Below the pieces are notes generated by a model that was not told where the DNA came from, ran no database searches, and saw only the letters and a list, made by a program, of their open reading frames with translations. Of a stretch of 64,000 nt of DNA, positions 1 through 64,000 are shown piece after piece. Numbering within the stretch: position 1 is the stretch's first letter; each line of letters begins with the position of its first letter. The translations under genes and the position numbers were made by a program. Origin of the DNA: Squalus acanthias (lineage: Eukaryota); contig CM059432.1 in the NCBI GenBank assembly GCA_030390025.1, positions 20,462,001-20,526,000 of the forward strand, written 5' to 3'.

Positions 1-296
1 AGGGTGTGGATGGAGAGCAAGATCGACCCACCCCTTTAAGAACTGGCCGGCGCCAGTGTGTGTGTTCCATTGCTGACTGACAACACATGAGCTTCGCCAG
101 CGCTCTGAGTTAGCACCTCGCTCCTCGGCGTTAGCGCCTTAAAAGAGGTGTGTAGCGCCTGATTTAGCACTCCAATCACCTCCAGGGGCGATAGAAGCCA
201 AGTTTGCAGTCGGAGACGATAATTAGCGCCAGGCGCTAAACTTTGCGCCCGGCCGATAATTGCGCCCCAAACGGGACGATACCGAATTTCTCCCCC
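1..296. mobile_element. End of a non-autonomous Harbinger-type MITE, cut by the window edge
   Basis: Closely matches 23368-23666 and ends in the TIR GAATTTCTCCCCC. Carries repeated TTAGCGCC/GGCGCTAA motifs. Confidence 0.85.
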
Positions 297-1365
297 TTCA
301 TGTCCTTCCTAAAGTGTTGTGCCCTGAATTGGACACAATACTCCATCTGGGGCCGAACTTGTGTTTTATTTAGGTTTAGCATAACTTCCTGGCTTTTGTA
401 CTCTATGCCTCTATTTATAAAGCCCAGGATCCCATATACTTTATTAACTGCTTAGTTAACCTGTCCTGCCACCTTCAAAGATTTGTGCACAAACACCCCC
501 AGGTCTCTCTGTTCATGCACCCCCTTTAAAATTGTACCATTTAGTATGTATTGTCTCTCCTCATTCTTCCTGCCAAAATCTATCACCTCACACTTTTCTG
601 CATTGAATTTCATCTGCCATGTGTCCACCAGCCTGTCTATGTTCTTTTGAAGTCTTTTATTATCTTCCTCACTGTTGACTACACTTCCAAGTTTTGTGTC
701 ATCTGCAAATTTCAACATTGTGCCCTGTACCCCACAAGTCCCAGTCATTAATGTATATCAAAAAACAGCAGTGGTACTGAACCCTGGGAACACCACTGTA
801 TACCCACCTCCAGTCCGAAAAACAGCCTTTCATCACAACTCTGTTTTCTATCCCATAGTCAATTTTGTATCCATGCTGCTACTGCCCCTTTTACCCCATG
901 GGCTTCAATTTTGCTAACAAGCCTATTATGTGGTACTTTATCAGATGCCTTTTTGAAAGTCTATGTACACAACCTCATCCACCCTCTCTGTTACCTCATC
1001 AAAAAACTCAATCAAGTTAGTCAAACACGATGTGCTCTTAACAAATCCGTGCTGGCTCTCCTTTATTAGTCCATGCTTGTCCAAGTGGCTATTAATTTTC
1101 TCCCAGATTATTGTTTCTAAAAGCTTCCCCACCACCAATGTTAAACATACTGGCCTGTAACTGTCAGGTTTATCCTTCTCCCCTTTTTTGAACAAGGGTG
1201 TAACATTTGCAATCCTCCAGTCCTCTGGCACTACCCCTGTATATCAGGAGGATTGGAAGATTGTGGCCAGCAATTCCGCAATTTCTACCCTTACTTCCCT
1301 CGGCAACCTAGGATGTATACTCATCTGGACCAGGTGACTTGTCCACTTTAAGTACTGCCAGCCTT
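297..1365 (-). mobile_element. CR1-type LINE ORF2 (RT) fragment, decayed
   Basis: Minus-strand ORFs 941-1231 ([26 protein letters not shown]) and 452-748 (KFADDTKLG..WQMKFN..RDLGV). Confidence 0.9.
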
Positions 1366-2145
1366 TTTTATATAGTCCTTTAACATAGAAACACATTCCA
1401 AGGCACATCACAGAAGCTTATTCAGGTTAAACTCGATGCCGAGTCAAAGATGGAGATATTCGGAGGGGTGACGAAAAGCTTGGTCAAAGAGGTGGGTATT
1501 AAGGAGGGTCTTAAAGGAAGTGAGGGAGGTAGAGATGCAGAGATGTTTAGGGAGGGAAATCCAGAGCTTAGGGCCTGGAGGCTGAAGGTGCAGTTGCCGA
1601 TGATGGGGGCAAAGCAATTTCAGGGTGCACAAGAGCCCAGAGTGGAGGATGACGAGTTTGTGGTGGTTTGACAGCTGTAGAGACGCCATTAAGAGATTGA
1701 ATTTGAGGTGCTGGGGGACTCGGAGCCAATGCAAGGTGAGCGAACACAGGGGTGGTGGGTAAGTGGGACTTCTTGCAGGATAGGATGCAAGCAGCAGATG
1801 AGGGTGGAGTATGGAGGCCAGCCAGGAGAGCATTGGAATATTCGAGTCTTGTGTCAAAGCCATGGATGAGAGTATCAGCAGCAGATGGGCTGAGGCAGTG
1901 TTGGGTGATGTTACGGAGGTGGAGAGCATATGGGGTCTGACGTTCAGCTCAGGGTCAATAAGTCGCTAAAATTGCTAAGAGTCTGGTTCAACCACAGCCA
2001 ATGGTTGGGGAGGGGGATGGAATCGGTGGCAGGCGTACGGAGTTTTTGGTGAGGGTTCGATGTAACAGCTTTGGTCTTCCCAATGTTTACTGGACAAAAT
2101 TGGAGCTAATCAAGGACTGGATTTCTGACAACACAGAGGCAGTGT
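1366..2145 (-). mobile_element. L2-type LINE 3' fragment
   Basis: Minus-strand ORF with LHWLRV..KLW.SLP..FKTLL.THLFDQAF; similar to 51150-52285. Confidence 0.75.
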
Positions 2146-2146
2146 T

Positions 2147-2173
2147 GGGGGGGGGGGGGGGGGGGGGGGGGGG
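2147..2173. repeat. Poly-G tract (27 nt)
   Basis: Read directly from the sequence. Confidence 0.95.
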
Positions 2174-2512
2174 AGGAGAGCGTCTACTTGATTTATATTA
2201 TCTCTTGACCGACTATTGGTTGTGTCCTGTACTACAGTATTGGCCTGATACCGAGGTTTCTTAACAAAATAATGAAAAGTTATAACCACTACACAAATGA
2301 AACATCATATGCTTGTTGGGAGACAACATTTTTAAGGCATCGTCCAACCCTTTCAAACCATTTTCTTTCTTCAAAGTAGCAGCTAATTTTAAAAAACTTT
2401 ATTTAAAACTCAAGACCGTCCTCGAAGTGGCATTCTAACATTTTACCAAAGCATTTAATGACAAATGAAAGTCACTTTCATAGTTCTGAACATATTCCAA
2501 TTAGAAAACAAA

Positions 2513-2903
2513 GGAACGGTAGCATAGTGGTTATGTTACTGGACAAGTAATCCAGAGACCTGGAATAATGATCCGGAGACATGAGTTCAAAACCCACCAC
2601 AGCAGTTGGGGAATTTAAATGCAGTTAATAAATCTAGAATAAAAAGATAGCATCAGTAACAGTGACCATGAAACTACTGGATTGTCGTAAAAACCCATCT
2701 GGTTCACTAATGTCCTTTAGGGAAGGAAATCTGCCGTCCTTCCCCGGTCTGGCCTATATGCAACCCCAGACCCACAGCAATGTAACTGACTCTTAACTGC
2801 CCTCTGAAATGGTCTAGCAAGCCACTCAGTTAAGGGCAATTAGGGATGGGCAATAAATGCTGGCCTTGCCAGCGAAGCCCACATCCCGTGAATGAATAAA
2901 AAA
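2513..2903 (+). mobile_element. tRNA-derived SINE with a LINE-derived 3' tail
   Basis: A-box-like TAGCATAGTGG and B-box-like GAGTTCAAAAC. The tail AAGGGCAATTAGGGATGGGCAATAAATGCTGGCCTTGCCAGCG is shared with LINE 3' ends at ~7025-7095, ~17073-17130 and ~57870-57935. Confidence 0.8.
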
Positions 2904-4279
2904 TATTAAGCTCTTTCCAAACACTAAAAAACTAGAAGCTTTTAAAGCTCACTTCACATCACAGTGCAAGTGTAACCAGCAGCGTAAAGTGAAAGGAGAC
3001 CTATCGATGTGAATTCACAGTGCTCACCTGAATTTGACGCAGTGACAGATTGAAGATTTGTTTCCCCATTTATACTGCCATTTTCCATCAATGTAGCATG
3101 GAAATCATGTAATACTGATGCAAAAATTGCACACGGCAGCCAATAATTTCTCGCCCCTGTACTTAGTAATACTGTAAATTCAATACTAAATTTAGTTATG
3201 AATGCAAATCAAGTTTAGTTTCGGTTCAAATGGAGTCTATAACAAGTTTAAAACTCGAATGCAATATAGTAATTTATTTTTGCTCCTGTGGAGAAATCAA
3301 GGCCTCAAACTTTACATCCAAATGAATAAAGTTGATTCCCTGCCACTGCCAACATGTTTATTGGGGAAAAGTCTGTTTGGAACTTTGATGTTGTGGTTTA
3401 CTGTTCCCTAGGGCTGCGAAGGTGTCAAACTAAGACATGTAATTAACAAATCTTCTGTGACACCATCAGTAATTTTCAGGCAATTTTTTCCAACAAATCA
3501 CAAATATTCAAAATATTCTTGAGCATTGTTTGCAGCAACACGCAGCAGGTCAGATCCAATATCATCCAGCTCATTGCTTGCTTCTGGCTCCACTTTAGAA
3601 GCAGTTGGATCTTCATCTCTGGTGGCCTTAATACTTGAAATAACTCAACCGCCTTTGTGATCCACATATCACTGTCAGCTGTCATACAGTCTTCAAAAAT
3701 GAAGAGAGTTAGGAAGCCACATAGACGTTCTGGGGCGTTCTCATCATTATTTTCAACAGCCGTATGCTGCTCTCACTTGCCTTTCACCTGTTGACTCATA
3801 TTGAGCATTTTAATAAGGCTGACTTCACAGACACAATTTGTAAGGGTAGTGGTAATTCTGCCAAATTGCATGAGATGAATGGCATAGAATCATGCACAGA
3901 GATATCTCCTTGAAGACAGTATTCAACTATAAAGGCGCAGTGAAACCAGCCTCTTTTTAAATTTAGGAACCTACGTGAAGAATCAAGAACAATTGTGCAG
4001 GAATCAAGATTTAAGAGGAGACAGTAAATGAGGAATCAAATAGCAATGAATGGGTGATGCCAAGATTGTGTTTTAAAAGCCTCAAGACTATTGGAGGAAG
4101 GGAAGACTGAGGGAGGCAAGACATTGCACAGTTTGAAGTCCGATTGGAGAATGAGTTATCGGAGAAAATTATGCAGTGACTTTCAATTTTAGCATTACAA
4201 GGATGGGAATGAACATGAAAAATAGCCTATTTGGAGCTTTGGAAGAACAACAAAGAGAAGGTTGAAGGACCATTGACCG

Positions 4280-5200
4280 ATAGAATCACACAATTTACAG
4301 TACAGGAGACCATTCAGCCCATCATGCCTGTTCTAGCTCTGGAACTGTCCACTCAAATCCCATTTCCCTGTCCTTTCCCCAAAACTTTTTATATTACTTT
4401 TAAAATACTCATCCATTCCCCTTTTAAATCATGTTAAAGTCTCGGTCTCAATAACCACTTGTGGTAAAGCATTCAATATTATAATCAACCTCGGAAAAAA
4501 TCCATTCTTCCTTCTTCTATTGTCTATGTTGCCTACTTACCGATTGGAAACAATCTTGCAGCATTTATCCTCTCAAAACCTTTCATAATTTTAAAAACCC
4601 TCTATAAAATTCCTCCTCCTTAACCTTCTCGGTTCCAGCAAAAAAAATCCCAATGTTGTGAGCCTTTCTTGATAACTAACTTTCCATTCCTCATCTCCTT
4701 CCAATAAATCTTTGCTGTGCCCTATCCATGGCTCTACTGCCTGTCCTATAATGAGGTGTCCAGAGCTGTATGCCATAATTGAACTGTGACCTACCCTTGT
4801 TTTTATATTCAATACCCTGATCTATGAACCCCTGAATTCCGTTTTGCTTTTAGGGTCTTTTCTACCTTCATAAAATCGATGCAACTGCACTCCAGATCCC
4901 TTTGCTCCTCCACTCGCTCACCAGTACTTTCCGCCCAAAATTGTACTACTTTATGTTTCTCTATATTGAACAGCACCTGCCATCTATCTGTCCAGTCCAC
5001 TAACCTGTCTATGTCCTCCTGCAAACTCCCACCACCGTTTGCCATGTCCCCTAATTTAGCATTATCAGCAAACTTTGATATCATTTCTTCTACACCCATG
5101 TCCAAATCATTTATAAAAGTGGAAAACGAAAAAGGTCCCAACACAGGACGACAGGGCACACCACAACCCATACCATGCAATTCCCCAAAATATCCATTTA
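4280..5200 (-). mobile_element. Old decayed CR1 3' fragment
   Basis: Remnant peptides FINDLD..ISKFADNAKLG..RDLE and ERLTTLGFFLLEPRRLRR. Confidence 0.75.
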
Positions 5201-6514
5201 TCCTTAATCTACCATTCTATTATCTAGCCATGCGGCTACATTCCTTTTAATGCAATGTTCCTTCATTTTCATAAATTGATCTGTCAAAGGATTTTACTGG
5301 TCTGATATTTTCCTTAAAAAAAATTAAAGGCCCTGTATCATGTACTTTGATCTTATTAGTGTTGTAGATGTCAGCTCTCAGCAGCATATTCCATTACTGT
5401 CTTCACAGTAAAATCAACATATCCCCGTCTCCCATGATTTTATGATCGATATGATTTTATTGATGTGACATTAAATATTCTAGCTAATTCTGTCTGCAAT
5501 TCTCTAAACACATTGCTTAGACATGGGACACATAGCATTTGTATTCTACATCTTGATGTGAAACCAAACAAATGCAAGAGGATAGCTAATGGAACTGCAA
5601 TGTCAGGTGTATCTTGATCTCTTAGTTAAAGCTTTGATGCTCCTCTGAATGGCAAAACTTCAGGTTCCACTTCCTTCAGCGTGAATGTTTGAAACACTTA
5701 ACTATATTTTATTCACAAAAGCAAGTATTTGAAAATCTCAAATGGTCACTCAGATTTCTGTTGAGGTGACCTTTTTGTTCTTTCAAAAATGTTTAAGTAG
5801 TGTCAAGTACCATAGCAGCACTGCCACTGGCTTCAATGTCCCTGAAGTAGGGAGGTGGGGAGGAGACACTCTGCTAGGGTCGCTGCTTATGATCATTATC
5901 CAATGAGTGTGGACTGAGTATGGGCGAGGGCAGCAATGTGTTTTGCCCATTACAGTCCAAGAGGCTAGCTACAATCATTATCAAGGATCATTTGTTTTAA
6001 AATGGCAACTTGTGTAAATTGGCGGAAAGTTGATCATGTCTGAGGAGTCATTTAGCAGCATGGCTCAGTACATTCAGCAGAGCAGAAAACTATGAGGGAA
6101 ATAAAAACAACAGCTGGCATACATCCCCAGGCAAGGTTGAAACTTTTCAGTCACATCCATGTTAACATGGCCAGGTTTGGAGAGGGAGTGGGTGAGGAAG
6201 CAGACAAAGAACTTCATTCTTTGACACCCTTACCTAACAAAAATCTATCGATCTCAGTCTTGAAAATTTAAAGTGACCTAGCATCCACAGCCCTTTGGGG
6301 AGCGAGTTCCAGATTTCCACTACCCAGTGTATGAAAACCTTTTATCCTTACTCTCATTGTCTACTCCCTCCCAACCAATTACTGACCCTTATCACAAGGT
6401 TATCTCCAATTCCATGCGCTCTCATTTTTGCTAATTATATCTTGTGCGGTGCTCTATCACACGCCTGCTGGAAGGCCATATAGACAATATCCATAGAGAC
6501 TCCCTATCAACCCT

Positions 6515-7100
6515 ATCAGGAAATGGCCATCTCCAACAAGAGAGAGTCTAACCACCTCCCCATGACATTCAATGGCATTACCATCGTCCACTCCCCTACC
6601 ATCAACATCCTGGGGGTCACCACTGACCAGAAACATAACTGGACCAGCCACATAAATGCTGTGGCTACAAGAGCAGGTCAGAGGCTGAGTATTCTGCAAA
6701 CTCCTGACTCCCCAAAGCCTTTCCACCATCTACAGGGCACAAGTCAGGAATGTGATGGAATACTCTCCACTTGCCTGGATGAATGCAGCTCCAACAACAC
6801 TCAAGAAGTTCTACCACACAGAAGGACAAGGGCAGCAGGCGCACGGGACACCATCACCTGCAAGTTCCCCTCCAAGTTACATACCATCCTGACTTGGAAA
6901 TATATCACCGATCCTTCATCGTCGCCAAGTCAAAGTCCTGGAACTCCCTCCCCAACAGCACTGTGCGAGTACCTTCACCATATGGACTGCAGCAATTCAA
7001 GGCGGCAGCTCACCACCACCTTCTCAAGGGCAATTAGGGATGGGCAATAAATTCTAACCTTGCCAGCGATGTGCACATCCGGTGAATGAATACATTTTTT
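6515..7100 (+). mobile_element. 3' fragment of a second CR1-group LINE family (family 2), internally deleted
   Basis: TINILGVTTDQKHNWTSHINAVATRAGQRL..SFIVAKSKSWNSLP; similar to 57868-60290. Confidence 0.85.
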
Positions 7101-9500
7101 AAAATCCATGCTAGTAACGTCCTCAAAAAATTCAACTAGATTAGTCAGACATGACCTACCCTTCAAAAATTCATGCCAACTCTCTTTGATCAACTCATAT
7201 TTGTCCAAGTGTTCAGGTGCTCTTTCCCAGATTCCCGTAACTTCCTCACAAATGGTTAAACTGACAGGTCTGTAGTTACCTGGTTTCTTTGTCCCTAAAT
7301 AATGGAGTGATAATTACTATTTTCTAATCCAAAGGCACACTTCTTGTATCTAGAGAGCTTTGGAAGATTATGACCAACGCATCTGCAATTTCCTCACCTA
7401 CTTCTTTTCATACCCTGGGGTGGAAACCATCAGATCCTGGAGATTTGTCTATCTTAAGTCACATTATTTTCTCCATTACAATTTTTTTTTTAAAACTTGT
7501 ATTAAATCCAATAGGTTCCTCCCCTGGATTTATTTTTGGGTTCCCTTATGCTGCTGACATTTTATCCTCTTCTTCTACTACACAGATGGATGTATAGTAC
7601 TCAGATAGAATCATTGAAATTTACAGCACAGAAGGAGGCCATTTGGCCCATTGTATCTGTGCCGGCCGTAAAGAGCTATCCAGCCTAATCCCACTTTCCA
7701 GCTCTTGGTCCGTAGCCCTGTAGGTTACGGCACTTCAAGTGCATATCCAAGTACTTTTTAAATGCGATGAGGATTTCTGCCTCTACCACCCTTTCAGGCA
7801 GTGAGTTCCAGACCCCCACCACCCTCTGGGTGAAAAACATTCTACCAATTACTTTAAATCTGTGCCCACTAGTTATTGACCTCTCTGCTAAGGGAAATAG
7901 GTCCATCCTATCCACTCTATCTAGGCCCTTCATAATTTTATACACCTCAATTAAATCTCCCCTTAGCCTCCTCTGTTCCAAAGAAAACAACCCCAGCCTA
8001 TCCAATCTTTCCTCGTAGCTAAAATTCTCCAGTCCTGGCAACATCCTCTTAAATCTCCTCCAGACCCTCTCTTGTGCAATCACATCTTTCCTGTAATGTG
8101 GGAGTTGTCTGCAGACCTCCTGACAGTAGTGATGTAGCAGCGGGATGCATAAATACAGAGATCAGAGAAGCATTGTAGCAAAAGCAAAATGGCTAGTTGT
8201 AATGGAGGAGTTTAATTTTCACACAGACTGGGAGCAGCAGAACAACACAAGTTGAACAAGTCTGCCATTTTCTTATTGTCGATTACAGCATCACTTGTGT
8301 CCATCTTTAATGGGCCCACATTTCCCTTAGCCATTTACTTTTAATATATTTATAAAAACCTTTACTGTTAGCCTTGATATCGTTTGCAGGTTTTTTCATC
8401 TGCCCTTTTTGCAGCTCACTACTTTTTTTGCATCCCTTTATTGCTTTTTATAGCTCTCCCAGTCCACTGGGTTTCCACATTAATTTGCCTTTGCTGAAGC
8501 CTCTTTTAGCTTGATACTGTCTCTTATCTCATTTGTTGACTATGGTTACCTAACTACACAAGAGGTGTTTCTGCCTTTTAGGGGTATGTACTGGTCTTGT
8601 ATCGTAGCAAATACTTCTTTGAATACCTTCCACCATTTCTCTGTAGGTTTACCCATTAATAGTTCAGCCTAGTTTACTGCGGTCAGTTTATGTCTCATTC
8701 CTTTGAAGTCAGACTTCAATTTCAAACCTTGCTTTGAGAGTCTCCCTTCTTCCTCTCAAACGTAACATTAATTTCAACCATGTTATGGTCACTGTCAGCA
8801 AGATGTTCCCTAACCATCAGAATGTTAACTAATTCTAGTATGGCCTGTTCCCTTGTTGGTTTTAAAACCTGTTGTTCCAGGAAACTGTCCCGAATACACT
8901 CTAGAAATTCGCTGCCTTTACAACTTGTGTTGTTCTGCTTCTCCCAGTCTGCGAAAATTAAACTCCCCCATTGTAACTAACCATCTTGCTTTTGCTACAT
9001 GCTTCTCTGATCTCCACATTTATGCATCCCGCTTCTACCTCACTACAGTCAGGAGGTCTGCAGACAACTCCCACCAGAATCTTGCATCCTTTGCTGTTTC
9101 TTAATTCTACCCGATGCGTTTCTACTGCCTGCTCACCCTTACGGATGCCCCTTCTTTCAACTGCTGTAATAGTGCTTTTTATTATATCACTACTCCTCCT
9201 CCTTTCCCAATTTCCCTGTCCTTTCTGAATACTTGGCTCCCAGTCATGCCCAGCTTGTAGCCAGCTCTCTGTAATGACTACTAACTCATACTCTCAGCAT
9301 AGTCTTCCCTGAGCCAAGAGTGGTTCCAGGCATCTAAAACCCTCCCTTCTACACCATCCTTCCAAAAATGCATCGACAATCCTAATCTTTCTCTCCCTGT
9401 CTGGTCCAGCAGGTGGCACTGAGAAGAATCCAGAGATTACTGTCGTGGAGGTTCTGCTTCTTTATCTAGAACATAGCTCCTTGAATCCCTCTGCAGTACA
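7100..9500 (-). mobile_element. Old CR1 LINE (endonuclease to RT, probable ORF1 remnant), interrupted by a younger insertion
   Basis: Decayed minus-strand peptides, e.g. ESWHEFLKGRSCLTNLVEFFEDV, plus endonuclease-like sequence at ~8750-9300. Confidence 0.7.
7606..8100 (-). mobile_element. Younger CR1 3' fragment inserted in the old CR1
   Basis: ORF 7685-8083 (YEERLDRLGLFSLEQRRLRGDLIEVYKIM..FFTQRVVGVWNSLP) followed by the 3' UTR. Confidence 0.9.
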
Positions 9501-9749
9501 TTCCAATGACTAGCTCTCTTTCTTAGTACTTTTGGTCTCTTTCCTCTTACTTTTTTTTTTAAGTGCAGCGCTGAAATCTGCAAGTATAAAAGCTGAAGTG
9601 TGACGGACACAGACATGCCCTATATCTATTATTTTGATCACACGTGTGACTCTCCCATAATGCTGCCCACTGAGGATACACTGTTTTATTAGATGAGCAC
9701 GAGCATGACTCTGTTATTCTGCTACTAAAGTGGTGGTGGATGCCCATTT

Positions 9750-10962
9750 AGAAACAAAGTATAGGAGTCGGCCACTCAGCCCCTCGAGCCTGTTACCGCC
9801 ATTCAATGAGATCATGGCTGATCTGTTTCATAATTCTATTCAGCTGCCTTGGCTCCATATCCCTTAATGCCCGAGGCCATCAAAAGTCCATCGATCTCTG
9901 ATTTAAAATTATTAATTGAGCTAGCATCTACTTCATTTTTTGGGATAGAGTTCCACACTTCTACCACCCTTTGTGTGAAGGAGTGTTTCCTAACTTCTCT
10001 CCTGAATGCTCTGGCTCTGATGTCCCCTTGACCTCGACTCCCCCACCAGCAAAAAAAGTTTCTCTCTAGCTACCCTATCAATTCCTTTCAAAATCCGAAA
10101 AAGCTCAATCAAATCACCCCTTAACCTTCTATATTCCAGGAAATGCAAGCCTAGTTTATGTAATCTCTCCTCATAATTTAACCCTTGGAGTTTTAGTAAC
10201 ATTCTTGTGAATCTGCGCTGTACTTCTTCCAAGGACAATATATCCTTTCTAAAGTGCGGTGCCCAGAACTGAACACAGTACTCTAACCAGGTCTTTGTAT
10301 AAGAACATAAGAAATAGGAGCAGGAGTAGGCCATACGGCCCCTCGAGCCTGCCCCGCCATTCAATAAGATCATGGCTGATCCTCGATCTCAACTCCACTT
10401 TCCCGCCCGATCTCCATATCCGTATAGCTGGAGCAAATCTTCCTCCCCTTTATATTCCAGCCCGCTAGATATAAAAGCTAACATTCTATTAGCCTTTTTG
10501 ATTATATTTTGTACCTGACCACTACATTTTAGTGAACTGTGTACACGGATCCCTAAATCTCTTTGGACCTCCACTGTTCCGAGCTTTACCCCATTTAAAA
10601 AATACTCTGATCTATCCTTTTTTGGTCCAAAATGGATGACCTGCATTGAAATCCATCTGCCACAGTTTTGCCCACTCACTTAATCTATCAATGTCTCTTT
10701 GTAATTTTATGCTCCCGTCTACACTACTTACTATGACACCAATCTTTGTGTCATTGATAAACTTGGATATATGGCTCTCTATTGTGTTGTCCAAGTCATT
10801 AATAAATATAGTGAATAATTGAGGCCCCAGCACAGATCCTTGTGGGACACCACTAATCACTTCCTTCCAATTCGAGTACATACCCATTATCCTTACTCTG
10901 TCTTCCACCGCCTACCCAATCTCCTTACCAGGTCAATAATTTGCCTTCAATTCCATGAGCTT
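9750..10962 (-). mobile_element. CR1 3' fragment (RT to tail)
   Basis: [22 protein letters not shown] and LEYCVQFWAP..RRLRGDLIE. Confidence 0.9.
10299..10421 (-). mobile_element. 123-bp CR1 tail-only insertion
   Basis: CR1 3' UTR plus TTCTTATG tail, with a GTATA duplication at the junctions; near-identical to 58218-58337. Confidence 0.85.
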
Positions 10963-11535
10963 TAAGACTGCAAGATGTAATTGCTCTGGGGCCTTGCTAT
11001 CAATGGTCTGGCAAATAACAGGTCAATTAGCTTTCTTTCTTTCTTTTCCTTATATGTGACTGCAGAGGTCAATTAGAATTTAGACGTTCTAAAGCCTACA
11101 TCAATATGTATTTCTTAAGTGACTGAATTTCTTTCTTTCCCTCCCACTTTCGGTAACCATTCAGACACTATGGTCCCACCCTCATAATTTACTCTGCTTT
11201 GACTATGCTTTCATCTCCCTTCCATTCGGTGTCCACTCATTACACGTTATGAAGCATTCTGAGATGTCTCTGTACATGATGAATGTTACAGAAATGTAAA
11301 TTGTTCTGTATGCTTTTGAGTATAACTGAAGTTAATTAGGAAGTATTTTCTGTATCTTCCTCTCAGATCAATTACAGAAATTTTAAAATGGAGGAAAATG
11401 AGACACTTAAAACCTTGATGGGCATAAATGTGCACTCGTCATGTCCCTTTTATTATACTGCTAGCAAAACTCCATGGCACGGTTTAATGCGGGTCACATG
11501 GTTTTAAAAAAAAAAGGACAGGAATGTTATGTAAT

Positions 11536-11771
11536 AAAAACAGAAAATGCTGGAAATACTCAGCAGGTCAGGCAGCATCTGTGGAGAGAGAAACAGAGTT
11601 AACGTTTCAGGTCAATGACCCTTCGTCAGAACTCCAGTTCTGACGAAGGGTCATCGATCTGAACCGTTAACTCTATTTCTCTCTCCACAGGTGCTGCCTG
11701 ACCTGCTGAGTATTTCCAGCATTTTCTGTTTTTATTTCAGATTTCCAGCATCCGCAGTGTTTTGCTTTTGT
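11536..11771. mobile_element. Penelope-derived palindromic element with a 16-bp flanking duplication
   Basis: ~100-bp inverted arms centred on 11634-11635. AGGAATGTTATGTAAT is duplicated at 11520-11535 and 11772-11787. Confidence 0.8.
11596..11633 (-). ncRNA. Minimal hammerhead-ribozyme-like motif (Penelope type)
   Basis: Minus strand reads CTGACGA-AGGGTC-ATT-GACCT-GAAAC-GTT. The mirror copy on + (11640-11668) has GAACC instead of GAAAC. Confidence 0.55.
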
Positions 11772-11809
11772 AGGAATGTTATGTAATGTACTGTAGCGCT
11801 GCTAAGATG

Positions 11810-11925
11810 AAGCACTTCCTCTTTAAGACCACACAGCCAAATTGTTGTCAGAGCAAACACACTTTCAAGTCAATCAGAGGGCAATTGTTTGAACTGTGGA
11901 GATTGGAAAGTTTTAGTTTCCCAGT
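11810..11925. promoter_or_regulatory. Candidate immune/haematopoietic enhancer motif cluster
   Basis: PU.1/ETS-like AAAGAGGAAGTG (minus, 11813-11824), RUNX ACCACA (11828-11833) and ISRE-like GGGAAACTAAAACT (minus, ~11909-11922) in non-repetitive DNA. Confidence 0.4.
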
Positions 11926-12962
11926 TTTCAGTGGCTGGTTTTCTTTTTTTTTAAAAAAAGGTTGGTTTGCTTGTGCAATATCTGGATTGTGACACACCAT
12001 TTGTATACACACACACATAATTACTTTTATATGTAAACACGCATACCTAAAAGTAATTAAATGTTACATGAATGAACTCCCCTAAAGACCAGCACAACAA
12101 ATATCTAGTTAAAAAAGGGAAAATGGATAAGGAAGTCGATGGATGGCCCAGTAAGCTAGAAGCACAGTAACTCAGCATTCCTATGATTCCCAACAAGACT
12201 ATGTGGGATATAACTTTCCAGTGTTGAAAGTTTGAGAATTCTTTATTCTGGAACATTTTACATTTTCAGCTCTATTAGAAGTTAGAGAAATCCATAAGTG
12301 CAAACTAACTGTAGATGATCTGTTGTAAAAGAGGAGGCTCAACAGGTCCAATGCCCGTTAAACAGTGTTACAGACTGTCGGACTAGCAGCAATCCAGATT
12401 TACTTTCACAGTAATCTGCCAAACCTCTCAACTGTGCTGCAGCCCTTGACCACACAAAGGTTGAACTATTACTCCAAAACACTTCCAGTACTTGTGGACA
12501 GAATAGCTACACTAAAACACTTCTAGGATAACAGGAACACTATAATAAATAATAACTTTCGCTTTGATACAAAATGTTTATTTTCAAACACAAGGCGTGG
12601 ACAAAGTATCATTACACATAAAGCACCCTATCAGTTTCTGTTTGTATTCCCCACCCCATTTCCACACACAGCAAGTGGGGGGATGCAATCCAAACGATAG
12701 AGACCAACAAAACGCAACATTTACAAATAAAAGTATCAAGTTGCATCTTTTGCTTTTTTGTAAATGGGGAGGAAAAATTATTGATTATGCCTGATACCAA
12801 GAGGATTTAAAGATAGCTGGTACTGGTACCCACCCCTTCCAGTATGAGCCCCTGGAACCAGTTATGCAATAAATATTTATAGTTATTATTATATATATTA
12901 TATATGCATGTCGAGGTTTGCTTTCTGTTGCAGTAAATGTATAATATAAAACAACCACCTAC

Positions 12963-13015
12963 CCCTGCAGTGACTCGGTGCTGTCAGAACGCAGAGACAA
13001 CCAGCAGCAAGTCCC
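12963..13015 (-). other. Candidate non-coding first exon of a leftward gene
   Basis: Directly left of the promoter; donor GGG|GTAGGT at 12963/12962. The start site is inferred. Confidence 0.45.
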
Positions 13016-13160
13016 AAACGTCACGTGTAAAAGGCCCGCATGACGTACCGCGGTGCCTGCCGGGAGTTGTAGTTCAGGCCGCGCGGAGTCGGCAGGAACC
13101 ACACGGAGACTGCGCAGCGCGGGGGACTACAACACCCAGAACGCAAAGCGGAGCCGGCAA
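13010..13160. promoter_or_regulatory. CpG-rich, probably bidirectional Pol II promoter
   Basis: Outward-facing motifs GAACTACAACTCCCGGCAGGCAC (minus, 13053-13075) and GACTACAACACCCAGAACGCA (plus, 13125-13145). Also ACGTCACGTG (CRE half-site/E-box) and TGACGTA. No TIR/TSD around it. Confidence 0.75.
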
Positions 13161-13381
13161 CTCGCTTGTTCTGCCTGGTTGTTTGTGGGTGGGTGTGTGT
13201 CAGACAGGGAAATGAATTATGTTTTTTTTGATTGTGTATGATCCACTGCACAAATGCATAATTGGTCATTTCGGGGGGAAATGTTTTAAAAGTAATGCAT
13301 GCTGGCAAATCTTTTATTTTTAAAGCAGTATGTTGATATTATTTCACATTATTATGTTGCACAGTTACTGTGTGTTCTCAG

Positions 13382-13430
13382 AGGCATTCAGAAATAACCA
13401 GCAGGAGCCTCACTGTTTGCAGAAGGAGGC
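13382..13430 (+). other. Candidate short non-coding exon of a rightward gene
   Basis: Acceptor TGTGTTCTCAG (alternative TTGCACAG at 13364) and strong donor GGC|GTGAGT; contains no ATG. Confidence 0.45.
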
Positions 13431-13886
13431 GTGAGTTATATTGACTGACGTCGTGTGATCATGTTGACTGTAAAAATTTGGATCACAACGTCTTGAATTA
13501 GTTCATTCATACGTGCATCAATCATGTGTTTTATAACTTAATAGTAAAGAATACAGCTGCTGAAGGTGTCAAACAGCCCCTCCATTCTAAGGTGGAAAGC
13601 AAAAGTGTAACAAAAGAGGCAGCGTCTTCATTTAAAAAGTGGCAATTTTTTTAAGTGTTGGCAATTGCATGCAAACCAAAACTACCCTGTGAGATCACAC
13701 GCTACTTTTCTGCCTCAAGAATGGGATCTTCATATCTCCATAGAATGTGCAGATAATTTTCCAGGATTCCTTGCAAGAAAATGCTGTGGAGGCAGTGCTA
13801 TCTCAATATTTGTGGTTGCAGTGAAATACCACATTTAAAACTATACCCCTAAAAAGAGGGCTCGAGCCAGAGCACAGTAGAGTGAG

Positions 13887-15308
13887 CTGATTATGATTTT
13901 CCAAATGCCCTGCTACTGCTTCCTTAATGAAGGACTCCAGCATTTTCCCAATGACAGACGTTAAGCTAACTGGTCTATAGTTTCCTGCTTTCTGTCTCCC
14001 TCCTTTCTTAAATAGGGGTGTTACATTTGCGGTTTTCCAATCCGCTGGGACCTCTCCAGAGTCCAGGGAATTTTGGTATATTGCAACCAATGCATCCACT
14101 ATCTCTGCAGCCACTTCTTTTAAGACCCTGGGATAAGGTGCCACATAAAAGGTTACTGCACAAGATAAGAGCGCACAGGGTTGGGGGTAATCTATTGGCA
14201 TGGATAGGGGATTGGCTAACTAACAGAAAACAGAGAGTCAGGATAAATGGGTCATTTTCCAGTTGGCAATCAGTAACTAGTGGGGTGCCACAGGGATCAG
14301 TGCTAGGGCCTCAACTATTTACAATCTATATTAATGACTTGGATGAAGGGACCGAGTGTACTGTAGCCAAATTTGCTGATGATACAAAGATAGGTGGGTT
14401 AGCAAGTTGTGAGGAGGACACAAAGAATCTGCAAAGGGATATAGATAGGTTAAGTGAGTAGGCAAAAATTTGGCAGATGGAGTACAATGTGGGAAAATGT
14501 GAAGTTATCCACTTTGGAAGGAAGAATGAAAAAGCAAATTATTATTTAAATAGGGTGAGACTACAAAATGTTGCGGTACAAAGGGATCTGGGGGTCCTAG
14601 TACATGAAACACAAAAAGTTAGCATGCAGGTACAGGAAGTAATCAAAAAGGCTAATGGAATGTTGGCCTTTATTGCAAGGGGTATGGAGTATAAAAGTAG
14701 GGAAGTTTTGATGCAACTTTACAGGGCGCTGGTGAGACCGCACCTGGAGTACTGCGTACAGTTTTGGTCTCCATATTTAAGGAAGGATATACTTGCATTG
14801 GAGGCAGTGCAGAGAAGGTTCACTAGGTTGATTCCTGGGATGAAGGGGTTGACGTATGATGAAAGGTTGAGCAGGTTGAGCCTATACTCATTGGAGTTTA
14901 GAAGAATGAGAGATGATCTTATTGAAACATATAAGATTCTGAGGGGGATTGACAGGGTGGATGTTGAGAGGATGTTTCCCTTCGTGGGGGAATCTAGAAC
15001 TAGGGGGCATAGTTTCAGAATAAGGGGTCGCCCATTTAAGATGGAGATGAGGAGGAATTTCTTCTCTCAGAGGGCCGTGAATCTTTGGAATTTTCTACCC
15101 CAGAGAGCTGTGGAGGCGGAGTCATTGAATATATTCAAGGCAGAGATTGACAGACATTTGAACTACAAGGGAGTCAAGGGGTATGGGGAGAGAGCGGGAA
15201 AGTGGTGTTGAGGCGAAGATTGGATAAGCCATGATCTTATTGAATGGTGGAGCAGGCTCGAGGGGCCGATTGGCCTATTCCTGCTCCTGTTTCTTATGTT
15301 CTTATGTT
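13887..15308 (+). mobile_element. CR1 LINE, 5'-truncated with an inverted 5' segment
   Basis: 13887-14133 codes [15 protein letters not shown] on the minus strand. 14131-15308 codes DKVPHKRLL to the C-terminus on plus (in-frame TAG at 14459-14461) and ends in the TTCTTATG tail. Confidence 0.9.
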
Positions 15309-16627
15309 ACCGTACTCACTCCGAGCACAGTTCCCCACTGGGGGCACAGAAGTGCTGAAATGATCTTTATACGTCAACTCGCAAAACTGTTACTGGATAT
15401 ATATGCTTTAGGTTTCTCGGCAATCTGCTGCTGAAACTCGCAGTTCCTCAGCTGGCCATTATGCTGTAGTACAGGTTTCTATTGGAAATTATGAAATCTT
15501 GCACAACTGTTGTTCTTCTGTAAGTTCTTGTTAATAAAATAATGAAATCACTGAAGTGATTAAAAAATGGCAAGTGGTACAGAACAATATGAGATCCTTT
15601 TTCGAATTGATGAGTATTCAAATGAAATAGCATGGGCTAGTCACACAAGGCTTGGGTTGTCTGTAAGGGGAAGCTTGGAGCTATCAAGTTGAACATGTTG
15701 TGTCATGCAGAGAACCTCAGAGCTTGAAATATCTGTTGGGGAAAGCTTCAAGTTGTTGACTCGAGCTCCAGAAAATACAAATCATGATGCCTAGAATTTA
15801 CTGATCCATGAGGTTTAAGGAAGTCATCTGCAAAAGAGATTATATTGAGAAAGAAGCTTGTTTTTTATTGGAGTTCTGGTGGAATATCATGGCCCGGATT
15901 TTGCGATAGGAATACTGGTGAGGCTATCAACAGTCACTGTTATTATGGAGTAAATCGGACAGCAACTTCTGGCATCCACACATGCGCAGTTAAATGCAGA
16001 AATCCGGAAGTTGTTGTCCGATTTGCCCTGCTCCTCCACAAGCTTCGCTACACTGGTACCTCACCGAGAGATTTGGCATTAAAACACATGAAGGTGCAGT
16101 ACTTACCCATTAGTTACCCACTAAACATGTCAGAAAAAGTTGGGGCTAGTGGATTCAGGTGTAAGTGAATTTTTAATGGCATTATAAGTATTAATTACTG
16201 CCAAACAACCTCTCTGGCCCTGAAAATTTAATTTTACAAGTGTGGAGTCTCGTTCCTTCAGAATGTAATTATTGTTGGAGATTCAAAATTAAAATGAAAA
16301 TAAAAACATTTTTTATTTTTCTTTCTGTTGCTTTTATCTCTATTTCCTAATCTCATCTTTCTTTCTCTTTATTTTGTTTTCTATACATGATTTTACATTG
16401 AATTAAATATTCGAATTTATACTTCCTGGTTTAGACGCTGCGGCCAGAATTTTCTGGGGTCTGTGCGGATGCAATCGGAGGCGGGTCAGGTGGGAAATTT
16501 GCAATATCTTGGAGCAGGTCGGAAACCCACCATCATCCGGCCCCTACGCACCTTTCCCTCGGGTGTGTTTGCTGGCGCGGCAGCGACCCGAACAGCAGAG
16601 GCGGGCGAGCTAATTTAAATCATTATA

Positions 16628-17148
16628 GGTGATGGAATACTCTCCACTTGCCTGGATGAGTGCAGCTCCAACAACACTCAAGAAGTTCGACACCATCCAG
16701 GACAAAGCAGCCCGCTTGATTGGCATCCCATCCACCACCTTAAACATTCACTCCCTCCACCACTGGTGTACCGTGGCTGCAGTGTGTACCATCTACAAGA
16801 TGCACTGCAGCAACTCGCCAAGGCTGCTTCAGCAGCACCTCCCAAATCCGCAACCTCTTCCACTTAGAAGGACAAGGGCAGCAGGCGCATGGGAACACCA
16901 CCACATCCAAGTTCCCCTCCAAGTCACACACCATCCTGACTTAGAAGTATATCGGCGATCCTTCATCGTCGCTGGGTCAAAATCCTGGAACTCCATACCT
17001 AACAGCACTGTGGGAGTACCATCACCATACGGACTGCAGCGGTTCAAGAAGGCAGCTCACCACCACCTTCTCAAGGGCAACTAGGGATGGGCAATAAATG
17101 CTGGCATTGCCAGCGACGCCCTGATCCCATAAACGATTTTTTAAAAAG
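16628..17148 (+). mobile_element. Family-2 CR1-group LINE 3' fragment inside element A
   Basis: ORF 16629-17084 (MEYSPLAWMSAAPTTLKKFDTIQDKAARLIG..SWNSIP) followed by the family tail. Confidence 0.9.
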
Positions 17149-17509
17149 GTACTTGTCAGGCCTTTAAGAGTCTTTTTAACCCTGCCATTCAACTTTCCCT
17201 GGATGACCACGGGAAACACGCAGCTCGGGAACCATATCTGTCAACTTGAGGCAGAAGTTGAGTGGCCACTGATCCAGCTGATGAGTGCACAGCATGGAAA
17301 GTACAATAAAAACTCCCACCTTACAGCTGATCACTTTCCTCAGGCAGAAGCTGTTGCTGACTGCATTGCCAGCACAGATTTAGCTTTCTAGAGGCTGCAA
17401 GTGTTTGCAGCAAAGTTGCCATCCAGTCTCACCTCATTGTTCGAACCTATCACATCATTGACAGATCGCTTCTGTCATCTCTACTTGACCTGCCAGCTAT
17501 TCCGTCAAC

Positions 17510-18752
17510 AAGGTTGCCATTTATACTGTCTCACCTTGGTCCTCAGAAACTGACCACGATGAGCCCCAACTCCAGCAGCACCAGGCACACCAGCAGCACC
17601 AACAACAACGCCACCAACCTTTTCCTCAACCACCTGATGTTGCACAGGACAGAGGGCATCAGCACAGGGCTGCACCGCGCCAGAGGCCATACCCCCAACA
17701 CAGGGTATACAGGCAGAGGATGAGCTTCCTCAGCATGACTGAGCAGCAGTGCCAAAGGAGGCTCAGGCTATCGCGCCAGGTCGTCACAGACATTTGCAAA
17801 TTGCTGGAACAAGACCTGCAGCCCAGAGGAATGGGTGGACACTCCTTACCAGTGGCTGTCAAAGTCACCAGCGCCCTCATCTTCTTCACTTCAGGCTCTT
17901 TCCAGGGATCTGCAGCAGACATTTGCGGCATCTCACAGTCAGCCACCCACAGATGCATCACACAGGTCACCGATGTCCTATTTGCCAAGTCAGCCAATTA
18001 TATCAACTTTGCCACAGATGAAGCCAGTGTTAGTGAGCGTGCACTCAGCTTTGCCACTCTGGCTTGCTTCCCACGGGTGCAGGGTGTCATTGATTGCACA
18101 CATGTGGCCATAAGGGAACCCCATCATAACCCAGGAGTGTTTGTCAACCGCAAGGGCTTCCACTCCCTCAATGTGCAGCTCGTCTGCAACCATAGGAAGA
18201 TCATCATGCATGTGTGCACCAAATTCTCTGGCAGCTGCCATGACTCTTTCGTCCTGTGCCAGTCCACCCTCCTTCAGCTCTTCGTTCCTCCAAACAGACG
18301 TTCCGGCTGGCTGCTTGGAAACAAGGGCTATCCACTGACGACGTGGCTCATGACATCCTTGAGGAGGCCAAATACTGAGCCCCAGGAGACAAAAAATGAA
18401 AGCCACATCTCCACCAGATGTGTCATAGAGCAGACAATAGGCATACTGGAAATGTGCTTCAGATGCCTTGACAGATCTGGAGGAGCCCTTCAGTACGCAG
18501 CAGCCAGGGTCTCCAGAATCGTTGTGGTCTGCTGCACCCTGCACAACACAGCACAGCAGCGAGGATTTAGCGCTGCATGAGGAGCAAGGCACTGAACACA
18601 CAGCTTCTTCTTCTTCAGAGGAGGAGGAGCATCAGCTGGAAGACGAGGAGGAGGAGGAGCAGGAGGAACCTGCAGTCCAGATCCCACCAGCACCTAAGCA
18701 ACTTACTGCCCGGGAGGCCAGGGACGGGCTCATCATGACCAGATTTACTTAA
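17510..18752 (+). pseudogene. Harbinger transposase (HARBI1-like DDE nuclease), inactivated
   Basis: ORF 17720-18580 has [40 protein letters not shown] and VIEQTIG. The frame is open upstream through a Q/H-rich leader (likely start ATG>AAG at 17510). A frameshift near 18565 detaches the acidic tail ending at 18752. Catalytic GD reads GN. Confidence 0.9.
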
Positions 18753-19051
18753 CATTATGCAGTACACCCATATGGCTGCCACATGCTGCGCCAGGTTGAC
18801 ACCACCCCACAGCAACACCATAAAGCATCCCTACAATGACCAAGCCATTCCTTTCACACTGACCACCATTGCGAGAGGTAACGTTATGTGTCACCATTCA
18901 CTCCAACTCACTAAGCCACTTCCAAAGGTGCACACAAATTTGTCCAAGACCGGAAAGTGGTGAAAATAAAGATTTTTATGTGCGGTATCACAGTAATGGA
19001 AACTTTACAGAAACATTGAATAAAACACCTAACTGGCTACCCTTGTGAATC

Positions 19052-20952
19052 TACTTGTGTGTCATCATTCTCTTACGCGTGCTTCTACGAGGTGCTACCC
19101 CTGTGGCTTCAGCAGAGGTAGAGGCAGCCTGCTCACTTCAGTGCTGCTTAGACACTCTTGGCGGACCTCCTCTGGGGTTTGGAGCCTCTGATGGCCCCGC
19201 CAAAGTCTGCTCCTCCTGCGACTGTGCAGGGGCAGACTTGGCCATTTCTGTCCTAGGAGGCATCTGGGGCTCTGACTGAGGGGATGGCAACAGGAGAGAA
19301 GTGTGAGCGCTTTGAGAGGAGCCCCCACTTCCATGTACCCTCTCACCATCATCTCTCTCATGGGCCACCCACACTTCCCTGCTAGCAAGGGGCTGGAGGG
19401 CACCTTGCTGCACATCAGTTGGCCATGAGGACCCATGTCTACATTGACATCCCTCCTTGAGAGGAGGTCTATGAGCCTCTGCCATCTATTCTCCATAGAT
19501 AGCCATCTATCCTCCATAGATAGCCATCTATTCTCCATAGAGACCATGTGCTCCTGTGAGTGATGCATTAGCTGCTCCATGCAGGGTCCATCCTATCTAT
19601 GGAAGAGCCTACAGTCACCATCGCCTGCGACACGGTGTTACTCATGTTGGAGATGGACTCCTCCATTTTCTGCACATTTGCAGACATCGCGCTCGCGCTG
19701 TCAAAGCCTCCTGCACTTCTTGCTACGCCTCCAGGAACACCCACTTTCTGGATGGCCCCCGAGGCTCAGCGTCTGCATGCAGCTGAGCAGAGCTGGGAGC
19801 GTCCTGCGCCCTCTGGCGAGGAGTCTCCACTGCTGTCCCTGTCTCCACCATCTGCTCTTGATCACTTGTGACTTGTGAGACACCAGGTGACCAAACTACA
19901 TTATCTTGTGTGGAACCCACTGAGGTGTGCATATCTGCGCTGGTGCTGGGTGCGCTTATGTCTGGTGATGGTGCGCCCTCAGAGGCTGGAGGCTCCTCTG
20001 AGGAGTCATCTTCCTCTTCGTCCTGGACAGTAGGGGGGAGGGGGTGGGGGGGAGCTCTTGAACGACCTGTGGGAGAGTAAAGAGATGAGTTAGATATGTC
20101 ATGAAAAATGGGTACAGATACCATTATGCACATTATCACCATTCACTGGCTGCTGACATCAGTCCCCATATGAGTGACGGATGTATGCCATGTAGCTGTA
20201 TGATATGTAATTCTGTCACCAGGCTGTTGAGATGTCCCCCTCTCTCCATCTCCCACCTCCAGCTGCTCGGTGACTCCTGAAACTTCTAAGGCTGCCTCCT
20301 CTGCTGTTGTTAGGGTCGCCAATGATGGCGTTCCACCTCCAGTTTTCTCCCTCTCCCTCTTATTGTGGGCTCTCTTTTCCTGCAAGGAGGGAATGTAGAG
20401 AAGGTTGAGTGAGAGTGATGGAATGAGTATAAGGAATGGATGGGTTACATCTTTAGAGGGAGGCTATGATGGAGTGGGGTGCCAAAGCCAAGTGACCTCC
20501 TTGTGTGTTGTTAGTTGGTATGATTTCATTAGGATGAGGGTAGTGTGAGGGGTGGCTAGTCAGATGGGGATGTGCGTGTGTAGCTAGAGAGAGAGGGATG
20601 TGTGGACATGTTAGTGTGAGTAAGGATGTGCAGGAGCAGGGTTGGGAAGGCAGGGTGATGGGGATGTGATGAGAGGCACAGCAGGATGGAGTTGAGTGTG
20701 ACTTTGTACTCACCTTTCCTGATCTAATGAGACCATTGAAACCTTTCCGGCACTGCACCCAGGTCCTCCTCACCACATCCCTGCTGTTCACCTCCTCTGC
20801 AATTTAGAGCAAGCTCTTTTGGTCTCCTGGGGAGGTCTCTTCCACCCATTAGAAGGGAAGAGGACCTCCCTGTGTGCTCTGATTCCCTCCACAAGCACAT
20901 GAAGGGAGTTATGGGAGAATCTGGGTGCAGCCCTCTGTCTCTGTGTAGTCAT
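19052..20952 (-). pseudogene. Three-exon Myb/SANT-like (trihelix) DNA-binding gene of element A, disrupted
   Basis: Exon 1 20952-20714 (APRFSHNSLHVLVEGIRAHREVLF..RTWVQCRKGFNGL, frameshifted, donor GTGAGT). Exon 2 20379-20220 (EKRAHNKREREKTGGG). Exon 3 from 20066 with stops and frameshifts. All introns are GT-AG. Confidence 0.85.
19481..19543. repeat. 21-bp tandem repeat x3 within the Myb gene
   Basis: GCCATCTAT(T/C)CTCCATAGA(T/G)A x3; encodes SMENRWL/SMEDRWL on the minus strand. Confidence 0.9.
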
Positions 20953-21398
20953 CTCTGGAAATGTTTGCAGCAGTCTAATTGTGCAGTGTGCTGCCTGCAC
21001 ACTCCTAGCTGAACCTTCAGATGCAATGTGGCCATGGCTCCTTTAAATATCCCGGCTGAAAACGCGTCATCGATGAGGTCATCAGACCCGCACCATTTAC
21101 TAGGGCCGGGTAATGCGCAGGGCGGGCTTAATCGGCCCCATTAATGCAAAGTCGATTTCAGGAGCGGGATGGAATCAACAACGGGGTCGCGACCCACCAC
21201 GCCGACCGCCCGCACACGACCCGCCCAGGTAAACAAAATTCCGGCCTGCGTGTCTCAGTGAGGATTCTTCATTCTGATTGGTTGAAGAGACACGCTGTTG
21301 GTTGCTCTGTTCACACGTGCCGCAGATCCCCTGTAGAGGATGCCGCGCTGGAAAGGACCTCGAGTAACTGTAAGTTGATGCTGAAAAGCCCACAAGAA

Positions 21399-24076
21399 GG
21401 GCTGGATTTTCTCTGCGGAGGCAGGATGGCTGATTGCTGGGTTCCGGTCCTGCTCCCGGCTGCAGCCGCTCTGTCAAAGGGATTTTCCCTTGATTGGCCT
21501 TGTTAAGCCCGCCCTGCGGGCTTCCCAGCCAATTAACAGGAAGCGGGTCTGATGACGTCATTTGATGACGCGTCATCAGTCGGTTTCCTTAAAGGGACCA
21601 TGGCCACATTGAGTTTGACAGTTGTTCTGTCAGTGTTTTACAGCATTGAGGTGCTGCAAACACTGACAAGCACTGCACAAAGGTGCACAGCTGTACCCAG
21701 GCTCTCCCATGACTCCCTCCATATGCTTATGGAGGGAGTCACAGCACGCAGGTAGGTTATCTTCCCTTCCAAGGGTGGAAGAGACCTCCCCAGGACACCA
21801 ACGCAGCCTGGTTGCACATTTCACAGGAGGGCAAAAGCAGGGATGTTGTCAGGAGTCCCTGGCTGCAGTGGCGCCAACCTTTCAATGATTTCAGTGGATC
21901 ACGAAACGTTACTGCAAAGCCACACTCAAACTCACCCTGCTTGCCACTCAACACATCCCCATCACTCTGCCTTCCATACCCTTCTCCTGCACATCCTTAC
22001 ACCAACTTACCTTGCACCTCCACCCATCTCTCTCTATCTACATTATCACATCCCCATCTCACTAGCCACCCCTCACACTCACCCTCATCCTAGTCCAATC
22101 ATACCAACGAACAACACACAAGGGTAGGCACTTGAGAGGTTTAGCCAATGTTCATGTGAAGTTTCTGGTAATGTGTTGTCATACAGTGAAATCTATTTTT
22201 CCAACACTGCCCCTTATTGGACAGATCTGTGCGCACCTTGAGAAGTGTCTTACTGAGTTCCAGTGAATATTGAGACATAACTTCCCCCCGCCACCCGCAC
22301 CGCCCCCCCGCCCCTACCCCCCTCCCCCCGCTATAGTGATGAGTGTGCATGGAATGGGTTAGACATTAAAGGGATGCTTTATGGTGCTGGTGTGGGATGG
22401 TGTCAACCTGGCGCATCATGTGGCAGCCAGGGTTTACAGCATCAAGTGAAGAAAGTCTGGCCATGGTGATGCCATCGCTGGCCTCCCGGGCAGCAATGTT
22501 GTCAGGGGCTGATGCCCTGTGTCCTGTGCAGCATCAGGTAATGGCGGAGAAGTTTGGTGTTGTTGTTGGTGATGTTGGTGTTGGGGCTGATCATGGGAGG
22601 ATTCAGAGGAGCAAGGTGAGATAGTTTCAAGGGCACCGATGTAGCTGCAATAAATGGCAGCTGCAGGTGAGATGACAGAAGCGATCTGTCAATGGTGAGA
22701 GAGGCTGTTCCAATGAGGTGGCACTGGACAACCAGTTGGCTCTAAACACTTGCAAGCTAAAGAAATCTCTATGGGGGAAAGATTCAGTTGGTTGCGCCTC
22801 CCGTTAGCGCCTTAAGAGGGCGCTAATGGGGCGCAAATCATCTAGCGCCCAGGCGCGGCGATGTTTGCGCTGCTCACGAAATTAACTAGACACTTTGCGG
22901 CGGTGCTAAACACTACCGCCACGATCTCATGCGCCGGCAGATCGTGACGTCAGTCGAGTGCGCAACGCCCCGGTATCGCTCCGGAGCGGATATTGAGTGG
23001 CGCCCCCTGCCTGACCGCCTGACGCTAGCAACAACATGTTGAGGGGAGCGTTTTGCAGTCATGAAGTTAACTGGGGGAGCGCTATTTAAAGGCGACCGCT
23101 TCCTGCCTTTTATTGTTGGTGCCATTTTTGAACCACGCATTCTGAGAGAGAGGGAGAGAGTCTTCTGGAGAGATTCAACGCTGTGTGAAGGAGTTTTGGG
23201 TACTGAGCAGCACTTTGCAGGTTCATTTTGATTTGCCATTCCTTGTATCGATTTAGAAGAGACTGTGGGGGCTGCACTCTGAGCTCTTTCCCTGGTACTC
23301 TCCATTGTTCTTTCCAGCAGATTTGATGTGCAGGTCTCTCCAGGCCGAGATTCAAGGCTGCAATGAGCAGGATGTGGATGGAAAGCAAGATCAACCATCC
23401 CCTTTAAGAACTGGCCCGTGCCATTGTGTGTGTGTTCCGTTGCTGACTGACAGCACATGAGCTTCGCCAGCGCTCTGAGGTAGCGCCTCGCTCCTCGGCC
23501 TTTGCGCCTTAAGACAGGTGTGAAGCACCTGATTTAGCGCTCCAATCACCTCCAGGGGTGATAAAAGTCAAGTTTGCAGTCGGTGGCGATAATTAGCACC
23601 AGGCGCTAATCTTTGCGCCCGGCCGATAATTGCGCCCCAAATGGGGCAATACTGAATTTCTCCTCCTATATGTCTTACGAATGCAGTAACCAACAGTTTC
23701 TGCACTCTGAAACTGAACATCTGCAACATGGCATCCTTTACAACATTTCTGCAGCTGTCAGCTTCTCAGATACATCAAAGCAGACTCAACTCACGCCAGG
23801 GTGAGCTGGCGTGTTCCCCGAGCAGCAAGTAACCCGTGAGGGAGCACGTAAAATTGGAAGGTAGCCGCAAAATAGCATTAAATTGGCTCTTAACAAGCCA
23901 TTTAATGAGCTCAATTGTCTCCCCCACCGCTTGGTGTCGGGTCAGTTCTCCGCAGACAAACCCAACACCTGGGAGACTCGCGTGGAGGCAGGTAGGAAAC
24001 CCGCTGTCAATCATTGCTATTTTGACAGCGGACCCGCCTCCAAACCCGCCCTCTGAGCGCCGGCAAAATCCAGCCC
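21399..24076 (-). mobile_element. Internally deleted Harbinger (element B), opposite orientation to A
   Basis: Perfect 12-bp TIR GGGCTGGATTTT/AAAATCCAGCCC, TSD GAA. Keeps a decayed Myb exon 1 on + (~21670-21910). 22480-22770 is an inverted match to the nuclease leader of A (~17390-17670). Confidence 0.9.
22773..23666. mobile_element. Harbinger-type MITE nested in element B
   Basis: Imperfect TIR GGGGGAAAGATTCAGT/ACTGAATTTCTCCTCC, TSD TAT; same family as 1-296. Confidence 0.88.
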
Positions 24077-24158
24077 GAAGTCTTTGGACAGATGTAAGCA
24101 TAATGAACAGTGAGCGTCGTTCCTTCGCCACTGACCACAAAATCCGGGCCAATATGAT

Positions 24159-24900
24159 GGCCCAAAAATTTGTGTTGATACGCGAGAGTACGCACTGTGT
24201 ACTCTCGCGTATTCTGTCTCCAATTGCCGGTTTTCTGCATGCACTGCGCATGCGCTGAAAACCAGCACTTGGTGAATGGAAAAGGGGGCGGTTCCTAGGT
24301 GAACCGCGTGCGCGCTACAGGCTGCGCGCATGCAGTGCACTTAGTGGTTTCAACGCGCAGGTAAGTATGGAAGATATTACACATAAAAAAAGGAGGTGTA
24401 AGACCCACTTTTAACAAGGTAAGTAGTGAATTAAGTATTATTTTGAATTTTTTTTAACAGGTATATCTTTTTTAGAGACTTTAAAGACAGGTAAGTTTAT
24501 TTTTATAACTTTTTAAAAGATTTTAAATTTTTTCAAAAATTAATTTTTTATTTAAAATGGTTAATTTATTTAACTATACTTATTTTATTAATGTGATGGT
24601 TTTTTTTTAAATTTAATTGAGGTTTAGCTGTTCTTTTGGGGGGCTATAGTATTCATAGCTTTCACAGCACTTATGTGAAAGTTATGAATGGAAGATGGTG
24701 TGCTGCCATTGGCTCTAACTGAGTCACGTGATCCCACAGCTCGCACGAATTAACTGCGCCTGTGGGATACGCAAGCCCAGCACAGCAGCTGTCCAGAACA
24801 TCAAGTTCGTGCGAGCTGGAACTGAAAAAGCCAACGCGCAGTGAGAGATCGCGGGGAAGCCTTACCCTCGCACGAAGGCTTCCTCACGAATTTTTGGGCC
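24159..24900 (+). mobile_element. Harbinger-type MITE (hairpin family)
   Basis: TIR GGCCCAAAAATTTGTG/CACGAATTTTTGGGCC (15/16), GC-rich ends, AT-rich core, 14-bp subterminal hairpin. The TSD is not preserved. Confidence 0.85.
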
Positions 24901-25625
24901 TGTATCTTTTCGGTGGGGGAGGTTAGTGTTAATTGCAATATATCATTAGTTAGTGGAAATGGTGCTTTGATGCGTTAAATTTGGAGTGAAGAAAGAATTT
25001 TACTGTTCTGAAAGTGAGAAGAACATTTTCAAGTGCTATCAATGGAGATGACAACAGGTTTAAAAGGGTTTAGTTGAAACACAGGCTAGATACCAGTTTG
25101 ATTCAAAACCTGAATTCATTTATCCATATCTACCCACAATTAATTTGATAGTCCCCTTTAAACAACTGAAATTTAATTTTAAATACAATGAATTAAAGCA
25201 CATTTTATAATCATTTTTGATTAATTTGAGCCCTTTAGATGTATTTCTAGTGATGTCATTGATTTTATTTTGATGGTTACCAACATTACCAACACCTTGA
25301 TTCAGTTCTGAAAGGCATCGACAGCACTAAATAGGGTGAATAATAAATCTGGAATAATGGACGTGAGGGTATATTACAGACAAAGAAGTAGTATCAGGCT
25401 GGTTTAGATGTCATTCAAGCACATGTTTCCATGCTGTAAATTATTTTCCATTATTTGTTAATGTTAATGCACAAGCCAGTTTGAGTAGAAGGTCAATACC
25501 AATGAGGGTTCACAGTAATTTCTGTTCCATTAATCCACTTTCAATTAGGGTGATTGGAAGTTATAGTTGCACAGATCCAAACATGGTTGTAGCAATCCGT
25601 GTCTGTCTGTGGTTGCACTGATATT

Positions 25626-26391
25626 GGCACAGAAATTTGCCTCTCCGGCTTGCCGCGGGGGTAAGGATCGTGCGCGCACTTAACTACCGCGCCTGCCGTT
25701 GTGTTTTGGGCCCACGGGAACTTCAGCTCCTGGTCCTGCTCCAAGAGTCGGCGCGCAGTGCTTGCGTGTCCCAGGGGCGCAGTTAGTGCGATGCGTCCCC
25801 TGGGATCACATGGGCCATGGAGAGCCAATGGCAGCAGACCATCTTTCATTCATAGATTTGACAGGAAGAGCATGTCAAATCTGTGAATTGAAATCGGCCC
25901 CAAAAGAACAGCTAAACTTAAAATAATTTTTTTTAAAAACCATCACATTTATAAAATAACTATAGTTAAATAAATTAACCACTTTAAACAAAAATTAAAT
26001 TTTTGAAAAAATTTAAATACTTTTTAAAAGTGATAAAAATAAACTTACCTTTCTTTAAAGTATCTAAAAATGATAAACCTGTTGAATTTTTTTTTAAATT
26101 ATACTTAATTAACCACTTACCTTGTTGAAAACGGCTCCTGCGCCTCCTTTTTATAAGCGTAGGTTCTTCACTACTTACCCTCCCGTAGAAACCTGAAAAA
26201 AAATCTAAGTTCGCTGCGTGCGCGCAGCCTCTACCGCGCACGCGGTTCACCTAGGAACCGCCCCCTTCACCAGACCGGAAGTTCCGGTTTCCCGCGCATG
26301 CGCAGCGCATGCAGGAAACTGGCACTTTGGGACACATTATGGGTGAGTACACAGTGCGTACTCACCCGGCAAGGGCCTGAATTTTTGGCCC
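25626..26391 (-). mobile_element. Harbinger-type MITE, inverted relative of 24159-24900
   Basis: TSD ATT and imperfect TIR. 26200-26390 matches the reverse complement of 24159-24360. Confidence 0.85.
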
Positions 26392-27158
26392 ATTTACTTT
26401 TTTTCACTAACATTAGTGAAATCAAGGAAAATATACCTCCGAGTTTCTAAATTACAGGATAGAGGATTTAATTCCAGTGAGGAGCAATTGCTTTGTGTTC
26501 TGCATTTAAAACAGAAGGATCTTCCTTTCATGAATATATCCTCATCTGACTATGCTAATAGTGTACAAGATTTTGAAACATAACTTTCTTTTCTCTGAAT
26601 TCTAGTTATTTGTTTTTGATAGTTTTTTTTACAGAAGCTTTGCTGACTTTGTACGTTTTTTTTTCCAATTCTAATACGCTCTGCTTTTTTCTTTTGATAC
26701 ATAACTTTTTTAAATTTTGTGGCAAATTTAGTGCAAAGCGTGTGGTGGAGTGGTTTGCAAGTCGCTTTGCTTGTGCCAGGCACTCACAAATTCTAATTAT
26801 CGGCTTCCTGTTTTAAACTGAAAAATCTAAGCACAGGATCAAGGCTTGTAAGTGTTGGGCATTCCCCAATTTGAAAAAAAAATAGGAAGGAGGATGAGGT
26901 AAATCAATAAGAAATACATTTTGGGGAAAATCAAAAGATTAATTTCCAGAAATGTCTCAAAAAAGCAATGTTGTTCATATTTGAAGAAATATTTTAACTT
27001 TAGTTTTACATCATTATTATTTATTACTTATATTATCTGAGTTGGCTTTTAAAATCTTCAACTGGCCTGTTTCTCTGTGCCTCCCCCATTCTGTCTTCCA
27101 TTACTTACAGCAATAAAATGTGATCCCTCATTGGCTAAAAGGAGCTCCAAAAGTCATT

Positions 27159-27928
27159 GGGCCGGATATTCCGATCCCTACGGGTGTGTACGAGGTGCAT
27201 ACACACCCGTAGGGGCCTTGCAAGTGCTAGTTTCAGGCATGCAAAGCGCATGCGCTAAAACCCAGCACTTCCGATCTGTCAAGAATCCTCTTGACAGATC
27301 ATCCGCCTGCCCGGGAGAAGGGCCTCCGCGGGCAGGGAGTTCTGCTTTCTGCACAACCTCCGCCCGCTGAAAACCTTGAAAAAGCTTACGCCTGGTAAAA
27401 GCATGTGTAAGGCCTGCTTTTACCAGCATAAGAGTTTAAAAAAATTAAAAAAAAAAATTTTTTCACTCATTTATAATTTAAAAATACTTTTAAAAGAGGT
27501 AAGTTTATTTTTAGCCCCGTAAAAAACTTTAATTATTTTCTTCAAAAAAATAAATTTCTGTTTAAAATATTTAATTTAATGTAATTTTAACTAATTTTAA
27601 ATACGTGATTTAAAATGTTTTAATTTAATGTTTAACTGTGTTTTTAAATGTGATCCCCATTCATACTTTTGACAGATCTATGCGGAGAGACCTGTCAAAA
27701 GTGTGAAGGGGGATTCCCTTCTTTGATTGGTTCCCCATGACCCACGTGATCTCAGGGGTGTTTGTGAACCGCATGCGCCCCTGGGATACCTGGGCCTCTG
27801 CACGCGCGGACCAGGAGAGGCCCAGGCTCGGAAGAGTCGGGAGCTACAGAGCCAGCAGGTACGTTTGTAGATTTTTTCTGATCAGAGGCATCCGCATGCA
27901 GGAAGTCTCCGATCGGAAAATCCGGCCC
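27159..27928 (+). mobile_element. Harbinger-type MITE (hairpin family)
   Basis: TIR GGGCCGGATATTCCGATC/GATCGGAAAATCCGGCCC (17/18), TSD ATT, 15-bp subterminal hairpin. Confidence 0.9.
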
Positions 27929-27974
27929 ATTCTATTCAGCCAGTTAATTCGCGGGTCATTTGCAACCATCTGTA

Positions 27975-28230
27975 ACTTTTTATTTGTTCTCAGGATGTGG
28001 GAAATAATGGAAAGGCCGCATTTAATATCATCCATAGTTGCCCTGAGAAGATGGTGGTGGGTCTTCTCCTTGACGGCTGCAGTCCTTGTGGTGATGGTGC
28101 TCGCACAGTGCTGTTAGGTAGGCATTGGACCCAGTGACAATGAAGGAACAGTGATATATGTCCAAATCAGGATGGTGTGTACTAAAGGGGAACTTTGAGG
28201 TGCTGGTGTTCCAGTGACATTGCTGCTCTT
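27975..28230 (-). mobile_element. Decayed family-2 LINE 3' end
   Basis: Resembles 57870-58140 (GCCCTGAGAAGATGGTGG..GACCCAGTGACAATGAAGGAAC). Confidence 0.7.
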
Positions 28231-28875
28231 ATCCTTTTCTATGGTTTCAAATGCTTAATATCGGTGGTTGCAAGAGATTTAGTGCAGGTAAGCATGAATC
28301 GATCTTCCCTGTGGCTTGCCATTTCTACCTCTCCCCCCCACCTCCCCGCCCCCCCCTGCCTCGCCCCCTTTCTCATTCTACCTTTTTATTTTTGTCTTTC
28401 TATGCAATTCTACCCAATCTCAATGAAACGGATTTTGAAATCCATCCATGCGTGAAATCTGGAACTTGCGGCCTGTCAACATACGCGTTGACAAGCCATC
28501 CGCGCAGGTCACGAAAAAGCAATCGCTGGCGCAGAGTTGATTTGACCTTTGTACAGTACATCACTTTACAATCCTTTCCACTATTCTAAAATCTGTTCCT
28601 ACTAGACTACGAAACTAATTAGCTGCAGTTAATAGATTTGAATTGTTGAATTCTGCCTATTTTTCTCCCCCCTCCTCTCCCTCTGTGTTGTATAGGCCCG
28701 GTCCTGATGTGATATTAAGCTGATTAAAGGGGGCTTCTCAAGTTTGATTTTGCCAGTTTTATTGGCGGGTCACACCCAAAACTTATTTTGCCCTTTTTTG
28801 CATGCTGATGAAAATATTACACATTTGCATCATTTTTTTTAACTTCAGATATTTTGCATTTCTGAAAATGGTTTT

Positions 28876-30157
28876 ACGAAAGGGAAATCATGTTTAACAA
28901 ATTTGCTGGCGTTCTTTCAGGATGTAACAAGCAGGGTGGATAAGGGTGAGCCAGTGGATGTGGTATATTTGGATTTCCAGAAGGCATTCGATAAGGTGCC
29001 ACATAAAAGGTTACTGCATAAGATAAGGGCTCACGGAGTTGGGGGTAATATATTAGCATGGATAGAGAATTGGCCAACTAACAGAAAGCAGAGAGTCAGG
29101 ATAAATGGGTCATTTTCCGGTTGGCAAACGATAACTAGTGGGGTGCCACAGGGATCAGTGCGGGGGCCTCAACTATTTACAATCTACATTAATGACTTGG
29201 ATGAAGGGACCGAGTGTAATGTAGCCAAGTTTGCGGATGATACAAAGATGGGTGGGACAGCAAGTTGTGCAGAGGACTCAAAGAATCTGCAAAGGGATAT
29301 AGACAAGCTAAGTGAGTGGGTAAACATTTGGCAGATGGAGTCTAATGTGGGAAAGTGCGAGGTTATCCACTTTGGCAGGAAAAATAAAAAAGCAAATTAT
29401 TATTTAAATGGAGAGAGATTACAAAATGCTACAGTTCAGAGGGACCTGGGGGTCCTTGTGCATGAAACACAAAAAGTTAGCATGCAGGTGCTGCAAGTAA
29501 TCAAAAAGGCAAATGGTATGTTGGCCTTTCTTGCAAGTGGGTTGGAGTATAAAAGCAGGGAAGTCCTGCTACAACTGTACACGGTATTGGTGAGACCACA
29601 CCTTGAGTACTGCATACAGTTTTGGTCTCCTTATTTAAGGAAGGATATACTTGCATTGAGGCAGTTCAGAGACGATTCACACGGTTGATTCCTGAGATGA
29701 GGGGGTTGACTTATGAAGAAAGGTCGAGCAGGTTGGTCCTATACTCATTTGAATTTAGAAGAATGAGAGGTGATCTTATTGAAACATATAAGATACTGAG
29801 GCGGCTCGACAAGGTAGATGCAGAGAGGATGTTTCCCCTCGTGGGGAAATCTAGAACTCGGGGGCATAGTCTCAGAATAAAGGGTCGCCCTTTTAGAACT
29901 GAGATGAGGAGGAATTTCTTCTCTCAGTCGGTCGTAAATCTGTGGAATTCTCTGCCCCAGAGAGCCGTGGAGGCTGGGTCATCAAATACATTTAAGGTGG
30001 AGATAGACAGATTTTTACAAGATAAGGGAGTGAAGGGTTATGGGGAGCGGGCAGGGAAGTGGCTTTGAGCCCAAGATCAGCCATGATCTTATTGAATGGC
30101 GGAGCAGGCTCGAGGGGCCAAGTGGCCTATTCTTGCTCCTATTTCTTATGTTCTTAT
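28876..30157 (+). mobile_element. CR1 LINE 3' fragment (RT domain to tail)
   Basis: ORFs 28903-29688 and 29622-30068 are joined by a frameshift; FADD motif and TTCTTATG tail. Confidence 0.93.
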
Positions 30158-30571
30158 GATATTCACAGCTTGATCTTTCTGCTGAATCCACCTATCGAAG
30201 GATGGTATCATCCACATTCAATTTTGCACATTTTGCAAGATTTCTATAAACAAAGACCTCAAGCTTGAAGTTGAAGATGGTAACAATGATTTTTTGAAAG
30301 AGGATGGCTTCAGTGAGCATTGGCTTGCTGTGGATGGGAACATCAGGAGTTGAATCAATCTTGACTGTCCTTCCATATTTCACAACTGGTCATTTATAGA
30401 CAACCTCACCAATTTTATTGAAGTTCCCATTATAAAATTATTTTTCACTGAGCTTTAGGTTCTTGTGCAATCATTACAAGATCAGACAACTGATGTGTAG
30501 ACCTGGATATTCCTCAAACAGCATAACTGTCAAGTAATACCAAAATTTATGCCAACCTTCCTGTTGCTACC

Positions 30572-30808
30572 TTCTCAGGATTGCTACCAGTGCCACGTGC
30601 TAGTCAGAGTAGAAATAGAAGGATATTTCAGATGAATACATGGCTAGAGGAATGGTGCAAGGGGGAGGGATTCAAATTCCTGGGACATTGGAACCGGTTC
30701 TGTGGGAGGTGGGACCAGTACAAACTGGACGGTTTGCACCTGGGCAGGACCGGGACTGATGTCCTAGGGGGAGTGTTTGCTTGTGCTGTTGGGGAGGGTT
30801 TAAACTAA
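30572..30808 (+). pseudogene. CR1 ORF1 C-terminus (SGNH-esterase-like domain)
   Basis: LLPVPRA..MNTWLEEWCKGEGFKFL..DGLHL (DxxH motif). Confidence 0.85.
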
Positions 30809-33801
30809 AAGGGCAGGGGGATGGGAACCTGTGCAGGAAGACAGAAGAAAGGGAAGCAAGGATAGAAGCAAAAGACAGGAAGGAGAAAAGCAAAAGTGGC
30901 AGTCAGAGAAATCAAGGGTGTAAATCAAACATGGCCACAGTAAATAATAATTCTAAACGGTCTAAGAGTGTTAAAAAAACAAGCCTGAAGGCTTTGTGTC
31001 TTAATGCGAGGAGCATTCGTAATAAGGTGGATGAATTGGCTGCGCAAATAGATGTAAACGGATATGATATAATTGGGATTACGGAGACGTGGCTCCAAGG
31101 TGACCAAGGCTGGGAATTCAACATCCAGGGGTATTCAATATTCAGGAGGGACAGGCAAAAAGGAAAAGGAGGTGGGGTAGCATTGCTGGTTAAAGAGGAG
31201 ATTAACACAATAGTAAGGAAGGATATTAGCTCTGATGATGTGGAATCTGTATGGGTAGAGCTCAGAAATACCAAGGGGCAGAAAACGTCAGTGGGAGTTG
31301 TATACAGACCCCCAAACAGTAATGCTGAGGTTGGGGATGGCATTAAATGGGAAATTAGAGATGCGTGCAATAAGGGCACAGCAGTTATCATGGGTGACTT
31401 TAATCTACATATAGATTGGGCTAACCAAATTAGTAACAATACTGTGGAGGAGGAATTCCTAGAGTGTATACGGGATGGTTTCCTTGACCAATATGTCGAG
31501 GAACCAACTAGAGATCAGGCCATCTTAGACTGGGTATTATGTAATGAGAAAGGATTAATTAGCAATCTTGTTGTGCGAGGCCCCTTGGGGAGGAGCGATC
31601 AAAATATGATAGAATTCTTCATTAAGATGGAGAGTGAAGCAGTTGACTCAGAGACTAGGGTCCTGAATTTAAATAAAGGAAACTACGATGGTATGAGGCG
31701 CGAATTGGCTAGGATGGATTGGGGAACGTTACTTAAAGGGTTGATGGTGGATAGGCAATGGCAAACATTTAAAGATCGCATGGATGAACTACAGAATTTG
31801 TTCATCCCTGTTTGGCATAAAAATAAAACAAAAAAGGTGACTCAACCATGGCTGACAAGGGAAATTAGGGATAGCATAAGATCCAAGGAGAGGACATATA
31901 AATTGGCCAGAAAAAGCAGCAAACCTGAGGATTGGGAGCAGTTTAGGATTCAGCAAAGGAGGACAAAGGGATTAATTAAGAGGGGGAAAATAGAGTATGA
32001 GAGTAAGCTTGCAGGGAACATAAAAACTGACTGTAAAAGCTTCTATAGATATGTGAAGAGAAAAAGATTGGTGAAGTCAAGCGTAGGTCCCTTGCAGTCA
32101 GAATCAGGGGAATTTATAATGGGAAACAAAGAAATGGCAGACCAATTAAATACATACTTTGGTTCTGTCTTCACAAAGGAGGACACAAATAACCTCCCAG
32201 AGATGTCGGGGAACATAGGGTCTAATGAGAGGGAAGAACTGAATGAAATCAGTATTTGTAGGGAAATGGTGTTAGGGAAATTGACGGGATTGAAGGCCGA
32301 TAAATCCCCAGGGCCTGATAATCTACATCCTAGGGTACTTACGGAAGTGGCCCTAGAAATAGTAGATGCATTGCTGATCATCTTCCAACATTCCATAGAC
32401 TCTGGAACAGTTCCCATGGATTGGAGGGTAGCTAATGTAACCCCACTATTTAAAAAAGGTGGGAGAGAGAAAACGGGGAATTATAGACCGGTAAGCCTGA
32501 CATCGGTAGTGGGGAAAAAGCTAGAGTCCATTATAAAAGATGTAATAGCAGAGCACTTGGAAAACAGTGACAGGATCGGACAAAGTCAACATGGATTTAC
32601 AAAAGGTAAATCATGCCTGACTAATCTACTGGAATTTTTTGAGGATGTAACTGGTAGAATAGATAAGGGAGAACCAGTGGAGGTGGTGTATTTGGACTTT
32701 CAGAAGGCTTTCGATAAGGTCCCGCATAAGAGATTGGCATGCAAAGTTAAAGCACATGGGATTGGGGGTAAGGTACTGACTTGGATAGAGAACTGGTTGG
32801 CAGACAGGAAGCAAAGAGTTGGAATAAACGGATCTTTTTCCGAGTGGCAGGCAGTGACTAGTGGGGTACCGCAGGGATCGGTGCTAGGACCCCAGTTATT
32901 CACTATATATATTAATGATCTAGACGAGGGAATTAGATGTAATATCTCCAAGTTTGCAGACGACACAAAGCTGGGTGGGCGTGTGTGCTGTGAGGAGGAT
33001 GCAGAAAAACTCCAGTATGATTTGGACAAGTTGGGTGATTGGGCAGATGCATGGCAGATGCAGTATAATGTGGATAAATGCAAGATTATCCACTTTGGTG
33101 GCAAAAACAGGAAGGCAGATTATTATCTGAATGGCAATAGATTGGGAAAAGGGGAAGTGCAACGAGACCTAGGAGTCCTTGTGCACCAGTTGTTGAAGGT
33201 AAGCACGCAGATGCAGCAGGCGGTTAAGTAGGCAAATGGTATGTTGGCCTTCATAGCGAGAGGATTTGAGTACAGGAGCAAGGATGTCTTGCTGCAGTTG
33301 TACAGGGCCTTGGTGAGACCACACCTTGAGTATTGTGTGCAGTTTTGGTCACCTTATCTGAGGAAGGATGTTCTTGCCATGGAGGGAGTGCAGCGAAGAT
33401 TCACCAGACTGATACCTGGGATGGCAGGAATGACGTATGAAGAGAGATTGGGACGATTGGGCTTGTATTCGCTAGAGTTTAGAAGAATGGGAGGGGATCT
33501 CATTGAAACTTATAAAATTCTAACAGGACGAGACAGAATAGATGCAGGAAGGATGTTCCCGATGGCGGGGGAGTCCAGAACCAGGGGTCACAGTCTAAGG
33601 ATAAGGGGTAAGCCATTTAGGACTGAGATGAGGAGGAATTTCTTCACCCAGAGAGTGGTGAACCTGTGGAATTCTCTACCACAGAAGGCAGTTGAGGTCA
33701 ACTCATTAAATATATTCAAGAAGGAGTTAGATATATTTCTGAGGCTAAAGGGATCAAGGGATATGGGGAGAAAGCAGGGACAGGGTACTGAATTTGGATG
33801 A
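30781..33801 (+). pseudogene. CR1 ORF2 (APE endonuclease + reverse transcriptase)
   Basis: [36 protein letters not shown] and FADD motifs. One in-frame TAG at 33229-33231 and a late frameshift near 33740. Confidence 0.93.
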
Positions 33802-33920
33802 TCAGCCATGATCTCATTAAATGGCGGAGCAGGCTCGAGGGGCCGAATGGCCTACTCCTGCTCCTATCTTCTATGTTTCTATGTTGGCTACTTAAACTGA
33901 AGTTTCCTGAGAATCCCAGT

Positions 33921-34297
33921 TGGCCAGAATCTACTGTCAAAATAATGGTGAGGTTAACGGCGTTCACTGTCATTAATGTACAAAGCGCACAGCAACTTCA
34001 GGCGAGTGCAGATGCATAGTTAAACACGAAAATCCAGAAGTTGCTGTCCGAGATGCGCTGCTCCATCGATAACTTCACGAAAACAACACCTCACTGCCTG
34101 ATTCACCATTCAACTGCATTGAATAGCGTGAAGTTCCTGTACTTGCATGGTAGATGCAAACTAAACTCGCCATAGTAAGTTAGGGCTTGTCCATTTCAGT
34201 CAAGGTACCATTGTTAACGGTGTGATCAGTCTTAATCACTCCCAAATGAGGACAAGTCTAAAGAACAACGGGCGCCAGCTACAGTAAATTCTGGCCC
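33921..34297. mobile_element. Short Harbinger-type MITE related to the 15891 and 63003 family
   Basis: TIR (T)GGCCAGAATCTACTG/CAGTAAATTCTGGCCC; shares the CAGCAACTTC..AAATCCAGAAGTTG block. Confidence 0.8.
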
Positions 34298-35484
34298 ATT
34301 AGCATACGCCCAAGGAAAGCATGGAACTTGCACCATATTCCTTCTTTTATGTTTGAAGATTAAAAGTTTGAAGCCATCAAACCATCCGTTATTCACATTA
34401 GGCACACATGTTTAAGAAAATGCAATCATGGAAGCTGTTCAAATTTTAATATAACTCATTCTGATTTCGTAAAAATGCATTCAAAGATCCAGAAAAAAAG
34501 ACCGTAGGTCTCAGTGAGGAGAAATAAAAAAATAATTTCTTAGAAAATCATCATAAAACATAAAAAATATGACTTTAGCTACTGCTGCGCCTAAAACCTT
34601 AGGTGTAAGTTTATGCCCATTTAGTGGAGCTATGTTAATGAGCAGCAGAGGGTTTCAGCATGGGTTTCATTGAATCGGCGCAAAAGATCAAGGAAATTCA
34701 AGCATAGTGTCAAAAAATGTCCTCAATCTTTTTGCACCAAAAATCGGCATTGTGGCGTACTTATGCCATTGTTTCAGCGTAATTATTCATCAGGAAATTT
34801 CGGACCTAACTGTTTGGGTACAAGATGTACGATAGTGGTTTGAGTAGACTCAGATTCCTTTTCCCTTTGTTTCTATGGGAAAGTCCATTCCGACTCTCAG
34901 CACGTTCTCTTGATGTCTTGGTTGAGAATGAGAAAATGTTGTTAAGTAGGTGCAAATATGAACCTGTTTCTCACAACTGGATGGTTAACACACCAACATA
35001 CTACATCATTGGGCTACTATCAACAACATATTTTAACTGAGGTGACATAACACTTAACCTTTCATGGAAATGTGTTGATGTTAAGATAGCACAAAGGAAA
35101 TATACTTATTAACATAATTCCCACGTACTGACAATAATTAAGCAAGCAATAATTAGCTACAAACATATTAATATCTTACACAAAGCAAAGTGTAAAATGT
35201 TGGACAATGTAATCATCTTGGAAGGTTGATAAAGGATATAAGAAAACACGGAATGAGAAAAGGTCCATTGCTCATTGTTTCTAATAGACGACTTGCTAAC
35301 ATGGACTCTGCAGAACTTATATAATCTCCTGAGGAAGAAACAGAGCAAGACTTTAAAGTACAGTTACTTTTGTGATGGCGGAAAACACATTAGACTCGAG
35401 AAACATTAATACGATGAATGGCCAATTAATCTGTTTTTAGTGGCGTTGTTTCAGAAAGTAACATTGGCTCGGACTGTGGGAGAA

Positions 35485-35850
35485 TCATAGAGTTTCACAG
35501 CACAGAAGGAAGCCATTTGCCCTTTTATGCCTGTGCCTGCTCTTTTCTACAGCAGTCCAAAACTAATTGCACTGTCGTGCTCTTTGCCGTAGCCCTGTAT
35601 CTTCCGCATATCTGCTTTGCCCTCGAAGGATACAATGGTCTCTGTAAAACACGCTCTCACAATCCTCTGCATAAAGACATTTCTCCGAACCTGTCTCCTC
35701 ATTCTCATAATGAAAATTAGAAATTGATGACCATTTGTCACTGAATTCCCAACCAGAGGAAATCGTTTTTTCTTGTTCACCCTGTTTAAAATGCTTCAAA
35801 CTTTTAAGAACCTCGATTAAATTTCCTGTTATCCTTCTCTGTTCTTGTGG
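35485..35850 (-). mobile_element. Decayed CR1 3' end
   Basis: RFPLVGNSVTNGHQF..VRRNVFMQRIV remnants. Confidence 0.7.
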
Positions 35851-35889
35851 AAATAGTCTCAGGATCTCAAGTATCTCCTTTTAATGAGA

Positions 35890-36030
35890 AAAGACAGGTT
35901 GTGACATTTCAAGTGTGTTCCCTTCATCAGTCTGATGAAGGGTTGCACACCCGAAATGCCATAGCCTGTTTCTTCTCATTACAGATACCGACTGATCTAC
36001 TGTGTATTTTCAGCATTTTCTGTTCTCATA
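35890..36030. mobile_element. Degenerate Penelope-derived palindrome with a hammerhead-like core
   Basis: CCCTTCATCAG-T-CTGATGAAGGG symmetry centre and CTGATGA..GAAA core. The tail resembles 11670-11735. Confidence 0.65.
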
Positions 36031-36327
36031 CCACATTTGTAGATTTTCCTCTTTATTCTTCTCTCCTTTTAACTGTGGTTTCACAGCTCTGTTATTATCC
36101 TGGCGATTCTACACTGTATGCTTTCTATGGCTTTAATATCCTTTCTATAATGGGGCACCTAAAACTGCGTACTGCGCAAACTGTGGACTAACCATCGCTT
36201 TCTACAATTGTATCATTATGTCTTTTTTCTTGTACCCTGTTATCAAAACCCAAAATACGATTGCTATTTTTTATGGCTTTACCTATTTGCAATCAGACTT
36301 TCAGGGAATAATGTACTTGCATCCATG

Positions 36328-37258
36328 TGTGAGTCAGTCAAGTGACCACTCAGAGTTCTTGGACAAAACACAAATAGGCAGCAACCAGTATGTTTGAGCA
36401 ATAGATCAGATTTATTAAGCTTACAGCATAATTAATACTTAACATTAGGCGATAGTAAAATGAATAACTCGCAGCCCTTGGTCTCTGGAGCCCTTTGGAC
36501 ACAGGCAACGTCATCGTAAGTCTGTTCCTTTTCTTCGCAACAAATCTCTGTGTGAAACTGTTCTGAGTATCGAGGTTTTAACCCATTCCTTATCAACAGT
36601 TCATTTGGCCAGTGTTCATATATGGTCTTTAACAAAAATCACCTTTTTTAATTGGTTCTAATGATCAAAATACCATTGTCACTCAGACTAAGGCTAGTAG
36701 CCTGGCCACTCCTTTTCCAGTATATTTCCATTAACTCTGTTCCGCTGTCGTGTTATCTTGTTTATAGCTTTTCACCCCATTGGAATTTACCATATCTTTC
36801 ATTTCATAGCCTCCCTGGTACAAGGCCTTTCTACCAAGGGCCCATATCATCCTGCTGTCTCACTTGTCTTGAAGTATCCAGACTATCTCTCTTTAATCTA
36901 CCAGATAAATACCTTAACTTCCATGATCTCTCTCATTTTATTGGAATTTATACTAATTATCCTTTAAATATTGTTGCAATGAGTTTTGTTAAGCGAATTC
37001 TAAGTTCTATTCAGCATCATAAGATGTTTTTCTGAGCAATTTAATGATTTGACCTTCACTTGCAGCCTGTAGCTGCTTGTTATCAAAGCTTAGTCAAAGC
37101 TGCGTTTGGCTGTCCCCGCAACTGCATTCTGAACACGTCTTAGCTTTTTAGTTACTCAGGAGTAATTATGGGTAATATTATTTGGTCAATGGCTACACTT
37201 GAAGTTATACATATGATTCTCGTCTACTAAATATCTTTAAATATCAGCCTTTCGTACA
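36328..37258 (-). mobile_element. Putative solo LTR (931 bp; ERV1- or Gypsy-like)
   Basis: TGT...ACA termini, exact 4-bp TSD CATG, and a minus-strand AATAAA near its 3' end (~36411-36416). Confidence 0.65.
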
Positions 37259-37261
37259 CAT

Positions 37262-37820
37262 GAGTTTCACTAATCCTCATCCCCTTCAGCATCTTCCATT
37301 GAGTTATATACCTTGATTCCTTGATTTCCCCATCCCCCCCGCAAAAATACATTACTTAACTTCTCTACATAAAATTACATCTTCCACCAGTCTATTCTGG
37401 AAATCTATCTATATCCTTTTTAAGTATTTTAAAGTCACCCCAGCTGTTTACCAAACTGCCTAATTTTGTGTCATTTACAAATTTTGCGATTGTAATAAAA
37501 CAGACCCAGCACGGATCCCAGGCGTACACCACGTCTAACCCTTCTTGCACCTGAGCAGCACTCATTAGCCCTAATCCTTTGTGTCCTGTCAGTCAACCAA
37601 CTTTCTATCTGTGCTGCTACATTTCCTCTCAAGCCATGTTCATGAATTTTTGTAGCAAAGCTCCTCTTAGACATCTTCTCAAACGCCTGCTGAAAATCTG
37701 TATACACTATTATCTACAGCACTCTTTTCATCAGGACAATCAGTCACTTCTTAAAAAAAAAACGATTAAATTTGTCGAACATGACTTATCTTTAGCAAAT
37801 TCATTGCGAGCTCCCTGATT
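37262..37820 (-). mobile_element. Old CR1 RT fragment
   Basis: YTDFQQAFEKMS..ESWLTDRTQRI..GSVLG remnants. Confidence 0.7.
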
Positions 37821-38275
37821 TTCTTCTAACACTGCATTGAGATCTTTAACATTCACCTGATCCAGAGGAACAGACAGACAGGCCGCAGTTTAATGTCTGT
37901 TCTGAACTATGGCATCTCTGATAATACAACAGAAAACATTTGAAACCCCTTCAACCCAGAATTGAATCAGTGAACTAAGAATAGTTCTGTTTTATGTTTC
38001 AGTATAGTCCTCTGCTCTACGAGATGAGCTGTTTAGAGAGAAGGAAAGAAAGAAGAAACTCGCATTTACCAGATGGCTTATCACATCCTCTAAACATCAT
38101 AAAATACTTTGCAAGCAATTAAATACCTATTGAAGTGCACTCACTGTTATATAGGCAAAGAAAGAAAGACTTGAAGGAAAGACTTGCACTTATATAGCGC
38201 CTTTCACGACCACCGGACATCTCAAAACGCTTTACAGCCAATGAAGTACTTTTGGAGTGTAGTCACTGCTGTAAT

Positions 38276-38547
38276 GATCGTCTTGGATCCCCTTGCCATT
38301 GGACCAAGACCTTGCTCTGTCAAGCCCGTGTGGTAGCTGGTGTGCAACGGCCACCCCGCGACAAAAGAATTCACGCACAGGCACCCTTTAGTCAACCCAA
38401 GCACCCCACCCTCCCATCCCTTCAACCACCGTCTGCCCCACCTGTGACAGAGACTGTAGGTCCCGCATTGGACTCATCAGTCACCTGAGAACTCATTTTT
38501 AGTGTGGAAGCAAGTCATCCTCGGTTCTGAGGGAATGCCTAAGAAGA
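38276..38547 (+). mobile_element. Short RTE-derived non-autonomous element inserted after a Deu-SINE tail (38180-38275)
   Basis: The last ~155 bp match the 3' end of the RTE at 40813-40965. The 5' ~115 bp is unrelated to the adjacent RTE coding sequence. Confidence 0.75.
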
Positions 38548-38990
38548 AACATAGAAACATAGAAACATAGAATCTCGGAGCAGGAGTAGGCCATTCGGCC
38601 CGTCGAGCCTGCTCCACCATTCAATACGATCATGGCTGATCATCCAAATCCAGTACCCTGTCCCCTGCTTTAATCCCCACAGTACACATATCCCACCCTA
38701 CCCCCGTAACCCCACGTATTTAATTCCCCCTAACATATCCCATCCTATCCCCATAACCCCACATATTTAATCCCCCCCCTAACACTAAGGGTCAATTTAT
38801 CATAGCCAAATCAACCTAACCCGCACATTTTTGGACTGTGGGAGGAAACCGGAGCACCCGGAGGAAACCCACGCAGACACGGGGAGAATGTGCAAACTCC
38901 ACACAGACAGTCACCCGAGGTCAGATTTGAACCCGGGTCCCTGGCGCTGTGAAGCACCAGTGCTAACCACTATGCCACCGTGTTGCCCCC
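38548..38990 (-). mobile_element. V-SINE (HE1-like) with a CR1-derived tail
   Basis: tRNA head TGGCATAGTGG..GGTTCAAATC and V-domain GTGGAGTTTGCACATTCTCCCCGTGTCTGCGTGGGTTTCCTCCGGG. The tail matches the CR1 3' UTR at 33780-33884. Confidence 0.88.
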
Positions 38991-39282
38991 ACTATGCCAC
39001 CGTGTGGGATATTAAAACTTCAAAGAAGATAAAGCTTTTGACATTTCTTCCTGATCCCCGATGGTAATAACCAAATTTGCAATATAGGAACTTAAAATTA
39101 CAAACTAAATTAAAATTGCATTCTGTGCTTGTCAAACTGCATTCCAGGAATGGCACCGTGTGATCCCAGCAGCATGGGGAGCAATGCTCCCTTTAGTATT
39201 TCATTATAAAGGATTGGAGCTATGTTCCACTGGTGTGGAGCCCAAGCTCTGTGAGATGGCCTCCTGGAGATGATATCCCTGA

Positions 39283-39485
39283 TGTAAGAAAACTACTAGG
39301 CACTTGGTCAAAGCGTTAAACAAAGCTTTAATCAACTGTTTTTCAACATGGAGATCTAGTTGTGTCCTTCTCTAGTTCCTGTTAAAGAATGTCCTGAGCA
39401 AGCTGGGCCCATGCCCGAGTATTTATACTCTCCCTGGACAGCGCCACCAGCAGGCCACCCAGTATTATTTCATAAGTCATTTCCA
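39283..39485 (-). mobile_element. Putative small Gypsy-like solo LTR
   Basis: TG...CA ends and CCTGA/CATGA flanks. Minus-strand TATAAATA lies upstream of ATTAAA. Confidence 0.45.
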
Positions 39486-40812
39486 CATGAATGACAAGAT
39501 TCATGTCAATCCCATCTTTTGGGTTTAGATTGGAATTTGACTCCAGCGCTTAACTGCCACTTTCATGTTGATGCATACAGGAAATGATTGGATAGTGACA
39601 CTAAAATCACAGGATTGCATCAGCCGTTTATCTAACTTATCTCTTCTAACCTGCAATCTTGTTCTTAATTAGATATTCATTTGGCTCATTTTTAAAGGAG
39701 TTAATTGATTTGCATTAAATGCGAATTGATTAGACACTTGGAAGGAAAAAGAAATAAATTGTACTGAAAATGTGAGCTAATGAGCATTTATTTAAGTGAA
39801 TGTAAATGTTAAAGAATCTTAAAGGTTAAGAAGAAGAAAAACAGGTTCCATTTTGCTAAATGACAGTAGAAAGGTTGAAATATTATACCTCACCAAAATG
39901 ATTAACAGGGGGTTCATACAGGGCAAACAACTGTTGAGAGGAATTTCATAATTAGGTAAGTGGATATAGAGGCTTATGAAAGGGATAAGGTAAATTGTGT
40001 GGTCTTGTGTTTAATGAGGGTTGAGGTCAATGACAATGCGGTAGATGGTAGGCCATTTGTTAAATGGCACTATTTGTCCATATTGAAGCAATTAATCTAC
40101 ATAACGGGTAACCCGAGCCCTCAAAAGGAAAGTAGTTAAGAGCTTGCAAAATAGAAATGTAAATTTACTGTTATCCAGGCTAGTAACACTATTGAAATGT
40201 ACTAATAAAATGGTGAGTAGAATTTTGCCTTTAATTTATGATTGGAGAGAACATCTAGAGACAATGAGCATGTTGAAGGTTGTTGATGGATTGTGGGGGA
40301 AGTTGTGAACTGTTAACTAGGGATGGTTAAATTCTAGTTAGAAGAGGTGCAAGAAGATTGGGCTTCATTTTTTCTAAATATACTTGAGGAATAAAGAAAT
40401 GAAAATGAAGAGGGAATTGAAAAGCTTTTCAAAAAAGATGATAAGAAATAGATATATAGCTCCCGAAGGGTTCAGGGGTAAGTGCACCACAGGAAGATCC
40501 CAGGTTCAATTCTTGGTCTTACCTGAGATAGCTGATCGCAGTCCAGGAGATTGTTGAAGGCATCACAATTGAACACAACCAATAGTATAAAATGGGCGAT
40601 GTAAGATCAGTCGCCCATTACATACCCCTACTGATTTTCATTTCCACAATCACAATGTCCCTGGAGCTTGGAGGGGAAAATCATCCAGATTTTCAGTTTT
40701 AGATCCTTATTCAGCGACTGCTGCAAGCCAGTAATGTTCATGCATGGATGCTGGGTAAGGACAGGGTTTGGCTCAGTGATGCTCCCCACTGAGGAATAAC
40801 CAGCTCATACAT

Positions 40813-42207
40813 CTCTTAGGCAGTCCCTCGGAACCGAGGATGAATTGCTTCCACATTAAAAATGAGTTCTCAGGTGACTGATGAGTCCAATGCGGGACCT
40901 ACAGTCTCTGTCACAGGTGGGGCAGACGGTGGTTGAAGGGGCAGGTGGGTGGGGTGCTTGGGTTAACGTGTGCTCCTTGCGCTGCTTGCGCCTGGCTTCC
41001 GCTTGCTCCCGGCGAAGAGACTCGAGGTGTTCGGCGCCTTCCCGAATGCTTCTCCTCCACTTTGTGCGGACTTGGGCCAGGGGATTCCCAGGTGTCGGTG
41101 GGGATGTTGCACTTTTTCAAGGAGGCTTTGAGGGTGTCCTTGAAGCGTTTCCTCTGCCCACCTGGGGCTCTCTTGCCATGTCGGAGCTCCGAGTAGAGCG
41201 CATGTTTTGGGAGTCTCGTATCGGGCATGCGGACGATGTGACCCGTCCATCGGAGCTGATTGAGCGTGGTCAAAGCTTCGATGCTGGGGATGTTGGCCTG
41301 TGCGAGAACACTGACGTCGGTGCGCCTATCCTGCCAATGGATTTGCAGGATCTTGCGGAGGCAGCGTTGGTGGTACCTGTCCAGTGTTTTGAGGTGCCTG
41401 CTGTACATTGTCCATGTCTCTGAGGCATACAGGAGGGCGGGTATCACCATTGCTCTGTTGACCATGAGCTTGGTGCCGGGTTTGAGGTCCTGGTCTTCAA
41501 ACACTCTCTTCCTCAGGCGACCAAAGGCTGCACTGGCACACTGAAGGCGGTGTTGGACTTCATCATTGACGTTTGCCCTTGTTGACAGTAGGCTCCCGAG
41601 GTATGGAAAGTGGTCCACGTTGTCGAAGGCCTTGTCGTGGATTTTGATAATCAGGGGCAGTACTGTGTGGCGGGGGCAGGTTGGTAGAGGACCTTTGTCT
41701 TACGGATGTTTAGTGTAAGGCCCATGCTCTCGTACGCTTCAGGTGAAGCTGTTAACGATGGTTTGGAGTTCGACCTCCGAGTGTGCACAGACGCAAGCGT
41801 CGTCTGCATACTGTAATTCGACGACAGAGGATGGGACGACCTTGGATCTGGACTGGAGGTGACGGAGGTTGAACAGTTTCCCGTTTGTTCTGCAAATTAG
41901 CTCCACTCCAGCGGGGAGCTTACTGAGGGTGAGATGGAGCATTGCAGCAAGGAAGATCAAGAAGAGCGTTGGTGTGATGACACAGCCTTGCTTGACCCCG
42001 GTCCATACGTGAATTGGGTCTGTGGTGGAACCGTTGGTCAGGATCACGGCTTGCATGTCGTCGTGAAGCACGCGGAGGATGGTGACAAACTTTTGAGGGC
42101 AGCCGAATTTGAGGAGGACACTCCATAATCCCTCACAGGTTGACAGTGTCAAAGGCCTTTGTGAGGTCAAAGAAGGCCATGTACAGCGGTTGGTGCTGTT
42201 CCCTGCA
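40813..42207 (-). mobile_element. RTE-clade LINE, 5'-truncated
   Basis: TGVKQGCVI.PTLF, ELQYADD, HFPYLGS, LLYASETWT, LRWTGHIVRMPDTRLPK and GGQRKRFKDTLK; several frameshifts. Confidence 0.93.
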
Positions 42208-42494
42208 TACATACTGCTTAAGCTCACACAAAGAGAATAGCCACTTGGAAGAGGTACTGGAGAGCTGCATGGCCAATGGAACTATCTCTCAGCATAATTC
42301 ATTCCCTTCAGGGAGTTACCAAGTGTCATCATAATATTGCTATGTGTTTTTGTACTAATTTTGGGTGGTAGTATTGGAGCTTGAGGATTTTGAGGGGAAT
42401 AAGAGGTTGGATATATTTGGATTGACAGCGACCTAGTTAAAGTTGATAGGTATGAATAATGGGTCGGCAAATGGAAGGAGGCGCACAGATGGGC

Positions 42495-42717
42495 ACAGAA
42501 GGAGGCTATTCAGTCCAAAGAGTTATCCAGCCTAATCCCACTTTCCAGCTCTTTGTCCGTAGCCCCATAGGTTACAGCACTTCAACTGCATATCCAAGTA
42601 ATTTTTAAATGTGATGAAGGTTCCTGCCTCTACCACCCTTTCAGTCAGTGAGTTCCAGACCCCCACCACACTCTGGGTGAAAAAGTTTCTCCTCAACTCC
42701 CCTCTAATCCTACTACC
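42495..42717 (-). mobile_element. CR1 3' fragment (same family as 7606-8100)
   Basis: RNFFTQSVVGVWNSL..GYGQRAGKWD. Confidence 0.88.
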
Positions 42718-44005
42718 GATTACATAGGATACACAGCACAGAAACAGGCCATTCTGCCCAAACAGTCCACGCTCCACTCGAGCCTCCTCCCGTCTTTCCT
42801 CATCTAAATCTATCAGAATAGCCCTCTATTCCCTTCTCTCTCATACGTTTGCCCAGCCTCTCCTTAAATGCATCTATACTATTCGCTTCAACCACTCCCT
42901 GTGGTAGCGAGTTCCACATTCTCACCACTTTTTGGGTAAAGAAGTTTCTTCTGAATTCCCTATTGGATTTCTTGGTGACTATCTTATATTGATGGCCTCT
43001 AGTTATGTCTCTTCCCCACAAGTGGAAACATTCTCTCTGTATCCACTCTATCAAAACCTTTCATAATTTTATAACCTCTATTAGGTCACCCCTCAGCCTT
43101 CTTTTTTCAAGAGAAAAGAGAGCCAGCCTGTTAATCCTTTCCTGATCTGTAAACCCTCGCATTTCTGGTATCATCCTTGTAAATCTTCTCTGCACCCTCT
43201 CCAGTGCCTCTATATCCTTTATATGATATGGCGACCAGAACTGCACGCAGTACTCTAAGTGTGGTCTCACCAAGGTTCGATACAGGTTTAGCATAACTTC
43301 TCTACTTTTCAATTCTATCCCTCTAGAAATAAACCCTAGTGCTTGGTTTGCATTTTTAATGGCCTTGCTAACATGTGGCGCAACTTTTAATGATTTGTGC
43401 ATTTGTACTCCGAGATCCCTTTGTTCCTCTACCCCACCTAGACTCGCACCCTCCAAGTGATAAGTGACCTCCCTATTCTTCCTTCCAAAATGTAATACCT
43501 CACATTTGTCTGTGTTGAACTTCTTTTGCCAATTATTTGCCCATTCTGCAAGTTTATTAATGTCCTCCTGTAATTTGTTGCAGTCCTCCTCAGTATTGAC
43601 TATCCCCTCCAATTTGGTGTCATCCGCAAATTTAGAAATTGTGTTTTTAATTCCAAAGTCTAAATTGTTAATGTAAATTGTGAACAGCAGTGGTCCCAGC
43701 ACTGATCCTTGTGGAACACCACTACCCACCTTCTGCCACTGTGAATAGCTACCCTTTAATCCCTACTCTCTGCTTTCTGTCTTGAAGCCAGCGAGCAATC
43801 CATTCTGCTACTTGTCCCCTGACTCCGCATTCTCTGGCCTTGTTCATTAGTCTATTATGGGATACCTTATTGAAGGCCTTTTGAAAACCTAGATAAATTA
43901 CATCTACTGCATTACCATTGTCTACTCTCGTTGTTACCTCTTTCAAAAATTCAATAAGGTTAGTCAAGCAAGATTTTCCCTTTTTGAAATCCATGTTGAC
44001 TATTC
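42718..44005 (-). mobile_element. CR1 3' fragment (family with TAATCCTATG-type tail)
   Basis: ORFs 43749-43994, 43061-43729 and 42800-43054 carry RT motifs. Confidence 0.92.
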
Positions 44006-44532
44006 ATAATTACTTTAAATCTACACCCTCTGGTCATTGACCTCATTACATGCACTTATACCAAAGTGATAAAACACTATATGGTGCATTTATGACTGCA
44101 AATTTTCAATGGTACACAGTCATCCAATGTAATTATATTAGTTAAACAGATTAACGACTGAAAATTAACCACTTGACCTTTGTTAAAAACTAAATTGCTG
44201 AGTGCTGGCAATGACTAAAGTAAAATGATACCAAACCTTACCAAATTATAAGCTATATTTTAGTGAGAACATTCATTAAAAGAATAGGGAAATTATGGAC
44301 TTGGGCAAAAAATTACCCACTGCTATTAGTGTTGACATGCCTTTCTAAAATTGGCCAAAAATTGCTAATATTTTCAAAAGCAGAAACCAAAGGCTCGGTC
44401 AAGGAGATGGGTTTTAAGGAGGGTCTTAAAGAACAAGTAACTTAAAGAGTATGGTGGGAAGGATGAAATCGCCCATCAGGAAGATCTAGACAGCAATACA
44501 AAGATGAAGGTGCCCTGTCCCTAAAAGTCATT

Positions 44533-44835
44533 GGGGGAAAAATTGAATCGCGCCCTCTTTGGGGCGCTAACTTTGCCGGGGCACTAATTTACATAACGTC
44601 CGGCGGCAAGTCAGGGGGCGCTACCGGGGCGCGAGTGGGGCGCTGCGCACGGTGATGACATAATCGCCGGCGGCGCAGCACCACAGGGCGCTAACGGTTA
44701 CCGTCGCCGCTAACCTCCCGCTGAATTTCGTGGGAGGCATTGGCGGCGCCGTGCCCAGGCGCTAGTTGCTTTGCGCCCCGTTAGTGCCCTCTTAGGGTGC
44801 TAATGGGAGGCGCAAATCAACCAAATTTTTAGGCC
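44533..44835. mobile_element. 303-bp Harbinger-type MITE
   Basis: TSD ATT, GGGGGAAAAATTG left end and GGCGCTAA repeats. 44755-44820 is an inverted match to 22785-22855. Confidence 0.85.
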
Positions 44836-45074
44836 ATTCTCGAAAAAGAATGAAAAAAGAAAAAGAGGAGCCATACCACCAAAGAGAATGGATCCACCAA
44901 ACCTTGTTTCTGGTTATGTTTTTCTTTAATCATACCTTTCCTTGTATTAATGATCACTGCATGCTATATAGGTTAATATATTATGCAGAGTAGTACAACA
45001 TTGTGCAAATAAAAATCACAAATAATGAAGGCTTCAGTTTACCATTCTTCTTTCTTTCATATGGCTGCTTGAAA

Positions 45075-45620
45075 AGCAACATTAAATGTTGACCTCCAAG
45101 TTCGTCATCCACTCTAGGCCTCTGATGATATGGGGTGAATAGAAGCATTTCCACCACGGAATGATCTTAGCGAGCAATGGTTCACACGAAGCTCCATGGT
45201 TTGGATAGCCTCTCCACAGTTACACAACGGGCTTCATCTTCCATTTATGTAGCAGATGGTTGCGGTACCCGTATGAAGTACTAATGCAGTTTGCAGTAAC
45301 CCATAGTTTACATGGCATGGTGAAGCCGGGTGGTTGATCTATGGGATTCATGATCTTGTCCTGATTCTTGACCCTGCTGGTTTTGCACATCCTTCTCCAC
45401 TTGCCTTTATGTGAGAATTTTGAGGTTTTGAGAGTTTCGGCCACTAACCAGAAGGGGTTCCTGGAATTAAAGTGGCATCTCAGGAGCTTCTGAAGATCTT
45501 CATTAATATTTGGAGATGAAGATGTCAACCTACACATGGTCCTCTCTGTTATTTGATCAAGCACGACTAATGCCAACAACAAGGTGACTGAATGCTGATC
45601 GACTGCCTCCCAGTCCAAAA
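45075..45620 (-). mobile_element. Vingi/Ingi-like non-LTR retrotransposon 3' relic
   Basis: PPGFTMPCKLWVTANCISTSYGYRNHLLHKWKMK, then after a frameshift PLCNCGEAIQTME..C.LRSFRGG..WMTNLEVNI*. Confidence 0.6.
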
Positions 45621-45949
45621 AGCAACACAATCGACGTTCCTAACTTTAGCAGTGAAGTCTCTTTACATTGGTGCCTCCTCTCAATGTACCACGTCAAGTA
45701 GTATTTAAATGTTTAACTATCAGCATCATTTTGTTACTCTTCCCACTGAAGATTGCTAATTTAAATGTTATTGGTTCTTCAGTGGGGCTTTGATACAAAC
45801 ACATAAATGGAAACGTTATGAACATATTGTACAGAAAAATGAAACAAATAAATGAATACATTTCTTACACAATGTACTATTTGTTCTGTCACATATCTCA
45901 TTACGTTCTCAACTCTATTTGTCATTTTGTAGTGATACTGCTAATTTCA

Positions 45950-46415
45950 GGTGCATAGGGTTTACATATCAGGAAAGGATGAACAGGCTGGGTCTTCTTT
46001 CTCTTGAAAAAAGGCTGAGGGGTGACTTAATAGATGTCTTTAAAATTATGAAAGGTTTTGATAGAGTGGATACAGAGAGAATGTTTCCACTTGTGGGGAA
46101 AAACATAACTAGAGGCCATCAATATAAGATAGTCACCAAGAAATCCAATAGGGAATTCAGAAGAAACTTCTTTACCCAGAGAGTGGTGAGAATGTGGAAC
46201 TCGCTACCACAGGGAGTGGTTGAAGCGAATAGTATAGATGCATTTAAGGGGAGGCTAGACAAGCATATGAGGGAGAAGGGAATAGAGGGTTATGCTGATA
46301 GATTTAGATGAGGAAAGACGGGAGGAGGCTCAAGTGGAGCATAAACGCTGGCATGCACTGGTTGGGCCGCATGGCCTGTTTCCGTGCCGTATATCCTATG
46401 TAATCCTACGTATGT
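45950..46415 (+). mobile_element. CR1 3' fragment (same family as 42718-44005)
   Basis: YQERMNRLGLLSLEKRLRGDLIDVFKIM..EGYADRFR. Confidence 0.9.
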
Positions 46416-46789
46416 AATAATTACATTGCTCCAGTTTGTGTAGGTCGTTTACCTTGGTACAATCTTAATAAAGGTAAAGTTGCAATAGAGTGTTGCTTGA
46501 CATTATTTTCAAGGTCTCATGCAATTCTCATCCCATTTGTGTGCTATTCATTGTTGTGAATTTGTTTTGGCTTTGAGATGTGTTTCCTTTCGTGGCTATT
46601 GTTCTAGCTAGCTATACTTCATACTTGTGGAGTTGATTTATTTAATATGTCTTACCTTCACATATTTATATATTTTTCACATTTGACTGTCTTTTATAGC
46701 AAGCATAATAGAGCCATGAGAAGGGTACAGCACATATTCATTAGAATGAAAGCAGGAACAAAAGGTTACAGTTGTGACGATTACCTTGG

Positions 46790-47125
46790 AAATGTTTCTC
46801 TCTCACTGAAATAGAGAAGGCTAAAAGGGGGCATTTAATAAAGGTTTTCAAGATGGTGAATGTTTTTGAGAGGTGTAGTGTGGAAGACTTTCCAGGGGTT
46901 GACGAATCTGTAACAAGGAGCGTAAACTCAGCATCATCACCAGAAGAATGAAGGTAGAAGTTAGATGATTTTTTTTGTGAAGAGGGTTATTTGAACAAAG
47001 AATACTTTACTCAAAATGGCTGTTGAGGCAGATACAGTAACATAATTTGAAAAGAACTTGGATAAGTTTTTGAAAAGGCAGAATACAAAATGATACAGGG
47101 AAAGGGCAGGAAAATGTAATTAGAG
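46790..47125 (+). mobile_element. Old CR1 3' remnant
   Basis: Decayed FSLTEIEKAKRG..KVFKMV..ELG segment matching CR1 3' ends elsewhere in the window. Confidence 0.6.
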
Positions 47126-47856
47126 GAGACAGCTCCCACTACAATTCGCTTCAAGCTACAATCTTTGAAACAGATGCTATCCAGCTTGACAGGGATAGAA
47201 AAAGGCTGCCACAAATGGTTAGAACAGGGACAATACTGAGCCTTCCAGCAGTACACCCCTACCAGAAACTATGCATGGAACACCACCTGGAGGATAGAGA
47301 TTCCAGCAGATACGTTTAAGTGAAATGCTCTTCGCCCATCCAAAAAAGATTTCTAGTCCCCTAACTGAAGCTGAGGAACTCCTTTCCTGAAGCATCTAGT
47401 AGCTATATCAAATATCTCTATTTTACAGGAGCTTCCTCCCAATGAGTATAGATTTTGAAGAACAACTGGAAATAGAACCTGTCAGAAAAACTAATTATAG
47501 AGCAATGCAGCAATATGGCAGCACTAAGTTAAACCTTGAAGTGTGGAGGACAAAGTGCAAGGGGAAGTTGCACTGCATATCCTGCCCAGATTTCCTTACT
47601 TCCCCATGATGGAACTGGGCAGGGGTGGCAAATGAGCAAAGGACATGCTCTGCCTCCTCCCCACCCATTTTTACGCTAGTTGGATTTCTTAGTGAGATCC
47701 ACCCACATATGGGAGGGCATATTGAAATGATATTCTAATGCTAAAAATACTTTAGCAGACATATTTTCTGTTGGTTGCACCATAACAATGCTAGATAGCA
47801 GGAATGCCTTTTTGTCCGTGGTCTGTGGTCCGTTGTCCGTGGTGTCCAGTGTTGCT

Positions 47857-49349
47857 AAACAAAATAGTAAAATATTTTACAGGTTCATCAATAAAAAAAG
47901 GAAGGTTGGGATGGGAATAGGGCCATTAAGGGATAGACAGGATAATACTACAGGTAACGATAGAGAGATGGCAGAAATATTAAATAATTATTTTGCTTCA
48001 GTATTTACCAGGGAGATGGAACAGGTGGACATGACATTGGATGATGAGATTAGTAATGAGATAAGTGCATTTAAAATAAAAAGAGGGGATATATTAAATG
48101 AACTAATCAAACTCAAAGAGGTAACAGAGAGAGTAGAAATGGTAATGCAGTAGATGTCATTTATCTAGATTTTCAAAAGGCCTTCGATAAGGTACCCCAT
48201 AGTAGACTGATGAACAAGGTCTGAGAATACGGAGTCAGGGGACAAGTAGCAGAATGGATTGCTCGCTGGCTTCAGGACAGAAAGCAGAGAGTAGGAGTAA
48301 AGGGTAGCTATTCACAGTGGCAGAAGGTGGGTAGTGGTGTTCTACAAGGATCAATGCTGGGACCACTGCTGTTCACAATTTAAATTAACGATTTAGACCT
48401 TGGAATCAAAAACACAATTTCTAAATTTGCGGATGACACCAAATTGGGGGGGATAGTCAATACTGAGGAGGATGGCAGCAAATTACAGGAGGACATTAAT
48501 AAACTTGCAAAATGGGCATATAATTGGCAAATGAAGCTCAACACAGATAAGTGTGAGGTATTACTTTTTGGTAGGAAGAATAGGGAGGTCACTTATTACT
48601 TAGAGGGTGCGAGTCTAGGTGGGGTAGAGGAATCTCGGAGTACAAATACACAAATCACTATAAGTTGCGACACAGGTTAGCAAGGCCATAAAAAAAAGCA
48701 AACCAAGCACTAGGGTTTATTTCTAGAGGGATAGAATTGAAAAGTAGGGAAGTTATGCTAAACCTGTATCGAACCTTGGTTCGACCACACTTAGAGTACT
48801 GCGTACAGTTCTGGTCGCCATATTATAAAAAGGATATAGAGGCACTGGAGAGGGTGCAGAGAAGATTTACAAGGATGATACCAGAAATGTGAAGGTATAC
48901 ATATCAGGAAAGGATGAACAGGCTGGGTCTCTTTCTCTTGAAAAAAGAAGACTGAGGGGTGACCTAATGGAGGTCTTTAAAATTATGAAAGGTTTTGATT
49001 GCGTGGATACAGAGAGAATGTTTCCATTTGTGGGGAAGAGCATAACTAGAGGCCATCAATATAAGATAGTCACCAAGAAAGCCAATAGGGAATTCAGAAG
49101 AAACCGCTTTACCCAGAGAGTGGTGAGAATGTGGAACTCGCTACTACAGGGAGTGGTTGAAGCAAATAGTATAGATGCATTTAAGGGGAGGCTGGACAAG
49201 CATATGAGGGAAAAGGGAATAGAGGGTTATGCTGATAGATTTAGATGAGGAAAGACAGGAGGGGGCTCATGTGGACCATAAACGCCGGCATGGACTGGTT
49301 GGGCCGAATGGCCTGTTTCTGTGCCGTATATCCTATGTAATCCTATGTA
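47857..49349 (+). mobile_element. CR1 fragment with an internal deletion
   Basis: NSKIFYRFINKKRK..NNYFASVFT joins directly to EVTERV at ~48118, then continues through RT to the tail. Confidence 0.9.
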
Positions 49350-49434
49350 CAGGCATTTTCAATACCATTAAGCTCTTAGATGTACCAAAGCTAATGCAGA
49401 TGAACTTTTTCTTCATTCTCGGAATTTGCATTTT

Positions 49435-49900
49435 TATTTTATTTATTCATTCATGGGATGTGGGTGTCGCTGCCAAGGCCAGCATTTATTGCTCATTCTG
49501 TCACTGGCAAGGCCTGCCCATCCCTTTTGTCCTTGAGAAGATGATGGTAGGCCTTCATCTTGAACCGTTGCAGGCTGTGTGGTGAAGGTGCTCCCACAAT
49601 GCTATTAGGTAGGGAGTTCCAGGATGTTGACCCAGCAATGATGAAGAAATGGCGATATACGTCCAAGTCAGAATGGTGCGAGACACGGAGGGGAACTTGG
49701 GTATGATGGTGTTCCCATGCACATGCTGCCCTTGATCTTCTAGGTGGTGGAGGTCGTGGGTTTGGGAGGTGCTGCCAAAGAAGCCTTGGTGACTTGCAGT
49801 GTAACCTGTAGACAGTACACACTGCAGCCACGGTGCGTCAGTGGAGGGAGCCACTTGCCACAGAAGACCCAGCCTCTGACATGCTTTAATAGCCCTGGAA
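49435..49900 (-). mobile_element. Family-2 LINE 3' fragment
   Basis: AAVCTVYRLHC..FIIAGSTSWNSLPNSIVG. Confidence 0.85.
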
Positions 49901-51149
49901 TTTACATTTAAGTGGGGAGATTTGAGTGAATAAATCACCGCGGGATTGGAAGGGCATGAGATAACAAAGACTTTAAATGAGAGATGGGAGGGGTGGAAGA
50001 GGGTTAGATATTTGAAGAAAAGAGACCAGAGGTGTAAGGAGAAAGCTGTGACGAGTCTAATTGATGAGAGCTATGCTGCTGCCAAAGTAGAGGAAGTAGT
50101 GCAACATTGTTTCTAACTCTCCTACTCTTAAGAGGTGCTCCCCTAGTGGCCACAGCAGATCTTGTGAACAGCTGCTGTTCCTCATGTGAGGACCTTTGAC
50201 ATGCTCGTGGGTGGGGGGACTCATCTTTGCAGCCAACAAGACTTCCACAGTAGTTCTGTAAGAAATGCAAGCATGGGCTACAACCTCGCTTTAAGAGGTG
50301 CCTCCCCGCTTTAAGTAGGCATTGGGAATCGCTGCAGAAATTGCGTGTGACAGATGGGTGGGCTGCCCCATTCTATAGGCGATCGGAATCGCTCACATCC
50401 TTCAAATTTTAATGAGACCTAGGTGATAAAGTGGTCCGGGCCTCACGTTGACAATATTTTAGGGGCTTGCTGCTCGCCCCGTCAACCCCCCACCCACCCA
50501 ATTCCCACCTTGAGTTAAAATCCACCCTATGCTCATAGTTTAAAAAGGTCCTGTTTGCAAGGGAGCGACCTTGCTGAAGGGTGGTGTGCAATGTTCCCTC
50601 TATTTTTTTTGTTTGGCCCGCGTGGATCTTTTAACGGCTGCACAGGCTATTCAAAATTCTGCACATGCGCGTTTTTTCTATTTAAAAGCCGGCTCACTGG
50701 CTACACGGGACTTTCAGAGTGCTGCGCGGCCAAGCATTGGTGGTATGGAATAGATTGATGGCTGAAGACTCTCTTGGAAACTCCATCCAGAGATAACATA
50801 AAATGTTTATCTCTCACTGGTGAGATGAGAGCACTCTTTTGTTAACAGATGTTCCTGTTCCAAAGCAGATTTTTGTGTCTTGAACAGTGTAACTAGGCAA
50901 TATTTATGTATGAATGGGGATTGGGTATAAGCTTATAAACTTACATCTTCACTGTAACCATGGTGATACAAGTTCTTTTCCTTGGTGAAAAAGATCTGTA
51001 GAAAGACAATCTTCAGAGATGGAAAACATTTGAGCAGTTTACAAAGGTATCGAAAATCGAGTTCAAGATGCCATGCCCTTCAATTCATCAGAGAGAATAA
51101 TGAAGTACATGAAGACAGATTTTGGAAAAATAGTATAGTAGGTTGCTAT

Positions 51150-52285
51150 AACAACAACAACTTGCATTTATATAGCGTCTTTAATGTAGTAAAACATCCC
51201 AAGGTGCTTCACAGGAGCGATTATCAAACAAAATTTGACACCAAGGAGATATTAGGACAGGTAACCAAAAGCTTGGTCAAAGAAGTAGGTTTTAAGGAAT
51301 GTTTTCAAGGAGGAGAGGCGGAGAGGTTGAGGGTGGGAATTCCAGAGCTTAGAGCCTAGGCAGCTGAAGGCACAGCCGCCAATGATGGATTGAAGAAAAT
51401 CGTGATGTCTAACAGGCCAGAAATGGAGAAGCACAGGGAACGCGGAGGATTCTAGGGCTGGAGCAGGTTACAGAGATAGGGATGGGTGAGGCCAAAAAGG
51501 GATTTGAAAACAAGGATGAGAGTTTTAAAATTGAGGCGTTGCCGGACAGGGAGCCAATGTAAGTCAGCGGGCATAGGGGTGCCATGTGAATGGGACTTGG
51601 TGCGAGTTCGGATACGGGCAGCAGAGGATGAGCTCAAGTTTATGGAGGGTGCAATGTGGGAGGTCAACCAGGAGCACATTGGAATAGTCAAGTCTAGAGG
51701 TTACAAAGGCATTGATGAGGGTTTCAGCAACAGCTGAGCTGAGGCAGGGGCAGAGTTGGGTGATGTTACGGAGGTGGAAGTAGGCAGTCTAAGTGATGGT
51801 GAGGATATGGGGTCCACAGCTGAGCTCAGGGTCAAATGGTACACCAAGGTTGCGAACAGTCTGGTTCAACGTCAAAGAGAGTGGCCAGGGAGCGGGATGG
51901 AGTTGGTGGCTCGGAAACGGAGTTTGTGGCGGGGTCCAAAGACAATGGCTTTGGTCTTCCCAATATTTAATTGGAGGAAATTTCTGCTCATCCAGTCAGA
52001 CAAATCAAAGGCAGTGAGGTCAAGAGAGGTGGTGGTGAGGTAGAGCTGGGTGTCGTCAGCGTACATGTGGAACCTGAGGTTCTGTTGCCGAGGTGCAGCA
52101 TGTAGATGAGAAATAGGAGGGGGGGGGTGAAGGATAGATCCTTGGGGAACTCCAGAAGTAACAGTGAGGGAGCAGGAAGAGAAGCCATTGCAGGTGATTC
52201 TCTGCCTACGACTGGATAGATAGGAATTTAATCAGGCGAGAGCAGTCCCACCCAGCTGGACAATGAGAAGATGCATAGGAGGATA
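51150..52285 (-). mobile_element. L2-type LINE 3' fragment
   Basis: HMYADDTQLYL, WMSRNFLQLNIGKTK, LHWLPVRQRLNFKTL and FKTFLKT-like 3' end, followed by an (AAC)n tail. Confidence 0.9.
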
Positions 52286-52932
52286 AAGCTTTATGTTTGT
52301 CTATTTCTTCCTATTGTCTGAGAATTACCAACAATACATTTAGAAGAACATGTAGATGTTAAATACGGTGGGGTACATCTGTATTATGTTGGAATAGTTA
52401 CTGCAGAATGAGCCCCAGACATTGCATTTGATATTCTCTCACGATGGAGCACAAAACCTCCGAGAGGCTTTACGTTGATGGATAATGCGCAGCAAAGCCT
52501 GAGAGATGAACAAGCATGTGGTGCAACTGTATAAATACATTTTCAACTCAATCAGTGCGTCTGCTCATTGAGCTGTCTCATCAGAGACATCAGTGTGACA
52601 GCTCTCCCTGTGCTCTTGCATTCCACAATAAGGGAGCATAAATTAAATATAATAATTGTTGCAGTAGAACACATTTGTACCACTTCATGTCCATGTATTA
52701 TCTTTTGAGTAACATGGTGTGCCGCTGGGCAGTCTAACAACAGAGAAGGGCCAAGTTAGATCAAAGTGGAAGTGCAGACAATAAATCAACTCCCCATCAG
52801 AATGCATTTTCCCTCTTTGTTACACAGCACCACAATACACTCCTAGTCCTGTGCTAACCATACACAACCAAACTTACATCAGCCTCTAATCCAGCTGATC
52901 TATAGAACAATGAGTAGCTTTAGCATAAAAAG

Positions 52933-53378
52933 AGAAGCTTGCATTTATATAGCGCCTTTCACGACCTCAAGACATCCCAAAGCGCTTTATGAAGCCAATG
53001 AAGTACTGTCACTGTTGTAATGCAGGAAATGCGGCAGCCAATTTGCACACAACAGGCTCCCACAAACAGCAATGTGATAATGACCAAATAATCTGTTTTA
53101 GTGATGTTGATTGAGGGATAAATATAAGCCAGGATCCCCCTGTTTTTCTTTGAAATAGAGCCATGTGATCTTTTACATCCACCTGATAGAGCAGACAGGG
53201 TCTCCATTTAACATCTCATTCAAAAGACAGCACCTCCGACAGTGCAGCACTCCCTCAGTATTGCACTGGAGTGTCAGCCTAGATTTTTGTACACAAGTCT
53301 CCAGAGTGGGACTCGAAACCCACAACTTTCTTATCTCAAAGGCAAGGGTGCTACCAACTGAGCCACAGCTGAGACTGT
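52933..53378 (-). mobile_element. Deu-domain SINE (SacSINE1-like)
   Basis: tRNA head TGGCTCAGTTGG..GTTTCGAGTCC, central GAGGGAGTGCTGCACTGTCGGAGGTGC block, and an L2-like tail GGCGCTATATAAATGCAAG. Confidence 0.8.
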
Positions 53379-53904
53379 CGTATAGGATAAGAGATGTTTA
53401 AAGTCATGAAGGAAATTGACAGGATAGCAAGGGAATGACTCCTCTCCAGTAGGGAAATCAAAAACAAGGTGACATAAGAATTTAGAATTCAAACTAAGCC
53501 AGTTAAAAATAAATCCAGGAAACAATTCTAAAATTGTACTTTCTTAATCCCAAACGCCTAGCCTTTGGCCCTCCAATAGTTCTGCAGCCATTGATCTTCT
53601 CAAATACTCTCTCACATCCACCTTTGATCCCCTTGTTACCAGCAAAACCTACTGGGCTAGAAATTCATTTCATAGCGCTCGATCTTTTAGCACTACGGGT
53701 GCCATATTTTGAAGAAAATGGCGTCCGCGCCGCGCGAGCGCACTTCTGCCGCGCCAGACACCACCTTGGTGAGGGTGTTAGCGTCGGCGCTGGGAGCCAG
53801 AAGTATGTAGAGTAGGCACATCGCGACATCAACCGTGTTCAGCACATCATGATGGTGAATGGTATCCTGGCAGCAGTCAGATGCTTTTATTCTGCGCCTG
53901 TCTG

Positions 53905-54475
53905 CTGTTCCTGCAGTCTTTTAGCTGCCAAGATAAACCAGAGCATGGCTACTGGGCGACAAGGGCTATCTGCTGACCACCTGGCTCATGACTCCACTCC
54001 ACAACCCAAGCACGTGTGGGCAGCATGCGTACAATGAGAGCCGTGCTGCCACACGGAATCTGATCGAGCAGACCATTGGCGTCCTTCAACAATGCTACTG
54101 CTGCCTGGCCCGCTCTGGAGGAGCCCTGCAGTACTCACCAGAACTCGTCTCAAGATCGGTCGTGGTCTGCTGCCTGCTCCACAACCTCGCCATCATGGGG
54201 GCACAGCCCTTGCCACCAGGCATACTGCGACCAGCTGAGGAGGAAGAGGAGGACGAAGAGGATGAGGAGGAGGACTGGAAGAGGAGGAGGAATGGAAGAG
54301 GAGGAGGAAGAAGAGGAGGAGGAGGAGGACTGGAAGAGGAGGAGGAGGAAGAGGACGAGGAGGAGGAATGGAAGAGGAGGAGGAGGAAGAGGTAGAGGAA
54401 GGGAGGAGGCAACCCAGACAGCTCCTTTCTGCATGGGCTGTCTGTGATCGACTCATCCAACTATGGTACAAGTAA
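53905..54475 (+). pseudogene. C-terminal half of a HARBI1-like nuclease
   Basis: WLLGDKGY..WLMTPLHNP..YNESRAATRNLIEQTIG..SGGALQYSP..CCLLHNLA, followed by an acidic tail. Confidence 0.88.
54237..54408. repeat. Imperfect (GAG/GAA)n purine repeat, an expanded poly-Glu tail
   Basis: Read directly; includes recurring GACTGGAAGAGGAGG and GAATGGAAGAGGAGG units. Confidence 0.9.
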
Positions 54476-54644
54476 ACGCATCCCCAATTCCCCATTCAAC
54501 AATAGTCCCACACCTTCCCTTCCCTCTGTTGCTGACCATCACAGCGTTCTCTTGGCCACAATGCTGAAATAAAAGCCACCAGAAAAGAAACATTCCAATC
54601 CAACTTTATCCATCAATCCATCCAATATTACATAACAAAGTCAA

Positions 54645-56540
54645 CTAATTGCCCTTGTGCATTCCTTTATTGCCTGTCTTGCGTGTACCTTTTCCTGTCC
54701 TAGTGCTCCTATGAAGAGCTACCACAGTGATTACAGCATAGCTGGTGGAAGGCTGCTGACTTTCAATGGGGGAGATGGCAGATGGCCTTGCAGGACGACC
54801 TTGAGCACTTCTGGGCCTAGAAGGCACGGCTGCGGACTGCACCACCTCGGCATGGGCAGCAGCAGTCTGGACTGGCTGGCTGACAGGCAACAGCAAGAGC
54901 ACTGGCAGAGCGGCAGTGGTGGGAGGACAAATGCTGTCATCCTGAGAGAGGAGAGCAGGTTCTTGCTCCACAGAACCACTGCCACTCCCCCGGGGTGGCG
55001 GCTCAGTATTCCTAGCCATCTGTTGAAGGACAGATTGCTGGACTGCAGTGACACCCTGCAAGCCACTTTCAACACTGGTAAACCCAGCCACGATGGCAGC
55101 TGTCTGAGCTAGCATGACAGAAATCTGAGCTTCAACAGCAGAACTGAGACGTTGGGTGCCTTCTGATGGTGCTGCAATGGAAGCTGAGACATCAGGCATC
55201 AGACGCTGCATCATGGTTGGGTCCACAAGTGCGCTAATGGATCTGCCCACCCCTTCCATGCTGGAAATCATGGGTTCCCAGCTCTGTGCAAAGCCCTGTG
55301 CAAGGTTGGTGCCGGACTCCTCCATGCTCCTTGAAATTGCACTCAGGCTTTCTGGCAGGCCTGCCAATGCACCTAACATTTTGTTGTGCATACCCATTAG
55401 TGTTCTTCTGTAGGTCACCCCATCGGAGTCCTCATCCGAGTCCTCTGCAGCAGAACTCATGTGTGGCCTTGTCCTCCAGGGAGCTGGCACCTGCACTAGG
55501 CTTTTCCCTGCCCTGGCTGTAGCCTATTCATGCTCGGTGACACACCACGTGCAGATCCCACCTCAAAGCTACCCTCTGAACTCCACGCAGTGCCAGGATC
55601 TGAGCCAGTGGCTATGAGTGTCCGATCGAGTGACGGTGTTTCTTCTTCTTCATCACGCTCCTCTGCCTCTTGCTCTTGCACCACTGGCTGGGCAGTTTGC
55701 ATTTCTTGGTTATCTGAAATGAGAAAGGCACATAGTAGGGTTGTGGTGAGGGGCGGGGTGGGGGGGGGGTTGGTAAAGCAAGAGGTGCATGCTTACACCA
55801 TGTGCAGCTTGTAAATCAGAAGAGATTGTGGGATGAGGAGGAAGTGGGATGTGAGAAGGAGGATTAGGTGTGAGGATACTATCATCTTAGATTGCTCAAT
55901 CCCACCGCTGGCCACGGGCTCAGTGATTGCCCTCCCAGGAATGGCCAGCACCATCTCCTCCATGGGTGTCAGGTTATGCAGGCGTGCCTGTGCCCCTTCG
56001 GGTAGCCCCTGCTGGATCCAGTTGTGAGCCACATTGTTCTGAAAGAGGAAGGGAAATGTGTCAGTGAATGTGGTGCAATGTGTTTGGGTGATGTGCCTGT
56101 CATGGTTGAATAGCTGATAGTGTGTGCAAGCTGTGAGATGTGGGTGTGAGGCTTGCAGCAGTGGTAAGTGTGTGAGAGTGAGGTGAAACTATGAATGTGA
56201 TGTACGAGTTGTGTTTGGTAGAGATTGTTGGTAGGTGAGTGATGGGGATGTGCTGCATATGATAATGGGATATGGCATTTGAAGATGAATTCACTGACCT
56301 TGACCACTTGTGTGAGGTCATTAAACTTCTTCCTGCACTGTGTCCACGTCCTCGGGGCTACACTGCTGGCATTCACCACAGTGGCTACCTGTTCCCCTAC
56401 ACTTTGCACTGTTGCCTGAAGGGCCTCCTGGCCCCCTGTGGAAAGAGGACCTCTCTCCTCTTATCCACCTCCTGCACCAAGGCATCCAGCGCTGCATCCG
56501 AGAACCTTGGTGCATGCTCTCTCCCCTGTTGTGCCAACAT
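54645..56540 (-). pseudogene. Three-exon Myb/SANT-like gene of element D, disrupted
   Basis: Exon 1 56540-56299 (APRFSDAALDALVQEVDKRREVLF..RTWTQCRKKFNDL, donor GTCAGT). Exon 2 56038-~55880. Exon 3 55713-54645. Frameshifts are present. Confidence 0.85.
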
Positions 56541-57329
56541 TGATTGTTCTTCACTCTCTTCCCCAGCCAGTTCAATGATCTGCTACAGGCAGAATGCACC
56601 TCCCCTTTAAGGGGTGCAGACTGCCTTTAAGTAGTGCAGGGTAGCTTTCCGTGCTGCTCGCCTCGCACGAACTTGTGCCCCCTGCTGAGTGTTCAGGCAC
56701 TCAGTCGTGCGTTCAGTGCTGGGCTGAATGCCACAATCATGGAAATCAGCAGGCGGCACAAGGTTCGCGGGCTGCCTGCATTCCTCTGAATGGACATGGG
56801 TTGATCGTGCGTCACCATCCCTGGGCCCGTTTTCGGGGGCAAACCAATTTCTAGTTGAACCCTTTACTATGGCGCCTCATCTTCGCTTCCTCAGGTCCAA
56901 GGGGCGTAGATTTAAGCGCATCTGATGCACAATTGGTTTTGCCATCCATCACCAGATCTAGCTGGGCCACTTCAAGTGCTATTTGGCCTAATTTCTGTGC
57001 CAAAACCATTCACAATTCCAGGAACATCCTGGAAAGTAAAGATAACCGCTGCCTTATTTTCTGCACTACCAACCGTCCCCTTAAACTCCTCCCTCTTGTC
57101 TACACCCTCACTTTTAATAGCGTGCGAGGTGCTCATGGCTGCTTTACCACTAAGATTGACTCAGCTGCTTTCCCCCTTCCTCTATCCCTAATCTCACACC
57201 AGGCTCCCTCCTGCCTTAACCAGCATCTCTCTTCAATTTCTCTCCTATATCCCCCAATGCCCTCTCTGAGATCACTGTGATTGAGACCCTCCATTCAGTT
57301 GTCTCAGCTGTTTTCCCAGTAAATAAAAA

Positions 57330-57666
57330 TACATTTTTACTTACCTTTTCCATGGTGGCAACTTGCTAGGCCCGCAGGGATGCCTGGAAAACCCGAACAG
57401 AGCGCCCAGTGCCTGCACCACTCAAACTAGCCCAATTTGGCACTGGGCATTTTCAACATGTGTTAGGCCTCTGATTACCATGCGCAAAGGGCCTAATGGC
57501 AGTTGAAGTCGGCTGCCTGGAACATCTAAAAAATGGCCCCGACAAATTTAACAGTGGGCTGAACACCTGCACAGCTTGGGCACAGGTCGTCCCACTGTTC
57601 AATTGGTCAGTATTGCGCCAGTACTACACCCAAAATATGGGTGTTACGCCTGCCAATTTCTACCCC
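57330..57666. mobile_element. Partial Harbinger-type MITE end
   Basis: Terminal AATTTCTACCCC preceded by an ACACCCA..TGGGTGT palindrome. Confidence 0.5.
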
Positions 57667-57867
57667 TTTAACTTTTCAGATGATACCGAAATAGGAAGGA
57701 GAGCAATGTGACCAAATTAAGAAGGATTGCGATCTGTTTAGATAACTATGCCAAGAGCAGCAGATGTAGTTCAATGTCCAATATAATGATCAGGAAAGAT
57801 TTCAAGATTGTTGTTGATAAATCCATGAAACTGCCAACACGATGTTTGGTAAAGTGAAGAACATTTA

Positions 57868-60290
57868 CTTTATTCGTGCATGGGATGTGGATGTCGCTGG
57901 CAAATCCAGCATTTATTGCCCATCCCTAATTGCCTTTGAGAAGGTGGTGGTGCGCTGCCTTCTTGAAACACTGCAGTCTGTGTGGTGAAGGTACTCCCAT
58001 AGTGTTGTTAGGGAGGGAGTTCCAGGATTTTGACCCAGTGACGATGAAGGTACGGCGATATATTTCTAGTTCAGGATGGTGTGTGACTTGAAGGGAAACT
58101 TGGAAGTGATGGTGTTCCAATGCGCCTGCTGCCCTTGTCCTTCTAGATGGTAGAGGTCGCGGGTTTGGGAGTTGCTGTCGAAGAAGCCTTGGCGAGTTGT
58201 TACAGTGCATCTTATAGGGATATGGAAATCGGGCGGGAAAGTGGAGTTGAGGTCGATGTTCAGCCATGATCTTATTGAATGGCGGAGCAGGCTCGAGAGG
58301 CCATATGGCCTACTCCTCTTATTTCTTATGTTCTTATTATGTACAGATTGCAGCCACAGTGCACCAGTGATGGAGGGAGTGAATGTTTAAGGTGGTGGAT
58401 GGGGTGCCAAGCAAGCGGGCTGCTTTGTCCTGGATGGTGTCGAGCTTTTTGAGTGTTGTTGGAGCTGCACTCATCTAGGCAAGTGGAGGGTATTCCATCA
58501 CACTCCTGACTTGTGCCTTGTAGATGGTGGAAAGGCTTTGGGGAGTCAGGAGGTGAGACACTTGCCGCAGAATACCCAGCCTCTGACCGGCTCTTGTCAC
58601 AGCAGTTACGTAACTGGTCCAGTTAAGTTTCTGGTCAATGGTGACCCCCAGCAGGTTGATGGTGGGGGTTTCAGCAATGGTAATGCTGTTGAATGTCAAG
58701 GGGCAGTGGTTAGACTCTCTCCTGTTGGAGATAGTCATTGTCTGGCACTTGTGTAGTGCGAATGTTACCAGCCACTTATCAACCGAAGCCTGAATATTGT
58801 CTAGGTCTTGCTGCATGCGGGCATGGACTGCTTCAATATCTGAGGAGTTGCGAATGAAACTGAACACTGTGCAATCATCAATGAACAGCCCCACTTCTGA
58901 CCTTATGATGGAGGGAAGGTCATTGATGAAGCAGCTAAAGATGGTTGGATCTGGGACACTGCCCTGAGGAACTCCTGCAGCGATGTCCTGGGGCTGAGAT
59001 GATTAGCCTCCAACAACCACAACCATCTTCCTTTGTGCTAGGTATGACTCCAGCCAGTGGAGAGTTTTCCCCCTGATTCACATTAACTTCAATTTTTCTA
59101 GGGCTCCTTGATGCCACACTCAGTCAAATGCTGCCTTGATGTCAAGGGTAGTCACTCTCACCTCACCTCTGGAATTCAGCTCTTTTGTCCATGTTTGGAC
59201 CAAGGCTGTGATGAGGTCTGGAGCCGAGTGGTTCTGGCGGAATCCAAACTGAGCATTGGTGAGCAGGTTATTGGTGAGTAAGTGCCGTTTGATAGCAAAG
59301 TCGATGACACCTTCCATCACTTTGCTGAGGATTGAGAGTAGACTGATGGGACGGTAATTGGGTGGATTGGATTTGTCCTGTTTTTTGTGGACAGGACATA
59401 CCTGGGCAATTTTCCACATTGTCGGGTAGATGCCAGTGTTGTAGCTGTACTGGAACAGCTTGGCTAGAGGTGCGACTAGTTCTGGAGCATGACAGCCGGG
59501 ATGTTGTCGGGGCCCTTAGCCTTTGCTGTATCCAGTGCACTCAGCCATTTCTAGAGAGCACATGGAGTGAATTGAATTGGCTGAAGACTGATTTTGTAGT
59601 GGTGGGGACATCAGGAGGAGGCCGAGATGGATCATCTATTTGGCACTTCTGGCTGAAGATGGTTGCAAAAGCTTCAACCTTGTCTTTTGCACTCATGTGC
59701 TGGGCTCCGCCATCATTAAGGATGGGGATATTCATGGAGCCTCCTCCTCTTGTTAGTTGTTTAATTGTCCACCACCATTCACGACTGGGTGTGGCAGGAC
59801 TGCAGAGCTTTGATCTGATCCGTTGGTTGTGGGATCACTTCGCTCTGTCTATAGCATGCTGTTTCTGCTCTTTAGCATGTATGTAGCCCTGTGTTGTAGC
59901 TTCACCAGGTTGGCACCTCATTTTTAGGTACACCTGGTGCTGCTCCTAGCATGCTCTTCGACACTCCACATTGAACCAGGGTTGGTCCCCTGGCATGATG
60001 GTAATGGGGGATATGCTGGGCCATGAGGTTACAGATTGTGGTGGAATACAATTCTGCTGCTGCTGATGGTCCACAGCACCTCATGGATGCCCAGATTTGA
60101 GCTGCTAGATCTGTTCTGAATCTATCCCATTTAGCACGGTGGTAGTGCCACACAACACGATGGAGGGTGTTCTCAGTGTGAAGACGGGACTTCGTCTCCA
60201 CAAGGACTGTGTGGTGGTCACTCCTACCAATACTGTCATGGACAGATACATCTGCGACAGGTAGATTGGTGAGAATGAGGTCAAGTAGGT
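57868..60290 (-). mobile_element. Family-2 CR1-group LINE, 2.4-kb 3' part (end of endonuclease + RT)
   Basis: LDLILTNLP..IGRSDH, NYRPISLLSILSKVME, QFGFRQ, LDIKAAFD and GLFIDDCT. Confidence 0.9.
58218..58337 (+). mobile_element. 120-bp CR1 tail-only insertion within the family-2 LINE
   Basis: Near-identical to the reverse complement of 10299-10421. Confidence 0.85.
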
Positions 60291-61769
60291 ACATAAGTAC
60301 TGAGTTATATTAACAAAGGTGTAGAACACAAATCAAAAGAGGTCATATTATTGCTATGTAAGTTATTGCTCAGATCTCATCTGAAGTACTATATACAGTT
60401 CTGGTCAGAAATGATAAAAAGTGCATTATTCCCTTTGAAAGGACACACATTGTTCACGGAGTATGACGCAAAATATTCCTGTGTCAACTTTTATTTGTTT
60501 GTAATGTTTGGTTTCTTGAAATAAAATGTGGAAGGGAAAATGTTTTTAGGGAGTCAGGAGTAAGAAGTTAGGCAGAAGGTTTTGATACAAAAACTATTAG
60601 ACTTTTTAGAATACTTTTAAGTGGACAGCAGAAATAAGTTCGAGGCAGTTTGATGTGTTTCCGGAGAGAAAAGTGATTGAGAGAAAAGGTGTAGTTGAGA
60701 TCTATAAAAAAGGGATGGGCTCATTGGTCCTAATGGCCTTTAATTGTCCCTCAAATTCTTAAGTTAATCAATTCTTACATCAACTACTGTCTTGTTAAGG
60801 CTAGAATTATTTTTGTCCATTTTTAGTAAATAAAGAGAATTCTTCTCAATGTTCTTTGCATGGTAGTTTTGAAAAGTGACATATACCAACTGTGTTGAGG
60901 TTTTGACAGTGAAATGTATAATTATCGAGTCATCATCACAATTCTTTGCTGATACTTGTTCTTGTTTGAAACATCATCTTCGATGAATAGAGATTCGCAA
61001 GTTACACTGTTAAAAACAGCACTGATCTGCACAGATAAGGTCACTTTTTATTATGTATTTAACACTGCAGTGTGAATCAGACATGGATCATTATAATCAG
61101 TCAATTGCAAACAATGAACCATGTGAAAACTTACTATGTACAACCTGGTTGGAGTGACAGCTTCATGCTTCACTGTAACTGGGACCGATCACTGTACTGT
61201 CTAATCAGGACAAAAATAGAATAATGATCTTTTTGGTATAGAGTGTGTGATAGGTCACTGTAAGATAGGGAGTTACTTCGTTACTGAGTCACCTACAGAA
61301 TTATTTGATGACATGTTATTGTGTCATCCATCACACAAAATCTGCATCTGAAAAGAACAGGAGGCCAAAGTGCTTTTCAAGGAAGAAAAGTATCTGTAAT
61401 CAGTAATCATTCAACTACTCGAATGAGATCAGTTGCTGAATGATTGACCAATGTGGAGCCGAACCATACAAAGCAAGAAGTTCTCTGAGTTAGCTGATCT
61501 CAGTGGTAGGGGTATTGCAATTGGCCACAGGCCTTTGGGCTAGGGAACAGAAAAATATCAGTGAGATTCCAGCTCCTGATTGCTATTCAATGCCTTACAT
61601 TACAACAGTGACTACACTTCAAAAGTACTTAATTGGCTTGTAGAATGCTTTGGGACGTCCTGAGGTTGCGAAAGGTGCTATTAAATGCAGGTCTTATTTT
61701 CTTTTCTTTCAAGAAAGTGCATGTGCATGGGCATCACATGAGGACAGGATGAGGTACAGTTCAATACTA

Positions 61770-62400
61770 AAGGTACAGTAGCCTAGTGGTTATTGTACTG
61801 GCCTAGCAACCTAGAGGTCATTAGAATTACCTTCTCTCTGTATCCACTCGATCAAAACATTTCATAATTTTATAGACCTCTATTAGGTCACCCCTCAGCC
61901 TTCTTTTTTCAAGAGAAAAGAGACCCAGCCTATTCATCCTTTCCTGATATGTATACCATCGGATTTCTGGTATCATCCTTGTAAATCTTCTCTGTACCCT
62001 CTCCAGTGCCTCTATATCTTTTTTATAATATGGCGACCAGAACTGCACGCAGTACTCTAAGTGTGGTCTAACCAAGGTTTGATACAGGTTTAGCATAACT
62101 TCCCTACTTTTCAATTTGTTCAAGTCTCACCATGGAAAATGAGGAAATTGTTTTCAATAAATCTTGTTATTTCTGTGCTAGCATTAGAAAAATGAAAGTT
62201 GATTAAAAATCCAACTGATTAAATAGTATCATTCAGGGAAGGGACCTGCCACCCCTACCTGGTCTGGCCTCCATTTGACTCCAGTCCCACACTATCTGGA
62301 CATATGAGGACACTTAATGCCTGCAGGCCCAACTACAGATGGTCAATAAATAATGCCTTGCCAGTGTTGCCCACATCCTAATGACAAATAAAAAAAAAAC
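61770..62400 (+). mobile_element. Decayed tRNA-derived SINE (2513-2903 family) split by a CR1 fragment (61830-62116, minus)
   Basis: A-box TAGCCTAGTGG before the insert and GTTCAAGTC after it, with matching body and tail. The insert codes REVMLNLYQTLVRPHLEYC. Confidence 0.75.
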
Positions 62401-62635
62401 AGATATTGGTGCAAAGACAGTCAAGAAACAGGAAAAGGTCCATCAAGCCTGCACCACAAAGTTGTGATGCTTTAAGCATCATTACTCACAACACCCCCAA
62501 CCACCAGCAACCATGTAATCTCCTGGGAGAGGCTACAAAACTGAATTTAGAAGAAAAAAATCTGGAAACGTCCCCTCTGATCCCCTTGCCTATGAATCAG
62601 AATGTTTTCATTGACTGTAAAGCATATTGGGGTGG

Positions 62636-62910
62636 AATGTGGCTCAGTGAGTAACACTCTCGCCTCTGAGTCAGAAGGTTGTGGGTTCAAGTCCCACTCC
62701 AGTGACTTGAACACAAAATGTAGGCAGGCACTGTAGTGCTCCTTCTAAGGGAGTGCTGCACTGTTTGATAGGAGCCAGCTTTAGGATGAGACATTAAATG
62801 AACACAAAATGTAGGCAGACACTGTAGTGCTCCTTCTAAGGGAGTGCTGCACTGTTTGATAGGAGCCAGCTTTAGGATGAGACATTAAATCAAGGCCTGT
62901 CTTTCCCTTC
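62636..62910 (+). mobile_element. 5' part of a Deu-domain SINE with an internal 91-bp tandem duplication
   Basis: TGGCTCAGTGAG..GGTTCAAGTCCC head. Units 62708-62798 and 62799-62889 differ at one position. Confidence 0.82.
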
Positions 62911-63002
62911 AATTGGCCAAATCAGCGCAGGAATGTCAAGTGCAAATTACGTCCAGCACAAATTGAGTTTCCGTGATCTTTTGCGCTAGTTTGAAAAACA
63001 TC

Positions 63003-63755
63003 GGCCCGGATTTTGTGGAGGTACTGATGGCAAAACTGTCAGCATTCGCCGTCATTACCCCTCTGAAACTGACCGTAACTTCAGGATTTAGCACATGCGC
63101 AGATAAACACGGACATCCTGAACTTGCAGTCAGTCATTCCCTGCTCCACCAAAGGCTGTGCTGTGGAACTCCCCATAGCCGGCAATCACTGAAATCAATT
63201 GAACTAACGAAAACTTCCCCTTTTCCGCTCTAATATCATTATTAAAAACCCCATAAAATGTTAAGCCATGTTCAGTGAGGTGTAACTGGGTTTTTAACGG
63301 CGTACTGAGTAATAACTAATGCTGAACAACAGTTCTGGCCCTGAAAAACTAATTTTATATTTGTGGAATGTCAAATTTCTCCATTATGATAAAAATTACT
63401 AAATTTTTAAAATAATAAAAAAAAATCTTTTTAAAATTTGTTTATGATATTTCAACTTCTACCTAACTCCATGTGTATGTCGCAATCTTTATTTCACTCT
63501 CTGTAAAAAAAAATTAAATTGCATGATATAAGCTGCATTTTATTTCCTGGTTTGCTGTCTGAGAATTCTTCAATGTGATTGGCTGCTCAAACAGCTTGAT
63601 GACATCACTGCTGCTGTACGCTGGAGATCCCCTTTTGACAGCGCTACAAGAAAACAAAAGTTTTCGCCACAGAGATCGCGAGATCTTTGTGGGCAGCTTT
63701 CTTCGAGGTCAGCGGTGATCGCCGTCGCTTCGCCGCTGACCGCAAATTCCGGACA
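63003..63755. mobile_element. Uninterrupted ~750-bp Harbinger-type MITE, apparently inserted in another MITE-like element
   Basis: Left TIR GGCCCGGATTTTG, degenerate right TIR CAAATTCCGGAC. Colinear with the rejoined 15891-24150 host. Confidence 0.82.
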
Positions 63756-64000
63756 ATTATGTTGGAAGCCGGCCCCGCCCACAAAACTGGCAATGTCCCC
63801 AGATCGAATTAATCACTATGCTGAGTTTTCGCTAATTGCGGGCCTTCGAGGAGGCTCTGAAAGTTAAGCTTTTTTTTTAGGCGCTGGGACACCAATAGAC
63901 ACTTTTTAAAAGGTTTTAAATATTTAAAAATATTTAATTTACTCAGAAACTGAGTACTGCATACTAATGAAACAAGTAAATGGTTCTGTATAGTTTGTTA

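Follow-up and report, generated by a model that had tools for sequence, protein, structure and literature searches.

A probable full-length but dead Harbinger element with two genes in Squalus acanthias

The stretch of Squalus acanthias DNA analysed here (64,000 nucleotides of contig CM059432.1, hereafter the window) harbors at 16442..21246 what is, with a probability of about 0.88, a full-length but dead member of a Harbinger family, multi-copy, two-gene and likely from a shark, whose ancestor would have moved by cut-and-paste with its own Myb protein and DDE nuclease. The class and anatomy given in a preliminary description of this DNA have been borne out: a Harbinger with two genes that converge, a nuclease gene and a three-exon Myb gene, and with a target-site duplication (TSD) of 3 bp and correctly placed ends (Table 1). 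This is the anatomy of autonomous-type elements of the PIF/Harbinger superfamily (PHIS), which carry a DDE_Tnp_4 reading frame, a separate Myb/SANT gene, short terminal inverted repeats (TIRs) starting with G or A and a 3-bp TSD. An active copy would keep both reading frames intact and the D-D-E triad complete, and neither is the case here. Self-mobilisation by this copy is impossible, and with its near-intact TIRs it could at most have been moved in trans. It is not the "complete blueprint" it had been called, since it bears a 520-bp LINE insert and about seven disabling lesions in the Myb gene, and its divergence from the family contigs aligned to it is about 6.5%.

The exact ends were correctly placed by the preliminary description. 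The two TIRs match at 11 of 12 positions, TGC flanks each of them, and contigs from public sequencing runs contain empty-site joints that skip 4,808 bases (the 4,805 of the element plus 3), found in three contigs of run X1, 17 of X13 and one of X17. No such joint was found among the contigs of run X22, which held little outside the LINE part (98 reads, 96 of them aligned only in part). TGC is taken as the TSD register because symmetric ends arise in this register only; a CTG (CWG) register is formally available, since five letters at the joint can be assigned to either side, but was rejected, as it makes the TIRs asymmetric by two bases. The subterminal regions are CpG-rich, with a CpG o/e of 0.88 on the left, up to 16626, and of 0.92 on the right, from 20953. 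Motifs of the same TIR type occur nine times in the window against 0.2 expected, and none of 100 shuffles reached nine or more. A metagenome scan with the right TIR returned six loci, all of them chance matches of 19–20 bases without further similarity.

Table 1. Features of the Harbinger copy and of the elements nested with it (positions in the window).
Feature	Position	Strand	Remarks
Left TSD TGC and left arm AGACGC of the 15-bp target	16439..16441; arm 16433-16438	.	empty-site joint = element + 3
Left TIR GGCCAGAATTTT	16442..16453	+	12 bp; starts GG
Right TIR	21235..21246	-	12 bp
Right TSD TGC and right arm GTGTCT	21247..21249; arm 21250-21255	.	
Harbinger transposase pseudogene	17510..18752	+	single exon, probably ~413 codons; stop TAA 18750-18752
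AATAAA hexamers (18965, 19019)	18965..19024	+	lie in the 298 bp separating the stops; candidate nuclease poly(A) signals
Myb exon 1 (predicted)	20714..20952	-	ATG at 20952; contains the Myb/SANT domain
Myb intron 1 (predicted)	20380..20713	-	334 nt, GT..AG, phase 0
Myb exon 2 (predicted)	20220..20379	-	160 nt, open
Myb intron 2 (predicted)	20067..20219	-	153 nt, GT..AG, phase 1
Myb exon 3 (predicted)	19051..20066	-	acidic, Ser/Pro-rich, then a heptad-like stretch
LINE 3' fragment	16627..17146	+	5'-truncated, tail rich in A; 520 bp, in which a possible AGGT duplication (4 bp) is counted
Host MITE, older	15891..24150	.	~770 bp, 13/13 TIR; received both the Harbinger copy and E2
E2, inverted, internally deleted Harbinger relative	21399..24076	.	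12/12 TIR, TSD GAA

The nuclease agrees with its earlier portrayal as a single-exon gene with a Q/H-rich leader and an acidic tail: its frame (17489-18580) has no introns and matches DDE_Tnp_4 at E 1e-33 over profile positions 1-158 of 158. In the predicted secondary structure, the first catalytic Asp belongs to a strand pair, the second follows a strand and the Glu is placed in a long helix. A PDB sequence search returned two chance matches only, and in a fold search no match reached E 0.001; its weak RNase H-fold rows (Metnase, ISCth4, piggyBac) were not used as evidence. Within the triad, the first Asp (18092) and the Glu (18428) are intact and the second Asp is replaced by Asn at 18320, which is the GD-to-GN change noticed before. 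This second Asp is present in 11 of the 12 closest proteins and in 102 of 119 homologues, a comparison that rests on proteins of another species, mostly decayed themselves; in the 12 close proteins, which were chosen by hand, the majority states at the three catalytic positions are D (7), D (11) and E (11). The CD-to-CN change had also been counted as a lesion, but the closest proteins have N at this position in nine cases, K in one, a gap in two and D in none, and the Asn is a trait of the lineage, not damage. Nor can the nuclease lesions be called few, as had been claimed. In the core, 16 of 294 columns depart from the close lineage, seven of them at positions that 70% or more of 120 homologues conserve, and besides the triad there are changes at six further conserved columns (18227, 18356, 18380, 18392, 18449 and 18500). 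The late frameshift proposed for this gene was found as an extra base at 18566, absent from 42, 35 and 6 family contigs. As for the supposed ATG-to-AAG change, codon 17510 does read AAG, the neighbouring element E2 has ATC-GGT-GCC there and several shark relatives begin with MG; the original ATG, lost in this copy, is something we infer. The AATAAA reported between the two stops at about 18965 is present, together with a second one on the same strand, and no TTTATT for the Myb transcript lies in that gap.

The convergent Myb gene with GT-AG introns was also rightly recognized, judging from the predicted introns 20713-20380 and 20219-20067, whose positions and phases recur in the distant element E3; its protein would be about 470 aa long. 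Exon 1 aligns with PF13873 in two collinear pieces (profile positions 2-26 with 12.7 bits and 44-70 with 14.0 bits), each below the cut-off of 21.7, and its part of the protein, compared alone, is 34% identical to the PF13873 domain of the shark protein P0037 (E 9e-10). A frameshift near 20812 with an adjacent TAA splits this DNA-binding domain. Exon 3 contains a 21-bp triplication (19481-19543), premature stops at 19725 and 19140, and frameshifts near 19697, 19590 (deduced from the frames only) and 19420, bringing the total for the gene to three stops and about four frameshifts. Homologue searches with the exon-1 pieces of this copy and of E3 gave no match, and neither did a tblastn comparison of 244 proteins with the Myb region (E 1e-3); an Atlas search provided leads only, all below 0.9 (best 0.82), with one Myb_DNA-bind_5 cluster at 0.75. 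No RNA-supported splicing of the Myb introns was found among the 15 joints listed, beside which there are 2,851 further ones, and no RNA run containing element sequence among the runs listed.

The copy was compared with its family contigs. Of 5,491 places, 356 (X1), 352 (X13) and 383 (X17) differ in at least 40% of the aligned depth, summed contig depth not being a copy number; among the 356 of X1, 151 are A>G or T>C changes, which is the direction that CpG decay of the present copy takes, and the CpG o/e is 0.3 in both genes alike. The family contigs supply the bases missing here at 19420, 19697 and 20812, the latter two being seen, for X1 and X13, in a minority of the depth. These comparisons lend indirect support to an autonomous family ancestor, because the Asp lost here is kept in nearly all of the closest proteins and most homologues, and because several of the indels of this copy are absent from the family contigs. 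The copy itself is no near-intact blueprint.

It could be argued that the family spread non-autonomously, from a defective master copy mobilised in trans by a related Harbinger, in which case the consensus would yield no active ancestor. Trans-mobilisation did happen, because the window is densely populated by MITEs of the same TIR type; moreover, all 14 proteins of the closest clade appear decayed, the D of the CD motif has been replaced by N across the lineage, and the catalytic codon 18320, like codon 17510, is not among the 40 contig difference rows listed out of 467. We nevertheless regard this as unlikely, as D, D and E remain the majority at the catalytic positions of the close proteins, the family contigs lack the extra base and restore the missing ones (two of the three as a minority in X1 and X13), and the exon structure of the Myb gene is preserved in as distant an element as E3. 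Marginally less probable is that the family has been active recently, or still is, in some shark, the present locus being merely an old copy. At least 99% identity is shown by 12,573 of 160,070 aligned X1 contigs, a count that takes in the LINE and the flanks, and a run guessed to be RNA covers 30 of 30 bins; however, the commonest identity class of the contigs is 90-95%, no protein exceeds 75% identity among the 120 matches listed of 229, and the RNA label of that run is a guess, so that DNA may be in it.

The closest proteins among the matches listed come from sawshark (Pristiophorus), with up to 74-75% identity. Trees were built as quick IQ-TREE runs with SH-aLRT support only and midpoint roots; the nuclease trees contain database proteins only, without named Nuwa sequences, and for the larger one 4 of 120 proteins with coverage below 75% were dropped and 28 representatives added. 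The nuclease shares a clade (SH-aLRT 99) with 14 Pristiophorus proteins, whose branches are long and star-like, and this clade sits within a cartilaginous-fish radiation (SH-aLRT 97). In the tree of 45 hand-picked proteins that served for the comparison with HARBI1 suggested in the preliminary description, the lineage is not sister to mammalian HARBI1, which is 37% identical to the nuclease and falls in a separate clade (SH-aLRT 97). Orthology or a sister relation to HARBI1 was rejected on these grounds, TIRs and empty sites being present here. The domesticated genes HARBI1/NAIF1 and MSANTD1-4 (PMC9392472) belong to the same two protein families, but HARBI1 exists as a single copy, and its neighbours in the tree are teleost and unnamed elements, not this clade. 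That the locus is such a domesticated host gene pair, or a decayed remnant of one, is very improbable and already largely refuted: the database name "putative nuclease HARBI1" of its homologues, the conserved gene-like shark proteins in close sister lineages (e.g., P0006/P0007/P0261) and the 35-44% of 31-mers contained in five labelled organisms speak for it, and the TIRs, TSD and empty sites, the lost start, the frameshifts and stops in both genes, the long terminal branch and the distant position of mammalian HARBI1 against it. The proteins of Pristiophorus, Heptranchias, Heterodontus and others that bear this name are the best matches and share the clade, but they are annotations only, with no element, TIR, TSD or Myb partner attached; these shark and ray gene models most likely represent copies belonging to this family or to sister families.

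Among described elements, the zebrafish HARBINGER3_DR (NuwaI-2_DRer; 4,204 bp, 12-bp TIR, DDE_Tnp_4 and Myb_DNA-bind_5; Han et al. 2015, PMC4482050) is alike in its length of about 4.2 kb, TIR length, both domains and 3-bp TSD. Its C-terminal core RCLDKSGG matches RCLDRSGG of the shark nuclease by eye, and its palindromic target AAACACCWGGTCTTT is resembled by the flank arms of the shark element. It differs in its TSD (CWG vs TGC here), its TIR start (GGG vs GGCC) and its Myb protein, of 221 aa as against a probable 470 or so; its nuclease protein was outside the trees. The copy conforms to NuwaI in its domains, in its 4,285 bp without the LINE (NuwaI: ~4.2-4.5 kb) and in its 12-bp TIR (12-61 bp), but not in the CWG TSD. 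The strict PIF/Harbinger TSD, TWA (Han 2015), is not found either, on either strand, at any of the five perfect TSDs of the window, that of this copy included. NuwaII typically targets C|TNA|G, and the site C|TGC|G fits only the C|NNN|G variant given for SENKUSHA1 (NuwaII_TRub); other elements of the window lack the flanking C and G, and NuwaII Myb domains are mostly Myb_DNA-bind_4 or _3, vs _5 here. A vertebrate Harbinger has already been reconstructed, namely Harbinger3_DR. A 2015 survey whose species included Callorhinchus described sharks as lacking PHIS elements, and a 2022 study asked that more cartilaginous fish be checked. In the accessible parts of the genome papers on whale shark and grey reef shark, Harbinger is given at superfamily level without description of an element; "Harbinger" does not appear in the main text of the Squalomix preprint, and a literature search by title and abstract, covering few subscription papers, found no description of a shark Harbinger element. 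Apart from a flanking pattern shared with other elements while the TSD varies, this fossil is ordinary and its kind already known.

This pattern concerns the five clean TSDs of the window (TGC, GAA, ATT, TAT and ATT), which are neither TWA nor CWG. The flank arms of these five elements score 38 against the target arms of Harbinger3_DR, compared with 17.3 for a local null (reached by none of 200,000 draws) and 19.7 for a permuted consensus (p 0.00025), in a test, made after the resemblance had been seen, on ten sites whose ends were set by hand and which come from different families, the present one contributing a single site. At somewhat below even odds, it is tentatively proposed that a large, undescribed radiation of shark Harbingers keeps the long palindromic arms of Harbinger3_DR with the central triplet freed and fits no TSD-defined PHIS group, and that it is also the source of several domesticated, mostly Glu-less shark and ray genes (P0006/P0007/P0261; P0022/P0025/P0051; P0123/P0266; P0027/P0030) mis-filed as HARBI1. 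Should the pattern hold across many copies, it would show that vertebrate Harbingers can retain their preference for a 15-bp site even where the TSD is not fixed. Classification by TSD would be weakened, and the result would bear on how the reading of the target is shared between the proteins, which is of interest for site-selective integration tools. A pair rebuilt from the shark family would separate arm from triplet recognition in targeting, and the copy is useful as a mapped template for that family.

By analogy with the work on Harbinger3_DR, the Myb protein would bind the TIRs and subterminal DNA and bring the nuclease into the nucleus, and the nuclease would excise the element and reinsert it by a cut staggered by 3 bases. 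Target choice likely depended more on palindromic arms some 4-6 bases beyond the cut (half-site AAA-S-A-C) than on the central triplet. The copy would have entered the host MITE at its native 4,285 bp, to be followed by the LINE fragment and by decay through CpG loss and indels. The LINE fragment is a later insertion absent from other family copies: joints without it (16626>17147) occur in 7 and 6 contigs, with loose ends at 16629 and 17121. It is 81-93% identical to LINE copies at 6752-7069, 49515-49847 and 57874-58501, and RVT_1 was found in a frame adjoining the copy at 58 kb. Once emptied, the host MITE aligns end to end with an uninterrupted MITE at 62993-63765 (61%, E 3e-52). E2 is 64-75% identical to the main Harbinger copy and carries a nested MITE of its own at 22773-23666.

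The stretch 16442-21246, the main element, is an old Harbinger copy with both genes dead and a LINE inside. Its assignment to Harbinger in the preliminary description is borne out by a nuclease frame that matches DDE_Tnp_4 along the entire profile (E 1e-33), a Myb/PF13873 partner gene, terminal inverted repeats (TIRs) and a target-site duplication (TSD) of 3 bp. The left end, GGCCAGAATTTT, and the reverse-complemented right end, GGCCGGAATTTT, are 11/12 identical, and TGC flanks both. This TIR-type motif occurs nine times in the window, against a mean of 0.2 in shuffled sequences, none of 100 shuffles reaching nine. Contigs assembled from public sequencing runs (three from X1, 17 from X13, one from X17, none from X22) carry an empty-site joint, a skip of 4,808 bases equal to the element plus one TGC. 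The boundaries, TIRs and TSD originally proposed are right. Five letters at this joint fit either side, so that CTG and GCG registers are also formally possible; both were set aside, since symmetric ends arise only with TGC.

Once the main element and E2, a relative inserted 149 bases away within the same host MITE, are excised by coordinates, a host roughly 770 bp long remains, whose TIRs match at 13/13 and which, over its entire length, aligns with the whole of an uninterrupted MITE of the window (61%, E 3e-52). Therefore, the main element was inserted into an older MITE, and this may be why empty sites occur in many contigs, at orthologous or paralogous sites. Apart from the main element, the region 15.9-27.9 kb holds five TIR-bounded elements and one nested MITE, and four of the five further MITEs sharing its TIR type measure 740-770 bp. 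The nuclease of E3, another Harbinger of the window, is present just in its 3' part (DDE_Tnp_4, E 7e-14).

Coordinates of the main element, its genes and related features in the window
Feature	Position	Strand or orientation	Remarks
Main element	16442-21246		TSD TGC
CpG-retaining subterminal regions	16442-16626, 20953-21246		
LINE insertion	16627-17146		520 bp
Nuclease frame	17489-18580		
Myb exon 1	20952-20714	minus	
Myb intron 1 (predicted)		minus	334 nt, phase 0, GT-AG
Myb exon 2	20379-20220	minus	
Myb intron 2 (predicted)		minus	153 nt, phase 1, GT-AG
Myb exon 3	20066-19051	minus	
Host MITE	15891-24150		
Uninterrupted MITE	62993-63765		
E2	21399-24076	inverted relative to main element	internally deleted relative, 12/12 TIRs, TSD GAA
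MITE inside E2	22773-23666		TSD TAT
E3	~53654-56857		distant convergent Harbinger, three-exon Myb gene
MITEs with TIR type of main element	24158-24901, 25626-26391, 27159-27928, 33921-34297, 63003-63754		
Further LINE copies	30760-33885, 14012-15309, 28843-30172		endonuclease and reverse-transcriptase frames

The preliminary description, which saw a complete blueprint, overlooked the LINE insertion. This segment matches other LINE copies in the window at 81-93%, one of which, at about 58 kb, lies next to an RVT_1 frame. Family contigs with a LINE-free joint (seven from X1, six from X13) omit exactly these 520 bases, and LINE contigs extend beyond both edges and terminate in an A tail. With the LINE removed, the native length is 4,285 bp. 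The further LINE copy starting at 30760 contains an open frame of 823 codons.

The nuclease had been credited with few lesions. Its AAG at 17510 aligns with ATC-GGT-GCC of E2 and several shark relatives start with MG; therefore the suspected loss of the start ATG at this position can fairly be inferred from the alignments. Of the catalytic triad, the first Asp (18092) and Glu (18428) are preserved, and the second Asp is replaced by Asn at 18320, the GD>GN change already described; Asp is kept there in 11 of the 12 closest proteins, picked by hand, and in 102 of 119 homologues overall. CD>CN, in turn, is not damage, as this position carries N in nine of those 12 proteins, K in one and a gap in two. 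The late frameshift corresponds to one additional base at 18566, missing from 42, 35 and 6 family contigs, downstream of which an acidic tail runs to the TAA at 18750. The lesions are not few, since this copy alone deviates at 16 of 294 core columns when compared with the same 12 proteins, and seven of these columns are conserved among at least 70% of 120 homologues. The predicted fold (mean pLDDT 72) places the triad in the expected strand and helix context; a structural fold search with it gave no match at E 0.001.

The Myb gene is badly broken. The three-exon anatomy with GT-AG introns claimed for it was recovered, and in the distant E3 GT and AG lie at matching places and phases; no splice joints for these introns were seen among 15 of the 2,866 contig joints. 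A frameshift near 20812, with an adjacent TAA, falls within the PF13873 domain: the halves of exon 1 match profile positions 2-26 and 44-70, each under the cut-off, and a translation bridging the break by an X matches a PF13873 domain from sawshark at E 9e-10. Frameshifts near 19697 and 19420 are visible as indels against family contigs, another near 19590 is deduced from reading frames, and premature stops lie at 19725 and 19140. The two-gene blueprint is hence far from near-intact, and neither protein can come from this copy. In the Myb tail, a 21-bp triplication (19481-19543) encodes a heptad-like repeat, of which one X1 contig carries an extra unit.

According to reports on the reconstructed zebrafish Harbinger3_DR, neither protein is dispensable; the Myb protein attaches to the transposase as well as to the TIRs, and nuclear import depends on it (PMC2836001, PMC9392472). 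The main element is like Harbinger3_DR in size, TIR length and domains as tabulated in the supplement of PMC4482050, and, given this shared anatomy, the ancestor of its family would have transposed by an equivalent mechanism. The CpG observed/expected ratio is 0.3 or less in both genes and about 0.9 at the element ends, which are possibly unmethylated promoter-like regions. The Myb-side end carries a TATA-like element, TTTAAA, and motifs resembling TGACGTCA, which recur in E2.

Among the matches listed, the nuclease is most similar to shark proteins that carry the annotation 'putative nuclease HARBI1' (up to 74-75%), so that the host is probably a shark. A quick tree search over 145 rows places the nuclease in a clade (SH-aLRT 99) together with 14 Pristiophorus proteins, its branches long and star-like, and this clade sits inside a cartilaginous-fish radiation (SH-aLRT 97). 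A sister relationship to mammalian HARBI1 (P0165, identified through its protein cluster) is rejected, as this protein is 37% identical and placed in a separate group. Sampled words of the main element are present at 35-44% in five labelled organisms, and contigs of X1, X13 and X17 cover 30/30 bins. At a 40% threshold, the copy differs from these contigs at 356, 352 and 383 of 5,491 places, respectively, 151 of the 356 X1 differences being A>G or T>C; 40 of 467 difference rows were examined, with the catalytic and start codons outside those 40. Divergence from family contigs is about 6.5%, computed with LINE and flanks included, and, as sequence change in sharks is slow, this would represent many millions of years.

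The text of Han et al. (2015, PMC4482050), with Callorhinchus among the species surveyed, states that PIF/Harbinger superfamily elements are absent from sharks, and Etchegaray et al. (2022) report none found in elephant shark and call for examination of other species. PIF-Harbinger is given as present in the whale shark genome paper, and Tourist/Harbinger as the commonest DNA transposons in that on the grey reef shark. In the literature searched, mostly titles and abstracts, no description of an individual shark Harbinger element was found.

Ten TIR-bounded elements of the window were delimited by hand for a target-site comparison. Five have perfect 3-bp TSDs (TGC, GAA, ATT, TAT and ATT), none of them TWA or CWG, and the other five do not. 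The Harbinger3_DR target is given as AAACACCWGGTCTTT (PMC3016246), and the six-base flanks of the five perfect-TSD elements resemble its arms. In this comparison, made on few sites of mixed families and after the pattern had been noticed, they score 38/60, against 17.3 at nearby positions (0/200,000 draws) and 19.7 when the consensus is permuted (p 0.00025); for the other five elements the score is 29 (p 0.001 and 0.019, respectively). Across the 20 half-sites, A stands at -6 in 13, at -5 in 14 and at -4 in 14, and C or G at -3 in 13. The main element's own site, C|TGC|G, has an arm score of 8/12 and is palindromic at 5/6 positions, which 0.6% of window positions equal. A free central triplet already has precedent among described families, as tables of Han et al. 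(PMC4482050) give 'NNN' as the TSD of two, one of them C|NNN|G. The arm pattern is a lead worth following.

Another such lead comes from short-branch groups of database homologues (P0006/P0007/P0259-P0261; P0022/P0025/P0051; P0123/P0264-P0268; P0027/P0030/P0262-P0263; P0008/P0011), which span shark or ray orders and in most of which the catalytic Glu is replaced. They look like several candidate domesticated genes of Harbinger transposase origin, separate from HARBI1. A bird and turtle protein, also annotated 'putative nuclease HARBI1' (P0102, P0105-P0110, P0114, P0118, P0120), is conserved and groups apart from mammalian HARBI1, with the first Asp and the Glu missing in both members inspected (n = 2); it is likely a separate candidate domesticated gene. 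One bird/turtle model is fused to the annotation of the copper chaperone CCS.
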